Assembly (NCBI GenBank): GCA_965213625.1
Contig: CBDBZU010000004.1
Location: 1-64,000 of the forward strand
Direction of reading: 5' to 3'
Length of the DNA stretch: 64,000 nucleotides
Source: a bacterium
GTDB lineage: Bacteria; UBA8248
Each line of letters opens with the position of its first letter. Position 1 is the first letter of the stretch. This document shows positions 1-64,000 of this stretch, one piece after another. Under the pieces are notes generated by a model. That model was not told where the DNA came from, did no database searches, and worked only from the letters and a program-made list of their open reading frames with translations. Position numbers and translations under genes: made by a program.

Positions 1-423
1 AATGGCGCCATATTAAGACTCGCCTCCCATTCAGTAGAAATTGATGAAACGCTAGGAGAAGTGAAAACGAAACTGGAATCGGTTTTCATGAGTTCCCACT
101 TTCAACCACCATCCATCGAAGACGCATTCTCACAAAGCCGCGGCAAAGGCAACGCAAATCGAAATGCTCTGCAAATCCTCATCGACGAAGGTGCTTTACT
201 GCGACTGAAGGACAACATTATCTATCATCGACAAGCTTTGAGCGAAGCAGAAAACCTTCTGAAAGAGCATCTATCGCACAACAACGAAATTACGGCTGCG
301 GAATTCCGAGATCTGCTGGGCATTACACGAAAACACGCCATCCCTTTGCTTGAATATTTTGATACTGCGCGAATTACGCTAAGGGTGGGAGACAAAAGAG
401 TGCTTCGACCAGACGCAAGATAA
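1..423 (+). CDS. selB: Selenocysteine-specific elongation factor SelB, C-terminal winged-helix region (5' partial)
   Basis: Frame is open from base 1; C-terminus ITAAEFRDLLGITRKHAIPLLEYFDTARITLRVGDKR matches the SECIS-binding WH4 domain of SelB. Confidence 0.9.
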   Translation, partial: NGAILRLASHSVEIDETLGEVKTKLESVFMSSHFQPPSIEDAFSQSRGKGNANRNALQILIDEGALLRLKDNIIYHRQALSEAENLLKEHLSHNNEITAAEFRDLLGITRKHAIPLLEYFDTARITLRVGDKRVLRPDAR

Positions 424-446
424 AATCCCTCTAAAAGGAATGAAAA

Positions 447-1628
447 ATGCCTCTCGATATTAATAAAATCCAACGTTTGCGTTCAGATGTCCCGGCTCTG
501 AAAAATCAAGTTTACGTAAATTGGGGTGGCGGGGGACCATCGTCGAAATCGATTATTCGTGAAATGGACAAGTTCACAAAGCGCGATATGGAACTCGGCT
601 CGTTTCACCCGACAGTCAGGAATGAAACCACCAAGGCCTTAAAACGCACTCGAGAGAGTTGCGCAAAACTCATCGGCGCAGATGCTTCGGAAATTGCCCT
701 GACCAATAATACGACTGTCGGAATCAACATCGCCGCCGCCGGATTAACCTGGGATGCAGGAGACGAGGTGATTGTCTCGGATCTGGAACATCCAGGCGGC
801 TACCTTCCTTGGTTGGTATGGCGGAAGAGAATTCCCATCAAGGTGAAATTAATCAAGACTGGTCATAATGATGAGCAACTCCTCAAAAACTTAGAAAAAG
901 CTGTCACGTCAAAAACAAGGGTTGTTTGCGTGAGTCATATTACGTGGCTCAATGGCAGGAGGCTTCCCCTTGAAGCAATCGGCCAAATTTGCATCTCCGC
1001 AGGCGCCCTCCTCATCGTAGATGGCGCCCAGTCCGTAGGACATATACCGGTCAAAATAAAAGACACCGGCGTAGATGTATACACCATATCAGGCCAGAAA
1101 TGGCTGATGGGTCCGGATGGCACAGGCGCCGTGTATATTAGGAGTGGAGCAGGCAAAAAGATTCAGCTTTCAGCTGCAAGTTTTCGCTCAGCACAAAAAA
1201 AGAGTTTAAAATCCCTTTCTTTTTCCCCTGAGCCGAGCGCGATGCGCTATGAAGTCGGAACTCTCAATACAACCGGGTTCATTGGATTCCGGGCTGCGGT
1301 CGAACATTTCAGGAGAACAGGACCCGTATCCATCGAAAAAAGAATTCTGGCGCAGGCGAATCGCCTCCTGTCTCAAATACGTCCAATCAAGAATGTTGAA
1401 GTCATTACGCCTGAAGGAGAGGCTCAGTCTGGTCTGGTTTCTTTTCGGATTAAGAACGTCGAATCTCAAAACGTGGTGAACAGGCTCTACAGGAAATACC
1501 AAATCATCCTCAGGGCGGTGGTCACGGAGCCTCCCGCCGTCAGAGTCTCCATTCATTATTTGAACACGGAACAAGAAATGGACTCGATAGCAAATGCGAT
1601 AGACGCAATCGCGGCCGGCAGAAAATAG
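447..1628 (+). CDS. Class V PLP-dependent enzyme, L-cysteine/cystine C-S lyase (C-DES)-like
   Basis: YVNWGGGG, DLEHPG, VDGAQSVG, SGQKWLMGP (PLP lysine), RVSIHY; lacks the RxGxHC catalytic Cys loop of SufS/IscS. Confidence 0.8.
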   Translation: MPLDINKIQRLRSDVPALKNQVYVNWGGGGPSSKSIIREMDKFTKRDMELGSFHPTVRNETTKALKRTRESCAKLIGADASEIALTNNTTVGINIAAAGLTWDAGDEVIVSDLEHPGGYLPWLVWRKRIPIKVKLIKTGHNDEQLLKNLEKAVTSKTRVVCVSHITWLNGRRLPLEAIGQICISAGALLIVDGAQSVGHIPVKIKDTGVDVYTISGQKWLMGPDGTGAVYIRSGAGKKIQLSAASFRSAQKKSLKSLSFSPEPSAMRYEVGTLNTTGFIGFRAAVEHFRRTGPVSIEKRILAQANRLLSQIRPIKNVEVITPEGEAQSGLVSFRIKNVESQNVVNRLYRKYQIILRAVVTEPPAVRVSIHYLNTEQEMDSIANAIDAIAAGRK

Positions 1629-1654
1629 GGACAAATAGCTCAAATTCCAAACAC

Positions 1655-1688
1655 AAAAAAAGCGGCGGTTCTTTCACCGCCGCTTTTT
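1655..1688. terminator. Bidirectional intrinsic terminator between convergent genes
   Basis: aaaaaaAGCGGCGGT-tctttc-ACCGCCGCTtttt hairpin with A and T tails. Confidence 0.85.
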
Positions 1689-1704
1689 CTCGTTTCGTTC
1701 GAAA

Positions 1705-2445
1705 TTATTTTTTCAGCGTTACGTTCACCGCCGTGGCGGCGCCGCCCTTCACCGACACATTCATGGATTTCTTGCCCAAAACCTCGTGCCAAATCTCGAG
1801 GGTGTAAGAGCCTGCGGGAACATCCTTTATCTCGAATTTGCCCCCGGCGCCCGTGATGCCGACATAGGGGTTATCCGCCACAACGATGTAGCCCTTCATC
1901 CAATCATGAACGTCACAGGTCACTTTCAGGATGCCGGGCTTCTTGAAGTAGCGGGTCGACATTCTCAGTTTTTTCTTGAACTTGGGCTGCGCGATATTCG
2001 CTACCGAGTTGCCCGTCTTGCCAGGATGGGTATGGACGTTGTGGAGAATCTTGTCGCTGTTTTTCATCAGCAGCTTCGACTTTTGCTTCATCACGACCAC
2101 TCGAGGCAGGTAGACACATCCCTTCTGGTCAACCACGGCTTTTTTCTGGCTTTTCGACCACTTCTTGCCGGATTTCACGCCTTTCAAAGAGACGACGGCC
2201 CAGACCACGCCGCCGTCTTTCACGACCAGGCTCTCGTCCTTAATCGGTTTTTTCGCGCAAACCTTTTTATCTTTATTCACGGATAATGTTTTGGATTTCG
2301 GGGCCGCGCCGTCGAACTTGATTGCTCCGGTAATCGAACCTCCACCGCTTACCTTCCCTTCCTTGTAAGCGTCCGCGGAGCCAGCTAATGCGATGCTCAA
2401 CATCACCGCAAACATCCAGCACAATTGAAAACGTTTGGGAACCAT
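1705..2445 (-). CDS. Secreted protein with cupredoxin-like and carboxypeptidase-regulatory-like domains
   Basis: ATG 2445 with GAGGAG RBS, signal peptide, DQKGCVYLPRV, NSDKILHNVH, CDVHDWM, GKFEIKDVPAGSYTLEIWHE. Confidence 0.8.
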   Translation of the reverse strand: MVPKRFQLCWMFAVMLSIALAGSADAYKEGKVSGGGSITGAIKFDGAAPKSKTLSVNKDKKVCAKKPIKDESLVVKDGGVVWAVVSLKGVKSGKKWSKSQKKAVVDQKGCVYLPRVVVMKQKSKLLMKNSDKILHNVHTHPGKTGNSVANIAQPKFKKKLRMSTRYFKKPGILKVTCDVHDWMKGYIVVADNPYVGITGAGGKFEIKDVPAGSYTLEIWHEVLGKKSMNVSVKGGAATAVNVTLKK

Positions 2446-2888
2446 GCCTACTCCTCTCAAATAATTTTTCAGGTTGTCAGCAACTGTTTGTAAAAAAAAG
2501 CGTGCACGCATTCATTCGTACACGAAATATCGGTGATTTCAGATGCAGGACCTCTTAAAATGACTTCTAATCAAATCGGAACCGCAAAGAATTCACACCT
2601 GCTCCATTCAAGTAATCCACCTTTCACTTTAAGTCAACCCTCTTGTTGATTGACTCGGAAATTCGCCTGCATTCATTACGCAAACAAGCTGAATACCGCA
2701 TGAAAGAAAGCGTAGGTCCCGCCGTCAGAAGAGGCAAATCCATCTCGCTAGCGCAAGCGACCCCACTGCCGCGATGTTTGCAACATGGCGTACTCTGGGG
2801 TATCTCTCTAAAGCCTGAAGCCGACTTATGGCCGATATGATTGATTCTCCGGGAGTAAACTGTGAATCCGAACCTAAAAGACGCCAAA

Positions 2889-3710
2889 ATGCCCGAAACG
2901 CTCGATGGATGGGCGATTCTGCACCAAATCTTCAGGGTGAACTGGCCCGCCTGGAACCGGCTGGAGAGCGCCCGGCGGCACCGCATCCTGGATGAAGCGA
3001 CGGAATTCTTCGCCTCCATCGCCCGTCCCGAATCCGGCGAGAGCGCGCTTTTCAGCTTGCTTGGCCACAAGGGCGATCTGCTGTTCCTGCATTTCAGGCC
3101 CACGCTCGATGCGCTGGGTGAAGTCGAACTGGGGCTGCGGCGGCTGGCGCTTGCGGAATATATGGACGAGGCCACGTCCTACCTCTCGTTCCTGGAACTC
3201 GGCCTCTACGAAATGACCGTAAAGCTCCACGCCCGGTTCGTGGATGAGGGTCTCGAGCCGGGAAGCGACGAGTGGAAGTCGAAATGGGCCGAAGAGATGG
3301 AAAACCAGCGCGAGCGCATGAAAGAGCGCCTCTACATGGATATACCGAAGACGAGGTATCTGTGCTTCTACCCGATGAACAAGCGCAGGGGCGAGGAGAA
3401 GAACTGGTACGGCCTGCCCATCGAGGAGCGCCAGCAAATGATGCGCGAGCACGGCTTCGTCGGCAGACGTTACGCCGGCCGCGTACAGCAAATCATCACG
3501 GGCAGCATCGGTTTTGACGACTGGGAGTGGGGCGTGTACCTGTTCTCTGAGGATCCGCTCGTATTCAAGCGCCTCGTATACGAAATGCGCTTCGATGAGG
3601 CCAGCGTCTGGTATGGAGAGTTCGGCCCGTTCTACGCCGGCCTGCGCATCATGCCGCATCACCTGAAAAGCATATTCTCAGGCTCGGTTCCCTCCCTCGA
3701 AGCGCCGTAA
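2889..3710 (+). CDS. chdC: Coproheme decarboxylase (HemQ/ChdC, chlorite dismutase superfamily)
   Basis: TLDGW..LH, FYPMNKRR...NWY.L..EER..MM.EHG..GRRYAG, GFDDWEWGV, YEMRFDE match Firmicute-type HemQ. Alternative GTG start at 2862. Confidence 0.85.
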   Translation: MPETLDGWAILHQIFRVNWPAWNRLESARRHRILDEATEFFASIARPESGESALFSLLGHKGDLLFLHFRPTLDALGEVELGLRRLALAEYMDEATSYLSFLELGLYEMTVKLHARFVDEGLEPGSDEWKSKWAEEMENQRERMKERLYMDIPKTRYLCFYPMNKRRGEEKNWYGLPIEERQQMMREHGFVGRRYAGRVQQIITGSIGFDDWEWGVYLFSEDPLVFKRLVYEMRFDEASVWYGEFGPFYAGLRIMPHHLKSIFSGSVPSLEAP

Positions 3711-3739
3711 GTCATACGATTTCAAAGAATAAGACCTTC

Positions 3740-4600
3740 ATGGCGAATGTTCTCATCGTGGGTTGCGGCTATGTCGGCGCTGCGCTCGGAGCGGTGCTCG
3801 CTGGTGAGGGCCATCTCGTCTGGGGCATGCGCCGAAACCCCGATAAGCTGCCCGAATCCATCAAGCCGCTGAGCGCGGACGTTCACGACAAGAACCTGGG
3901 TGGCCTGCTCCCCGAAGGCCTCGATTTCATCTTCTACACCCTCTCCTCGGGCGGCGGCGGCGAGGCGGGCTACCGGGCGGCGTATGCGGACGGCCCGAAA
4001 AACCTGCTCGAAGCGATTGAAATGAAAGGGGAAAGACCCAGACGAATCTTCTTCACTTCGAGCACGGCCGTATACGCGCAAACAGACGGCAGCCGGGTGG
4101 ATGAGGAATCGCCCACGCAGCCGACCCATTACGCGGGCCGCATCCTGCTCGAAGGCGAGCGTACCCTGCTGGAGAGCGGCTACCCCGCCACAATCCTTCG
4201 ACTTTCAGGCATTTACGGTCCCGGCCGCACACGCCTGATAGACTCCGTCCGGGCGGGTCGGGCCGAAGTCCATGAGGGCCTGCCTCGCTACACGAACCGC
4301 ATCCACCGCGACGATTGCGCGGGCGCGCTGGCCCACCTCATGAAGCTGGACGCGCCGGATGCGATATACGTCGGCGTCGACGATGCGCCCACCGATCGGC
4401 GTAAAGTGTTGATTTGGCTGGCCGAACGGCTCGGCGTCCCGCATCCGCGCGAAGCCGGGGGCGGCGAAGCCCCCTCCGCGCGCGCGGCGACGAACAAGAG
4501 ATGCTCGAACGCCAGGCTCGAATCCAGCGGCTACCGCTTTCTTTATCCGTCTTACCGGGAGGGCTACGCCGAGATGATCGAAGACTTGAAAACAACGTAA
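3740..4600 (+). CDS. Atypical SDR / NAD-dependent epimerase-dehydratase (YeeZ-like)
   Basis: GCGYVG Rossmann motif, TSSTAVY, LRLSGIYGPGR, NRIHRDD, YPSYREG. Confidence 0.85.
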   Translation: MANVLIVGCGYVGAALGAVLAGEGHLVWGMRRNPDKLPESIKPLSADVHDKNLGGLLPEGLDFIFYTLSSGGGGEAGYRAAYADGPKNLLEAIEMKGERPRRIFFTSSTAVYAQTDGSRVDEESPTQPTHYAGRILLEGERTLLESGYPATILRLSGIYGPGRTRLIDSVRAGRAEVHEGLPRYTNRIHRDDCAGALAHLMKLDAPDAIYVGVDDAPTDRRKVLIWLAERLGVPHPREAGGGEAPSARAATNKRCSNARLESSGYRFLYPSYREGYAEMIEDLKTT

Positions 4601-4612
4601 CTATCTGATGAA

Positions 4613-5308
4613 TCAATCATTTAGAAGGACTCTCAAATCCTTCCTCAGCTTCTCGAGAGATTCCGCGTCGTTGCTGTGGTAATAGCCCCGGATGGTGAAG
4701 TTCCTGTCGATGAGCACGAAACGCGAGCTGTGGGAGATCAGGATTCCCGGCGTCTTCCCGCCCTCTTCATGCCCGGGATGATGCGCGTGCGCGCTGGGGA
4801 GCAGAAGCCGGAAAGCCCGCTCACCGATGGAGCCGGAGGGGAGCGCGGCTTGCTTGGTCGCATAACTCAGGCGAAAGCCCTTCAGCGCTAACTCTTTGAT
4901 TTCTTTCTCTTTACCCGTCAGAAAAAACCACCGCGCCCTGTCCGCGCCGAACTTGCGCGCATAGGCCGAAAGGAGCGCCGCCTTATCGTGCGCAGGGTCG
5001 GTGGTGATGGAGATCTGCCGGAAATCCTGATGCCCCGAAAACGCCCGCTGGAGCCGCCGCATCTCGCTCGTCTGGAGCGGGCAGGTATCCTCACAGCGCG
5101 TATAGATGAAGTCCGCCACCCAGACCTTACCGCTTAAGCGCTCTCTCGCGAACTCGCGGCCCGATGCGTCAACCAGCGCAAAATCAGGTAGTTGCGAGTA
5201 GACGGGCAGGCTCTCGAAGAAGCTTCTCTCGAGCCAGCGCCAGCCGGGCGCGCCCGCCAGGCCGACGAGAACGCCCAGGGTCAACACCAGAATCATGCGC
5301 CGCGCCAT
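4613..5308 (-). CDS. SCO1/SenC family copper chaperone
   Basis: N-terminal TM, FIYTRCEDTCP (CxxxC), ITTDPAHD, WFFLTG, HSSRFVLID; His-rich insert HAHHPGH. Confidence 0.9.
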   Translation of the reverse strand: MARRMILVLTLGVLVGLAGAPGWRWLERSFFESLPVYSQLPDFALVDASGREFARERLSGKVWVADFIYTRCEDTCPLQTSEMRRLQRAFSGHQDFRQISITTDPAHDKAALLSAYARKFGADRARWFFLTGKEKEIKELALKGFRLSYATKQAALPSGSIGERAFRLLLPSAHAHHPGHEEGGKTPGILISHSSRFVLIDRNFTIRGYYHSNDAESLEKLRKDLRVLLND

Positions 5309-5732
5309 GCTCGCCTCTCCCAGGAAATTCACACGAAACCAACCGCGCGCATTCTGGCAAATCGCGCGCGTCGGTGCAAAGCCTGCGGGGCGTAATTCCC
5401 CGCATTTGCCGTCATGGCGGAACTGGCGGCCCGTGGCAGAATTCCCCTGCGCTGCGACCCGTCGGCGTCATTTCCCCTGAAAACAATTTATATTTATTTA
5501 CCAAAAGACACGTTCATGATTTCGTCCCGTGGACAATCGTACTACCGTATACCCTGAAGTACGATAAACTTCTGTATTAAAATCATTAATTGATACATTT
5601 TCTTTTTCGCCTCTCCTTGCATTTACGACATGCTTACGCTTTAATAGCCTCACGTTTGATGCTGGACGTATGCGATTTGATTACGGATTTCCCATATCCT
5701 CCGGCCTGCAACACGATTTTCAGGGAGCGCCC

Positions 5733-6908
5733 ATGCCCAGAAGAAGCGAGATCAAGCTTACCAAACGCGTGGTCGACGCGTTATCTGTCGAGAAGAACGA
5801 CGCCGCCTTCTGGGACCGGGAGCTGGCCGGCTTCGGGGTGCGGGTCTACGCCACGGGCCGGAAGGTCTACGTGGTGCAGTCGAGAGGGCCGTGGGGTCCC
5901 AAACGAGTGACGCTTGGACGCCACGGCGAGATGTCTTGTGAGGAGGCGAGGAAGCAAGCCGCACTCGTCATCGACCGCATCAAGCGGGGCGAGGAGCCCG
6001 AGCCCAAGCCGCCTGAGGCCGCGCCCACGGTGGCCGGTCTGGCCGAACGCTTCATGCGCGACCACGCCGAAACACACTGCAAGCCCGACACCGCGAGGTC
6101 GTACCGCTCCCTGATCGAGAACCACGTCGAACCGGCGCTTGGCGGGATGGCGGTGGCCCAAGTCGGCCGGGCAGAGGTCGCCGCGCTCCATCACGGTCTC
6201 CGCGATACGCCCGCCGTGGCCAACGCGGCGGTGGGACTGCTCTCTAAAATGTTCAAGATGGCTGAGGCGTGGGGCCTGCTTCCTGCCGGAAACAACCCGT
6301 GCCGGGGGCTTCTCCGCTACCGGACGCGGAAGCGGGAGCGGTTCCTGACGCAGGATGAGTTCCGCCGCCTCGGACGTGCGCTCAGAGAGTTCGAGGCGGA
6401 GGGAAGGACGTGGGCGGCCGCGGTGGCGGCGATCAGGCTCCTGGCGCTTACCGGGTGCAGGCGGAGCGAGATACTGGACTTGCACTGGGACGACGTGGAC
6501 CGCACGGCGGGGGAGCTCAGGCTTAAGGAAGCCAAGGCGGGCCCGCGCATGGTTCCGCTGACGGCGCCCGCGCTCAAGGTGCTGGAGGGGATCCCCCGCT
6601 CGCCGGAGGACCCCTGGGTGATCTCTTCGAAGTACGGGAGGGGCCGCCTGGGGAACCTCTCCTACTACTGGGGGTCCGTGAGGGAGCGGGCGGGGCTGGA
6701 CGACGTTCGAATCCATGACCTGAGACATAGTTACGCCTCGCGGGCGCTCGCGCTGGGCGAAAGTCTGTCTGCGATCGGCCGGCTGCTCGGCCACCGTCAC
6801 GTGGTGAGCACGGCGCGCTACGCGCACCTGATGCGCGATGCCGAGAAGGCGGCGGCCGCCCGTGTGGGGGAGAGCATCGGCGTCCACGTCAAGAGCCGGG
6901 GGAGGTAG
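5733..6908 (+). CDS. Tyrosine integrase with N-terminal arm-binding (DUF4102) domain (IntA)
   Basis: WDRELAGFGVRV arm domain; TGCRRSE, HDLRH, LLGH, RYAH catalytic motifs; GGAG RBS before ATG 5733. Confidence 0.93.
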   Translation: MPRRSEIKLTKRVVDALSVEKNDAAFWDRELAGFGVRVYATGRKVYVVQSRGPWGPKRVTLGRHGEMSCEEARKQAALVIDRIKRGEEPEPKPPEAAPTVAGLAERFMRDHAETHCKPDTARSYRSLIENHVEPALGGMAVAQVGRAEVAALHHGLRDTPAVANAAVGLLSKMFKMAEAWGLLPAGNNPCRGLLRYRTRKRERFLTQDEFRRLGRALREFEAEGRTWAAAVAAIRLLALTGCRRSEILDLHWDDVDRTAGELRLKEAKAGPRMVPLTAPALKVLEGIPRSPEDPWVISSKYGRGRLGNLSYYWGSVRERAGLDDVRIHDLRHSYASRALALGESLSAIGRLLGHRHVVSTARYAHLMRDAEKAAAARVGESIGVHVKSRGR

Positions 6909-6918
6909 AGTGGAAACG

Positions 6919-8085
6919 ATGCAGCCCAAAATTAAAACGCTCTCGAACCGCGCAGTCGCGAAACTCACGGTCGAGAAAGACACTGTCTTCTGGGATCGTG
7001 ATCTCACCGGCTTCGGGGTGCGGGTGTATCCCACGGGCGGCAAGGTCTACGTCGCCCAGGCGCGGGGACCGGGAGGACCCAGGCGCGTTACGGTGGGCCG
7101 CTACGGGGTCATCCATGCCGATGAGGCCAGGAAGCGCGCCGCCCACATCATCGCGCGCATCAAGGCGGGCGAGGAGGCGGTTCCCGAACCGATCAAGCCC
7201 GCCTGCGGTCCCACGGTGGCCGAGCTCGCCAAGCGCTATCTCGCTGAATACGTCTACGTGCGCTGCAAGCCGCGCACCGTGAAGACGGTCCGCTCCGTGG
7301 TTTGCAGGCACATCGTGCCTGCGCTCGGAAAACTGCCCCTCGCATCGGTCGAGCGCAAACACGTGGCGGAACTCCACCAGCGGCTGAGCGCCACGCCCGC
7401 GGCCGCCAACCAGGCCGTCCGGGCGCTGTCCGCGATGTACAAACTGGCCGAGAGCTGGGAACTTGTGCCTGACGGATTATCAAACCCCTGCCGCGCCATC
7501 TCCGAATACCCCGGGCGCCGTCGGGAGCGGTTCCTCACGGAAGCGGAATTGGACCGTCTGGGGAGTGCCCTGGACGAGGCTGAGACGAAGGGAGGCGCGT
7601 CGGCGTCCGCGGTGGCCGCGATCCGTCTCCTGATACTGACCGGCTGCCGTAAGTCGGAGATCCTTAACCTGCGCTGGGAGGACGTGGCGCTCGATCAAGC
7701 GGAACTGCGGCTTGCAGACTCCAAGACGGGCGCGCGGGTCGTTTCGATCTCGGAACCCGCGGTCAAACTCCTCGCGGGTCTGCCACGCCTCCCCGGCGAT
7801 CCATGGGTGATCCCCGGCAGGAAGCCGGGAACGCACCTCAGGAAGCTCGATGACGCCTGGCAGTCCGTCCGCTCGCGCGCGGGGCTTCACGACGTGCGCC
7901 TCCATGACCTGCGCCATTCGTTCGCCTCGAGGGCTCTCGCGCTCGGCGAGGGACTCACCGTGATAGGCAAACTCCTGGGCCACGCCCGGATCGAGACCAC
8001 CTCGCGCTACGCGCATCTCGCGCGCGATTCGGTGCGCGAATCCGCCGAGCGGGTCGCCGCGAGCATCGCCGAAGACCTGTTGTAG
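6919..8085 (+). CDS. Second tandem tyrosine integrase (IntB)
   Basis: WDRDLTGFGVRV; TGCRKSE, DSKTG, HDLRH, LLGH, RYAH; paralog of IntA. Alternative GTG start at 6910. Confidence 0.93.
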   Translation: MQPKIKTLSNRAVAKLTVEKDTVFWDRDLTGFGVRVYPTGGKVYVAQARGPGGPRRVTVGRYGVIHADEARKRAAHIIARIKAGEEAVPEPIKPACGPTVAELAKRYLAEYVYVRCKPRTVKTVRSVVCRHIVPALGKLPLASVERKHVAELHQRLSATPAAANQAVRALSAMYKLAESWELVPDGLSNPCRAISEYPGRRRERFLTEAELDRLGSALDEAETKGGASASAVAAIRLLILTGCRKSEILNLRWEDVALDQAELRLADSKTGARVVSISEPAVKLLAGLPRLPGDPWVIPGRKPGTHLRKLDDAWQSVRSRAGLHDVRLHDLRHSFASRALALGEGLTVIGKLLGHARIETTSRYAHLARDSVRESAERVAASIAEDLL

Positions 8086-8263
8086 GGCGCCTGCGATTTT
8101 TCTATAGCTCCAGTCCTCGATCCGATCGGCTCTTCTCCATCGCCTCGTTCTGCTTCTCCGCCCCGATGCTCCCGGTTTTGCCCCCTCCGAGTACCTCCAG
8201 GGCTGCGATGCGCTCCCCCGGGGCGTCCTCTCCCTGAACCCGCTGCCCCGCTTCCGCCGTATT

Positions 8264-11200
8264 CTACCAGCGCGCGGTGAGGTCGACCCCGACGCCGTGG
8301 TCGGTCGTATCGTCCGCGGCTTCTCGCCGCGTGGCCTTTACGGCGAGCGAGAGGTCGGGGGCGCCTGCAGCCTCGGGTTCGAGGCGCCAGCCCACGTCGT
8401 AGTCCCGCGCCCCGGCCGAGAAGCCCCAGGCGAGGAAGGGAGAACCCGTGAAGCGTCCGCCGAAGGCGGGCAGCCCCCAGGCAGCCTCCGCGCGCCAGCC
8501 GTCGCTCCGCCCGCCGGAGCGCTTCGCCAGCGGATCGGAGGCGAACAGCGCGTCGAGCCCGTCCGCGGCCGAACCGCCCAGGTCGCGCCGGAGCGCGAAC
8601 GAAGCGCCCCGTTTGCTCCCGGGGTCCGGGTCATAGGTCAGCGAGGCCGATATCCCCCGGTCCTTCAGGTCCTCGTCCTCGTGCGCGAGCAGCGTGCGGC
8701 CCGATACGTCGAGCACGAGGCCGAGACGCTCGGCGGTGAGCGATACCCCGGCGCCCACCTCGACGCCGAAGCCCGTCTCCGCGCCGCCCCCGTCGTGGCG
8801 CACCCCGAACTCGACCCGGGGCGCAACGACGCCGCCATCGAGCGTGAATTCACGGCTCCCCTCGATTCCCAGCCGAAGCCGGTTCACCTCGGAGCGCGAG
8901 GCCGAAAGCTCGCCGGTCTCATCCGAATCCGTGCGCGTCCACAGCGCGTCGGCGAGAAGGGCGAGGCTGAAGCTCCCGGGCTTCAAAAGGCCGCCCCTGA
9001 GTCCCGCCGCCGCCATGGACCACGTCGTGTCCGCGTCATAGCGGTCGCCCATGGCCGTCTCGAGCGTCACCTCGCCCGAACCGTAGCCGAGCGCGCCCCA
9101 GAGCTTCAGGCGTTCCGAGACCCGGAGCGAGGCATAGGGAACCGCCGCCGCCAGCGACGCCTCCACACTGCCGTCGCCCTCCCGCACGGCGCCGCTGCAC
9201 AGGACCCTCCGCATCTCGGCATCCAGAGGCTGGGGACAGCGCACGGAATCCGAACCGCTCCCTGCCCCGGAACCCGGTCCGCTGTCGGCATAGCCGCCTT
9301 CTCCGCTGCTATGCATCAGAGCCATGCCGACCAGCCAGTCGCCGCGCGCATAGTCCGCGCCCAGCATGGCCGTGGTCGCCTCGCCGTCGAGCGAGAAGCT
9401 GCCCTCCCGGCCGTCGAAGCTCGACTGCGCCGCCCGGCCCCAGAAGGCGAAGCTGCCGCCCGTGCCGTCCTTCTCCCCTGTCTGCGTGAAGTTCGAGCCT
9501 AATAGCAGGTCCCGCGTCGTCAGAAGGCGCGAGTCCGCCGGCGCACCTGCGCCGGAGCGGTACGACTCGCTGGCGAAGACCTCTCCCTCCCCGAGGGCGA
9601 TGTGGCGGCCGCCCCCGGCCGTAATCGCGTGCGCCGCAGGCGACGCGCCGACAGGCCCGAAGGCGAGCGGCTGCCCGGCGATCGCGCCCTGCACCCCGGC
9701 GCTGCGCGAGGCCGCGATGCGCCCGGCTATGCCGTCCAGCGCCTGCTCCGCCGCCGTGCGGCCGAAACGCGCCAGCCACGCCGCCGGCATCGGGTCGTCG
9801 TTGGTGATCGTGCCGACGGCGACGCCGTCGGTGATCGACACACCTTCATCGGCGTCGAACAGGACCACCTCGAAGGTCTCCGGATCCTCGTCATGGCTGT
9901 CGTTGTAGATGTAGACGGGAACCCGCGCCGTCGTCTTGCCCGGCAATATCGAGATCCGTGCCCGCCAGGCCCGCTTCCATTCGAAGTAGTCCCGGCCGGC
10001 CTTGGCCGAGACCGGTGTCGATTGGCGGGTCGCGTAGAGGATGGTGATTGTCCGGTCCGCGGGCTCGCTCATCGTCACCGTGAAATACACCGTGCCCTGG
10101 TTTTCCTTGAAGGTGGCGTCGGCGATGGAGATCGTCGGCCCAGACGACGCCGCGTCGTTGTCCGACACCGCCACCGTGGCCGCATTGTCCGGCGCCGCCG
10201 CCACCGTGTAGCCCGCGCCGGCATCCACGCTCGCCGTGATCGAGCCGTCCGGCTCGTCCGCCGCGTCGTCCACCGTGGCGACCTCCACGTCCACGCTGCC
10301 CGTGACCGGGACGGTGACCGTCCTCGAGCCCGTCTCGCCCGAAGCGGCGAAGGCGCCGCTCTGGCCGACGGTCAGCGTTATGTCGAGCGGCGCCGCAGGC
10401 GCCGGCTCGGCATTGACCGTGAAGCCGGCCGGGGCGCCTTCCGTCACCCCGCCGCCGGCGACGATGCTCACCACCGGCTCGTCATCGTCGCGCACCGTCA
10501 CCGCGGCGCTGCCCTTGCCCCCGGCCACCGTGTATCCCGCGCCCGTGCCGAGGGTGACGCTCACCGAGCCGTCGGCCTCGTCCGCCGCATCGTCCACCGT
10601 GGCAACGGAGAGCGCGACGCTGGCGGCCCCTGCTGTCAGGACCACCGTCCGGCTGCCCGCGCCGGGCGCATCCAGATACTCGCCGCTCTGGGCGACGGTG
10701 AAGGCAATCGTCAGGTCGGACTGCGGCGCCGGGTCGGCCGTGACCGTGAAGGCGGCATTGCCGCCCTCGTCCACGGCGGACCCCGCCGAGAGGCTGAGCG
10801 CGGGCGTGGCCGGCGTCGCCGGCTGTTCCTCGGCCTGTTCCGCCGGCGCCGCCGCCAGGCATTCCAGCGCCTCGAGCACCGGGGTCCAGCGCTTAAGGCC
10901 GCGATCCGCCTGCGCCCGCGCCTCGGCGACGGTCATCGGGTTGTTGCTGTAGGCATTGCTCTCCCCGAAGGCGGCAAGCACCCGGCTCCAGCGCTCGACA
11001 TGGCCCGAAGTCCGCCAGGTTTCGCTCGCAGCCTTCCGGGCGTCGGCAAGCAGGGCGCCTGAGACGCAGGCTGCCTCGGCCTGCGCGCTGGCGCTCAGCG
11101 CGTCGCCGCCCGGCCCCACGGCGAGCGTCGCCGTGGCGGCCAGCGCGTCGAGTCGCTGCGTCACGCCGTTGCCGTCCACGTATTCCGGCGTCACCGTGAC

Positions 11201-13012
11201 CGTCAGCGTCATGGCTTCCTGGGCATCGTGCCGGATGGTGGCCGAGGCGCCCGTCACGCTCTCGGCGCCGGAGACGGCGGTCTGCGAACCGTTGGCATCC
11301 CATGACACCTCGTAGGAGGTGGCGTGTTCCACCGCGTCCCAGGTGACGCCGGCGCTGGCAGCGTCCACCGCCGTCACCTGCAGGTTGGCGACCGCCTCGG
11401 TGGGCGCCTGCGCCGGCGCGGCCTGCGCGGGCGCGTTCTGCGGCGCAGGAGGACAAGTCGGGGTGGCCGTCTCGTCAATACGCGAGGCCCGGCCGCCGTT
11501 CGGGCCGGCTCTGCTCGTCAGCAGCACGCACCTGGTGACCCGCTCGGCCTCCACGTCGTTCCAGCGCCGGTCCAGGGGGACGACGCTCCACTCGTACTTC
11601 CCGTCGGCCGGTTGGGGCCGGCCATGCACCCAGCCCACATGGCCCTTCGCCTCGAGTGCCGCATACCACGAGGTAGTGGTCTTGTCGTCGCCGGGGCTGA
11701 TGAGGTTCACGGGCACGACCTTCTCCTGCACCGGGTGGCCGGCCGGTTCCACCGTCCGCAACTTGACGCGGAAGGCGGCGAACTGTTCGGCGGCGTCGTC
11801 ATAGTCGTTGTGCAGCGCATTGTCCGGATGGTTCCAGTTAAACTCCAGGTCGATCATCTTCTTGCCGCCCGTGGTGAAGCCCGACCCGTAGGCATCGAGG
11901 ACGAGTTTGCCGTCAACGTTGCTCGTGACGGCGGCCGGTTCGGTGCTGTCCGCCACCCGCACCTCGGCGATCTTGAGGCTGGTGTTGTTCGGGCTGTTGT
12001 CGCCCTTGCGGTTGTCGCCGGCGGCGTGCACGGAATCCGAGAGGCGGTACTGGTGGGTGGCTCCTGGATTGATCACGCGATCGTTATGCCGGAAGGCGAA
12101 GTGCCAGATCGGCAGCGGCGTGTTGACGTCATGCTGTGCGCAAAGGATGTTCACCGTCACCGTCTGCGCCCGGTTCCAGTTCTTGTCGGTGAAGGTCAGG
12201 AAGGACTTGGCGATGGTGATCCTGCCCTGCTGGCCACCACGCCAGCTGATGCCGTGGATTTGCGCGTTCTGCGAGAAGTGTCCTGTGAATGCGATTGAGC
12301 CGTCGTCGTGGTATCCGTCCCTGACATCAGGCCGGTCCAGATCGGTCGGGTCCCAGATCTCCACGCTGACATATTTGCCCGGGCCGGGCTTGCGGTCGAG
12401 CATGACCTTGTACTGCACTGACGTGAGCACGCGCCCGTAGTGCCGCTCTACTCTCTCCAGCTTTTCAGTGTTCTGGTTATAATGAAACGTCTTCTCAGTG
12501 CCGACTTTGCTGTCCGGGCAGTTGTTGTCCTGCGGCTCGTCAAGCTTGAAGTTCGTCTGGCTGAGCATAATCTGCGGCATGGTCGTCTGCGCGGCCGCCG
12601 GGGCGGCGAAGCCGCTCAACAGCAGTCCGAGCAACACAGCGGCAAGGCTCCGGCGCAGGCTGCCCGCGAACGCAGTGGAAGCAACGGGACGACCGGAGGA
12701 AGAAGCGGGCCGGCGGGTTGCGGGGCAACCGCCGGAAGAGCCGAGAGGCTCAGACCGGGCGGCGGAGCGCCCTAGGCGGCGCCACCACGGAGATGTAGCA
12801 AGAGCGGCTCGGCTCGGCTCGGCTCGGCTCGGCTCGGCTCGGCTCGGCTCGGCTCGGCTCGGCTCGGCTCGATTATGCAAAGACCCCCGGAGCCGGTTTG
12901 TCAACCCCCCGGAACGGATTTTCCGGATATCCCCGCCTCGCGCGGCGCAGAACCGGTACCCGGATTCACACAATTTCTTCCATCCCCTGACAAACGCGCT
13001 CAGTGTCTTCAT
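8264..13012 (-). CDS. Large autotransporter-like surface protein with Fn3-like and Calx-beta repeats and C-terminal beta-barrel (copy 1)
   Basis: Extended signal ending AAAQ; TVDDAADEADGS and DSHDEDPETF Calx-beta motifs; AWLARFGRTAAEQ linker helix; barrel ending GVDLTARW. Start MKTLS has a GAGG RBS. Confidence 0.85.
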   Translation of the reverse strand: MKTLSAFVRGWKKLCESGYRFCAARGGDIRKIRSGGLTNRLRGSLHNRAEPSRAEPSRAEPSRAEPSRAALATSPWWRRLGRSAARSEPLGSSGGCPATRRPASSSGRPVASTAFAGSLRRSLAAVLLGLLLSGFAAPAAAQTTMPQIMLSQTNFKLDEPQDNNCPDSKVGTEKTFHYNQNTEKLERVERHYGRVLTSVQYKVMLDRKPGPGKYVSVEIWDPTDLDRPDVRDGYHDDGSIAFTGHFSQNAQIHGISWRGGQQGRITIAKSFLTFTDKNWNRAQTVTVNILCAQHDVNTPLPIWHFAFRHNDRVINPGATHQYRLSDSVHAAGDNRKGDNSPNNTSLKIAEVRVADSTEPAAVTSNVDGKLVLDAYGSGFTTGGKKMIDLEFNWNHPDNALHNDYDDAAEQFAAFRVKLRTVEPAGHPVQEKVVPVNLISPGDDKTTTSWYAALEAKGHVGWVHGRPQPADGKYEWSVVPLDRRWNDVEAERVTRCVLLTSRAGPNGGRASRIDETATPTCPPAPQNAPAQAAPAQAPTEAVANLQVTAVDAASAGVTWDAVEHATSYEVSWDANGSQTAVSGAESVTGASATIRHDAQEAMTLTVTVTPEYVDGNGVTQRLDALAATATLAVGPGGDALSASAQAEAACVSGALLADARKAASETWRTSGHVERWSRVLAAFGESNAYSNNPMTVAEARAQADRGLKRWTPVLEALECLAAAPAEQAEEQPATPATPALSLSAGSAVDEGGNAAFTVTADPAPQSDLTIAFTVAQSGEYLDAPGAGSRTVVLTAGAASVALSVATVDDAADEADGSVSVTLGTGAGYTVAGGKGSAAVTVRDDDEPVVSIVAGGGVTEGAPAGFTVNAEPAPAAPLDITLTVGQSGAFAASGETGSRTVTVPVTGSVDVEVATVDDAADEPDGSITASVDAGAGYTVAAAPDNAATVAVSDNDAASSGPTISIADATFKENQGTVYFTVTMSEPADRTITILYATRQSTPVSAKAGRDYFEWKRAWRARISILPGKTTARVPVYIYNDSHDEDPETFEVVLFDADEGVSITDGVAVGTITNDDPMPAAWLARFGRTAAEQALDGIAGRIAASRSAGVQGAIAGQPLAFGPVGASPAAHAITAGGGRHIALGEGEVFASESYRSGAGAPADSRLLTTRDLLLGSNFTQTGEKDGTGGSFAFWGRAAQSSFDGREGSFSLDGEATTAMLGADYARGDWLVGMALMHSSGEGGYADSGPGSGAGSGSDSVRCPQPLDAEMRRVLCSGAVREGDGSVEASLAAAVPYASLRVSERLKLWGALGYGSGEVTLETAMGDRYDADTTWSMAAAGLRGGLLKPGSFSLALLADALWTRTDSDETGELSASRSEVNRLRLGIEGSREFTLDGGVVAPRVEFGVRHDGGGAETGFGVEVGAGVSLTAERLGLVLDVSGRTLLAHEDEDLKDRGISASLTYDPDPGSKRGASFALRRDLGGSAADGLDALFASDPLAKRSGGRSDGWRAEAAWGLPAFGGRFTGSPFLAWGFSAGARDYDVGWRLEPEAAGAPDLSLAVKATRREAADDTTDHGVGVDLTARW
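12807..12871 (-). repeat. Simple sequence repeat (CGAGC)13 within the 5' coding region
   Basis: 13 perfect GCTCG units on the + strand, translated as RAEPS repeats. Confidence 0.95.
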
Positions 13013-13310
13013 CGTGACCTCGCTCCAATAAGTTGCCGGAAACCCCAAACCTTAAAATGAACGTTTTCAGAAACATAGAACATGAATACTTACGTAAATT
13101 ATAAAACAATGGCGCACGAAAGCAACCCCCCTGAGCCTCACACCCTGGGCAAGACCCGGACTTCCCGTGAAAGACCCCGGCGCGCTTTGCGCCACCAAGA
13201 GGCCGAGCCGGGCCGGGAAGAGGCGGCGGAAGGGGTCCGGGAGGGAGGCTCTCCCTCTCCGGTCAGTACCGGTCGCCGACATCATCCACCCATTCCAAGG
13301 AGGCTGCGCG

Positions 13311-13610
13311 ATGCGGAAACCAAAACCTGAAGCCAACACCTTCCTCACCCATCTCTCAAGCCGGGGACTGGCGGACGAGCGATACGAGGTAAGGCGCTAC
13401 AAATCCACGGGAGGGGGCGAGCTCAGGCCCCTGCCAGCCAGGGAGAGCGCGGGGCGCAGGAGCAAGCGCGTGACGGCTTCCCGCCGGGCGGTCCGGGAGA
13501 TGCGGCCCGCGCGGGATGAACTCATCGTCTGCACGGGGATCAAAATCCCCGGTAGCGGCCTGCAGCTCTGGGGCGAACACTTGGTCTGGGGAAAGATGCT
13601 GTGCCGGTGA
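13311..13610 (+). CDS. Small basic hypothetical protein
   Basis: AAGGAGG RBS before ATG; the copy starting at 46271 (-) has a 1-nt indel near its 3' end. Confidence 0.4.
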   Translation: MRKPKPEANTFLTHLSSRGLADERYEVRRYKSTGGGELRPLPARESAGRRSKRVTASRRAVREMRPARDELIVCTGIKIPGSGLQLWGEHLVWGKMLCR

Positions 13611-13694
13611 GTGTTCCCGGCCCGCGCCGGGAGGACGTCCTGCCGGCCCGGCGCCGGCCGCACGGATTCCATCCACCCCAGGGAGGGAGACGGC

Positions 13695-14510
13695 ATGCCC
13701 TACAAGGACCCGGTTATTCGACGCGAGAGAGAACGCGAACGCCACAGGAGGCGGACGGCCGAGCGCCGCGCGCAGGGCATGTGCCCCAGGTGCGGCAAAC
13801 ACCCTCCCGCGCCCGGGCGAAGCCTCTGCGCGAACTGCCTCGAGAGAGGATGCAAGTCCGAACAAGCCCGATACGCCAGAGCCAAATCAGAGGGTACTCG
13901 ATATGGCGGGCGGGATCCCGAGAGCCGCCGGCGCATGGCGCGCGAGAGGGCCAGAAAGCGCAGGCGCGAGCGTCTCGAAGCCGGGCTCTGCACGACTTGC
14001 GGTGAACGAAAACCCGCCGAGGGCGGCACGGTCTGCGGGATTTGCCGGGAGGAACGCCGCGCGGCGGAGAAGAAGCTCTATGAAAAAAGACGCTCCAGGG
14101 GCCTTTGCGGTCGTTGCGGAGGCGCCGTAACCGGAAAGGCTTCGACGTGCGCTTCGTGCGCCAAAAGGGATTCAAAGCGCCGTCCGCTCAAGAACGCCGC
14201 CAGCCGGGCGCGCTATCATACAAGGCGCGCCCGCGGGGCATGTGTTGACTGCGCAGCCCCCTCTCATGGAGCAGCCAGGTGTGAGGCGTGCGCCAGGCGA
14301 TCGTATTTCTCATCGGGCGAACACCGGGGAATGCCCGTCCATCCACCACGCTACACCGTGGTGGAACTGGCCACGGGCATCGAGCACGGACCTTTGGACT
14401 CCTGGGAGGAGGTCGCTATGTGCCTCGCCTTCGCGAAACTCTCACGCGATGAGGTCGAGGTCGTGGAGGATGTCTGCGTGATGGCGAAACTCACCGCGGC
14501 TCCGTGGTGA
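13695..14510 (+). CDS. Arg-rich protein with eight CxxC motifs (putative four zinc ribbons), copy 1
   Basis: CPRC, CANC, CTTC, CGIC, CGRC, CASC, CVDC, CEAC; GGAG RBS. Confidence 0.75.
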   Translation: MPYKDPVIRRERERERHRRRTAERRAQGMCPRCGKHPPAPGRSLCANCLERGCKSEQARYARAKSEGTRYGGRDPESRRRMARERARKRRRERLEAGLCTTCGERKPAEGGTVCGICREERRAAEKKLYEKRRSRGLCGRCGGAVTGKASTCASCAKRDSKRRPLKNAASRARYHTRRARGACVDCAAPSHGAARCEACARRSYFSSGEHRGMPVHPPRYTVVELATGIEHGPLDSWEEVAMCLAFAKLSRDEVEVVEDVCVMAKLTAAPW

Positions 14511-14628
14511 GCGCGCCTGCACGTGCCGCCGACGCCGACCTGCTCCGCCGCCGGCCCCACGGCGTCTGGATTCCTGCGGGAGGCTTCGACGGGGGGAGTC
14601 GACCTGTATCGGACGTCTCCGCGGGGCC

Positions 14629-15036
14629 TCAGGACCAGGGGCGGTACGGCCCCTGAGACCTCCCGCGCCCCGGCCGCCTTGACGAAGGGGCGAATCCCGG
14701 GCCGCGGGGCCGACGCTCGAGGCGCCACACCGCCATCCATACCGGAAAAGAGACCAGGAGCGCCTGAACGCCCACGGGGAGCGGACCGAGGAAGCCCATC
14801 ACAGAGGCCGCGCCGAGTAGCAACCACGCCACCAGGGAGGGACCCGGATAGCCCGAGCGGGCAAGTCGCCGGCAGGCGAGCGCGAGGGGGATGCCGCACG
14901 GAGCGGCGGGCAGCAACTCCAGGACGTCAAGCAGCGTATCTGCACCCTCCATTGACCCGGTGCGCAGAACCTCCTCTGCGATAATCCCCGCAGGCAGCCA
15001 CAGCAGCGCCGGCAACCAGAGCTTGAGTCGTTCCAT
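14629..15036 (-). CDS. Small multi-pass membrane protein, copy 1
   Basis: GGAGG RBS, MERLKLWLPALLW..., about four hydrophobic segments. Confidence 0.65.
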   Translation of the reverse strand: MERLKLWLPALLWLPAGIIAEEVLRTGSMEGADTLLDVLELLPAAPCGIPLALACRRLARSGYPGPSLVAWLLLGAASVMGFLGPLPVGVQALLVSFPVWMAVWRLERRPRGPGFAPSSRRPGRGRSQGPYRPWS

Positions 15037-15238
15037 ACCTCCTCCCTTCCTCACCTCCGTGCGCTGTCTGACACGAATCCGCGGTAAAGGCAAACACCTT
15101 GCGCGAGTGGTTCCCGCCGGGTGAGAACCTCCTCTCGAGAGTGAAAGGGAAGCGGAGAGCCGGGCAAATACCCGGTAGGGGGGAGGGAGACGGTCTCCAG
15201 TTCCCGCCGCCGGGGACAACCCGAGAGGAGGCACGGCC

Positions 15239-15370
15239 ATGTACGAGAACGACTACGACGTCGACGTTCCCACCGCGGATGAGTTGCTCGCAGAACTCGG
15301 ACTCGATGCGTACACGATCCGCAAGCTGCGCGCCGAGGCGGACGGCGAAGTGGAGTTTTGTAGCGTTTAG
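15239..15370 (+). CDS. 43-aa acidic peptide upstream of ssb (below the ORF-track size cutoff), copy 1
   Basis: GAGGAGG RBS; MYENDYDVDVPTADELLAELGLDAYTIRKLRAEADGEVEFCSV. Confidence 0.55.
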   Translation: MYENDYDVDVPTADELLAELGLDAYTIRKLRAEADGEVEFCSV

Positions 15371-15450
15371 GACGAACGGGGGGGGTCGGGGAGAGAGGAT
15401 TTCCGGCTCCTCGACTTTATCATCCACACTACACTTCAAGGAGTAACAAA

Positions 15451-15546
15451 ATGGCATTCGGACTCAACCGTGCGGAACTGATCGGGCGCTTAGGCGCAGA
15501 CGTCACCATCAACCATCTCGCGAGCGGCGGACGCGTCGCAAACCTC
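15451..15546 (+). pseudogene. ssb: ssb 5' part, interrupted by the integrated element
   Basis: MAFGLNRAELIGRLGADVTINHLASGGRVANL, then loss of similarity to the intact ssb at 43707-44132. Confidence 0.9.
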
Positions 15547-15697
15547 CCTATCTATAGTGAGCAGTCGTAGCCATGACTCGACGAAATACGACAAATAAAC
15601 ATGTATATCAATAGATTAAGAGATTTCAATTTGGACAAAAGCTCTCTGCCACACGCTCCTGTACGCTCTGATTTCTTTTCATGTGTTGACTACAGGG

Positions 15698-15725
15698 TTG
15701 ACTATTCAGCCGAACGCGGTATAAT
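15698..15725 (+). promoter_or_regulatory. Sigma70 promoter of IntC overlapping putative arm-type sites
   Basis: TTGACT-16 nt-TATAAT; GTTGACTA occurs twice (15685, 15697). Confidence 0.7.
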
Positions 15726-15731
15726 CGACTT

Positions 15732-16967
15732 ATGGAACAACATACACAAAAACGCATGGCGAAGATGAAGCTCACGCTCTCCAAACGCAGCGTCGATGCA
15801 CTCGAACCGGCCGACAAACCCTGGATCGCCTGGGACGACAAACTCACCGGATTCGGCTGTCGCGTCCAGCCCACGGGAACGAAATCGTTCGTCGTCAACT
15901 ACCGGGCAGGTTCCGGAGGTCGCAAGGCGCCCAACAAGCGCGTCGTCGTCGGACGCTACGGCCGCATTACCCCGGAGCGCGCGCGGCGCCTTGCGCAGGA
16001 ATTGCTCGGACGGGTGGCAGGTGGGGAGGACCCCGCCGGCGAGCGCGCGGACGCGCGCTCGCTTCCCACCCTGGGCGAGGCCTGCGACGACTACATCGAT
16101 TCCGGCCACGGACGGGCGGCGCAGACCCAGCGCTCCTACCGCCGCTATGCGAACCTCTATCTGGGCGACTGGCGCTCCCGTCCACTCGATGGCGTCACCC
16201 GCCGCGACGTCGAGGACCGCTTCCATGTCATCACCGAACGCCATGGCGAGGTACCCGCAAATCAGGCCATGTCGTTCCTGCGCTCGGTCTACCGCAGGCC
16301 CTGCGTCGACTACGAGGGTCTTCGCAACCCGGTCGAGCAGTGGCTGGCCGGGGGCGGGCGCTACCACCGCAAGAAGCGGCGGATGATATCTTCCCCGGCC
16401 GAGGTGCTGCCGCGCTGGCGTGAAGGAATAGAGAAAGCGGTACGAAACCCCGTGCACAGGGACCTTCTGTGGTTCGGGGTCTACACCGGCATGCGCCGGG
16501 GCGAGATTATGCCGCTTCGCTGGGAGCGCGTGGACTCAGGCGCCGGCGTGTTCCGTGTGGAGGAGACCAAGAGCGGAGCACCTCTGGAGCTTCCCGTCAC
16601 CCGGCAGCTTGCCGTCATCCTGGCCCGGAGAAGGGCGAACTGTGAAGCCATGCCTGCGGACCTTAGCGAGTGGGTGTTCCCCTCACTGTCGAGTGCCTCG
16701 GGGCACGTCGAGGAGTTATATACCCACTACGCCCGCATCACGAAGGCGGGGGGTGTGAAGTTCTGGTTCCACGGGCTGCGCAACGCCTTTATCACGGTAG
16801 CGGAGCGTGAGCTCATGCTGCCGCGCTCGCTGACCAAGCGCCTGGTCAACCACGCCCGGCCCGGCGACGTGACGGAGGGCTACGCCGCCGACTGGACGGT
16901 GGAGCAATTACGCGAGCCCGCGCAAAGAATTGCCGACCGCATCGACGAACTGATGAAGGGAACATGA
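15732..16967 (+). CDS. Tyrosine integrase with arm-binding domain (IntC), likely the ssb-targeting enzyme
   Basis: WDDKLTGFGCRV; TGMRRGE, ETKSG, HGLRN, LVNH, EGYA. Confidence 0.9.
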   Translation: MEQHTQKRMAKMKLTLSKRSVDALEPADKPWIAWDDKLTGFGCRVQPTGTKSFVVNYRAGSGGRKAPNKRVVVGRYGRITPERARRLAQELLGRVAGGEDPAGERADARSLPTLGEACDDYIDSGHGRAAQTQRSYRRYANLYLGDWRSRPLDGVTRRDVEDRFHVITERHGEVPANQAMSFLRSVYRRPCVDYEGLRNPVEQWLAGGGRYHRKKRRMISSPAEVLPRWREGIEKAVRNPVHRDLLWFGVYTGMRRGEIMPLRWERVDSGAGVFRVEETKSGAPLELPVTRQLAVILARRRANCEAMPADLSEWVFPSLSSASGHVEELYTHYARITKAGGVKFWFHGLRNAFITVAERELMLPRSLTKRLVNHARPGDVTEGYAADWTVEQLREPAQRIADRIDELMKGT

Positions 16968-17386
16968 CGGCGGTCGAAGGTTCACGCGCGGCGCTAATTA
17001 TCGCGCAAGTCAAAGCGGGTGCGCGGGCCGTTTCTCTCTCAGTGCCTGCAGTCCGGCTCTTTGCCTCTCTTCCGCGCCTTCCCGGCAACCCCTGGGTCAT
17101 CCTCAGCAGAAAGCCGGGGACGCACCTTGGAAAGCTAGATGACTCCTGGATGGCCGTCCGCTTGCGGGCGGGACTCGACAACGTGCGGATCCACGATCTG
17201 AGGCATTCCTACGCGTCGAGGGCGCTGGCGCTGGGCGAGAGTTTATACACGATAGGCAAGCTGCTCGGGCACACGAGCGTGGCTACGAGCGCGCGCTACG
17301 CGCACTTGATGCGCGAGGCCGAGAGGGAGGCGGCGGTACGGGTGGGCGGGAGCATTGGTGTCCACATCAGGAGCCGTGGGAGGTAG
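16964..17386 (+). pseudogene. C-terminal fragment of an IntA/IntB-type integrase
   Basis: HDLRHSYASRALALGE...RYAHLMREAE...RSRGR, nearly the IntA C-terminus; no N-terminal domains. Confidence 0.85.
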
Positions 17387-17393
17387 GGTGGAG

Positions 17394-18425
17394 ATGAAGC
17401 AGCCCACCATGAAAACACTGTCGAACCGCGCGGTCGGGAAGCTCGAGGTAAAAAAAGACACTGTCTTCTGGGATCGCGACCTCACCGGCTTCGGCGGGTC
17501 TACCCCACCGGCTCAAAAGTCTACATCGCCCAGGCGCGGGGTCCCGAGGGTCCCAAGAGGGTGGCGGTGGGCCGCCACGGGGTGATCAACGCCGATGAAG
17601 CGAGGAAATGCGCCGCCCACATCATCGCGAGGGTCAAGGCGGGCGAGGAGGCGGTTCCAGACAGGCCCCACGGTGAATGAGGTGTGCGTACGCTACCTCT
17701 CCGAATACGTCGCGGTACGGTGCAAGCTGGCCACTGCCGCGCTCTACCGCTCGGTGGTCAACCGCCACGTCCTGCCCGCCCTGGGCAGGGCGCCGAGCGC
17801 TGCGCTCTCTCTCGCGCAGGTGGCGGAGTTCCACGAGAGCCTGTACGAGACGCCCGCGGTCGCGAACATGGCGCTCCGCACCCTCTCAGCGATGTACGAA
17901 CAGGCAGCGCGTTGGGGTATGATCCCTGAAGGGTGCAATCCTTGCCGCTCAATCATGAAATACCCCGAGCGCCGGGGCGAGATCGTATCCCTGAGGCGGG
18001 AGCAGGTGGACATGGAGCGGCGCACCCTCAGGGTCGAGGAAACCAAGACCGGAGAACCACTGGAGCTTCCTATCACCCGGCAGCTCGCCGCCATTCTCGA
18101 GCGGAGCCTCGCGGATGGCGAGGATTCGTGGGTCTTCCCCTCTCCTCGAAGCGGGGCCGGTCACGTGTCGGACCTTGCGCGGTTCTATGGCGAGATTTCA
18201 GAAAAAGGTGGAAAACGTTTCTGGTTCCACGGGCTGCGCAACGCCTTCATCACGGTGGCGGAGCGCGAACTCATGCTGCCGCGCTCGCTCACGAAGCGGC
18301 TGGTGAACCACGCCCGGCCCCAGGACGTGACCGAGGGTTACGCCGCAGACTGGAGCGTCGAGCAACTCCGCGAACCCGCGCAGCGCATCGCCGACCGTAT
18401 CGATGAATTGATGAAGGGAACATGA
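17394..18425 (+). pseudogene. Frameshifted chimeric integrase (IntB-type N-half fused to IntC-type C-half)
   Basis: MKQPTMKTLSNRAV...WDRDLTGFG with frameshifts; joins at KYPE/RRGEI to an IntC-like end; about 18220-18428 repeats 16762-16970. Confidence 0.85.
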
Positions 18426-18787
18426 CGGTGATTTTCGGTTTGCTCTAATGCGGCAATAATCTATTTTAAGATTGCCTTGTTCCCAGTTTAAAATTTGTGT
18501 CTTGGAAAATATAGTGATATGTGTTTCAGAGAGAATTATGTCTTTAATTCCGTACGGCTACTTTCTTACTATAGAATGAACGAACCGGCGGTTTTCCTTT
18601 CCAACGGCGCGCCGACCTTGCGTATGAAGACATACATGGACACTCCATAATATGGAGAAGAATATCCTGACAGTCATTGAGTCTTAGCTTCTCGACGATC
18701 TGAGTGAAAAAATTGCGCACCTGAAAGCCGGAAAGGATAGCCGACGCGCGTGACTGGAAGCCTTCAGAAAAGTTTTGGGAAATCGGG

Positions 18788-19150
18788 TTTGTTGACCCGA
18801 CGTGTGGATACTGGAATTTCTTGATCATCGCCTATTTCGAGTTACGCGAACTTGAGATGGAGGTGCTCCGCCTGTTGCGCTTCTGAGACGCAGCGCGAAC
18901 TCGACATGTCCGGACTTTCCCGTATCACCGTAGATCAGTTCTACGGAATTGAACTCAGCGATTTTCCTGCGCGCATCGCCGAGACAGCGCTCTGGATAAT
19001 GGGCCACATAATGAATAACCAGCTGAGTCTCGTATCCGGGCAAAGCGAAACCTGCACTTCCATGACGGCACCCAAGCATATCATGTGCGCCGATGCGCTG
19101 TAGATCGACTGCGCAGAGCTTTTTCCGCCGGGGCGAGTTTGCCTCCAATT
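18788..19150 (+). pseudogene. Fragment of an MmeI-like type IIG DNA methyltransferase
   Basis: FVDPTCGYWNFLIIAYFELRELEMEVL, frameshift, then VDQFYGIELSDFPARIAETALW and an in-frame stop. Confidence 0.75.
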
Positions 19151-19369
19151 GAGAACACATGGAGCGTTTGTTCGCGCTATATAATAAAATGTACACACCG
19201 CCTGGAGCCGCGACAGGTGGGAGATACAAGCGAGGGACAGAACGTACACTTGGGGATCGATAAAGTAGTGTTCAACTTATTGCACTTGCGGCTATTACGA
19301 ACAGAAGAACGTGGTGCCTAGCCAAGGTGTTTTAGTCAATCGAGCATCTACACAATACGAAACTACGAA

Positions 19370-20848
19370 ATGGATAACATAAAAGAAAACTATATCCGGA
19401 ACGGTGTCTTTTTGGTTTGCCCGGAGCAGGAATTGAATGGGACGCTTTCGTTGAATGGTGAAGACAGCGTTCTGCATCTATGGACCAATTATCCTGTCAA
19501 CATAGATTCAGATTCATTGGACGGGAAGACAATCACCGGCGTTCTTGACAACCAGAAAAAAGCATCCCTGATCGATTGTATTGTGATCCAGGAACAACAC
19601 CTCCACGGGAAAGGTGGCGTCTCTCAGCACTACAAGCTATTTCCTCACTTCGTCGTTCTTGGCCATCGACACTATTCCAAGTCTGAAAAAGCAATATCAA
19701 GAGCTTCGTTTGTCATCGATGACGCGATGGCCTTGTTTCATGACCGAACTTCATTTGGCACAGTGAGGATTCCTCCAGATCGAACAGATGAACTCGCTTC
19801 CTTGGATATATTTGGCAAAATGCCATTCGAGGGGAATAGTCCTGTTTTGGCCTACTGGACGGGTAAAGAGGAAATCTTTTCTGCGGATACAATTATAGGA
19901 AAGATTTCTGCCTGCAATCGACCAACCATTGCAGTAGGCGGTCACCCCAGTGGGGCATCTATAAAAAACGAAATTGTGGTCAATATAGAATTTTCCAATT
20001 CCCTAAACGTCAGGGAAATGGACGTTGAAATTCGGAAGGTGTTACGCCTCTTCCATTCAGTTCTGGGTCGCCCACAAAATCTGTTGGAATTGAAAATAAC
20101 AGAAACGGAAACTTCCTGCCCCGAGTCGTCCGCCGTATATTTGAATATGTATCCCAATTACCCAAGGGGTACTGGAATTCGAGAACCAGACTTTCGTGAT
20201 ATTCTGATAAATGCTGCTGTTGATCCAGACGGATTTTCGCAATTGCTATCAGCATGGTTGAAAAAGGAGCAGATGCGGGGTACAGCGCGAATCAGTTTTA
20301 CGACTGGATGGGCACGCGGGAGGAGTTACGATGCTGATCGAATGGTGAGAGCAGCAAACATGTTCGATCTTTTGCCGAGTGAAGCATTGCCGCCTGATAC
20401 CGTATTTCAGGATTCCTTGGACGCTGCAATACAGAAAAGCAGAAAAATTTTCAAGGAACTACCACAAAGCACAAAGAGAGGTGAGATTCTTGGCTATCTC
20501 GGAAGATTAAAGAAACCATCTCTAAAGGAGAAAATACGGTACAGATCTTCGTTGATCTCTAATCTAATTGGTAGCGGCATGCCAAATATCGATGCTGTAA
20601 CAGATGCAGCTGTAGACCTCAGAAATATCTACGTTCATGGTGGTATACTTGCCAATAGCAGGATAACCAGATTACAGGAATTCATGTTTTTTCTGACGGA
20701 TACCCTGGAGTTTGTGTTTTGCACGTCAGATCTGTTCGAGTCGGGATGGGATATAGAGACTTGGCATGCAAAACCCAAAGGTGCGGGTCATCCATTTGCG
20801 GATTATCTGCGTTCATATTCCGAAAATCTGGCACGGTTTATGATGTGA
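19370..20848 (+). CDS. ApeA-like protein (N-terminal domain plus C-terminal HEPN)
   Basis: 492 aa, AT-richer than the flanks; ITGVL...SLIDC N-terminal pattern; LRNIYVH Rx4H motif near the C-terminus. Confidence 0.7.
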   Translation: MDNIKENYIRNGVFLVCPEQELNGTLSLNGEDSVLHLWTNYPVNIDSDSLDGKTITGVLDNQKKASLIDCIVIQEQHLHGKGGVSQHYKLFPHFVVLGHRHYSKSEKAISRASFVIDDAMALFHDRTSFGTVRIPPDRTDELASLDIFGKMPFEGNSPVLAYWTGKEEIFSADTIIGKISACNRPTIAVGGHPSGASIKNEIVVNIEFSNSLNVREMDVEIRKVLRLFHSVLGRPQNLLELKITETETSCPESSAVYLNMYPNYPRGTGIREPDFRDILINAAVDPDGFSQLLSAWLKKEQMRGTARISFTTGWARGRSYDADRMVRAANMFDLLPSEALPPDTVFQDSLDAAIQKSRKIFKELPQSTKRGEILGYLGRLKKPSLKEKIRYRSSLISNLIGSGMPNIDAVTDAAVDLRNIYVHGGILANSRITRLQEFMFFLTDTLEFVFCTSDLFESGWDIETWHAKPKGAGHPFADYLRSYSENLARFMM

Positions 20849-20994
20849 GATACGTTTCGCAGACATCTTGCGTGACGATTGAAAAATGAAGAGCGTGTTA
20901 TTGTGAGCAAGGACTATTGTTGAGATGGTGTTGTATACAACCGCACGGTGAAGAGGGATAACTTGCGGTTGGCGGGGAAAAACATGTCTTTGTG

Positions 20995-21240
20995 CATGGG
21001 CATGAAGTTGCCTTCACCCATATGAACACATGGCGTCGTCGATTGACCGATTTCGAGGCTTACCCCGCCGCTTCATCACCTGCTGTCTACGCTTCACGAC
21101 GGGCGTTGCCGCACGCCATGCAAGACTCGCTTCCGGCTGGCCGGCTTCGCCTTTGCCGGGCAGGAGTCGAACCCGCTGGGTTGCTACGAGAGGTTTCAGG
21201 TCATGGCGTCCTTTCCTCTCCAGAGCTTAGCCAAGCGCAA
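20995..21240 (-). mobile_element. Group II intron 5' fragment (domain I)
   Basis: Minus strand begins TTGCG and contains GGTTCGACTCC...CCGGCAAAGGCGAAGCCGG...GCGAGTCTTGC...GAAGCGTAGACAG, typical of bacterial group II intron domain I. Confidence 0.7.
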
Positions 21241-21378
21241 TAACGGTTCGGCGGAGGGGTGATAACTTAGTCGATGCCGGAGACATTTGTAGGAATTTCG
21301 CGGTGTAGCCAGCTTCAGCTGGTGCTTTCCTCTTCCTCATCACCCCGCGACCGAACGAATACGGCAACAAAAAATTTA

Positions 21379-21408
21379 TTGACATCGCGAAATCACAAAG
21401 AATAAGAT
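21379..21408 (+). promoter_or_regulatory. Sigma70 promoter of the RiPP precursor
   Basis: A-tract UP element, then TTGACA-18 nt-TAAGAT. Confidence 0.55.
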
Positions 21409-21464
21409 CAGCCTCATTGAGGAAGGGGTTGTTTTTTTATCTAACCATGCAAAGGAGGACAGTC

Positions 21465-21716
21465 ATGAGAAGCGGCGATGAAATGTTGAAGCAGATTGTC
21501 GATAAGTCCACCCTTGATGCAGATTTCAGGCAACAGTTGCTCGCAGATCCGAAGTCGACCATCAGTGCGGAATTGGGCATCACGATTCCCGATTCGATGA
21601 ATGTCGTGGTCCATGAGAGCGACATGGAGACGGTGCATCTTACGTTGCCGCCGGATCCGAACATCACCGAGGAGCAGCTCGAAGCCGTCTCGGCAGGCCT
21701 TTGCTGCTGCTGGTAG
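21465..21716 (+). CDS. srpE: NHLP-leader (proteusin-type) RiPP precursor with core LCCCW, SrpE-like
   Basis: AAGGAGG RBS; DADFRQQLLADPK, LTLP, ITEEQLEAVSAG leader end followed by LCCCW and stop. Confidence 0.88.
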   Translation: MRSGDEMLKQIVDKSTLDADFRQQLLADPKSTISAELGITIPDSMNVVVHESDMETVHLTLPPDPNITEEQLEAVSAGLCCCW

Positions 21717-21731
21717 ACCAGTAACACCTGT

Positions 21732-22100
21732 CGGCCCGAAGCCCTGTAGACGGCGCCGGTGTTGCGTGGCGTCTCGACGAAGGTCTCGATGATGACGGGG
21801 GTGGTATTGTAGCGTTCGGTCCAGTCGTCGGGCAGTCGCCTGCGGATGATGGCGAGGAGATGCGAGCCGAGGTTGGGGATTTTGACCCAGTGCAGGATGA
21901 GGAACCTCGGGTTGTCGACCACGAGGGGAAGGTTCTTCTCGCGCAACTGCGGCGTCCAACCGATGAATGCATCGCGCGGGGCGAGCTTCCACGCAGCGGT
22001 GGAGAAGCCGAGCATGGCGAGGGGCCTGCCGCCCCGGTCATGTATGGCGTAGCGGATCTGGGCGCCGACGAGGGTCTTGTAGCCGAGGTAGTGGTAGCGG
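21732..22100 (-). pseudogene. DUF4338 (IS-associated / DruA-like) domain fragment
   Basis: RYHYLGY...GAQIRY...AAWKLAPRDAFIGW...RFLIL...NLGSH...DWTERY...ETFVE...YRASG; both ends missing. Confidence 0.8.
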
Positions 22101-22469
22101 TCTTCAAGCTCAAGCTCTACGACCAGGAGGTCAACGGGCTCTACCGCGGCGTCACCGGGTGGGTCGTACCGACGTCCGCCATCCGGTCCATGCCGAGTAC
22201 GATGACGTTGACCGGCCAGATCCAGGACAACGATTAAACGGTCAAGATGGGATACGGGAACGCGGGTCAGTACTGCCAGTGAGTCCGCACGGCCGTGCAA
22301 CGAGCGCGGGCGATACCGCTTCAAGCTGTTAACCCCCGCCGACCATGGCGGAGAACAAAGGAGACGAATGCCATGAGAACCTCATACAGAATCCTCCCCA
22401 CGCTGGTGCTCGTCCTGTCGGTGCTTGCAGGCGGGCTCCTCGCCGCGCCGGGGGTCTATGCGCAGAATG
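22101..22469. repeat. 369-bp inverted repeat with 27312-27680 (Calx-beta gene 3' end, spacer, signal-peptide coding region)
   Basis: FKLKLYDQEVNGLYRGVTGWV... and MRTSYRI.PTL.LVLSVLAGGLLAAPGVYAQN occur in both; this copy has a premature TAA. Confidence 0.9.
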
Positions 22470-23191
22470 CCCCCACATATGGCGACTGTGCTCAAGCGTG
22501 GTACGAAAGCGACGCCTCCGAGCATTGCCCGGCTCCCGGCACCCAATTCTGGTTTGACACCCCGAACGGAGAGTGCAGCGTCACGGCCAGGTGCCGGAAG
22601 TTGAATGGCGTGCCATCAACCCAGCAAACTGTCACCGGCGATCTGAATGACATGCGCGATCTGGTGAGTTGCGACGGCAAGCTCAAAATCGGCTCTTGCC
22701 TCTCCGCTGATCAACAAACCGCCCTTGTGACAGCATGCAAGGATTCGTGGAACGCCAGCGATGCCAGCCAGAGATGCGGTTCGTCCTACGGGTCCCACTC
22801 CATATCGACATATCAAGGCCAGCAATGTCATGTCTCGACCTCCTGCGGGACCCTGGCGGTGGCAGCGTCCTTCTACGGGTCGCCCGACAATGTGAAACAG
22901 CTCGATTTCTGCAACAACGAGTTGTCCACTTCTTGCCCAACGGTCGAGAAATGCACGAGCGCATGGAATGCGAGTTCGGCGAAAGTTACCTGTAACTATA
23001 CCGGCTTCTACAGCACCCAAGTCGGAGTGGATTCGGGACAGTGCTCCATAAAGACCCATTGCCAAAGACGGGTTGACGATCCATTGGGGAAGACTGGGGG
23101 AATCATAGCAGTTGAGACCTCGTACAAGGGGGACCTGGGACAGGTGCAAAACCTCAAGAACTGCGACGGGACACTCAAGGCATCCTGCTGA
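22373..23191 (+). CDS. Secreted protein with three tandem 6-Cys repeats
   Basis: Signal peptide; three copies of C-x3-W-x2-S-x-A-x3-C...C-x5-C...G...L-x2-C-x3-L-x2/3-SC. Confidence 0.8.
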   Translation: MRTSYRILPTLVLVLSVLAGGLLAAPGVYAQNAPTYGDCAQAWYESDASEHCPAPGTQFWFDTPNGECSVTARCRKLNGVPSTQQTVTGDLNDMRDLVSCDGKLKIGSCLSADQQTALVTACKDSWNASDASQRCGSSYGSHSISTYQGQQCHVSTSCGTLAVAASFYGSPDNVKQLDFCNNELSTSCPTVEKCTSAWNASSAKVTCNYTGFYSTQVGVDSGQCSIKTHCQRRVDDPLGKTGGIIAVETSYKGDLGQVQNLKNCDGTLKASC

Positions 23192-23634
23192 TGATGGTGG
23201 AGACCTCTGCGCCGTTCGCCGCGTAGGACTTCCCGCAACCGGCGCAGACGCGCGCACCGGCCGGCGGGTTGCGGACTTCAGTCTTCTCCCCGAGCGCGGG
23301 GTGCCGCCTTGGGCGCCGGGCTGACGACCGCGCCTGCGCTCCGAGCGCGGCCTCCAGCCGCGCACTGCGGGTCTCCGACTTGCGAAGCTCCCTGCGAAGC
23401 CGCCTCCTTCGCGCGCAACAACCGCTCCATCAGTCGTTCCTTCGTGACTTCCGCGGCCCTGAGGGAGACCCGCAAATCGTCGCGCGATTCCCGCAACTTC
23501 CCGTGGAGCCGGATAAGCTCCTCTTCAATGGACGCGAGGCGTACCGGATCGAGATACTGGACTCTAACGTAGGGTGGTATTCGGTAGACTACGAGAACCT
23601 GTAGGGGTACGCCTCGCGAGACAGCTAAACAGGC

Positions 23635-23940
23635 GTGAGCAGTAGCAGTTTCAGACTCGACGCGGGCGGAGAGCTTAATTCAAAAGCTTACATGTCCGGC
23701 GTTCCGCAGTACTCAAAAGGCACGGTCGGCCAGGGCGTAGTGACGCTCCGCCACCCGAGCGCGTCCGGAGCCATAGTGGCCTCGTGCACCGTCAACATCA
23801 TTGACAACGACAACACGGCCTACATCGGAGAACGAAATTCCCATCCCTACGGCGGTACGTGGTGGACCACGCCGCACTGCTTCACCAACGGCTGCTCGGG
23901 GACTTCCTTGCGTCCGGGTGGAGCGGCCAGGAAGCGCGAA
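23635..23940 (+). pseudogene. Probable C-terminal fragment of a secreted Calx-beta-like protein
   Basis: SCTVNIIDNDN resembles a Calx-beta end; no signal peptide or clear start. Confidence 0.3.
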
Positions 23941-24302
23941 TCACTGCGATGGCCGAGTAAATCCTGCGGGAGAACGGGATTGTCCCCGACTGGAAGCATC
24001 CGGCCTGAAAGGCGGGGCGACGCTCTCGGCCCTCCGCCTCGCCGACGGCAGGCTGATGCTGAGGAGCAGGCAGTCGGGTCGCTCGGTCCGGGTCCGCCTT
24101 CCGGCCGGCGCCGTCTTCCCCGAGTACGGCGGCCTGCTTGTAATCCACGAGGTCGAACGCATCGAGGATGCCGGGCCCGGCGCCACGATGCTCAGGCAAT
24201 ATCGGGAAATGGCGACCGGGCAGGCGCCCTGGAGGGCAAAGCCGCCGCGTGGCGCTACCGAATAACGGATCAAGCCCGGCGGCTCTCTCGATATTACTGC
24301 GT

Positions 24303-24725
24303 CTAATTACACGTCGAAGTTGCAGAACCTGGACTACCAACATTGTATGCCGTTGGGTAATTGGTCGAGCCCGCGCATGAAGTATTACCGGCTGAGGACT
24401 CACAGGTGGCCTCATTGGTTGTATCGTTAGCCGTCTCGATCGTTATCGTGTGCGAACCCTTGTTTGTTAAATTGCAAGGAAAAGAGAATTGGAAGTTAGG
24501 CTGCAGCCACCAATAACGATCATAGCCAGCCCATTTAACACGGACCAGCACTGCGTGACCGGGAGCCGAACTGAGAGATGCTTTAAATTTTACGTCATTG
24601 CGGGGATAGACCTGTGATGTACCCGCTGTGATAGTGACGCTCGGTGGAGTCTGCGCCATTGCCGGGCATGTCAGCATCCCGAATACCAGTGTGGCCAACG
24701 CGGTTACCGTCAATTTTCGTATCAT
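24303..24725 (-). CDS. Small secreted beta-rich protein with four mature Cys
   Basis: AAGGAGG RBS, signal ending AMAQ; PSVTITAGTS and YNVGSPGSAT resemble Calx-beta-like repeat ends. Confidence 0.7.
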   Translation of the reverse strand: MIRKLTVTALATLVFGMLTCPAMAQTPPSVTITAGTSQVYPRNDVKFKASLSSAPGHAVLVRVKWAGYDRYWWLQPNFQFSFPCNLTNKGSHTITIETANDTTNEATCESSAGNTSCAGSTNYPTAYNVGSPGSATSTCN

Positions 24726-24826
24726 TGGTTTCCTCCTTGTTGAACGACATATAACCTCCCTCATGTTTCATTACTCGGTTCATGGCCATCTCAAGCGGCT
24801 GCGGGGCGTTGCGTCCGCCGGCAGAC

Positions 24827-25849
24827 CTATCCCCAGCACGCTTTCAGGGCCTGCTCGCTGGAGATCGACGGGATACCCGGAACCGGCGCGTCGGTGACCA
24901 GTGTCACGCCGGTGTCATGGAAGTCGAGCCCCGGCGTGTTCTCCGGCTTCCGGCCCGTCCTCAAGAACGCGACCACGGCCTCTAAACCGAGCGCCGCCAT
25001 CCTGACCGGGTATTGCATCGCGGTGGCGCCGATCGCCCCGGCGGCGACGTCGCGGACCCCGCGGCAGCCGCCGTCGACGGTGACGATCGTGGCCTCCTTC
25101 TCCATGCCCAGCGCCCTGAGCGCCGCATGAGCGCCGGCCGCCGCCGGCTCGTTGATCGCGTAGACCACGCCGATCCCCCGATGTTCGCGCAGCAGGGCAT
25201 CCATCGCGGCCCGTCCACCTTCCTCCGTGCCACCCGTCGGGCCGCTACCCACGATCCGCGGGTCGTCTTCGTCGTACTTCCTACCCGGGTCGCGGATGTC
25301 GACGCCGAAGCCGCTGAGGAACCCCTGGTTGCGCAGCACATCCACCGTGATCGGCGCTTCAAACCCGTCCAGCGTGACGATCCGCGCGCGCTTCGCCGAG
25401 TCGCCTCGTCTTGCCCTCGCCCACATGCCGATCAGCTCGCCCGCCCTGAAATTGTCGGTCGCGAAGGTCGCGTCCACCGACCCAGGCGGGTCGAACGGAG
25501 TATCGAGCGCGACCACCATCAGGCCCGCCTCCCGCGCCCTGGCGACCGCCTCCGCAAGCGCCGCGGGGTCCGAGGGCGCGATGAGGATGCCCTTCGCGCC
25601 CGCATCCACGAGAGCCTCTATCGCCCCGATCTGGGTCCCGGTGTCCCCGTCGTAGGCGCCCGAATGGGTGCGCAGCTCGACGCCGAGCGCGCGGGCCTTC
25701 TTGATCGCGGCCCGCTTCATGGTCGCGAAGAACGGGTTGGCGTCGGTCTTGACGATCAGGCCGACAACCGGATCGGAGGCCAGGACGGGAGAGGCGGACA
25801 GCGCGCAGCCCAGCGCCAGCGCGGCAAACAGACGGTTCACGAGGTTCAT
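24827..25849 (-). CDS. Sugar ABC transporter substrate-binding protein (FrcB/RbsB-like), orphan
   Basis: KTDANPFFATMK, VVALDTP, FATDNFRAG, YAINEP, TVDGGC, MQYPVRMA. Confidence 0.88.
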   Translation of the reverse strand: MNLVNRLFAALALGCALSASPVLASDPVVGLIVKTDANPFFATMKRAAIKKARALGVELRTHSGAYDGDTGTQIGAIEALVDAGAKGILIAPSDPAALAEAVARAREAGLMVVALDTPFDPPGSVDATFATDNFRAGELIGMWARARRGDSAKRARIVTLDGFEAPITVDVLRNQGFLSGFGVDIRDPGRKYDEDDPRIVGSGPTGGTEEGGRAAMDALLREHRGIGVVYAINEPAAAGAHAALRALGMEKEATIVTVDGGCRGVRDVAAGAIGATAMQYPVRMAALGLEAVVAFLRTGRKPENTPGLDFHDTGVTLVTDAPVPGIPSISSEQALKACWG

Positions 25850-25861
25850 CGCGATGCCTCC

Positions 25862-26053
25862 GGGCGGTGCGTGGCGCTCGGCCTGGCGGCAACCTGGACG
25901 ATCTGCCGCTTCACCGGCTGGGACTTCCTGATCTCGGGGCTCTCCGTGGCCAGCGGCCTCGGCACGGCGGTGGCGGTCGGCCTGTTCTTCGGGTTCCAGC
26001 CCGCCCACCAGGCCTCGCGGCTCGATCCCATCGCCGGACTCCAGGGCAAGTAG
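25862..26053 (+). pseudogene. C-terminal fragment of a MacB/FtsX-type ABC permease
   Basis: AVAVGLFFGFQPAHQASRLDPIAGL and stop. Confidence 0.75.
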
Positions 26054-26092
26054 AAAGCCGGTCGATGTCATGCAACCTGCAAAACCGGGAGA

Positions 26093-26917
26093 TCAGCAGG
26101 AGGTCTTGAGGTACCCGTGGCAGTTCTTGAGGCGTTCCACCTCTTCCACACTCCCCTTGAAATCGCCATAACGAGGTGAGATCTCTCCGACGAACAAAGT
26201 ACTCCATCTTCTGCACCTGGCCCTCATGGTGCATTGTCCCGAATCCACCGCGACCGGCCTGGTATCATATCCTGTAACGCTACAGGTATTGCTGGCGTCG
26301 CTCGCATCCCATGCGCTCTTGCAGTTCTCGACCGTCACGGGGATGGGGCAAGAGGTGGATAACTGGTTATCGCAGTAATCGAGCTGTTTTACATCGTCGG
26401 GCGACCCGTAGAAGGACGCTGCCACCGCCAGGGTCCCGCAGGAGGTCGCGACATGACACTGCTGGCTTGATATCGACACGCTGTGGGATCCGTAGGACGA
26501 ACCGCACTTCTGGCTGGCATCGCTGTCATCCCACGCCTCCTCGCAGGCTGTCGCCAGGGCGGCTTGTTGATCAGCGGAGAGGCAGGAGCTGACTTTAAGC
26601 ACGCCGTTGCAGCTCACCAGATCGCGCATGTCATCCAGATTGCCGGTGACGGTTTGCATCTGCGATGCCCAGCCATCCGATTTCCGGCACCTGGTCGTAA
26701 CGCTGCACTCTCCGTTCGAAGCAGTCATCCAGAACTGGTTGCTGGAAAATGGGCAATGCTCGGAGGCGTCGCTCGCGTTCCACGCGTCAAGGCACTCGGC
26801 CTGCGTCGGGCCGTCCTGGGCGCGGGCGAGGGGGGTGGCGGCAAGGGCGGCGGCCAGCACGGCCGCTGCCAGCGCAATTCCGGGAGAGGTCCTGAGCCAG
26901 GTTGAGATTCTCTTCAT
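26093..26917 (-). CDS. Secreted protein with three tandem 6-Cys repeats (paralog of 22373-23191)
   Basis: Same 18-Cys pattern; different signal peptide ending ARAQ. Confidence 0.8.
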   Translation of the reverse strand: MKRISTWLRTSPGIALAAAVLAAALAATPLARAQDGPTQAECLDAWNASDASEHCPFSSNQFWMTASNGECSVTTRCRKSDGWASQMQTVTGNLDDMRDLVSCNGVLKVSSCLSADQQAALATACEEAWDDSDASQKCGSSYGSHSVSISSQQCHVATSCGTLAVAASFYGSPDDVKQLDYCDNQLSTSCPIPVTVENCKSAWDASDASNTCSVTGYDTRPVAVDSGQCTMRARCRRWSTLFVGEISPRYGDFKGSVEEVERLKNCHGYLKTSC

Positions 26918-27015
26918 CGCCTCATTCCTTTCTGTCCGGTCCCCGATTATTGATCGACAATCCGACCGGTCATGGTGAGCTTTTGCGCTCTGGGATAGGT
27001 GGCCGAAGACGTGCG

Positions 27016-27408
27016 CTACGTGGTGTCGCCCGGGTACTCTCCCTTGACCTTGCGGTCGTACAGCTCCAGTTCGAAGGTCTCGTTATCTTCCTCGACATCG
27101 TCCTCGATCGTCGTGATATTGATCCCGACTGTGGGGTTGTTCGGGGTAAATGTGACATAGCTGTCCGCCGAATTGTAATCCTTGCCGGCCTCCGCCGTAT
27201 CGTCCTTCGTTCGATATGAGTAGCGAACGTCATTGCCGCGCGTGGTGAATCCCGTCACGGTGATCACGAATGTCACCTTGCGGCCTTCCTTCGCGCTCGC
27301 ATCCACGCTCACATTCTGCGCGTAGACCCCCGGCGCGGCGAGGAGCCCGCCTGCAAGCACCGACAGGACCAGCGCAAGCGTGGGGAAGATTCTGTATGAG
27401 GTTCTCAT
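27016..27408 (-). CDS. Small secreted single Calx-beta domain protein
   Basis: Signal peptide; YRTKDDTAEAGKDY, TIEDDVEEDNETFELEL. Confidence 0.85.
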   Translation of the reverse strand: MRTSYRIFPTLALVLSVLAGGLLAAPGVYAQNVSVDASAKEGRKVTFVITVTGFTTRGNDVRYSYRTKDDTAEAGKDYNSADSYVTFTPNNPTVGINITTIEDDVEEDNETFELELYDRKVKGEYPGDTT

Positions 27409-27498
27409 GGCATTCGTCTCCTTTGTTTTTTGCCATGCTCGGCGGGGGTTACCAGCTTGAAGCGGTATCGCCCGCGCTCATTGCACGGCAGCGCGGAC

Positions 27499-28017
27499 TC
27501 ACTGGCAGTACTGACCCGCGTTCCCGCATCCCATCTTGACCGTTTGATCGTTGTCCTGGATCTGGCCCTTCAACGTCATCGTACTCGGCATGGACCGGAT
27601 GCTGGATGTCGGTGAAACCCACCCCGTGACACCGCGGTAGAGCCCGTTGACCTCCTGGTCGTAGAGCTTGAGCTTGAAGACTTCCGGGTCTTCTTCATCG
27701 CTGTCGTCAATCGTGTCCACATAGACCTTCTGCTCCTTGACCCCCGAATTGAAGGTCACGGTGCCGGTGGTCTCTTCGTAATCCTCGCCCTTCACAGCCG
27801 CGCCGTCTTCCGTCTTGTACTTGTAGCGCACCGCCCAGCCGTTCGGCGCCGCCCCGAGCTTGACCGTGAACTCCATCGTGTCGCCCTCGGTTGCGCCGGC
27901 GTCCGCGGCGAGTGCCGCCTGCGGCGCGCCAAGCGCGGCGCACGCCGCCAGCATGACACTTACAACAGCAGCGAGTAATGCGGCCCGTAGGGATTTTCTG
28001 TTCGAGTCCTGTTTCAT
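27499..28017 (-). CDS. Small secreted single Calx-beta domain protein
   Basis: AAGGAG RBS; YKTEDGAAVKGEDY, TIDDSDEEDPEVFKLKL, GQIQDND. Confidence 0.85.
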   Translation of the reverse strand: MKQDSNRKSLRAALLAAVVSVMLAACAALGAPQAALAADAGATEGDTMEFTVKLGAAPNGWAVRYKYKTEDGAAVKGEDYEETTGTVTFNSGVKEQKVYVDTIDDSDEEDPEVFKLKLYDQEVNGLYRGVTGWVSPTSSIRSMPSTMTLKGQIQDNDQTVKMGCGNAGQYCQ

Positions 28018-28734
28018 AGCTTTACTCCTTCACGATGGTGGCGCCTACCGTGATGTCCGAGAACCGACCGACGTGCCCATCGAATTCGCAACATCGTTGG
28101 GCCATCCCCCAGGCCATCTCCGCTGGCGCAGTTCCTGGTTTCTTTGACCGGCCGAAGCGATTGTTATCGTGAGAATGCTAGCAAACGGATGGTTGCTTCA
28201 CAACTTTTTTTTCAGGTCGGCGGGCAGGTCGTTCGTGCTTTTGGTGGTGACGGGACGGCGGCCAGATGGATCGAGGCGATTCGGAGGAGGACGCACCGCC
28301 TCGACTCAGGCCAATCTCTCCCAAGCCGCACTGTGCTCCCCGATTATTCCTCGAAAGCGACATCCAGGTCTTCTGGAATGTGTCGCGGATGATAAGGCGG
28401 ATGTGAGGAACGGGTTATGGTGGATTCACTCGTAAATCGCCCGTTATCAGGCAGTGGGGGGGGCAGCGGACGAGGGATTCTTGTAGCTTGTTAAAATTAT
28501 TACGGGTATTTGTATTTTGCGAGTTTTGTTGGGGATTTGCTTATCTGCAATACGTAATCAAATCGGAAGCGGGCGAATTCAAACTCCCGCGCATCCTGGC
28601 AGGTACGTGTCGGATATACGTTCGCTTGTGGGGGTGATAATTCTGCAAGACTCAGAGACAGTTATTGGTATGGCACGGCGTATCCGGTTTGGGTCGGCGA
28701 ATTTTTGATACTCATCACCCCGCGAGCGAGCGTA

Positions 28735-29053
28735 TACGGCCCGGTAGGAGGGGTCTTTACCGAGCCCACACACACAGACCTGAGCGTGCGCGATTGACGC
28801 ACTCGGTTCCCCACCCGACAGGTTCACTCAGGAAGCTTTGCCTTCGCTCCCGCTTCATGCACCTGAGGTGCTGCGGCGCGCAAGCCACTTCCGCCAGATG
28901 CGGGCGACCTTGTAGCGGAACCACCGATGACGTTTGTCGTTCCCCGTCAAACCATAGTATGCGCAGCGGCCCCGGATCACCCGTGCAAGATGCTCTTGTT
29001 GCGCCGCGACCGACAGGCACTGGTATCTCTTGCACCATTCGTGCACCGAACGG
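28735..29053 (-). mobile_element. Group II intron 3' fragment (maturase domain X, D5 and D6)
   Basis: LARVIRGRCAYYGLTGN...IWRKWLARRS, then GAACCGAGTGCGTCAATCGCGCACGCTCAGGTCTG (D5-like) and ...CCTACC. Confidence 0.8.
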
Positions 29054-29406
29054 AAACCCCTGCCGAAAAATCTTCGTGGTGATAACAACGGCCTGACCTT
29101 TAGAGAAGTGGGAGATTTTCAATTCAGGAAAGGAGAGACGTAATGGCGGGAATTAAGACAGTTTTAACCAAGTTCTATGCTTTCACGCTGGCGGCGGTGT
29201 TCGCGCTGGTTTTCCGATCCCGTCCCAATGATCGTTTGCCCCTACGTTATCCTCCGACCTGTCCCTTTCGCCACTCGCTGCCTCCGACAATAACGTGACG
29301 GGTGTCTCGAATTGCCGAAAGCAGCTTAACGGGATCATCGACGACGCGTCGATCGGGCAGTTTTGTTTGGCGGAAACGTACGCAGATTGCAGTTCACACC
29401 GGTGTT

Positions 29407-30809
29407 TCAGAATCCATCGACCGAAAGCGCATTCCAGTCTTCGGGCGTCCCTTCACGCAAAAGCTTGAACAACGACTTGCGGGCGATGTCGAAGCCTTTG
29501 ACGAAGGCTGCATCATTTCTCGGCGGGGATACTTTGTCCGAGCGGCTGTGAACGATTTCCGACCGCGCGTTGTAAAATGCCTTGACGTCTTCCTTTATCC
29601 TTCCCCGGTTTTCCGTATCGGTTCCGAGAAAGCAGGAAACCCTCTCCCGCAATTTGCCTGAGATTCCATTCCGGGGCAGGTCGTACATGCCTTCCAGTGC
29701 GATGGAGACATCCACAACCCTACTTTCGTCTGCGAACCGCCCGTTTCGAGCGAGAGCAGCGGCAAGCCGGCCGACGGTCGGCGCCATCCTCCTGTAGCGT
29801 TCACTCTTTCGGTTTTCGAAGGCTTCTTTCGCTTCGGCAAGCGCATTCGACGCCAACATCGGGCACACTTCGAATCCGTTGAAGCCGTGCGCCGGGCTGT
29901 TCCCGTAGCGACCGGGGCCATGGCGTTCCCGACCCAGAAGCCGACCGGCGGAACGGTCGATGCAATTGTACAATTGCGCAAGCGGCACTATCGGCGTCGT
30001 GTGAGCTACGGCCAGCAGATCCAGGAACATCTGCGCCTCCCGGAAAAACGACTCTGGAGACTTCAACGCTATGTCCATCCAGTGGTCGATCCGGCGGAAT
30101 ACAGGCCTCCACCGAAACGGTCTGACCACCGCCCCAATCGACTGCCAGTCGTGGAATCCGGCACCCGGCAGAGCAAGCTCTTCCACCATGTTCTGGTCCA
30201 CGAAGCGACTCACTCGCTCGAAGGGCAGGAGCATCATGCCGTCCGTAACCTCGACCCGTTCCATGACGCTCAGCCCGTAGAACAGCAATGCGTCGTAACC
30301 GATGTCGAGATCGCCCAGCACATGGGTTGGCCCTTCGTCGCCAGCGGGTTCGAGCAAAGCGTTCAGTTCGCCCGCTGCCGTCCGGAAGCGGTCGCCGCAC
30401 ACTTCCGCGGCGCGCGCCATCAGTCCGGCAACCAGATCGGCTGGGGAGGTAGAAGTGCGGGAGCCGAGGATCTCCAACAGGAACTCGTCTTGGCCGACGA
30501 TCCGGCCCACTACCCGCTCAAGCGTGGGATGGGAAATCAGGATGTACCGCAGCGGATCCAACACCGCGAGCAAGGGCGCGTAATGTTTCTCCCTGCTGAA
30601 TATCTTGCAGTGGTGCGCCATCGCATAGAGATCGCGCAAGTCGTCCAGTGGAAACGGCGGCCGATTTCCGCCCCGCCCATCGAACACGACATGCTTGCGG
30701 GGGGTCTGCTCCCGGTATTCGCACAGGTAAGGTTCTTGTGCTTCCGCCAGCACGGGAAGAGCCCTTGCTAGGCGGTCGATCCAGTCGGCGTCTGAAAATC
30801 CGTCCGGCA

Positions 30810-30810
<1 letters not shown>
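29407..30810 (-). CDS. HEPN-domain protein translationally coupled to hsdR
   Basis: ATGA overlap with the hsdR stop; SIALEGMY...KLRERVS...FYNARSEIVH (Rx4H). Confidence 0.75.
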
Positions 30811-33926
<3,116 letters not shown>

Positions 33927-34264
33927 CGGGTCCTCAGGGTAGAGAACCGGTGGCGGCGCGTGTATCGGCCTCCTCCGCTCTCTGCGTTTTTACTCAGCGC
34001 CGGGGTTCCTCGTGACGTTCATTCCCCGGCGCCGAACGTATGACTCAACCGGAGATGAAGCATCAAGGGTTCGAACCTTTCTTGCAATCAGCAAGTGATT
34101 TTCGTCTGAAATTGCTACTTTAGTGTACTTCACCGCTCTACACTCAAAGTTTCAGGGGGGGGTGATTCCCTGGCTGTGGAAAATGTGCTCTCTAGTTATT
34201 CGAGCCAGACGGGCACATCCGATTCGGTACCGGATTCGGTGAAGGCGCTGGACATCATTGACCC

Positions 34265-35542
34265 TCAATGCTGGACCCAAGGCACGACTTCGGGTTGGTA
34301 AATTCCTTTATAGTTGTATGTTATTCGATTCGCATATTTTCCTTTGTACTCGAAGAGATTTAGCAAAAACAATTCAACATACCATTGCCCCAAATTCCAC
34401 GCTTGAAGATACGCCTCCAGAGAAACATTTTCACAGTTCATTTCAGAGTGGACGAGATCGTTGCGTAGGTCTGTCAAGATTGCCGGGCCGTCTAATTGGA
34501 GATTCACGTCCTTTAGATTTTGCAATGAATCAGGTATCGCACAGTCGATTTTCGATTGTTGCAGAACAGCCCGTATCATCTTCTCTTCGGCCTTTTTCTT
34601 TTGTTTTAATGATTTGTACTCTGATTGCGGTAATATTTGATTGGCCAAACGCACAAGAGCCGCTTGCGTCAAGATGATCCCGCTATATGGGTTGTTTGAC
34701 TCATTACTGCGTAGATACCAATAAAGTGCAATGCGGGTTGGATCGTCTTGAGCACCCGTCGCCTTCTTTATTTTGCGCCAAAATACCGGCCAAACCATAG
34801 AAAGTTCGCAATCATTGTTCTGCCGATGATCCAACCAGCAGGACAGACTATACCATGGGTAGGTTGAATAGGTTCCCCATTGCTCCCATCCTTTCTCGCC
34901 ATGTTCGTCAATGCCGACAATGAGGGTTATTCCGCAATTTCCGCCACGGGCGAACGACAAAAATAAATGGAGTACGTCTAGGAGCTTGTGCGCTTCTTCT
35001 GCGGAGAACGATTCGCCGTCCGAGCGCCGGATAGAACCCTCGTGGGTGAGAGCGAATCCGCTCTCTGCCTTCAATACTGTCTTGATGTTGAAGAGTTCTG
35101 GAAGCGGTTTGATTTCGATGCGCCACGGTTCTGCTTCCAGCAATGCGGGATTCCTCACCTGAGCCAAAGTTGAGAAATTGATGAGGTTGAATCTCACGGA
35201 CCGAAGATTTTCTCTAGTTTCAACAACGGTTACAGGTTGCCGGGTTGTCATCAGGCAACTACTTGGGACCTCACCCCTGACCCTCACTACCTCCGCTTCT
35301 ATTTCGGGGTTGACTGCCGTCTCGACATTGTGCGGCAGACGTAACTTGAGTCTCGTGCCTGGCCTACCCATGTTGGTTGTAGACAGGAGTAGGTCATAGG
35401 GTAGGGTAATTTCAATAAAAACTCTCGGGGTGGGCGAAAGCCGCATAGTTGCTTCTGCAGGCATGGACCGGGGTTTTTGACTGCCAAGCAAAACCTCTAT
35501 CTGGGTTTCGGTTAAAGGAATTGCGCAATTCACTTTATCCAT
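34265..35542 (-). CDS. Putative HEPN/ApeA-like protein between hsdS and hsdR
   Basis: FLSFARG; ALYWYLRSN; LTDLRNDLVH Rx4H motif. Confidence 0.65.
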   Translation of the reverse strand: MDKVNCAIPLTETQIEVLLGSQKPRSMPAEATMRLSPTPRVFIEITLPYDLLLSTTNMGRPGTRLKLRLPHNVETAVNPEIEAEVVRVRGEVPSSCLMTTRQPVTVVETRENLRSVRFNLINFSTLAQVRNPALLEAEPWRIEIKPLPELFNIKTVLKAESGFALTHEGSIRRSDGESFSAEEAHKLLDVLHLFLSFARGGNCGITLIVGIDEHGEKGWEQWGTYSTYPWYSLSCWLDHRQNNDCELSMVWPVFWRKIKKATGAQDDPTRIALYWYLRSNESNNPYSGIILTQAALVRLANQILPQSEYKSLKQKKKAEEKMIRAVLQQSKIDCAIPDSLQNLKDVNLQLDGPAILTDLRNDLVHSEMNCENVSLEAYLQAWNLGQWYVELFLLNLFEYKGKYANRITYNYKGIYQPEVVPWVQH

Positions 35543-35592
35543 TTGGATTCGCTCCCGCTAGCTTGATCACAACCCGTTCAAGTCAGAGAGAC

Positions 35593-37218
35593 TCATATGG
35601 CTGGGGCTATATCCTGATTTGTATGAGACATTCGCAACTCCCCCGATACCAGTTTCGGGAGCAGGGCATCGCGCAGAGCTATAAGAGTGCGGGACTGGTG
35701 GCAATTAGTAAAAATATGATCGGTTAACAAGCCTGAATGTTGGTTGAATGTGTGAAGAATCTCTCTAGAAGGTACGAGAAGTGGCAAACTACGTACTCCG
35801 GCTTGGTTGATCCCTGGCTGCGCTGAGTTTGAGTTCAGACTAATGATTTCTTGCGTCATCGAGTCCTGATCGAGCCAAAAGAACAAATATCGCTGTGCTT
35901 CTTTGTTACGTAGCCGGAGGATGAACACATGTTCGTTAACAGCACAATCTGAATAGGGAAACTCATAATCCAGATAAGTTTTCCGTCCTATGTATGCACC
36001 ATCTTTGTAAAGTAATATATCCCCCTTTTGCACTATGGCAGCTTTGGTCTTCAGCTTCTCGAAAAATTCTTTGGGTATGTATTTTGTCTTGGAAAAATCG
36101 TATTGCCCAAGACCAACCACATTTTCTGCCCCAATGCTGGGTATGCCAGTTTCAATTGCACCTCCCCTAGGACGTGCTCCAGAAACCAAACATTTCAGTT
36201 CCTCCCCGAGTGTTTTAACTTCCCACCCCTCCGGTATCTCGCCCAACTCCGAATCCACCAGGCGATCAGGAAAGAGGTCGGCGATGTTGCTGGGCAGGCC
36301 GGTGTCGCGGCCTTCCATCCTGGCGCGGACGGGGTCGAAATCGACGAACCAGGACTTGAACAGCGCGCGGGCCATCGCCTCCAGCGTCTCGTTCATCCGG
36401 CGGTTCAGTTCGATCTTGTCGTCCAGCGTACCCAGGATATGCGCGATGACGCGTTGTTCAGGGAGGGGGGGAGTAATCATACGAATGCGGTTCATATTAC
36501 CTTGTGTTAGCTTAGGCATCGTTGAACCAGTTAGATAGCCACTTATATCCAACGCCGATAACGCATACATTAAATATCGTGTATTCGCCTTGTGGTTACC
36601 TCGGAGGATATGGGCATGGTTATTGACCCAAAATTTTCCATTGGCGAGGAAAGTGATTGGCGTGTTTCGTGTCCGAAGGTTTTCTCCGTCTTCTGCGATG
36701 AGAAGATATTCTCCATTAAAAAGATAATCATCAATGTGATCAACAATTCCGGATTCGCCATAGTATGGGTAAGGACCGGCTTGCCTGTCTGCTTGCTTAA
36801 CGGGTACACGTATAGAATCAAAGTTGTCCGTCAGTTCGCCCAGTAAGCTCTCTAACCAGACACTATCTTCACGTGAATTACTTTCCCTTAATGGCTGGTC
36901 GTGTTCATTCACCAACACCACATAATCCCTTTCGATCACTTTCCGAAAACTCTCGGAGGTGCTCGCCCAGTCCACGACATCCACCTTGAACGGAAGGTCG
37001 GAATCGTCAAAACTTTCCGCCAAGGCCGAAGTTAGGTTCAGCGGTAAAGGCTCATCGCCCAGAACGGCGAGATCGAGATCGGAATAGTGCTTCGCGGTCC
37101 AAGTCACACGCGAACCGAAGGCCAGCACCTTGCGATCCGGAACGTGCCGTCGAAGGACGTCGCGCACGATGTCCATATGATCGGGGCGAAGGTCAAGGTT
37201 CGGGAGTTCCTTGCTCAT
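35593..37218 (-). CDS. hsdS: Type I RM specificity subunit with an N-terminal minimal nucleotidyltransferase (MNT) domain
   Basis: AFGSRVTWTAKHYSDLD (GSx10DxD); PPLPEQRVIAHILGTLDDKIELN; GEIPEGW; LRDALLPKLVSGE. Confidence 0.92.
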   Translation of the reverse strand: MSKELPNLDLRPDHMDIVRDVLRRHVPDRKVLAFGSRVTWTAKHYSDLDLAVLGDEPLPLNLTSALAESFDDSDLPFKVDVVDWASTSESFRKVIERDYVVLVNEHDQPLRESNSREDSVWLESLLGELTDNFDSIRVPVKQADRQAGPYPYYGESGIVDHIDDYLFNGEYLLIAEDGENLRTRNTPITFLANGKFWVNNHAHILRGNHKANTRYLMYALSALDISGYLTGSTMPKLTQGNMNRIRMITPPLPEQRVIAHILGTLDDKIELNRRMNETLEAMARALFKSWFVDFDPVRARMEGRDTGLPSNIADLFPDRLVDSELGEIPEGWEVKTLGEELKCLVSGARPRGGAIETGIPSIGAENVVGLGQYDFSKTKYIPKEFFEKLKTKAAIVQKGDILLYKDGAYIGRKTYLDYEFPYSDCAVNEHVFILRLRNKEAQRYLFFWLDQDSMTQEIISLNSNSAQPGINQAGVRSLPLLVPSREILHTFNQHSGLLTDHIFTNCHQSRTLIALRDALLPKLVSGELRMSHTNQDIAPAI

Positions 37219-37628
37219 GCCAGACGTTCCCGCAGTTTACCGCAAAGATAGACCGCTTCTTCAAGAAAGCGAGGGATGCTCGCTACTACCTCGATTGCGG
37301 TATTCTCGTTATAGGTGTGACTGGTTTTCGTGCGCATATCGCGGAAGACGCGCCAACTCGGCCAGTCTCCCAACAGCAGGCCCTGCTCGTTTCCCGTACG
37401 GATCATGTTCTGAAACGTCATCTCATCGAATTGTTCCGGATTCGCCGAAGCATACTCGAGATAGCGTTTGAGAACCTTGTGTCCCAGCTCGTAGGTGAAT
37501 TCGAAACGCTGAATCAGGCCGTCTCGAATCTGGGTATCACTCGTATCGGCCTGATAACGCGTCAACCCTTCTTCGAGGCGCTGGATCGCCTTTTCGAAGG
37601 GCGTAATTTCGGGTTTATCATAAGGCAT
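37215..37628 (-). CDS. HI0074-family HEPN protein (HepT-like toxin)
   Basis: RDGLIQRFEFTYEL; MRTKTSHTY (Rx4HxY); ATGA overlap with MNT-hsdS. Confidence 0.88.
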   Translation of the reverse strand: MPYDKPEITPFEKAIQRLEEGLTRYQADTSDTQIRDGLIQRFEFTYELGHKVLKRYLEYASANPEQFDEMTFQNMIRTGNEQGLLLGDWPSWRVFRDMRTKTSHTYNENTAIEVVASIPRFLEEAVYLCGKLRERLA

Positions 37629-37629
37629 G

Positions 37630-39201
37630 TCAGTCTCCGCTCCAGAAGCCGAGCTCAGTCAGGTTTCGTGAGATCGCCGTATCCAGCCTAGCGCCTTCCG
37701 CCTGCTGTTCCCGAAGCTGCGCGACAAGACGCTTCATCTTCTTCTCGAACGGCTCGCCGTCGTCTTCTTTCGCCTCGGCGCCCACGTAGCGGCCGGGTGT
37801 CAGCACGTGTCCGTGCTTGCGAATTTCGTCCATCGCCGTGCTTTTGCAGAAGCCGGGAACGTCGGCGTATTCCTTCGCATCTTCACCGCCGCGCCAGGCA
37901 TGGTAGGCACCGGCGACCCGTGCGATGTCTTCTTCCGTCAGCTCGCGGTGGGTGCGGTCGACCATGCGGCCCAGCTTGCGCGCGTCGATGCAGAGGATTT
38001 CGCCGCTTCGCCTTCGGTCCCGCGCTAGGAACCACAGGCATGCGGGAATCGGCGTCGAATAGAAAAGCTGCCCCGGCAGAGCGACCATGCAGTCCACGAG
38101 TTCCGCCTCGATCAGGCTCTTGCGAATCCCGCCCTCGCCCGACTGGTTGGAAGACATAGAGCCGTTGGCCAGGACGAAACCGGCAGCGCCGCCCGGCGCC
38201 AGGTGATGCACCATGTGCTGCACCCAGGCGAAGTTGGCGTTGCCCTTGGGCGGGACGCCGTATCGCCATCGCGCATCGTCCGTGAGCCGCTCGCCGCCCC
38301 AGTCCGAGACGTTGAAGGGGGGATTGGCGAGTATGAAATCCGCCTTGAGATCAGGATGGCGGTCGTTGTGGAAACTGTCCCCATGGGCGATCTGCCCTTC
38401 GATGCCGCGAATGGCGAGGTTCATCTTCGCGAGCCGCCAAGTCGTGTAGTTCGATTCTTGGCCGTAGATCGAGATGTCGCCGCGCGCCTTTCCAGCATTG
38501 CCGTTGCCACTGGTGTGCGCGTCGATGAACTCGACCGATTGCACGAACATGCCCGAGGAGCCGCAACATGGGTCATAGACGCGGCCCCGGTAGGGCCCCA
38601 GCATCTCTACCAGGAGCCTGACGACGCAGCGCGGGGTGTAGAATTCCCCGCCCTTCTTCCCCTCGGCGCTCGCGAACTCTGACAGGAAATACTCGTAGAC
38701 GCGGCCGAGAACGTCCTTAGAGCGGGCGTCCGCGTCGCCCACCCGGATGTTGCTGATGAGGTTGATCAGTTGCCCGAGGCGTTCCTTGTCAAGCGCGGGG
38801 CGGGCGTAGTCCTTGGGCAGTACGTCCTTGACCGCCGGGTTCTCGCGCTCGATAGCCGCCATGGCGCCATCGACGATTTGGCCGATAGCGGGTTGCGGCG
38901 CCTGGGTCTTGAGAATCTCCCAGCGCGCCTCGCGCGGCACCCAGAAGATGTTCTCGGCGCGGTATTCGTCCGGGTCTTCGGGGTCCGCGCCATCGGCCCG
39001 TTCGGCTTCTAGGCGAGCGTGTCTTTCCTCGAAGGCGTCCGAGATGTATTTCAGAAAAATGAGACCCAGTACGACGTGCTTGTATTCGGCCGCATCCATC
39101 GAGCCGCGGAGGGTGTCGGCCATCTGCCAAAGTTCTCGCTCATAGCCCGTTATGGCTCCGCTACCTGGTTCCTGAGTTTTTTTCGATGTTTTTCGCGCCA
39201 T
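37630..39201 (-). CDS. hsdM: Type I RM methyltransferase subunit M
   Basis: [38 protein letters not shown]. Confidence 0.97.
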
Positions 39202-39311
39202 GGCCCCTTCATTCCAAATGAATTTTACGTCGTCGTCCGCCATAAAGTAGAGGCCGGGCAACGCTCATTAAATACTAAACGACAAGTAAATCCTCATTTT
39301 CTATCTTACAA

Positions 39312-40375
39312 CTATACAGTTGACAGTTGATGCTCTGGATACGAGAAAAGGAGAAAAGGCTCGCTTTTTCTGCAATACGTGCACCGAAATCTCGACATCA
39401 GTAACATGTTGAGAGCATTATACAGTGTGATCTTGCATTTCGTGGAGCATCTTGAGCAGCTAGGAGATGTAGATAAGAGTTTTTCAAAATTTGATAACGC
39501 ATGGTGCTCGTTCGGTTCATTGATTAATTCATACGAGAACATAGTCCTGATATGGAAAATACGGCTGGAAGTTTCACCCATTGCTTCCATCCTATTAATA
39601 ACCCCGATAATCAGATGAGAAGTGAACAGTAGAAGATATGGGAGATTTTGGTAAATCAAATCATAAATATCATCATCAAAGGGGTTCTTGAATATGAAAT
39701 TAAAATTTCTGAAGCGGTTCGAAGTTCAGCTTTCCAAGTTGTTACCAACTGAGCCGCATGCTGGAAAAATTATTGGAACCCGTTTTCATTTCCCTTGTTG
39801 TTGATCGTATCTTCTATATACTCTGAGTCAAACAAATAATAATGCTCAAGATTTTTTATCGTCTTCGAGTAAATCTGTTTGCGTTCTGTACCCAGCGCAC
39901 TTAATGCAAGAATATTTGGAGCACCTTTTGTGAATTGAAGGTGAAATTCATCGGGGTTTCCATACATCCATGACAAGTAAAGCAAGTTCTCTACCAGAGG
40001 TTTTCTCAACAAATTGAATCCCACTACACATTTTCGTTTCTCAAAACATCGCAGTGCTTCATACACATGGTGCAGGCAATCAGAGATCATCGCTATGGAA
40101 ATGGTATTTTAAAACAACTTTCTTGGAGGCGTTGGCATATCGAAGTTCTCGCAGAGCCCCGATTGAATCGGTATGATTGCATAGTTCTTCGTATCTCTCG
40201 AATTCCGCTTGGTTCTTAAATTATTTCGTTTCCAAATGAGCGCCAGCTTGTTCACATTCGACCAGAGCACGTGTGTTCTCATCATGCAAGAAAAAGCAAA
40301 GTTCATGGCATACTCGGACTTTCTCGGGGATATTTTGCAACCTGCTTCGTGGAATTAGTCAAATTCTCATCATTC
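39312..40375 (-). pseudogene. Fragmented AT-rich hypothetical gene
   Basis: Successive short minus-strand ORFs (40109-40306, 39770-40090 with NLLRKPLVENLLYLSW, 39312-39659) broken by frameshifts. Confidence 0.45.
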
Positions 40376-40817
40376 CAGTGACCCAGGACGACATTTTTTC
40401 TGTCGGTTCAATTCTAAGAGTCCCTTCAGGACTTCATTGTCTGAAATCTCCTCATCCCAACCATACGTCCCCGCAATGGTTGCATCAAGCGTGGCGTGGG
40501 CGTCGGCGAGCCATTGCCAGAGGACGTTTTAGAGGTAGGTGAGGTGCGGGCTAGATATCCCTTGCCGCCACTCAGGGCAGCGGACCGTGCACACCGAAAT
40601 TGGACTTGCCCCTGTTTACAATTTTCTTGCTGTGGTGATGAAATGGGTTGAAAAACGGTTGGACCTATCTGGAGCGAACTCGTGTCCCGGTCTGTGTCTC
40701 CCGTTTCTGATCGCCGAAACTGTCTCGGAGCTTGGTAGATCACGGAAGTGGCGGAGTGTGATCTAGTTGTTAAATCTAGACAATTGTCTCGACAACTGAC
40801 AGCTCCTCAATTGCAAT

Positions 40818-41117
40818 TTAGCATTGTTTTTTCGGTAATTCAGGTGCGATTTCGGAGATATCCCGTCTGATTTGCTCGATATCAACATCGTGTCCGGCCT
40901 TTTCCATGTCACGGATTATGGCCTGCGCGGTGAACATGGCAGAGCGTAACAGGTGGATTTCCGCCTCCGTTCGGGGCCATTCTTGTCCCTCGATGGCCTC
41001 AAGCGCCGCTGAGATCATGAGCTGGTTCGGTGAAATCCCCCTCTTGTGCGCCTCTTTTTCAATCCGTTTCCAGTGATCTTCATCGACCCTGATGTGCTTG
41101 TTGATCGTTTTTTCCAT
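40818..41117 (-). CDS. Small ribbon-helix-helix-like DNA-binding protein
   Basis: KHIRVDEDHWKRIEKEAHKRGISPNQLM; paralog at 55236-55517 shares WPRTEAEIHLLRSAMFTAQ. Confidence 0.7.
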   Translation of the reverse strand: MEKTINKHIRVDEDHWKRIEKEAHKRGISPNQLMISAALEAIEGQEWPRTEAEIHLLRSAMFTAQAIIRDMEKAGHDVDIEQIRRDISEIAPELPKKQC

Positions 41118-41766
41118 GCCGTTTTCCCTCGTTTTGCACTCTGAATTGTCGTTCATGTGAGATGTTTCCGGCTCCCGCCGGCGCCTTTTGGAAGCCGAAA
41201 AGGCGTACGCATACCGGATTCTCTGGCCAGTAAATGCTGGTCGATTACAGCCATGGGCATCTGTGTCTTGCGTCGCATTTGCGACGGATGACGGGAGAGA
41301 TCATATTCGAGCGCATCTTCGTCCGTATGCTGATCGACATTCGGTCCGGAAATCCCTGTGTTACACCGTGTTACAGACGTATCTCATATGACATGCGCCA
41401 TTTTTCAAGTGCAGGAATTTCAAGGGGATACGAGCGCCACCAGAGTGGTATTACTTTTTCTGGTATGAAGGAGGCGGGAATTGGCGTCGTTTGAGCAAGG
41501 AACTGTATGCCAAGCGCGCGCCTGGACTGCACCTGCACCGAGGTGCGTTCCGGTGTGCAATCCGAAGCGCCGAAGGGCGGCTAACGGCGGATTCTTGGGA
41601 ACGAACGACAGGGGAATTTTCGCCGGAGAGAATGGCGAGCGGGAGCCGCAGCGGCGATTGAGCGTGGAGACGAGTGGAGTATGCGAGGAAGAGCAGCGGA
41701 ACGAACGAGGGGAAAACCGGGCCGCGCCGACCTGCTGCTGTCGACGCGACCCGTTGAGCGTTTACG

Positions 41767-42717
41767 TCACGCTACTTTCTGGACGGGAATACCGAGGGTT
41801 TTAGCTTTGTCGACGAGGTTGTCGGTGATGCCGCTGCCTGGGAACGCGATCACGCCCTTGGGCAGGAGGTTGAGGAGTTCGTCGTTGCGCCGGAAGGGAG
41901 CGGCCCGTCCGTGGGCATCCCAATCCGGCTTGCAGACGACCTGGTGGACGCCGTTTCTCTCGGCCCATCCCGCCGCTATCTTCTCCGCACCGGGGCCGCC
42001 GCCGTGGACGAGAACGACGTCGGCGTATTTGGCCTTGAGGCGGTCGAGGTGCGCGATGATTTTCCCCGCATCGTTCGCCTCCTTGCCACCCGCGACGGCG
42101 ACGAGGGTTCCCTGGGGAAGATGAGCCGTGTTCTCGCGGTCCTTTCTGGCGCGCTGGAAGTCGCGCGCCTCGATGACGGCGGAGGTGAGCTTGCCGGTCT
42201 GGCTGACGTGCGATCCTCGCCTCGGCCGCCATACCTCGCCGGTCAGGTCGCGGTAGGCCTCTGCGGCGGTGTCCCTGAGTCCCTCGAAGGCGTCCCTGCG
42301 TTCCGTGAGATTGTTGGCCCGGTCGGTCATGAGTTCTAGTTCACGCGAGCGGATCTCGGAGCCGTCCTGCTCGCGCTGCAGTTCGCGGATGCCGGGGATG
42401 AGTTTGTCGGCGGCGCGGTCGAGCCTTTGTGTCTGGGCGTCCAGGGCGTTGACGAAGCCCCAGAGAAGGTTTCTTCGCTCATCCGCAAGTTGCGTTCCGT
42501 CGGGCGCTGCTTCCGCGAGTGCGCCGAAGGCCTTGATGACGGCGGCGGTGGCCTCGCCCTCGTCCCACACGGGGCGGTTGTCGAACTCATCCGGCCCTGG
42601 CGTGGCGCCGAAAAGCGCTGCCTGCTCGCAGACCATGGCGGTGAAAGATTCGTTCTGCGCTTCGTGTTCCGTGTGCTCGTTCATGTTCATCTCCTTGTGG
42701 TCGTGTATAGCGGTCAT
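41767..42717 (-). CDS. DUF2493 / YspA-like SLOG domain protein
   Basis: VAVAGG, LVHGGGPGAEKIAAGWA, HGRAAPFRRND, IAFPGSGIT. Confidence 0.85.
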   Translation of the reverse strand: MTAIHDHKEMNMNEHTEHEAQNESFTAMVCEQAALFGATPGPDEFDNRPVWDEGEATAAVIKAFGALAEAAPDGTQLADERRNLLWGFVNALDAQTQRLDRAADKLIPGIRELQREQDGSEIRSRELELMTDRANNLTERRDAFEGLRDTAAEAYRDLTGEVWRPRRGSHVSQTGKLTSAVIEARDFQRARKDRENTAHLPQGTLVAVAGGKEANDAGKIIAHLDRLKAKYADVVLVHGGGPGAEKIAAGWAERNGVHQVVCKPDWDAHGRAAPFRRNDELLNLLPKGVIAFPGSGITDNLVDKAKTLGIPVQKVA

Positions 42718-42738
42718 GGTTCACTCCTTTGGTAGTCC

Positions 42739-43110
42739 TCAAGCGAGGGGATGGTCGAATTCGGGAAGAGCGTATCCACGCTCGTTGCGCCCCACTTCCC
42801 TGGGCATCTCGTCGAGATACCCGGCTGCCCATTCAGCGGCGCGGGCGAGGACGTCGCCGTGGCACGGGAGGGGCCGGCAGTGGCAGCCGAGCTCGCAGCC
42901 CTGGAGGTCGGCGAGTTCGTAGAGGTTGACCTCCTCATTCTGGATTTTTCTCCACAGCCATTGGCGGTATTTCTCGATGACGTCGTCGCGGTCGCCGTCG
43001 GCGCCGAGCCGGAAGGGATTCCCCCACTTCGTCATGCGGTCGATCCTCACCAGCAGGCCGCTGCCGTTTTCTGCAACGTAGTCGTTCAAGTTCACCACGG
43101 TGGTATCCAT
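42739..43110 (-). CDS. DUF4326 domain protein
   Basis: IDRMTKWGNPF, LGCHCRPLPCHGDVL. Confidence 0.9.
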   Translation of the reverse strand: MDTTVVNLNDYVAENGSGLLVRIDRMTKWGNPFRLGADGDRDDVIEKYRQWLWRKIQNEEVNLYELADLQGCELGCHCRPLPCHGDVLARAAEWAAGYLDEMPREVGRNERGYALPEFDHPLA

Positions 43111-43146
43111 GCCTTTCTCCTTTCCAGAGAGTTAACGGATGCGTTT

Positions 43147-43337
43147 CTTGGCGTCCCATTTTCAGCACGTGCTAGGCGTGGGCGTCAGGGGCGGTTTTCA
43201 GTCTTTTTTTCACCCGGAGGGCGCGCAGCGGAAAAAATCCATGCTCCACCGATTTTTTCTGAAAAAAAGATGCTTTTGCGTTATTTGCAAAAGCACCCTT
43301 GACCCCGCGCCGTGCGTGCTAAAATGAGGACGCTAAG
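43147..43337 (-). promoter_or_regulatory. Long imperfect stem-loop, candidate Frpo/ssi-like single-stranded DNA promoter (copy 1)
   Basis: cattttcagcacg pairs with cgtgctaaaatg, ggcgtgggcgtcagggg with cccttgaccccgcgcc, tctttttttca with tgaaaaaaaga; TTGACC and TAAAAT lie in the stem. Confidence 0.6.
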
Positions 43338-43662
43338 AGAGAGACACTAGTACCGTCACCGGGACACAAGAGTTTCTGGTGTTTCACGATGAAGGCGAAG
43401 CTCATCGGGAAACAATCTCTCATGCTGCGGAAAGGGTCATTTCGGGCCGTTATTCGGCCCGGAATTCCCGCAGCGGGGGGTGGACCGAGCCACTGTCTTG
43501 AGCATGGAATGATCGCAGGCGCAAGCCGATCTTCCGTGAACATGGTTTATCGTTCACGGAACCGGAGGCTATCGAGGTGTTCCCGGTAGACGAGAGAAGC
43601 CTACAGGGAGGGAAAGGCGCGGGCGCTTCGGCGGTGGACTTCCTCCGGACAACGGGCATAAG

Positions 43663-43698
43663 AAAAGGGGTCGACGCGCGTGATGGCGCCGACCCCTT
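43663..43698 (-). terminator. Intrinsic terminator after ssb
   Basis: aaaaggggtcgacgc...gcgccgacccctt hairpin. Confidence 0.7.
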
Positions 43699-43706
43699 GT
43701 GAGCAC

Positions 43707-44132
43707 TTAAAACCGGATGTCCTCCTCCTCACCCCCGACCCCTGCGGCGACGGGCACGCCGTTGCCGTTGTTGTTCCCGTTCGCCTTGTCCAAAAACTGG
43801 ACGACCCCGCCGGGTGCTACGAGTATCTCGGTCGAGAAGCGTTCCGAATCCTCCTCGTCCTTCTTCCAGCGACGGGTCTGGAGCTTGCCCGCGACGTAGA
43901 CCAGACGGCCTTTCTTCGCGTGCCGCTCGAACATGTCCACCAGGCCGGGCTGGAAGGTCACGATCCTATGCCACTCCGTTTTCTCCACCCTCTCACCGGA
44001 TTGCTTGTCCACGTAGCCCTCATCGGTGGCGATGGATAGATTTGCGACGCGTCCCCCGCTCGCGAGATGGTTGATGGTGACGTCGGCGCCTAAGCGCCCG
44101 ATCAGTTCCGCACGGTTCAGTCCGAATGCCAT
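43707..44132 (-). CDS. ssb: Single-stranded DNA-binding protein (intact)
   Basis: NRAELIGRLGAD, TEWHRIV, KGRLVYVAGKLQTRRW, acidic tail EDIRF. ATG is at about 44128; end coordinate taken from the ORF track. Confidence 0.93.
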   Translation of the reverse strand: MAFGLNRAELIGRLGADVTINHLASGGRVANLSIATDEGYVDKQSGERVEKTEWHRIVTFQPGLVDMFERHAKKGRLVYVAGKLQTRRWKKDEEDSERFSTEILVAPGGVVQFLDKANGNNNGNGVPVAAGVGGEEEDIRF

Positions 44133-44212
44133 TTTGTTACTCCTTGAAGTGTAGTGTGGATGATAAAGTCGAGGAGCCGGAAATCCTCTCTCCCCGACCC
44201 CCCCCGTTCGTC

Positions 44213-44344
44213 CTAAACGCTACAAAACTCCACTTCGCCGTCCGCCTCGGCGCGCAGCTTGCGGATCGTGTACGCATCGAGTCCGAGTTCTGCGAGCAAC
44301 TCATCCGCGGTGGGAACGTCGACGTCGTAGTCGTTCTCGTACAT
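44213..44344 (-). CDS. 43-aa acidic peptide upstream of ssb, copy 2
   Basis: Same as 15239-15370. Confidence 0.55.
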   Translation of the reverse strand: MYENDYDVDVPTADELLAELGLDAYTIRKLRAEADGEVEFCSV

Positions 44345-44546
44345 GGCCGTGCCTCCTCTCGGGTTGTCCCCGGCGGCGGGAACTGGAGACCGTCTCCCTC
44401 CCCCCTACCGGGTATTTGCCCGGCTCTCCGCTTCCCTTTCACTCTCGAGAGGAGGTTCTCACCCGGCGGGAACCACTCGCGCAAGGTGTTTGCCTTTACC
44501 GCGGATTCGTGTCAGACAGCGCACGGAGGTGAGGAAGGGAGGAGGT

Positions 44547-44954
44547 ATGGAACGACTCAAGCTCTGGTTGCCGGCGCTGCTGTGGCTGCCTGCGGGGATT
44601 ATCGCAGAGGAGGTTCTGCGCACCGGGTCAATGGAGGGTGCAGATACGCTGCTTGACGTCCTGGAGTTGCTGCCCGCCGCTCCGTGCGGCATCCCCCTCG
44701 CGCTCGCCTGCCGGCGACTTGCCCGCTCGGGCTATCCGGGTCCCTCCCTGGTGGCGTGGTTGCTACTCGGCGCGGCCTCTGTGATGGGCTTCCTCGGTCC
44801 GCTCCCCGTGGGCGTTCAGGCGCTCCTGGTCTCTTTTCCGGTATGGATGGCGGTGTGGCGCCTCGAGCGTCGGCCCCGCGGCCCGGGATTCGCCCCTTCG
44901 TCAAGGCGGCCGGGGCGCGGGAGGTCTCAGGGGCCGTACCGCCCCTGGTCCTGA
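44547..44954 (+). CDS. Small multi-pass membrane protein, copy 2
   Basis: Same translation as 14629-15036. Confidence 0.65.
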   Translation: MERLKLWLPALLWLPAGIIAEEVLRTGSMEGADTLLDVLELLPAAPCGIPLALACRRLARSGYPGPSLVAWLLLGAASVMGFLGPLPVGVQALLVSFPVWMAVWRLERRPRGPGFAPSSRRPGRGRSQGPYRPWS

Positions 44955-45072
44955 GGCCCCGCGGAGACGTCCGATACAGGTCGACTCCCCCCGTCGAAGC
45001 CTCCCGCAGGAATCCAGACGCCGTGGGGCCGGCTGCGGAGCAGGTCGGCGTCGGCGGCACGTGCAGGCGCGC

Positions 45073-45888
45073 TCACCAGGGAGCCGCGGTGAGTTTCGCC
45101 ATCACGCAGGCATCCTCCACGACCTCGACCTCATCGCGTGAGAGTTTCGCGAAGGCGAGGCACATGGCGACCTCCTCCCAGGAGTCCAAAGGTCCGTGCT
45201 CGATGCCCGTGGCCAGTTCCACCACGGTGTAGCGTGGTGGATGGACGGGCATTCCCCGGTGTTCGCCCGATGAGAAATACGATCGCCTGGCGCACGCCTC
45301 ACACCTGGCTGCTCCATGAGAGGGGGCTGCGCAGTCAACACATGCCCCGCGGGCGCGCCTTGTATGATAGCGCGCCCGGCTGGCGGCGTTCTTGAGCGGA
45401 CGGCGCTTTGAATCCCTTTTGGCGCACGAAGCGCACGTCGAAGCCTTTCCGGTTACGGCGCCTCCGCAACGACCGCAAAGGTTCCTGGAGCGTCTTTTTT
45501 CATAGAGCCTCTTTTCCGCCGCGCGGCGTTCCTCCCGGCAAATCCCGCAGACCGTGCCGCCCTCGGCGGGTTTTCGTTCACCGCAAGTCGTGCAGAGCCC
45601 GGCTTCGAGACGCTCGCGCCTGCGCTTTCTGGCCCTCTCGCGCGCCATGCGCCGGCGGCTCTCGGGATCCCGCCCGCCATATCGAGTACCCTCTGATTTG
45701 GCTCTGGCGTATCGGGCTTGTTCGGACTTGCATCCTCTCTCGAGGCAGTTCGCGCAGAGGCTTCGCCCGGGCGCGGGAGGGTGTTTGCCGCACCTGGGGC
45801 ACATGCCCTGCGCGCGGCGCTCGGCCGTCCGCCTCCTGTGGCGTTCGCGTTCTCTCTCGCGTCGAATAACCGGGTCCTTGTAGGGCAT
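45073..45888 (-). CDS. Arg-rich eight-CxxC zinc-ribbon protein, copy 2
   Basis: Three amino-acid differences from 13695-14510. Confidence 0.75.
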   Translation of the reverse strand: MPYKDPVIRRERERERHRRRTAERRAQGMCPRCGKHPPAPGRSLCANCLERGCKSEQARYARAKSEGTRYGGRDPESRRRMARERARKRRRERLEAGLCTTCGERKPAEGGTVCGICREERRAAEKRLYEKRRSRNLCGRCGGAVTGKASTCASCAKRDSKRRPLKNAASRARYHTRRARGACVDCAAPSHGAARCEACARRSYFSSGEHRGMPVHPPRYTVVELATGIEHGPLDSWEEVAMCLAFAKLSRDEVEVVEDACVMAKLTAAPW

Positions 45889-46569
45889 GCCGTCTCCCTC
45901 CCTGGGGTGGATGGAATCCGTGCGGCCGGCGCCGGGCCGGCAGGACGTCCTCCCGGCGCGGGCCGGGAACACTCACCGGCACAGCATTTTTCCCCGACCA
46001 AGTGTTCGCCCCAGAGCTGCAGGCCGCTACCGGGGATTTTGATCCCCGTGCAGACGATGAGTTCATCCCGCGCGGGCCGCATCTCCCGGACCGCCCGGCG
46101 GGAAGCCGTCACGCGCTTGCTCCTGCGCCCCGCGCTCTCCCTGGCTGGCAGGGGCCTGAGCTCGCCCCCTCCCGTGGATTTGTAGCGCCTTACCTCGTAT
46201 CGCTCGTCCGCCAGTCCCCGGCTTGAGAGATGGGTGAGGAAGGTGTTGGCTTCAGGTTTTGGTTTCCGCATCGCGCAGCCTCCTTGGAATGGGTGGATGA
46301 TGTCGGCGACCGGTACTGACCGGAGAGGGAGAGCCTCCCTCCCGGACCCCTTCCGCCGCCTCTTCCCGGCCCGGCTCGGCCTCTTGGTGGCGCAAAGCGC
46401 GCCGGGGTCTTTCACGGGAAGTCCGGGTCTTGCCCAGGGTGTGAGGCTCAGGGGGGTTGCTTTCGTGCGCCATTGTTTTATAATTTACGTAAGTATTCAT
46501 GTTCTATGTTTCTGAAAACGTTCATTTTAAGGTTTGGGGTTTCCGGCAACTTATTGGAGCGAGGTCACG

Positions 46570-49500
46570 ATGAAGACACTGAGCGCGTTTGTCAGGGGAT
46601 GGAAGAAATTGTGTGAATCCGGGTACCGGTTCTGCGCCGCGCGAGGCGGGGATATCCGGAAAATCCGTTCCGGGGGGTTGACAAACCGGCTCCGGGGGTC
46701 TTTGCATAATCGAGCCGAGCCGAGCCGAGCCGAGCCGAGCCGAGCCGAGCCGAGCCGAGCCGAGCCGAGCCGAGCCGCTCTTGCTACATCTCCGTGGTGG
46801 CGCCGCCTAGGGCGCTCCGCCGCCCGGTCTGAGCCTCTCGGCTCTTCCGGCGGTTGCCCCGCAACCCGCCGGCCCGCTTCTTCCTCCGGTCGTCCCGTTG
46901 CTTCCACTGCGTTCGCGGGCAGCCTGCGCCGGAGCCTTGCCGCTGTGTTGCTCGGACTGCTGTTGAGCGGCTTCGCCGCCCCGGCGGCCGCGCAGACGAC
47001 CATGCCGCAGATTATGCTCAGCCAGACGAACTTCAAGCTTGACGAGCCGCAGGACAACAACTGCCCGGACAGCAAAGTCGGCACTGAGAAGACGTTTCAT
47101 TATAACCAGAACACTGAAAAGCTGGAGAGAGTAGAGCGGCACTACGGGCGCGTGCTCACGTCAGTGCAGTACAAGGTCATGCTCGACCGCAAGCCCGGCC
47201 CGGGCAAATATGTCAGCGTGGAGATCTGGGACCCGACCGATCTGGACCGGCCTGATGTCAGGGACGGATACCACGACGACGGCTCAATCGCATTCACAGG
47301 ACACTTCTCGCAGAACGCGCAAATCCACGGCATCAGCTGGCGTGGTGGCCAGCAGGGCAGGATCACCATCGCCAAGTCCTTCCTGACCTTCACCGACAAG
47401 AACTGGAACCGGGCGCAGACGGTGACGGTGAACATCCTTTGCGCACAGCATGACGTCAACACGCCGCTGCCGATCTGGCACTTCGCCTTCCGGCATAACG
47501 ATCGCGTGATCAATCCAGGAGCCACCCACCAGTACCGCCTCTCGGATTCCGTGCACGCCGCCGGCGACAACCGCAAGGGCGACAACAGCCCGAACAACAC
47601 CAGCCTCAAGATCGCCGAGGTGCGGGTGGCGGACAGCACCGAACCGGCCGCCGTCACGAGCAACGTTGACGGCAAACTCGTCCTCGATGCCTACGGGTCG
47701 GGCTTCACCACGGGCGGCAAGAAGATGATCGACCTGGAGTTTAACTGGAACCATCCGGACAATGCGCTGCACAACGACTATGACGACGCCGCCGAACAGT
47801 TCGCCGCCTTCCGCGTCAAGTTGCGGACGGTGGAACCGGCCGGCCACCCGGTGCAGGAGAAGGTCGTGCCCGTGAACCTCATCAGCCCCGGCGACGACAA
47901 GACCACTACCTCGTGGTATGCGGCACTCGAGGCGAAGGGCCATGTGGGCTGGGTGCATGGCCGGCCCCAACCGGCCGACGGGAAGTACGAGTGGAGCGTC
48001 GTCCCCCTGGACCGGCGCTGGAACGACGTGGAGGCCGAGCGGGTCACCAGGTGCGTGCTGCTGACGAGCAGAGCCGGCCCGAACGGCGGCCGGGCCTCGC
48101 GTATTGACGAGACGGCCACCCCGACTTGTCCTCCTGCGCCGCAGAACGCGCCCGCGCAGGCCGCGCCGGCGCAGGCGCCCACCGAGGCGGTCGCCAACCT
48201 GCAGGTGACGGCGGTGGACGCTGCCAGCGCCGGCGTCACCTGGGACGCGGTGGAACACGCCACCTCCTACGAGGTGTCATGGGATGCCAACGGTTCGCAG
48301 ACCGCCGTCTCCGGCGCCGAGAGCGTGACGGGCGCCTCGGCCACCATCCGGCACGATGCCCAGGAAGCCATGACGCTGACGGTCACGGTGACGCCGGAAT
48401 ACGTGGACGGCAACGGCGTGACGCAGCGACTCGACGCGCTGGCCGCCACGGCGACGCTCGCCGTGGGGCCGGGCGGCGACGCGCTGAGCGCCAGCGCGCA
48501 GGCCGAGGCAGCCTGCGTCTCAGGCGCCCTGCTTGCCGACGCCCGGAAGGCTGCGAGCGAAACCTGGCGGACTTCGGGCCATGTCGAGCGCTGGAGCCGG
48601 GTGCTTGCGGCCTTCGGGGAGAGCAACGCCTACAGCAACAACCCGATGACCGTCGCCGAGGCGCGGGCGCAGGCGGACCGCGGCCTCAAGCGCTGGACCC
48701 CGGTGCTCGAGGCGCTGGAATGCCTGGCGGCGGCGCCGGAGGAACAGCCGGAACAGGCCGAGGCGCAGCCGGCGACGCCGGCCACGCCCGCGCTCAGCCT
48801 CTCGGCGGGGTCCGCCGTGGACGAGGGCGGCAATGCCGCCTTCACGGTCACGGCCGACCCGGCGCCGCAGTCCGACCTGACGATCGCCTTCACCGTCGCC
48901 CAGAGCGGCGATTACCTGGATGCGCCCGGCGCGGGCAGCCGGACGGTGGTCCTGACAGCAGGGGCCGCCGGCGTCGCACTCTCCGTTGCCACGGTGGACG
49001 ATGCGGCGGACGAGGCCGACGGCTCGGTGAGCGTCACCCTCGGCACGGGCGCGGGATACACGGTGGCCGGGGGCAAGGGCAGCGCCGCGGTAACGGTGCG
49101 CGACGATGACGAGCCGGTGGTGAGCATCGTCGCCGGCAGCGGGGTGACGGAAGGCGCCCCGGCCTCCTTCACGGTGAATGCCGAGCCGGCGCCTGCGGCG
49201 CCGCTCGACATAACGCTGACCGTCGGCCAGAGCGGCGCCTTCGCCGCTTCGGGCGAGGCGGGATCGAGGACGGTCACCGTCCCGGTGTCGGGCAGCGTGG
49301 ACGTGGAGGTCGCCACTTTGGACGACGCTGCGGACGAGCCGGACGGCTCGATCACGGCGACCTTGGATGCCGGCACGGGCTACACGGTGGCGGCGGCGCC
49401 GGACAATGCGGCCACGGTGGCGGTGTCGGACAACGACGCGGCGTCGTCGGGGCCGACGATCTCGATTGCCGATGCGAGCTTCAAGGAGAACCAGCGCACG

Positions 49501-51327
49501 GGGTATTTCACGGTGACGATGAGCGAGCCCGCGGACCGGACAATCACCATCCTCTACGCGACCCGCCAATCGACACCGGTCTCGGCCAAGGCCGGCCGGG
49601 ACTACTTCGAATGGAAGCGGGCCTGGCGGGCACGGATCTCGATATTGCCGGGCAAGACGACGGCGCGGGTTCCCGTCTACATCTACAACGACAGCCATGA
49701 CGAGGATCCGGAGACGTTCGAGGTGGTCCTGTTCGACGCCGATGAAGGTGTGTCGATTTCGGACGGTGTTGCGGTGGGCACGATCACCAACGACGACCCG
49801 ATGCCGGCGGCGTGGCTGGCGCGTTTCGGTCGCACGGCGGCGGAGCAGGCGCTGGACGGCATAGCCGGGCGCATCGCGGCCTCGCGCAGCGCCGGGGTGC
49901 AGGGCACGATCGCCGGGCAGCCGCTCGCCTTCGGGCCTGTCGGCGCGTCGCCTGCGGCGCACGCGATTACGGCCGGGGGCGGCCGCCACATCGCCCTCGG
50001 GGAGGGAGAGGTCTTCGCCAGCGAGTCGTACCGCTCCGGCGCAGGTGCGCCGGCGGACTCGCGCCTTCTGACGACGCGGGACCTGCTATTAGGCTCGAAC
50101 TTCACGCAGACAGGGGAGAAGGACGGCACGGGCGGCAGCTTCGCCTTCTGGGGCCGGGCGGCGCAGTCGAGCTTCGACGGCCGGGAGGGCAGCTTCTCGC
50201 TCGACGGCGAGGCGACCACGGCCATGCTGGGCGCGGACTATGCGCGCGGCGACTGGCTGGTCGGCATGGCTCTGATGCATAGCAGCGGAGAAGGCGGCTA
50301 TGCAGACAACGGACCGGTTTCCGGGGCAGGCAGCGGTACGGATTCCGTGCGCTGTCCCCAACCTCTGGATGCCGGGACGCGGAGGGTCCATTGCAGCGGC
50401 GCCGTGCGGGAAGGCGACGGCAGTGTGGAGGCGTCGCTGGCGGCGGCGGTTCCCTATGCCTCGCTCCGGGTCTCGGAACGCCTGAAGCTCTGGGGCGCGC
50501 TCGGCTACGGTTCGGGCGAGGTGACGCTCGAGACGGCCATGGGCGACCGCTATGACGCGGACACGACGTGGTCCATGGCGGCGGCGGGACTCAGGGGCGG
50601 CCTTTTGAAGCCCGGGAGCTTCAGCCTCGCCCTTCTCGCCGACGCGCTGTGGACGCGCACGGATTCGGATGAGACCGGCGAGCTTTCGGCCTCGCGCTCC
50701 GAGGTGAACCGGCTTCGGCTGGGAATCGAGGGGAGCCGTGAATTCACGCTCGATGGCGGCGTCGTTGCGCCTCGGGTCGAATTCGGGGTGCGCCACGACG
50801 GGGGCGGCGCGGAGACGGGCTTCGGCGTCGAGGTGGGCGCCGGGGTATCGCTCACCGCCGGGCGTCTCGGCCTCGTGCTCGACGTATCGGGCCGCACGCT
50901 GCTCGCGCACGAGGACGAGGACCTGAAGGACCGGGGGATATCGGCCTCGCTTACCTATGACCCGGACCCCGGGAGCAAACGGGGCGCTTCGTTCGCGCTC
51001 CGGCGCGACCTGGGCGGTTCGGCCGCGGACGGGCTCGACGCGCTGTTCGCCTCCGATCCGCTGGCGAAGCGCTCCGGCGGGCGGAGCGACGGCTGGCGCG
51101 CGGAGGCGGCCTGGGGGCTGCCCGCCTTCGGCGGACGCTTCACGGGTTCTCCCTTCCTCGCCTGGGGCTTCTCGGCCGGGGCGCGGGACTACGACGTGGG
51201 CTGGCGCCTCGAACCCGAGGCTGCAGGCGCCCCCGACCTCTCGCTCGCCGTAAAGGCCACGCGGCGAGAGGCCGCGGACGATACGACCGACCACGGCGTC
51301 GGGGTCGACCTCACCGCGCGCTGGTAG
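46570..51327 (+). CDS. Large autotransporter-like Calx-beta/Fn3 surface protein (copy 2)
   Basis: Near-identical to 8264-13012, 3 aa longer in the linker (EEQPEQAEAQ). Confidence 0.85.
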   Translation: MKTLSAFVRGWKKLCESGYRFCAARGGDIRKIRSGGLTNRLRGSLHNRAEPSRAEPSRAEPSRAEPSRAALATSPWWRRLGRSAARSEPLGSSGGCPATRRPASSSGRPVASTAFAGSLRRSLAAVLLGLLLSGFAAPAAAQTTMPQIMLSQTNFKLDEPQDNNCPDSKVGTEKTFHYNQNTEKLERVERHYGRVLTSVQYKVMLDRKPGPGKYVSVEIWDPTDLDRPDVRDGYHDDGSIAFTGHFSQNAQIHGISWRGGQQGRITIAKSFLTFTDKNWNRAQTVTVNILCAQHDVNTPLPIWHFAFRHNDRVINPGATHQYRLSDSVHAAGDNRKGDNSPNNTSLKIAEVRVADSTEPAAVTSNVDGKLVLDAYGSGFTTGGKKMIDLEFNWNHPDNALHNDYDDAAEQFAAFRVKLRTVEPAGHPVQEKVVPVNLISPGDDKTTTSWYAALEAKGHVGWVHGRPQPADGKYEWSVVPLDRRWNDVEAERVTRCVLLTSRAGPNGGRASRIDETATPTCPPAPQNAPAQAAPAQAPTEAVANLQVTAVDAASAGVTWDAVEHATSYEVSWDANGSQTAVSGAESVTGASATIRHDAQEAMTLTVTVTPEYVDGNGVTQRLDALAATATLAVGPGGDALSASAQAEAACVSGALLADARKAASETWRTSGHVERWSRVLAAFGESNAYSNNPMTVAEARAQADRGLKRWTPVLEALECLAAAPEEQPEQAEAQPATPATPALSLSAGSAVDEGGNAAFTVTADPAPQSDLTIAFTVAQSGDYLDAPGAGSRTVVLTAGAAGVALSVATVDDAADEADGSVSVTLGTGAGYTVAGGKGSAAVTVRDDDEPVVSIVAGSGVTEGAPASFTVNAEPAPAAPLDITLTVGQSGAFAASGEAGSRTVTVPVSGSVDVEVATLDDAADEPDGSITATLDAGTGYTVAAAPDNAATVAVSDNDAASSGPTISIADASFKENQRTGYFTVTMSEPADRTITILYATRQSTPVSAKAGRDYFEWKRAWRARISILPGKTTARVPVYIYNDSHDEDPETFEVVLFDADEGVSISDGVAVGTITNDDPMPAAWLARFGRTAAEQALDGIAGRIAASRSAGVQGTIAGQPLAFGPVGASPAAHAITAGGGRHIALGEGEVFASESYRSGAGAPADSRLLTTRDLLLGSNFTQTGEKDGTGGSFAFWGRAAQSSFDGREGSFSLDGEATTAMLGADYARGDWLVGMALMHSSGEGGYADNGPVSGAGSGTDSVRCPQPLDAGTRRVHCSGAVREGDGSVEASLAAAVPYASLRVSERLKLWGALGYGSGEVTLETAMGDRYDADTTWSMAAAGLRGGLLKPGSFSLALLADALWTRTDSDETGELSASRSEVNRLRLGIEGSREFTLDGGVVAPRVEFGVRHDGGGAETGFGVEVGAGVSLTAGRLGLVLDVSGRTLLAHEDEDLKDRGISASLTYDPDPGSKRGASFALRRDLGGSAADGLDALFASDPLAKRSGGRSDGWRAEAAWGLPAFGGRFTGSPFLAWGFSAGARDYDVGWRLEPEAAGAPDLSLAVKATRREAADDTTDHGVGVDLTARW
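46711..46775 (+). repeat. Simple sequence repeat (CGAGC)13 in the 5' coding region
   Basis: 13 perfect units. Confidence 0.95.
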
Positions 51328-51353
51328 AATACGGCAGAAGCGGGGTAGCGGGT

Positions 51354-51679
51354 TCAGGGAGAGGACGCCCCGGGATACCCCTTCAGCACGTCCGCCGCGA
51401 TGCTCTCTGATACCTCGAGGGCTGCCTCTCTCACTGAATTGCGCGCGGGATGCGCGTAGCGCGCCGTGGTTTCGACCCGCGCGTGGCCGAGCAGCTTCCC
51501 GATGGCGGGGAGGGATTCGCCCAGCGCAAGCGCGCGCGAGGCGAACGAGTGACGAAGGTCATGGAGCCGCACGTCACGGAGACCGGCATATCCTTATCCC
51601 GGTAGACGGTGTCGCGCTCCACCTCGAGCGACTCCACCGTGCGCCTCGATATCGTGGTCCGTCCAAGCTTCGCCATCAC
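51354..51679 (-). pseudogene. Internally deleted tyrosine integrase (N-terminal tip joined to C-terminus)
   Basis: MAKLGRTTISRRTVESLEVERDTVYRDKDMP, then in another frame VRLHDLRHSFASRALALGE...ETTARYAH. Confidence 0.85.
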
Positions 51680-51752
51680 TTATCTCCCGCGGGTAACACG
51701 TCGGTGCCGATGCTCCCGCCCACTCTCGCGGCCGACGCCTTTTCGGCCTCAC

Positions 51753-51885
51753 GCACCTCGCTCGCGATTCGGCGCAGGAGGCGGCCGATCGGGTCGCCGC
51801 GAGCATCGCCGAAGACATGCTGCAGGGTGCCGTACACAACTCACGGAAAACCCGGTCGATGATGAATGCGATTTTCCTATAACGT
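51753..51885 (+). pseudogene. IntB-type extreme C-terminal remnant plus downstream sequence
   Basis: HLARDSAQEAADRVAASIAEDML and tgcgatttt.ctata resemble 8012-8105. Confidence 0.65.
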
Positions 51886-52200
51886 CCTCTCCCGGACGAC
51901 CCTTCGCCCCCTCCCCGGCCAGACTCGGCCTTTTCGCGGCGTAGAGCGGCATCTGCGGACCGCGATGCGATTGCGCTCAGTCGTTCTCTTTGCGAACATG
52001 CGTGAGCACATGCGGGTGAGTTCAGGGGAAACTTGAGGAAGTCCGGCAGCGAGACCCGGGCGAAGGGCACTCTCACGAGAGGGAGACGCTGCCTGACAGG
52101 GCCGGGCAGGTACATGATCGGAAATCGGCCGGTGCTGCGGCACCGTCAAATTCTCGCGCACAGGCTGCCGGGTGGCGTCTGGCGCAGCCGGAACTACGGC

Positions 52201-52230
52201 TTTCATGTGGTGTTGATATGGTGTTGATTC
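52201..52230. promoter_or_regulatory. Putative integrase arm-type sites near the right att
   Basis: tttcatg-TGGTGTTGAT-a-TGGTGTTGAT, similar to tttcatgtGTTGACTAcaggGTTGACTA at 15677-15704. Confidence 0.5.
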
Positions 52231-52329
52231 CATTCCGAATCAAATGTCTGAAGAATTATCTATCCTGTAACCTATTGTAAATATATGAATTAAAAACCAT
52301 ACCCCGCATGAAATCCTCTAAACTTCCAA

Positions 52330-52677
52330 GTCGCAAATCTATCCATCGCCACCGACGAGGGCTACGTGGACCGACAATCCGGTGACCGCATCGACAAGAC
52401 GGAGTGGCACCGGGTCGTCACCTTTCAGCCCGGCCTGGTGGATATGTTCGAGAAGCACGCGAAGAAGGGCCGCCTGGTCTACGTGGCGGGCAAGCTCCAG
52501 ACCCGCCGATGGAAGAAGGACGAGGAAGACTCCGATCGCTTCTCCACCGAGATCCTCGTAGCACCTGGCGGGCGGGTGCAGTTCCTGGACAAGGTGAACG
52601 GGAATGGCAACGGCAACCGCGCGGATCCCGAGACGGTAGCGGCAGTCGATGGAGCCGCCGACGAGATTCCTTTCTAA
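52330..52677 (+). pseudogene. ssb: ssb 3' part, resuming at the att core
   Basis: VANLSIATDEGYVDRQSGDRIDKTEWHRVV...DEIPF; no start codon or N-terminus. Confidence 0.9.
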
Positions 52678-52683
52678 CCTCAC

Positions 52684-52722
52684 AACGGGCCGGCGCCACG
52701 CGCGCGTCGGCCCGTTTTTTTT
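52684..52722 (+). terminator. Intrinsic terminator after the ssb 3' part
   Basis: aacgggccggcgc...gcgtcggcccgttttttt. Confidence 0.8.
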
Positions 52723-53043
52723 GTTCGTTATCCAGAGGAAGTCCACCACCGAAGCGCCCGCGCCTTTCCCTCCCTGCCGGCCCTTCTCCTCTACCGGGAA
52801 CACCCCATAAACCTCCGGTTCCGTGAACGGTAAACCATGTTCCCGGAAGATCGGCAGGAACACTGCAATCATACCATATTCAGGATAGTGGCTCGGTCCA
52901 CCCCCCGCTGCGGGAATTCCGGGCCGAATAACGGCCCGGAATGACCCTCTCCGCAGCATGAAGGGATGTTTCCCGATGAGCTTCGCCTTCATCGTGAAAC
53001 CTCAAAGGCTCTTGTGTCCCGGTGGCGATACTGATGTCTCTCT

Positions 53044-53234
53044 CTTAGCGTCCTCATTTTAGCACGCACGGCGCGGGGTCAAGGGTGCTTTTGCAAATAA
53101 CGCAAAAGCATCTTTTTTTCAGAAAAAATCGGTGATGCATGGATTTTTTCCGCTGCGCGCCCTCCGGGTGAAAAAAAGACTGAAAACCGCCCCTGACGCC
53201 CACGCCTGACACGTGCTGAAAATGAGGCGCTAAG
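53044..53234 (+). promoter_or_regulatory. Long imperfect stem-loop, candidate ssDNA promoter (copy 2)
   Basis: cttagcgtcctcattttagcacg pairs with cgtgctgaaaatgaggcgctaag; internal hairpin TGCTTTTGC/GCAAAAGCA. Confidence 0.6.
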
Positions 53235-53270
53235 AAGCATATCCGTTAACTCTCTGGAAAGGAGAAAGGC

Positions 53271-53642
53271 ATGGAAACCACCGTGGTGAACCTGAACGAC
53301 TACGTTGCAGAAAACGGCAGCGGCTTGCTGGTGAGGATCGACTGCATGACGAAGTGGGGAAACCCCTTCCGGGTCGGCGCCGATGGCGACCGCGACGACG
53401 TCATCAAGAAATACCGCCAATGGCTGTGGAGAAAAATCCGGCAGGAGGAGGTGAACCTCTACGAACTCGCCGACCTGCAAGGCTGCGAACTCGGCTGCCA
53501 CTGCCATCCCCTCCCGTGTCACGGCGACGTCCTCGCCCGCGCCGCCGAGTGGGCAGCAAGGTATCTCGACGAGATGCCCAGGGAAGTGGGGCGCAACGAG
53601 CGTGGCTACGCGCTGCCCGAATTCAACCATCCCCTCGCTTGA
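53271..53642 (+). CDS. DUF4326 domain protein, copy 2
   Basis: KWGNPF, LGCHCHPLPCHGDVL. Confidence 0.9.
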   Translation: METTVVNLNDYVAENGSGLLVRIDCMTKWGNPFRVGADGDRDDVIKKYRQWLWRKIRQEEVNLYELADLQGCELGCHCHPLPCHGDVLARAAEWAARYLDEMPREVGRNERGYALPEFNHPLA

Positions 53643-53663
53643 GGACAACCAAAGGAGTGAACG

Positions 53664-54614
53664 ATGACCGCTATACACGACCACAAGGAGATGAACATGA
53701 ACGAGCACACGGAACACGAAGCGCAAAACGAATCTTTCACCGCCATGGTCTGCGAGCAGGCAGCGCTTTTCGGCGCCACGCCAGGGCCGGATGAGTTCGA
53801 CAACCGCCCCGTGTGGGACGAGGGCGAGGCCACCGCCGCCGTCATCAAGGCCTTCGGCGCACTTGCAGAAGCTGCGCCCGACGGAACACAACTCGCCGAC
53901 GAGCGGGCGAGTCTCCTGTGGGGCTTCGTCAACACCTTGGACGCCCAGACACAGCGCCTCGACCGCGCCGCCGACAGGCTCATCCCCGGCATCCGTGAAC
54001 TCCAGCGCGAGCAGGACGGCTCCGAGATCCGCTCGCGTGAACTCGAACTCAAGACCGACAGGGCCAACAACCTCACGGAACGCCGCGACGCCTTCGAGGG
54101 ACTGCGCGACACGGCCGCCGAGGCCTATCGCATCGAGACCGGCGAGGTATGGCGGCCCAGGCGAGGATCGCACGTCAGCCAGACCGGCAAGCTCACCTCC
54201 GCCGTCATCGAGGCGCGCGACTTCCAGCGCGCCAGAAAGGACCGTGAGAACACCGCCCATCTCCCCCAGGGAACCCTCGTCGCCGTCGCGGGTGGCAAGG
54301 AGGCGAACGACGCCGGCAAAATCATCGCGCATCTCGACCGCCTCAAGGCCAAGTACGCCGACGTCGTTCTCGTCCACGGCGGCGGACCCGGTGCGGAGAA
54401 GATAGCGGCGGGATGGGCCGAGAGAAACGGCGTCCACCAGGTCGTCTGCAAGCCGGATTGGGATGCCCACGGACGGGCCGCTCCCTTCCGCAGGAACGAC
54501 GAGCTGCTCGCACTCCTGCCCAAGGGCGTGATCGCGTTCCCGGGCAGCGGCATCACCGACAACCTCGTCGACAAGGCAAAAACCCTCGGCATCCCCGTCC
54601 AGAAAGTAGCGTGA
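53664..54614 (+). CDS. DUF2493 / SLOG domain protein, copy 2
   Basis: Paralog of 41767-42717. Confidence 0.85.
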   Translation: MTAIHDHKEMNMNEHTEHEAQNESFTAMVCEQAALFGATPGPDEFDNRPVWDEGEATAAVIKAFGALAEAAPDGTQLADERASLLWGFVNTLDAQTQRLDRAADRLIPGIRELQREQDGSEIRSRELELKTDRANNLTERRDAFEGLRDTAAEAYRIETGEVWRPRRGSHVSQTGKLTSAVIEARDFQRARKDRENTAHLPQGTLVAVAGGKEANDAGKIIAHLDRLKAKYADVVLVHGGGPGAEKIAAGWAERNGVHQVVCKPDWDAHGRAAPFRRNDELLALLPKGVIAFPGSGITDNLVDKAKTLGIPVQKVA

Positions 54615-55235
54615 CTTGAACGCTCAACGGGTCGCGTCGCAGCACATCAACTGTGGCGCGGCCCGTCGCTTCTCTCCTCCCTCACTCCACCGTACCTCTA
54701 CTGCTTGCTCCGCTCGTCTCCAACCGCTCAGTCGCCGCGGCGGCTCCCGCTCGCCATTCTCGCCGGCAAAAATTCCCTCGACTCGCGTTCCAAAAGATCC
54801 CTGCGCTAGCCGCCCTTCGGCGTTTCGTTCAGTACACCCGACGCATCGCCGATGCGGGTGTTACATAGGCTGCGAACGACCGCGATTCGTTGCGCCTCTC
54901 TTTTATCATTCATCTTCCCGAGCATCCCCGTCGCGCCGAGAAAAGTAATACCAATCTGGTGGCATACATATCCTTTTGAAATCACTTCACTTAAGACATA
55001 GCGTATGCTGTTTGTAATACGTTTGGTATCAGGGTGTTTCCTGTAGATACCAAATTGGTAGCACCCAGGCCTGCGCTGCGTTATGATGGATACCGATTTG
55101 GTATTGCGAATACTGTCACCAATTCGAGACCTTCCCGGTTCGCGACGAGTGTGTTCGGTGAATTGAAACGAGAATTTCCCGATCGTTTTGGTACCGGAAT
55201 CGATTAAAATCATCGCGAAGGGAGCGGCAAAACGA

Positions 55236-55517
55236 ATGGCGCAGACGACACAGAAGAACATCCGTTTCACGTCCGAACAGTGGAAACGCGTCGAAAAAGA
55301 AGCCGAAAAGCTTGATATTTCGCCGAACCGGCTCGTGGTAGAGCTTACAATTGAGGGCCTGGAGCGCCGGGAATGGCCCCGCACCGAGGCCGAAATCCAC
55401 CTGTTGCGTTCCGCCATGTTCACCGCCCAGTCCATCATCCGCGACATGGAGAAGGCTGGACGCGAGCAGGAGATCAAGCAAATCAGCAGGAATATCTCCG
55501 AAGTCGCGCCGGAATAG
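55236..55517 (+). CDS. Small RHH-like DNA-binding protein, copy 2
   Basis: KNIRFTSEQWKRVEKEAEKLDISPNRLV...WPRTEAEIHLLRSAMFTAQ. Confidence 0.7.
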   Translation: MAQTTQKNIRFTSEQWKRVEKEAEKLDISPNRLVVELTIEGLERREWPRTEAEIHLLRSAMFTAQSIIRDMEKAGREQEIKQISRNISEVAPE

Positions 55518-55649
55518 CCGGGCAAATCAGCGAAAGACCAGCAGTATCAGGGGGATTCGGGGAGTGAGAATACATGAACCGACCTCCTCGATCCGGGAGT
55601 TCAGCCGAGTAAGGCCACCGATTTTGGCGAGATGATCGCAGCCCACATG

Positions 55650-56390
55650 CTCACCCCACCGCCTATACCCGATTCGTCGCCCGTCCGTCAGCCACTCTAA
55701 CTTGCGGCTGATGCAGGCGCCCAGCGCGGCGTCCTTCGCGGCGAGAGCGAAACCGCCGTGCTCGGTCTCGGGGTCCAGGGCCGTAACCGCGAATTCGCCG
55801 CCGGAGGCGTGGGCCGTGTGACGGTTGCCGATCTCGCCTTTCGCCACCGCATCTATCCGGCCGGCACGAAGGGCCGCCATGAGTTCCGCCCCGCCGAGTT
55901 TCGAATCGAGATAGACCACCCGGGGCATGCCCATCGAGGGTGGCTCGACGGACAGGCGCCCGGCGAGGTTCGGCGACGAGCCGGCGGCATCGATGACGTA
56001 GTCCGCGCTCCCGTCGGCCACCGCCTCGCCGCGCGGTGTACGGACGCGGGCACCGGCAGCAAGGATCCCGGAGGAACTTGCGAGACCTGTCAACGCCAGC
56101 AATCGCGCCTCGCTCGACGTTCCCGCAAGGACGCCGACGCGGACGCTGCTCCCCAGGTCCTCATGCCTGTGGATGCGCCCGGCGTCTGCGGCACGCACCA
56201 GAAGCGACTGGCGGAACGCGATGTGCCCCGACGTGAAGACGACGGTTCTCTTCCCCGCGGTATCGAAGGTTCGGGACTCGATAATCGTGATGCCCCGCCC
56301 ACCATGTCGAACTACAATCCGGCCGCGCGAAGCCAGATGTTCTTCCAAGACGCGATGCCGCGGCGGGAAAAAGAGAGGCCCGCGCCCTTC
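55650..56390 (-). pseudogene. Amino-acid-type ABC substrate-binding domain fragment
   Basis: FRQSLLVR, RVGVLAGTSSE, ALRAGRIDAVAKGE, GFALAAKD; no signal peptide, 5' part appears frameshifted. Confidence 0.6.
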
Positions 56391-56915
56391 ATCGCTTCGA
56401 GGGCGCTCATGATGCCAAATATTTCAAATCAATTTTTCTTGACAAATTTCGTTGATATTGCCAAGGTATTTAATGCAACATGATTTGCGGGTTGACTCGA
56501 TAATGGGATCGATTTTGAAATACAAGACCTCATTCTCGAGTGAATACGAAGGAGTCCACCCCAAAACTCATAAGTTAAGCGGCATTCGGCCCGATCCGGC
56601 GGGGCTGACACCAATAAAAAAATGAAAAGTATGAATCTATGCAAGGAACCCGATAATGGCTCAAGAAATGAAAGAAGCATTTGCAAACATAAACTCTTAA
56701 TTTGACCATTCAGGATCAAGATTCGATGAACTCAATGATGAAGTTAATCTCAAAAATCTTTGTTAACTTTGCTGAATTATTCCCATTCTTTAAGGAGACC
56801 GAAGATGCGCGCCGCCTTGCAACATTCCCCTTGGTTTTTCGGGCCTTCTTCAATAGCAGAAAAGTTTCATATCAGGGCTTGACAAGCCGGACGAGAGCGT
56901 TCTTCACCATGTCCT

Positions 56916-56945
56916 CCGAACCGAACCGAACCGAACCGAACCGAA
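56916..56945 (+). repeat. Simple sequence repeat (CCGAA)6
   Basis: Six perfect units, translated EPNRT in ORF 56702-56950. Confidence 0.9.
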
Positions 56946-56953
56946 CGTAGGCC

Positions 56954-57943
56954 ATGAGCGTTACCACATGGCGGCGCTGCCTTTGCCTTTCAGCCTCACC
57001 GCCTGAGTTTTCCCGCCGCTCCGGTCCGCGCGGCGCGGCTTCCGGACTCCGCAAAAGAATCGGCGCCCCGGGACAAACGCCCCGGAAGCGGGCCACCTTT
57101 TCCCCGCACCGTCTCTTCCTGTCCTTGCTGTTGCCGGTCCTGCTGGCGGCGGGTTTTACCGACGAGACCACCGCGCAGGTCACGGTCTCCTTCGAGGCGA
57201 TGGATACGTGGATGACCGAAGGCGACGCGACCGACACGGCGCAGGTCAGGGTCAAGCTCGGCCAGCGGCTGCTGACGGACGATGTGGCGCACTTCTCCAT
57301 CGGCATAGGCACTAACTCGACCACCGTCCGCCACACCGATCACGTGACCTCGGACTACTCCTACGCCATCACCGGAACCAGCGTTACGGTGTCCGGTACG
57401 GGAAGTGACCCGACTCTGACCTTCACCGGCCTTGCCACGAACGTGGTGCAGGAGGCGCCCATCATGCTCACCCCAGTGACGAACCTAGAAGAAGGCAACG
57501 CCTACGAAGGGACGCTGAACGTCGTTTTCGGGAGCGAGGGCAAACAACACCAACGTCGCCTGCGGCCTGCCCGTGGGCACGCTGGCCAGCAGACCATGAC
57601 GCACAGCGACCCGACAAGCGTGTTGAGTATCTGGACAACGCCAACTCGGTGGCCAAGGGTGAGGTGTTCGAGGTGGAAACTGATGTTCTCGTGGCCTCGG
57701 TTCACGAATACAACTGTTACCTTGGTGAACACGGACCAGACCGCGTCGGAACAAGGGGACTACACGGGCGGCCCCTACACGGTGACTATCCCGGCGGGGT
57801 GGCCCCGGTACCGCTTCTCTATTGCCACCGAGTATGATGACGAGATCGAGGGTCCGGAAACATTCCTGCTCTCTATCCAGGGCGGCGACCTGCCCTCCAC
57901 AACCGCCGCCGCGCTGTACTCAGCGCCCTTTGAGGAGCGCTGA
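56954..57943 (+). pseudogene. Truncated Calx-beta surface protein
   Basis: Extended signal ending TTAQ; DYTGGPYTVTIPAG, DDEIEGPETFLLSI; apparent compensating frameshifts near 57540-57690; no barrel. Confidence 0.65.
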
Positions 57944-57947
57944 CTTG

Positions 57948-60900
57948 GTGCCGAAGTATGATGCCGCCATTATCGGCGCGGGACCGGTGGGAAGCGTGTG
58001 CGCAATTATCCTTGCGCGCAAGGGCGTTAAGGTGGCCCTGCTCGAAGCGAATCCGAAAGCGTCTAAACGCCTTGCAGGCGAATGGTTGCATCCGCCGGCA
58101 GTGAAATTGTTGCGTGACATCGGGATTGATGTTGATACGCTTTTCGGCAGCAAGTCGGGCGTCGGTTTCGTGGTGCTGCCCGACGACGACTCCGACCCGA
58201 TCCTGCTTCCTTATCCAGACGGTTCACGGGGTCTGGTATGCGACCACGCGCTGCTCGTTTCAAGCCTCCGCGAGGTCATAGAGAACGAGGCCAATGTCGA
58301 TTTCATTTCCGACGCGCGGGTCAATGTCGTTGAAAACGAACGGATCACCTTCTCGAAAAACGGCTCGGAATGCGCCATAAATGTCGACCGAATTATCGGC
58401 GCCGACGGCCGCGCTTCGATCGTGCGCAGATCCTTGGGATATTCCATGAACCCGATGCTCTGTTCGCGGATGCTCGGGGTGACGTTACACGACGCCGACC
58501 TGCTGTTTGAAGGTTACGGACATCTGGTGCTGGGCGGGCCGGGTCCAATTTTCATTTACGGACTTGCGAACGGCTCCGTCCGGGTCAACCTAGATGTCCC
58601 ATTGGACTGCTGGAATTCCAAGGATCGGATAAGTTTCTTGTCTGAATCCTATGGCAGGCTGCTTCCGGGATATCTCGGGCAGGCCTTCGTCGAAGCGCTG
58701 CACGTCAGGCGATTCTATGCCGCCGCCAACCAGTTGAGACCGCGTGTCACGTACGGGAACCCGCGGCGGGTGCTTATCGGCGATGCGGCCGGACACTATC
58801 ATCCCATGACGGCAGTCGGCATGACTCTCGGCTTCGGCGATGCGCTGGCGCTCTCCGAAAGCGAGGACTTCCAGCAATTCACCGCAGAGCGGTTCCAGGC
58901 GACCCGTGTTCCCGAGTTCCTTGCCATGGGGCTTTATGAGGTGTTGGCCGATTACCGCACCGAATCGGTTATGCTCAGAAAGGCCGTTTACCAGGGCTGG
59001 CGAGCGAATTCGGGGTATCGGGACCGGACCATGCGGATACTTGCCTGCCAAGAGTTGTCCATGTCAATGACGGTTTTCTCCTTTTGCGAAACTATCGCGC
59101 GGGCAATGAGCCGGGAGATAATCTTCTCCATCCGCAGGTTTTCATGGCGTCGGATATTGGTGAACTTTCGCGCGTTGGCTGCTCGCCTTTGGTGGTTGCT
59201 GCTCGGCATCCGCCAGTTGAGGGAGGCGACCAGGGAAGGAAGGGAGGAAAGCGCGAAAGCGCGAGAGCACCTACGACGGGCATTCCCCTATACCATCCCT
59301 TCGAAAACCGAATCGGAGCGGTCCGCCCGCGCCGGAGAGGTCGATTCGCCCGATGCCGGTCCGGCGCTGGGCAGCGCCGCCCAATGCCTCGTGCAAATGC
59401 AGAGAGAGGACGGCCACTGGGAAGGCGAGATGGTCTGGTGTCCCATGCTCACGGCGCAATACGTACTGCTCCACCACATCATCGGCCAGCCGCTCGATCC
59501 GGGAAAGCGGCGCCGGGTGCTGCGCTCGTTTGAGAGGACCCGTCTCCAGGACGGTTCATGGGGCCTGCACGAGCATTCGTCGCCCCATCTGTTCGTCACC
59601 GCCCTCGTTTATGTCGCGGCGCGGCTGCTCGGTGAAGAGCCGGATGACCCCCTGATCGCGCCGGCCCGGCGGTTCATTCAGGCCGAGGGGATTCTCGGCA
59701 TTCCGAGCTGGGGAAAATTCTGGCTGGCGCTCCTTAGTCTTTATGATTGGAACGGTGTGAACGCTGTTCTGCCGGAATTGTGGAGCCTACCGCGGAAGAT
59801 ACCGCTGCATCCCTCCAATTGGTACTGCCATACACGGCTCATCTATATGGCGATGGCGTCAATTTATGTCCGCCGGTTCCAGGCGCCCGTCACACCAGTT
59901 ATCGCCGCGTTGCGGGAAGAACTTTATCCGCAAGGTTTTGCCATGGCCGATTTTCTCGCCACCAGGAACCGGCTTCGGGACGCCGATCTTTTTGCAAGGC
60001 CGTCCGTCTGGCTCAGGCTCGGATATAGATTTGCACGGCTGGTCGAGCGGTTCCACAGCAAACACCTGCGCACACAGTGCATGGATGCAATTCTCGGGCA
60101 GATCAGATGGGAACTGCAGACCACCAGCCATACTAGCATCTCTCCGGTCAGCGGCATTCTCAACATTCTGGCGCTGTGGCTGCACGATCCGGACGATACC
60201 GATTGCCGACGGGCGCTATCGAAAATGGATTCCTGGATATGGGAAGACGAAGACGACGGCTTGCGGGTCACCGGAGCAAGAAGCGCTTCGTGGGATACCG
60301 GGTTCGCGCTGCAAGCTCTGGCTACCATGCCTGAGACGGACCGTGTTCGGGATGCGCTCCGGCGCGGCGCCGATTTTCTGCTCGGCGAACAGATCAAGAC
60401 CAGCTTTGAGCGGTTTCGTGAAGCCTACCGCGCTGACCCCAAAGGCGGCTGGTGCTTCGCCGGCGGGTGGCATGGCTGGCCGGTGAGTGACTGCACGGCG
60501 GAGGCGGTGCTCGGACTCGTCGCCGCCCACGGAGACGACACGGACTCGTCCGTGCTCAGCGAAGCGATTGGCTTTATGTTGCGAAGCCAGAACCCCGACG
60601 GCGGCTTCGGCAGTTATGAGGCCAGGCGCTCGGCAATTGATCTGGAGCGCTTGAATCCCGCAGAGATGTTCGGCGAATCGATGACCGAGCATTCTTTTGT
60701 CGAATGTACCGCGTCTTGTATCGCGGCGCTGGCTGTCTGCCGGGATCGATTTCCCGAAATTGGCGACAGGTCAGGGGTTGCCGATTCCATCGCCCGGGGC
60801 GCCTTGTGGTTGCGACGGAACCAGATGGCTGACGGCAGTTGGCGCGGCGTATGGGGGGTCCAGTACATCTACGGCACCCTTTTCGGCATCAGGGGCCTTG

Positions 60901-61388
60901 TTTCGGACCGGGCCGGTCCAAGCGATCCGGCGCTGCGCGCGTCTTGCCGCTGGCTGCTGGAGCGCCAGCAGCAAGACGGGGGATGGGGTGAACACCACAG
61001 CGGCTGCCTAAGCGGTCGCTACGTCCCGCATCAGGAAAGTCAGGTCATACAGACCGCGTGGGCGCTGATAGCGCTCCTCGAGGCGGACGAAACTGACTGG
61101 GCCGCGATTTCCCGGGGCGCTGGCTTCCTGCTTAATACGCAGGAAGCAGACGGGACTTGGCCCAAGCAGGACATGCCCGGCGTTTTTTTTCGGACGGCGC
61201 TCCTGGATTACGGGCTCTACCGCCAGTATTTCCCCCTGCACGCGCTTGGTCTCTACGAGCAGCGTCGCCGGAAGCGACGCAAGAGCATGATATTACCGGC
61301 GAGAAGTCAACGCGTCATGGCTGAAAGAGTGGCGGCTGTGGAAATGAAGCCGGACGGCGGAACCGGAACGGCAAAGAATATCTCGTAG
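57948..61388 (+). CDS. Squalene monooxygenase - 2,3-oxidosqualene cyclase fusion protein
   Basis: GAGPVG, RLAGEWLHP, IGADGRASIVR, LIGDAAGHYHPMTAVGMT (SQMO); DGSWGLH, IPSWGKFWLA, WYCHTR, GWPVSDCTAE and QW repeats (OSC); GAGGAG RBS at 57932. Confidence 0.9.
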   Translation: MPKYDAAIIGAGPVGSVCAIILARKGVKVALLEANPKASKRLAGEWLHPPAVKLLRDIGIDVDTLFGSKSGVGFVVLPDDDSDPILLPYPDGSRGLVCDHALLVSSLREVIENEANVDFISDARVNVVENERITFSKNGSECAINVDRIIGADGRASIVRRSLGYSMNPMLCSRMLGVTLHDADLLFEGYGHLVLGGPGPIFIYGLANGSVRVNLDVPLDCWNSKDRISFLSESYGRLLPGYLGQAFVEALHVRRFYAAANQLRPRVTYGNPRRVLIGDAAGHYHPMTAVGMTLGFGDALALSESEDFQQFTAERFQATRVPEFLAMGLYEVLADYRTESVMLRKAVYQGWRANSGYRDRTMRILACQELSMSMTVFSFCETIARAMSREIIFSIRRFSWRRILVNFRALAARLWWLLLGIRQLREATREGREESAKAREHLRRAFPYTIPSKTESERSARAGEVDSPDAGPALGSAAQCLVQMQREDGHWEGEMVWCPMLTAQYVLLHHIIGQPLDPGKRRRVLRSFERTRLQDGSWGLHEHSSPHLFVTALVYVAARLLGEEPDDPLIAPARRFIQAEGILGIPSWGKFWLALLSLYDWNGVNAVLPELWSLPRKIPLHPSNWYCHTRLIYMAMASIYVRRFQAPVTPVIAALREELYPQGFAMADFLATRNRLRDADLFARPSVWLRLGYRFARLVERFHSKHLRTQCMDAILGQIRWELQTTSHTSISPVSGILNILALWLHDPDDTDCRRALSKMDSWIWEDEDDGLRVTGARSASWDTGFALQALATMPETDRVRDALRRGADFLLGEQIKTSFERFREAYRADPKGGWCFAGGWHGWPVSDCTAEAVLGLVAAHGDDTDSSVLSEAIGFMLRSQNPDGGFGSYEARRSAIDLERLNPAEMFGESMTEHSFVECTASCIAALAVCRDRFPEIGDRSGVADSIARGALWLRRNQMADGSWRGVWGVQYIYGTLFGIRGLVSDRAGPSDPALRASCRWLLERQQQDGGWGEHHSGCLSGRYVPHQESQVIQTAWALIALLEADETDWAAISRGAGFLLNTQEADGTWPKQDMPGVFFRTALLDYGLYRQYFPLHALGLYEQRRRKRRKSMILPARSQRVMAERVAAVEMKPDGGTGTAKNIS

Positions 61389-61456
61389 AGGGATGGAAAA
61401 AAGGGGACCGGAAGCCGCAGGAATCGGCATCACGAGAAAGAATCAAATCACGAGAA

Positions 61457-63487
61457 ATGGAGTGTAACATGATAACGAAGCAATCGTTGAATATCCCGCA
61501 AGAATTCATCCTGACGATTCTCAACGAGCAGAACGGTTATTTCCACCAAGTGGAGGGCTGGACGTTGAACTGCGCCACCATCGGCGCAGTTCTGGCCGAT
61601 CTCTGCTTGAAATCACGCGTTGATACAGATGAAGAATCACTTTTTCTGCTGGACTCAACCAAAACAGGCGACCCGGAACTGGATTTATGCCTGGAAGAGA
61701 TCGCATCCCATCCCAATCTGGAAGAACCGCGATACTGGATTGAGCGGCTTGCAGTTCATTCGGAAGACATCATCGATGCTACGCTGAAGCACTTGATCAA
61801 GTCCGAAATTCTGACACGCCATGATGGTGAGTTTTATACAACGAACCACTGCGCCTGGCATGCGAAATTGGAACGATATCCCCAAAGCGAGAGCGTCGGA
61901 AAGTACATCAAATCGAGAATCGAGGAGGTGATTTTCACGGATATCATTCCGGACCCGAGGGATTCCCTGATAATCGGTCTTTTGGATGCGTGCGATATCA
62001 TTAAATTTATTTTCGAGCTGGATGAGGAAGAGAAAAAGCGAATTGACCTGGTTTGTAAAACGGAACTGCTCAACCGGGTCATTTCCAGTGCCGTCAAGCA
62101 AGTCGCCATTACGCCTGCATTGCAACACTCACCCCTCACAAAATCAATTCCGAAGATTCCCCTAAAGAGCTTGCTTGCAAATCGGCATTTGTGGGACGGC
62201 AACCTGCCGGCGCTGTTCGGGAATCTGGCCGACCGATATGGTCCGGTCTTTCAAATCTGTGCGCCGTTTCAAAAGCCGCGAACATTTTTAGCTGGACCTG
62301 ATATCAATCATTGGGTGCGTCGAAATTCCCGAAGGTTTTTAACTTCCGGCAATTTTTTTCGCAAGATGGAGATGGTTTGCGGCGCAAACAATTTACTGCC
62401 GTCGATGGACGGAGCCGATCATTTTCGATTGCGCAAGCTGATGGGGAAAATTTACTCGAAAGCCAGTTTCTATGAGAGGCTGGATGATATGTTCCGACTG
62501 AGCCGCCAATTCATGATAAGTCAAGAGTGGCAGGCGGGATCGAGACTGGAAGTACAGCGAGATACCCGGTTGATGACCAATTTTCAATTGTCTCAGGTTC
62601 TTATTAGTACGGATTCGCAAGATGTATTTGAAGATCTGGTCAAATGGAATGAAAGAGCAATCCTTTGCTACGTTGCGGATTTTCTGCCGAAATTCCTGAC
62701 GCGCACTCCCGGCATGAAGTATCGCTTTCAGCTTTACGAGAAACTCCTGCGGCGCATCGAGCAGAACCATATACCCATTCACCGCGCAGGTGTTGTCGAG
62801 GAGCTAGCGGACGCACTGATTGCTTTGCACAACAGCGACCCGCAGTTTATCCCGGAGCAAAACCTGCTGTTCATGCTGGGGGTAACGCCTGTGTTTCAAA
62901 GTATTTATCTAGGGGACATGTTGGGATTCGTGCTTTATGAAATGGCCAGGCAGCCGGAAATTACGGCGAGAATTCGTGAAGAGGCAAACGCGCTTTTCGA
63001 TGGCGGGGACCCGGATAAAGACGAGTTTTCGCCGGACAAGTATGACGTTACCAGACGTTTTCTCATGGAATGCTTACGAATGTATCCGATTATCTGCATA
63101 CATCTTCGCGATGTCTCAAGTTCTTGCGTCGTGGCAAATTATTCACTGCCGCTCAGGGAACGGTTGTACATTGTTCAAACCGCGGCGCACTACATGAGTG
63201 ATTGCTTCGCAGACCCCTACGAATTCGATATCGACCGTTATCTGCCGCCGCGCAATGAGCATCAAGGTCCTGGATACGCTCCGAACGGCTTGGATACCCA
63301 CTCGTGCGCAGGATGGGCATGGATGCATTTGCAGTTAACAGTTACCGTGTTGGTTATAGCGCATCATTTCGAGTTCGCGCTGCCGCCTAAAGACTATAAG
63401 CTGAAAATCAACCCGTTCCCGGCATTGTCGGTTACGAAGAAACTTCGGCTGCGCATCGCAAGCCAGTTGCGCGAAATTTCGGCTTGA
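61457..63487 (+). CDS. GPP34/GOLPH3 domain - cytochrome P450 fusion
   Basis: N-terminal GAVLADLCLKSRVDTD...TGDPELD...YWIERLA; P450 motifs DGADHFRLRK, ECLR, FDIDRY, THSCAG. Confidence 0.8.
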   Translation: MECNMITKQSLNIPQEFILTILNEQNGYFHQVEGWTLNCATIGAVLADLCLKSRVDTDEESLFLLDSTKTGDPELDLCLEEIASHPNLEEPRYWIERLAVHSEDIIDATLKHLIKSEILTRHDGEFYTTNHCAWHAKLERYPQSESVGKYIKSRIEEVIFTDIIPDPRDSLIIGLLDACDIIKFIFELDEEEKKRIDLVCKTELLNRVISSAVKQVAITPALQHSPLTKSIPKIPLKSLLANRHLWDGNLPALFGNLADRYGPVFQICAPFQKPRTFLAGPDINHWVRRNSRRFLTSGNFFRKMEMVCGANNLLPSMDGADHFRLRKLMGKIYSKASFYERLDDMFRLSRQFMISQEWQAGSRLEVQRDTRLMTNFQLSQVLISTDSQDVFEDLVKWNERAILCYVADFLPKFLTRTPGMKYRFQLYEKLLRRIEQNHIPIHRAGVVEELADALIALHNSDPQFIPEQNLLFMLGVTPVFQSIYLGDMLGFVLYEMARQPEITARIREEANALFDGGDPDKDEFSPDKYDVTRRFLMECLRMYPIICIHLRDVSSSCVVANYSLPLRERLYIVQTAAHYMSDCFADPYEFDIDRYLPPRNEHQGPGYAPNGLDTHSCAGWAWMHLQLTVTVLVIAHHFEFALPPKDYKLKINPFPALSVTKKLRLRIASQLREISA

Positions 63488-63667
63488 AGGTGCTCCTGCA
63501 GGCCTGACCGGCAATACGGACGCTATCGAGAATGAAGGCATGCCGCGAACGTGGACGCGGAGGGGCGGAAGTTTGCTCGCGAGACACCCGGCGGAACCGC
63601 CCCGGCCTGATCGGCGCTTAGACGGCCTCATTCCTTCGACCTACGCCATCACGAAACGTCCCAGAAG

Positions 63668-64000
63668 CTAGTCGCCGAGCGCTTGCCCGTGTTTCGTCCT
63701 GTCGAGCGTCAGCAGAAGCGGCGGTAGTAAAAAGAGGTCCGCAACGAGCGCAATGATGACCGTCATTCCGACCAGCAACCCGAGCGTCTGATTGGTCACT
63801 AGCCCCGATGCGCCAAAGACGAAAAACGCCACCGCAAAAATCAAGGTTGTGCTTAGCAGCGGTTTTCCAACGAGTTCGAAAGTCGGCGCGATAGCTTCGG
63901 AAGGTGATTTGCCCTCTGCGCGTGATTTCAGGTATTTGGACAGGAGATGGATGGTATCGTCCACAACGATGGCAAACGCTATCGCGGTAACGATTGACGC
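63668..64000 (-). CDS. MMPL/RND family transporter, C-terminal part (runs off the window)
   Basis: IAFAIVVDDTIHLLSKY, VGKPLLSTT, ALVADLFLLPPLL. Confidence 0.85.
   Translation of the reverse strand, partial: ASIVTAIAFAIVVDDTIHLLSKYLKSRAEGKSPSEAIAPTFELVGKPLLSTTLIFAVAFFVFGASGLVTNQTLGLLVGMTVIIALVADLFLLPPLLLTLDRTKHGQALGD

Follow-up and report, generated by a model that had tools for sequence, protein, structure and literature searches.

The fused gene and its surroundings

The window (the whole stretch of 64,000 nucleotides that was analyzed) carries at 57948-61388 of the + strand a fused squalene monooxygenase-oxidosqualene cyclase gene, which encodes 1146 amino acids plus a stop in one open frame; the frame itself is open over 57822-61388 (+). 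GTG 57948 is the likely start, and a Shine-Dalgarno-like GAGGAG read from the sequence (57932-57937, +) lies 10 nt 5' of it. The alternative start TTG 57945 is less likely, because related contigs from runs X5 and X7 have TCG at that position.

The N-terminal half is a FAD-binding / squalene epoxidase domain (residues 4-367; 57957-59048, +), with the GxGxxG motif as IIGAGPVGS; Pfam FAD_binding_3 matched residues 4-303 with 71.1 bits, and SE (PF08491) residues 150-367 with 71.7 bits against a cut-off of 20.1. It is followed by a helical region and linker (residues 368-475; 59049-59372, +), where mean identity to the window is lower (0.37-0.48) and where a hydrophobic stretch is found at about residues 403-421 (59154-59210; the 19-residue Kyte-Doolittle window from 403 gives 1.55). 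The two alpha/alpha barrels of the cyclase occupy residues 476-769 (59373-60254, +; SQHop_cyclase_N, PF13249, 177.5 bits) and residues 779-1104 (60282-61259, +; SQHop_cyclase_C, PF13243, 186.5 bits), the cut-off being about 26 bits for both. The original prediction had described a single uninterrupted ORF with a flavin squalene monooxygenase domain and a complete cyclase bearing DCTAE, and had proposed a profile search with SE and SQHop_cyclase_N/C; the open frame and the Pfam and NCBIfam matches bear this out, all three Pfam domains being matched, and confirm that both domains lie in one intact bacterial gene.

The window holds the left part (56390-64000) of an island of ~10 kb (contig 56390-66363), found by a DNA search in 3 of the 23 genomes of the genus. 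It shares 93-97% DNA identity with only two other genus genomes, G031 (matching query positions 5390-15363) and G016 (6893-15164, the shared segment starting from ~57893); the rest of the 23 genomes searched gave no island match, save for 69-74% identity within the fused gene in G005 and G012. Besides the fused gene, the island, which has repeats on its flanks, carries genes for a GPP34-P450 and for a sterol-sensing RND transporter. Directly upstream lies a multi-copy repeat element of ~3.2 kb (52330-55560), present at many sites in nearly every genus genome with 74-89% identity, whose ORFs gave no Pfam match. An upstream ORF of 329 aa (56954-57943, +) ends 4 nt before the start of the fused gene; it is common to G031 only (92%) and shows a weak Pfam Calx-beta match (24.7 bits, below the cut-off of 27).

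Downstream by 69 bp, a gene for 676 aa (61457-63487, +) encodes a GPP34 domain (residues 13-199) fused to a cytochrome P450 (Pfam p450, residues 489-661), which is kept beside the fused gene in G031 (97%) and G016 (93%) and whose closest solved relative is, weakly, the CYP51 of Methylococcus (E 1e-13). On the opposite strand lies the 3' part of a gene for an RND/MMPL transporter with a sterol-sensing domain (63618-64000, -), the gene continuing past the window to ~66007; it is matched by Pfam MMPL, Sterol-sensing and Patched, and shows 50-54% identity with the RND gene of a second sterol locus.

Integrity of the frame and distribution of the fused family

The original prediction had asked for a check of data across the linker (about 59220-59370), and assembled contigs from two studies cross it with the frame intact and with no indel in the linker. 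Logan contig X1 record 2 spans 58796-59445 with 0 differences and 0 gaps, and X5 record 17, from a different study, is free of gaps over 57900-59446 and has 45 substitutions there. Runs X1 and X4 possibly represent the source sample, so that these two runs are not counted as independent. Among the contigs compared, indels are confined to one X5 contig, where a -1 at 60970 and a +1 at 60974 compensate each other. Of 45 sponge-clade rows, 38 have exactly 65 residues in the segment 411-475, and in 78 of the best 80 related loci the frame runs without interruption through both domains for at least 1090 codons, a conservation of the frame far above chance.

These data leave next to no room for the reading in which the fusion arose through faulty assembly or sequencing, or the gene is a decaying pseudogene, a lost stop or a frameshift having joined two neighboring genes. 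Such an origin would be conceivable in principle, as most bacterial genomes have sqmo and osc near each other (PMC7306690, in the excerpted text), one related locus (L064) has an in-frame stop and the C-terminal tail differs in G016/L008; it is however effectively refuted by the linker-crossing contigs of two studies and by the 78 intact loci among the best 80, which come from many independent assemblies, and the constant length of the linker also argues against it.

The SE and cyclase Pfam domains occur together in at least 120 protein clusters, that is, in all those listed. The best 80 related genome loci, with full-length identities of 62-96% to the protein of the window, belong to symbiont genomes of at least 8 phyla, and by record titles, PMC9531527 and the excerpt of PMC7074536 these relatives are sponge-symbiont genomes, in agreement with the suggestion that the gene may come from a sponge symbiont. 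The novelty at first attached to the fusion has to be given up: fused orthologues are very common, as the 120 or more clusters and the 80 best loci show, and a bifunctional MsbE was annotated already in 2020 (PMC7074536, excerpt). The fusion itself is an already-known large family of sponge-symbiont bacteria, and what is new here is its genomic setting. No biochemical characterization of any fused member was found in the literature searched.

A phylogeny, also proposed at the outset, was built with FastTree from 103 cyclase domains, its support values being SH-like and not bootstrap. All rows with long N-terminal extensions fall in a clade of 52 rows, separate from a bacterial clade of 51 rows without such extensions (support 100), among whose named members are Streptomyces, Lentzea, Actinomadura and Myxococcota. 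The 24 fused rows form one clade (24/24, support 99) nested within the bacterial one, and the cyclase of the window lies inside a 16-row sponge clade (support 100), in the bacterial-only clade, separate from eukaryote-like cyclases, and together with fused sponge-symbiont rows. We equate the 51-row clade with OSC1 through its named actinobacterial and Myxococcota representatives and the description in the excerpt of PMC7306690, and not through a shared reference sequence.

Predicted activities and product

Among the NCBIfam models, TIGR01787 scored 509 bits (cut-off 322.7), TIGR03463 (osq_cycl, 2,3-oxidosqualene cyclase) fell short of its trusted cut-off of 851 with 727 bits, and TIGR01507, the equivalog for hopene cyclases, reached only 265 bits against a cut-off of 431. 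The best solved relative of the cyclase half is human lanosterol synthase 1W6K (E 8e-135, HMMER alignment). The motifs HGWPVSDC and GARSASWDT quoted in the original prediction are both in the protein, within the segments GWHGWPVSDCTAE (residues 840-852) and VTGARSASWDT (residues 774-784). By alignment to 1W6K, VSDCTAE (residues 846-852) corresponds to human V453-E459, a sterol-type (V/I)xDCTAE and not a DxDD; in H842-G-W-P-V846-S-D848 (60471-60491, +) His takes the place of C449, Val is V453 and Asp is the catalytic D455, while Ala777 (60276-60278, +) stands at T381 and is followed by a one-residue deletion at G383. The catalytic Asp and Cys and Val453 are therefore in place.

The same residues had been called atypical and product-determining, a view that we abandon: A777 with the one-residue deletion, H842, V846 and D848 do not vary among the fused proteins (77 of 77), and Ala381 with the deletion, His449 and Val453 are the usual state throughout the 51-row bacterial-only clade, in unfused members too. 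In the bacteria tested only position 453 tracks the product, Val giving lanosterol and Ile cycloartenol (PMC4919349, excerpt), and the bacterial OSC1 group is described as lanosterol/parkeol synthases with conserved active-site residues (PMC7306690, excerpt). Lanosterol or parkeol, two of the products first proposed, remain sensible, and Val453 predicts lanosterol, perhaps with parkeol.

For the N-terminal half the closest solved relative is human squalene monooxygenase 6C6N (E 6.5e-26, the next match having 2.5e-8), the alignment covering residues 6-299 only. Across 51 sequences that include six distant fused clusters there is no variation at G10, G12, G15, D279 and H285/P286, and in those sequences the FAD motifs and the cyclase residues are both invariant. 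A search of the window's own genome with the fused protein gave neither a further cyclase nor a second epoxidase-like match; the only other match was weak, covering 39 residues of the N-terminal FAD motif.

Taken together, domain content, conservation and phylogeny are those of a gene that probably encodes a working, membrane-associated bifunctional enzyme converting squalene to oxidosqualene and this to a protosterol, the two activities and the product being read from sequence. A Nudix-HpnC-HpnD fusion protein, whose gene lies in another part of the genome and in which HpnC (462.8 bits) and HpnD (447.1 bits) exceed their cut-offs, would supply squalene. The N-terminal flavin monooxygenase would turn it into 2,3-oxidosqualene, whose epoxide would be protonated by Asp848 of VSDCTAE in the C-terminal OSC1-like cyclase to start cyclization to the protosterol; Val846 (human V453) would direct this to lanosterol, possibly with some parkeol. 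Oxidosqualene may be channeled between the halves, as we infer from their fusion. Against this explanation stand the TIGR03463 score below its trusted cut-off and the lack in the genome of a close homologue of the cluster-type CYP51 (best match 29% identity, 45 bits).

That a bifunctional enzyme makes mainly another product, be it parkeol, cycloartenol or a triterpenol outside the steroids, for example one of the arborane type, is unlikely; this reading, which takes up the non-standard product of the original prediction, has some grounds: positions 381 and 449 differ from the eukaryotic lanosterol synthases, with a one-residue deletion after 381, a parkeol producer is found within OSC1 (PMC7306690, excerpt), and TIGR03463 also counts here. 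These residues are, however, the norm across the bacterial clade, fused or not, and only position 453 tracked the product in the bacteria tested, with Val for lanosterol (as above); the cycloartenol marker Ile453 is seen in 0 of 77 fused proteins, and the arborane synthase belongs to OSC2, not OSC1, according to the same excerpt of PMC7306690. A CYP51-like P450 and an ERG24-family gene upstream in 66 of the best 80 loci would moreover suit a 14-methyl protosterol. Considerably less probable still is that the N-terminal flavoprotein is some other FAD monooxygenase, for example one hydroxylating the cyclized product, with oxidosqualene coming from elsewhere. The moderate SE match (71.7 bits), the limited extent of the human SQLE alignment and NCBIfam, which gives weak UbiH-type matches only for this half, would agree with it, but among solved relatives human SQLE leads the next match by 18 orders of magnitude in E-value, 78 of the best 80 loci have inherited the domain together with the cyclase, and the genome shows no second epoxidase-like match; the steroid genes reported as enriched in PMC9531527 include no separate epoxidase, which fits the fused domain doing this step. 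The squalene-to-protosterol enzyme is the preferred reading.

The island and its relation to known sterol gene clusters

Under the preferred reading the fusion would be a family trait inherited with the gene, turning two committed steps into one transferable unit, whose horizontal spread would have reached sponge-symbiont bacteria of many phyla; this lineage would have received it as the ~10-kb island, with the GPP34-P450 gene and the sterol-sensing RND transporter. Elsewhere in the genome there are three sterol methyltransferases (SMT), a Rieske/KshA_C oxygenase, an ERG4_ERG24-family reductase and an RND gene, of which the methyltransferases, the oxygenase and the reductase would tailor the product. 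SMT is present in 5 of 5 cyclase-bearing genomes of the genus. As a side observation, the genus shows two independent acquisitions of the fused gene, and some relatives have sterol methyltransferases without a cyclase.

No ERG24-family gene or CYP51 is found upstream of the fused gene of the window, where 66 of the best 80 relatives have an ERG24-family gene; SMT is nearby in 54 of the same 80. The GPP34-P450 gene accompanies 9 of the 12 loci without upstream ERG24 versus 14 of the 66 with it (best 80 loci). The downstream P450 is not an ordinary CYP51, since the three full P450s of the genome are all distant from CYP51 (best E values 1e-13 to 2e-19, to the Methylococcus enzyme), and a strict dependence of GPP34-P450 on an own cyclase was rejected, since a full-length GPP34-P450 occurs in 13 genus genomes and 8 of them have no cyclase. 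Reportedly, in a 2025 publication, GPP34-P450 proteins are exclusive to sponge symbionts and were proposed to manipulate host phagocytosis.

We tentatively raise the possibility that the island is a second, undescribed symbiont sterol module, a mobile unit of one-gene protosterol synthase, GPP34-P450 and sterol-sensing RND exporter working without CYP51 and ERG24, in which GPP34-P450 proteins would be sterol-pathway enzymes. If this were true, the lipid-binding GPP34 domain would tether the P450 to the membrane, the island would let the symbiont make, tailor and export sterols, and relatives with tailoring genes only would modify sterols from the host or from neighbors. Sterol synthesis by symbionts bears on sterane biomarkers, such as 24-isopropylcholestane, and on the source of the sterols found in sponges. 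In hundreds of symbiont genomes the fused enzyme opens the pathway, and the literature searched reports no assay of it, which makes it a good and simple target (one gene from squalene to protosterol). This copy adds little on the fusion as such; its value is the context, a gene travelling without CYP51/ERG24 and with GPP34-P450 and a transporter.

The closest described system is the bifunctional epoxidase/cyclase MsbE, reported in 2020 from a sponge symbiont and likewise known in function from sequence annotation; as excerpted, PMC7074536 gives it an N-terminal flavin epoxidase, a C-terminal cyclase and the key valine behind its lanosterol-cyclase call, so that the likeness is one of architecture and description and not of direct sequence comparison. 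Its cluster, by the same excerpt, includes a sterol reductase (msbC), a lanosterol demethylase (msbD) and an NAD(P) oxidoreductase/Rieske pair (msbA/B), whereas in the window the reductase-demethylase pair is missing and GPP34-P450 and the RND transporter follow instead.

In Ircinia sponge symbionts, "clusters of steroid genes" of ~5.9 kb in the order ERG24-CYP51-LSS were described in 2022 (PMC9531527), and "fused SMO/OSC homologs" were reported in 2023 (PMC10070321); these genes are of the same family as that of the window, and their spread over many phyla and horizontal transfer were already reported there. In the main text of PMC9531527 the gene is named LSS/ERG7, with 0 occurrences of monooxygenase, SQLE or ERG1. 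As in those clusters, an ERG24-family gene and a P450 lie directly upstream of the fused gene in 66 of the best 80 loci; the window, unlike them, shows a minority arrangement without ERG24/CYP51.

Other carriers of sterol genes include Gemmata obscuriglobus and, as added by PMC7306690 (excerpt), actinobacterial orders such as Streptomycetales. The cyclase half resembles the bacterial OSC1 cyclases of that work in its bacterial-only clade, the GA(R)-S with a deletion, H..WPVSDCTAE and Val453; those enzymes, in the excerpted account, stand alone with the epoxidase as a neighboring gene, whereas the window has one polypeptide. The fused protein has the Asp455/Cys456 catalytic motif and Val453 in common with human 1W6K, and its FAD motifs in common with human 6C6N; the eukaryotic enzymes are however separate proteins, and the window has Ala and a deletion for Thr381 and His for Cys449.

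Epoxidase and cyclase in one reading frame

The fused gene (57948-61388, + strand) occupies an open frame at 57822-61388 (+) and encodes a protein of 1146 residues. Its start codon is most likely the GTG at 57948: a GAGGAG site precedes it by 10 nt, and the ORF upstream terminates 4 nt before it. TTG 57945, also in frame, is a less likely start, because comparison with Logan contigs revealed TCG there in two related assemblies. Pfam placed FAD_binding_3 at residues 4-303, SE (squalene epoxidase, 71.7 bits against a cut-off of 20.1) at 150-367, SQHop_cyclase_N at 476-769 and SQHop_cyclase_C at 779-1104. The protein scored 509 bits with NCBIfam TIGR01787 (squalene/oxidosqualene cyclases), above the cut-off of 322.7, and 727 bits with the narrower TIGR03463, under its cut-off of 851. 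Human squalene monooxygenase (6C6N) was the best solved relative of the N-terminal half (E 6.5e-26; next solved protein, 2.5e-8), while the cyclase half aligned to human lanosterol synthase (1W6K) with an E value of 8e-135. In this last alignment Ala777 corresponds to Thr381, with one residue absent at Gly383, His842 to Cys449, Val846 to Val453, and Asp848, inside VSDCTAE, to the catalytic Asp455. The open frame, the Pfam matches and both alignments thus bear out the features described in the original prediction, namely an epoxidase and a cyclase in one ORF with their motifs.

Logan contigs from four sequencing runs were aligned to 57900-61500. One contig from run X1 spans 58796-59445 with no differences and no gaps, and one from X5, a run of another study, spans 57900-59446 with 45 substitutions and no gaps. 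A check of reads across the linker had been proposed with the original prediction; among the differences listed for these contigs, no indel falls in the linker, and the sole indels are at 60970/60974 in a single X5 contig, where they compensate each other. Runs X1 and X4 are not independent evidence, since both possibly derive from the same sample as the window assembly. Comparative evidence is the stronger argument for a real fusion: among the 80 best-matching related loci, 78 keep the frame open for 1090 codons or more from the epoxidase match onwards, the two exceptions being L020, truncated by a contig end, and L064, which has an internal stop.

Among 45 sponge-clade sequences, mean identity to the window protein is highest for both cyclase barrels (0.76), followed by the epoxidase half (0.63-0.69), residues 368-475 (0.37-0.48) and the C-terminal tail (0.18). 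Around residues 403-421 there is a hydrophobic stretch. The segment 411-475 drifts in sequence, yet its length is exactly 65 residues in 38 of these 45 sequences (range 61-71); this fixed linker length suggests that the geometry between the domains may be constrained. The two halves do not always appear to share their history. The window, L007 and L008 form a group that joins the Paracoccaceae loci L010 and L012 in a tree of the epoxidase half (support 99), where locus L013 (8001-11342) groups with L039 and L029; a tree of the cyclase half instead makes L013 the sister of the window group (support 97). L013 matches the window with an identity of 0.63 over its epoxidase half but 0.86-0.89 over its cyclase half. 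These differences in placement and identity suggest recombination within the fused gene.

Cyclase residues and predicted product

The product-determining residues had been described as atypical, a view that did not survive comparison with relatives. In an alignment of the window protein with 76 fused relatives, Gly776-Ala777, Ser779, His842, Val846, Asp848, Cys849 and Thr850 were invariant (77 of 77 sequences). We also built a FastTree phylogeny of 103 cyclase domains, namely those of the window, of 14 loci and of 88 proteins representing 50% clusters. It splits at the root into a clade of 51 rows (support 100), exclusively proteins without an N-terminal extension, and one of 52 rows, to which every row with a long, eukaryote-like N-terminus belongs. 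The 24 fused rows all fall in a single subclade of the former (support 99), alongside four unfused rows, and the named proteins of this bacterial clade come from Streptomyces, Lentzea, Actinomadura and Myxococcota. Its usual pattern, in fused and unfused members, is G-A-R-(gap)-S...WDT with H-x-W-P-V-S-D-C-T-A-E, whereas that of the 52-row clade is G-(Y/T)-N-G-S-Q...WDT. Since this pattern is usual throughout the 51-row clade, the residues are typical of the clade and not peculiar to the window gene.

In bacteria the product has been reported to follow residue 453 only, valine giving lanosterol and isoleucine cycloartenol (PMC4919349), and MsbE, a bifunctional epoxidase/cyclase annotated in a sponge symbiont in 2020, was called a lanosterol cyclase on account of the key valine (PMC7074536). 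Cyclases of the bacterial OSC1 group have been described as lanosterol or parkeol synthases whose active-site residues are conserved (PMC7306690). Our best prediction for the product is lanosterol, perhaps with parkeol. We consider it likely that the fused gene encodes a working bifunctional protosterol synthase, in which squalene would be epoxidised by the N-terminal half of a membrane-bound protein and the epoxide cyclised within the same polypeptide to lanosterol, with or without parkeol, which other sterol genes of the genome would then tailor. Candidate reasons for the fusion, all compatible with these data, are channelling, a fixed stoichiometry and the greater ease with which one gene can be transferred horizontally.

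The sterol island and its genome

In this genome (G000, 4.15 Mb), the window covers the initial 64 kb of contig C4, which is 4.13 Mb long. A gene for a 676-residue GPP34-P450 fusion (61457-63487, +) begins 69 bp downstream of the fused gene and is followed, on the opposite strand, by an MMPL/RND transporter gene with a sterol-sensing domain. When all 23 genomes of the genus were searched at the DNA level, the island holding these genes (C4:56390-66363) had counterparts only in G031 (97%) and G016 (93%). IS110 and IS66 transposases lie to its right; its left neighbour is a multi-copy element of about 3.2 kb (52330-55560), detected by DNA search, which is probably an uncharacterised mobile element. 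It has three or four ORFs, none with a Pfam match, and a second copy at 41563-44048 (-); the matches listed, at 74-89% identity, include at least 10 further places in its own genome and many in most genomes of the genus.

Further left, a protein of about 1595 residues with a weak Calx-beta match is encoded by two inverted copies (8264-13048, -, and 46534-51327, +; 98% identical, about 71% GC). These flank some 33 kb with a Type I restriction-modification system (hsdR 30810-33926, hsdS 35593-37218, hsdM 37630-39261) and an ApeA/HEPN protein gene (19370-20848).

Searching the genome with the fused protein gave only one other match, a weak FAD motif of 39 residues, so no second cyclase appears. 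A close homologue of the cluster-type CYP51 was absent (best match 29% identity, 45 bits), and the one ERG4/ERG24-family protein is encoded outside the island. The 3.6-kb contig C3 (1-3583) starts within a P450 gene (profile positions 41-461), and C4:69420-69626, about 3 kb right of the island, holds the N-terminal fragment of a P450 (profile positions 2-72); this arrangement may reflect an assembly break or a disrupted gene. For squalene synthesis there is a single ORF of 719 residues, Nudix-HpnC-HpnD (C4:3631491-3633650, -; L094:589-2748), whose HpnC and HpnD domains both exceed equivalog cut-offs; it is another fused squalene-pathway enzyme of this genome.

A second sterol locus carries another GPP34-P450 gene (C4:1348600-1350633, -; L098:4600-6633), a TPR protein, two sterol methyltransferases (SMTs), a sterol-sensing RND transporter, a Rieske/KshA_C oxygenase and a third SMT. 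Both GPP34-P450 genes of the genome thus lie in sterol loci, and by coordinates 13 of the 17 full-length ones in the genus are within 10 kb of an SMT or the fused cyclase; the remaining four sit either on short contigs or in a genome that lacks SMT. This architecture was described as exclusive to sponge symbionts, with a proposed role in phagocytosis, in a 2025 paper whose main text mentions neither sterol nor squalene (PMC11706023); a role in sterol metabolism looks at least as likely.

Relatives of the fused gene and their neighbourhoods

The fusion was also thought to be novel, which does not hold. A protein search gave 1068 matches among 8000 candidates scored, and all 120 clusters listed from these combine SE and cyclase Pfam domains in 1044-1184 residues (65-96% identity); at the 50% level there are at least seven further fused clusters (P0122-P0124, P0127, P0128 and P0130, plus the distant pair P0216/P0219). 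With one genome per species searched, 293 stretches encode a relative, the best 80 being 62-96% identical across their full length, the two closest at 96% and 92%. Titles of these 80 records name Paracoccaceae, Rhodospirillales, several gammaproteobacterial groups, Poriferihabitaceae, Nitrospirales, Nitrospinaceae, Binatia, Thermodesulfobacteriota, Bryobacterales, Chloroflexi and Rhodothermales, many with sponge-related names.

Within the genus, the cyclase occurs in 5 of 23 genomes: the window type in G000, G031 and G016, and another type in G005 (C146:8317-13199, with CYP51) and G012 (C23:6063-10891, with CYP51), 66% identical to the window gene overall and 71-72% in the cyclase half. In the latter two, CYP51 lies directly upstream and shares 83% identity with its counterpart from a Nitrospirales symbiont. 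As the window type and this CYP51-linked type coexist, the genus gained the fused gene at least twice, independently, in two module forms. SMTs were found in 11 genomes, namely the five cyclase carriers and six in which the genus search gave no cyclase match (G002, G003, G011, G013, G014 and G017); of these, G002 and G011 are single-contig assemblies and G013 consists of two contigs. Such genomes may alkylate sterols that the host or neighbours produce, and they bear on the origin of side-chain-alkylated sponge sterols.

[quoted passage not shown] ERG24-CYP51-LSS clusters of about 5.9 kb were reported in 2022 from 115 of 537 Ircinia symbiont genomes in 10 phyla, with purifying selection and horizontal transfer (PMC9531527). 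Judging by this length, the LSS is probably the fused gene, apparently unnoticed there, as the main text makes no mention of an epoxidase.

Among the 80 loci, neighbours included an SMT in 54, a GPP34 match in 23 and an RND match in 16. Where upstream sequence is available but ERG24 is missing (12 loci), 9 have GPP34-P450 nearby, against 14 of the 66 loci with ERG24. In these 66, which correspond to the published cluster, the ERG24-family gene lies no more than 2.5 kb upstream of the fused gene on the same strand, and in most of them a P450 match falls between the two genes. The window gene is a new member of this known, widespread and already annotated family, and its interest lies mainly in its unusual neighbourhood.
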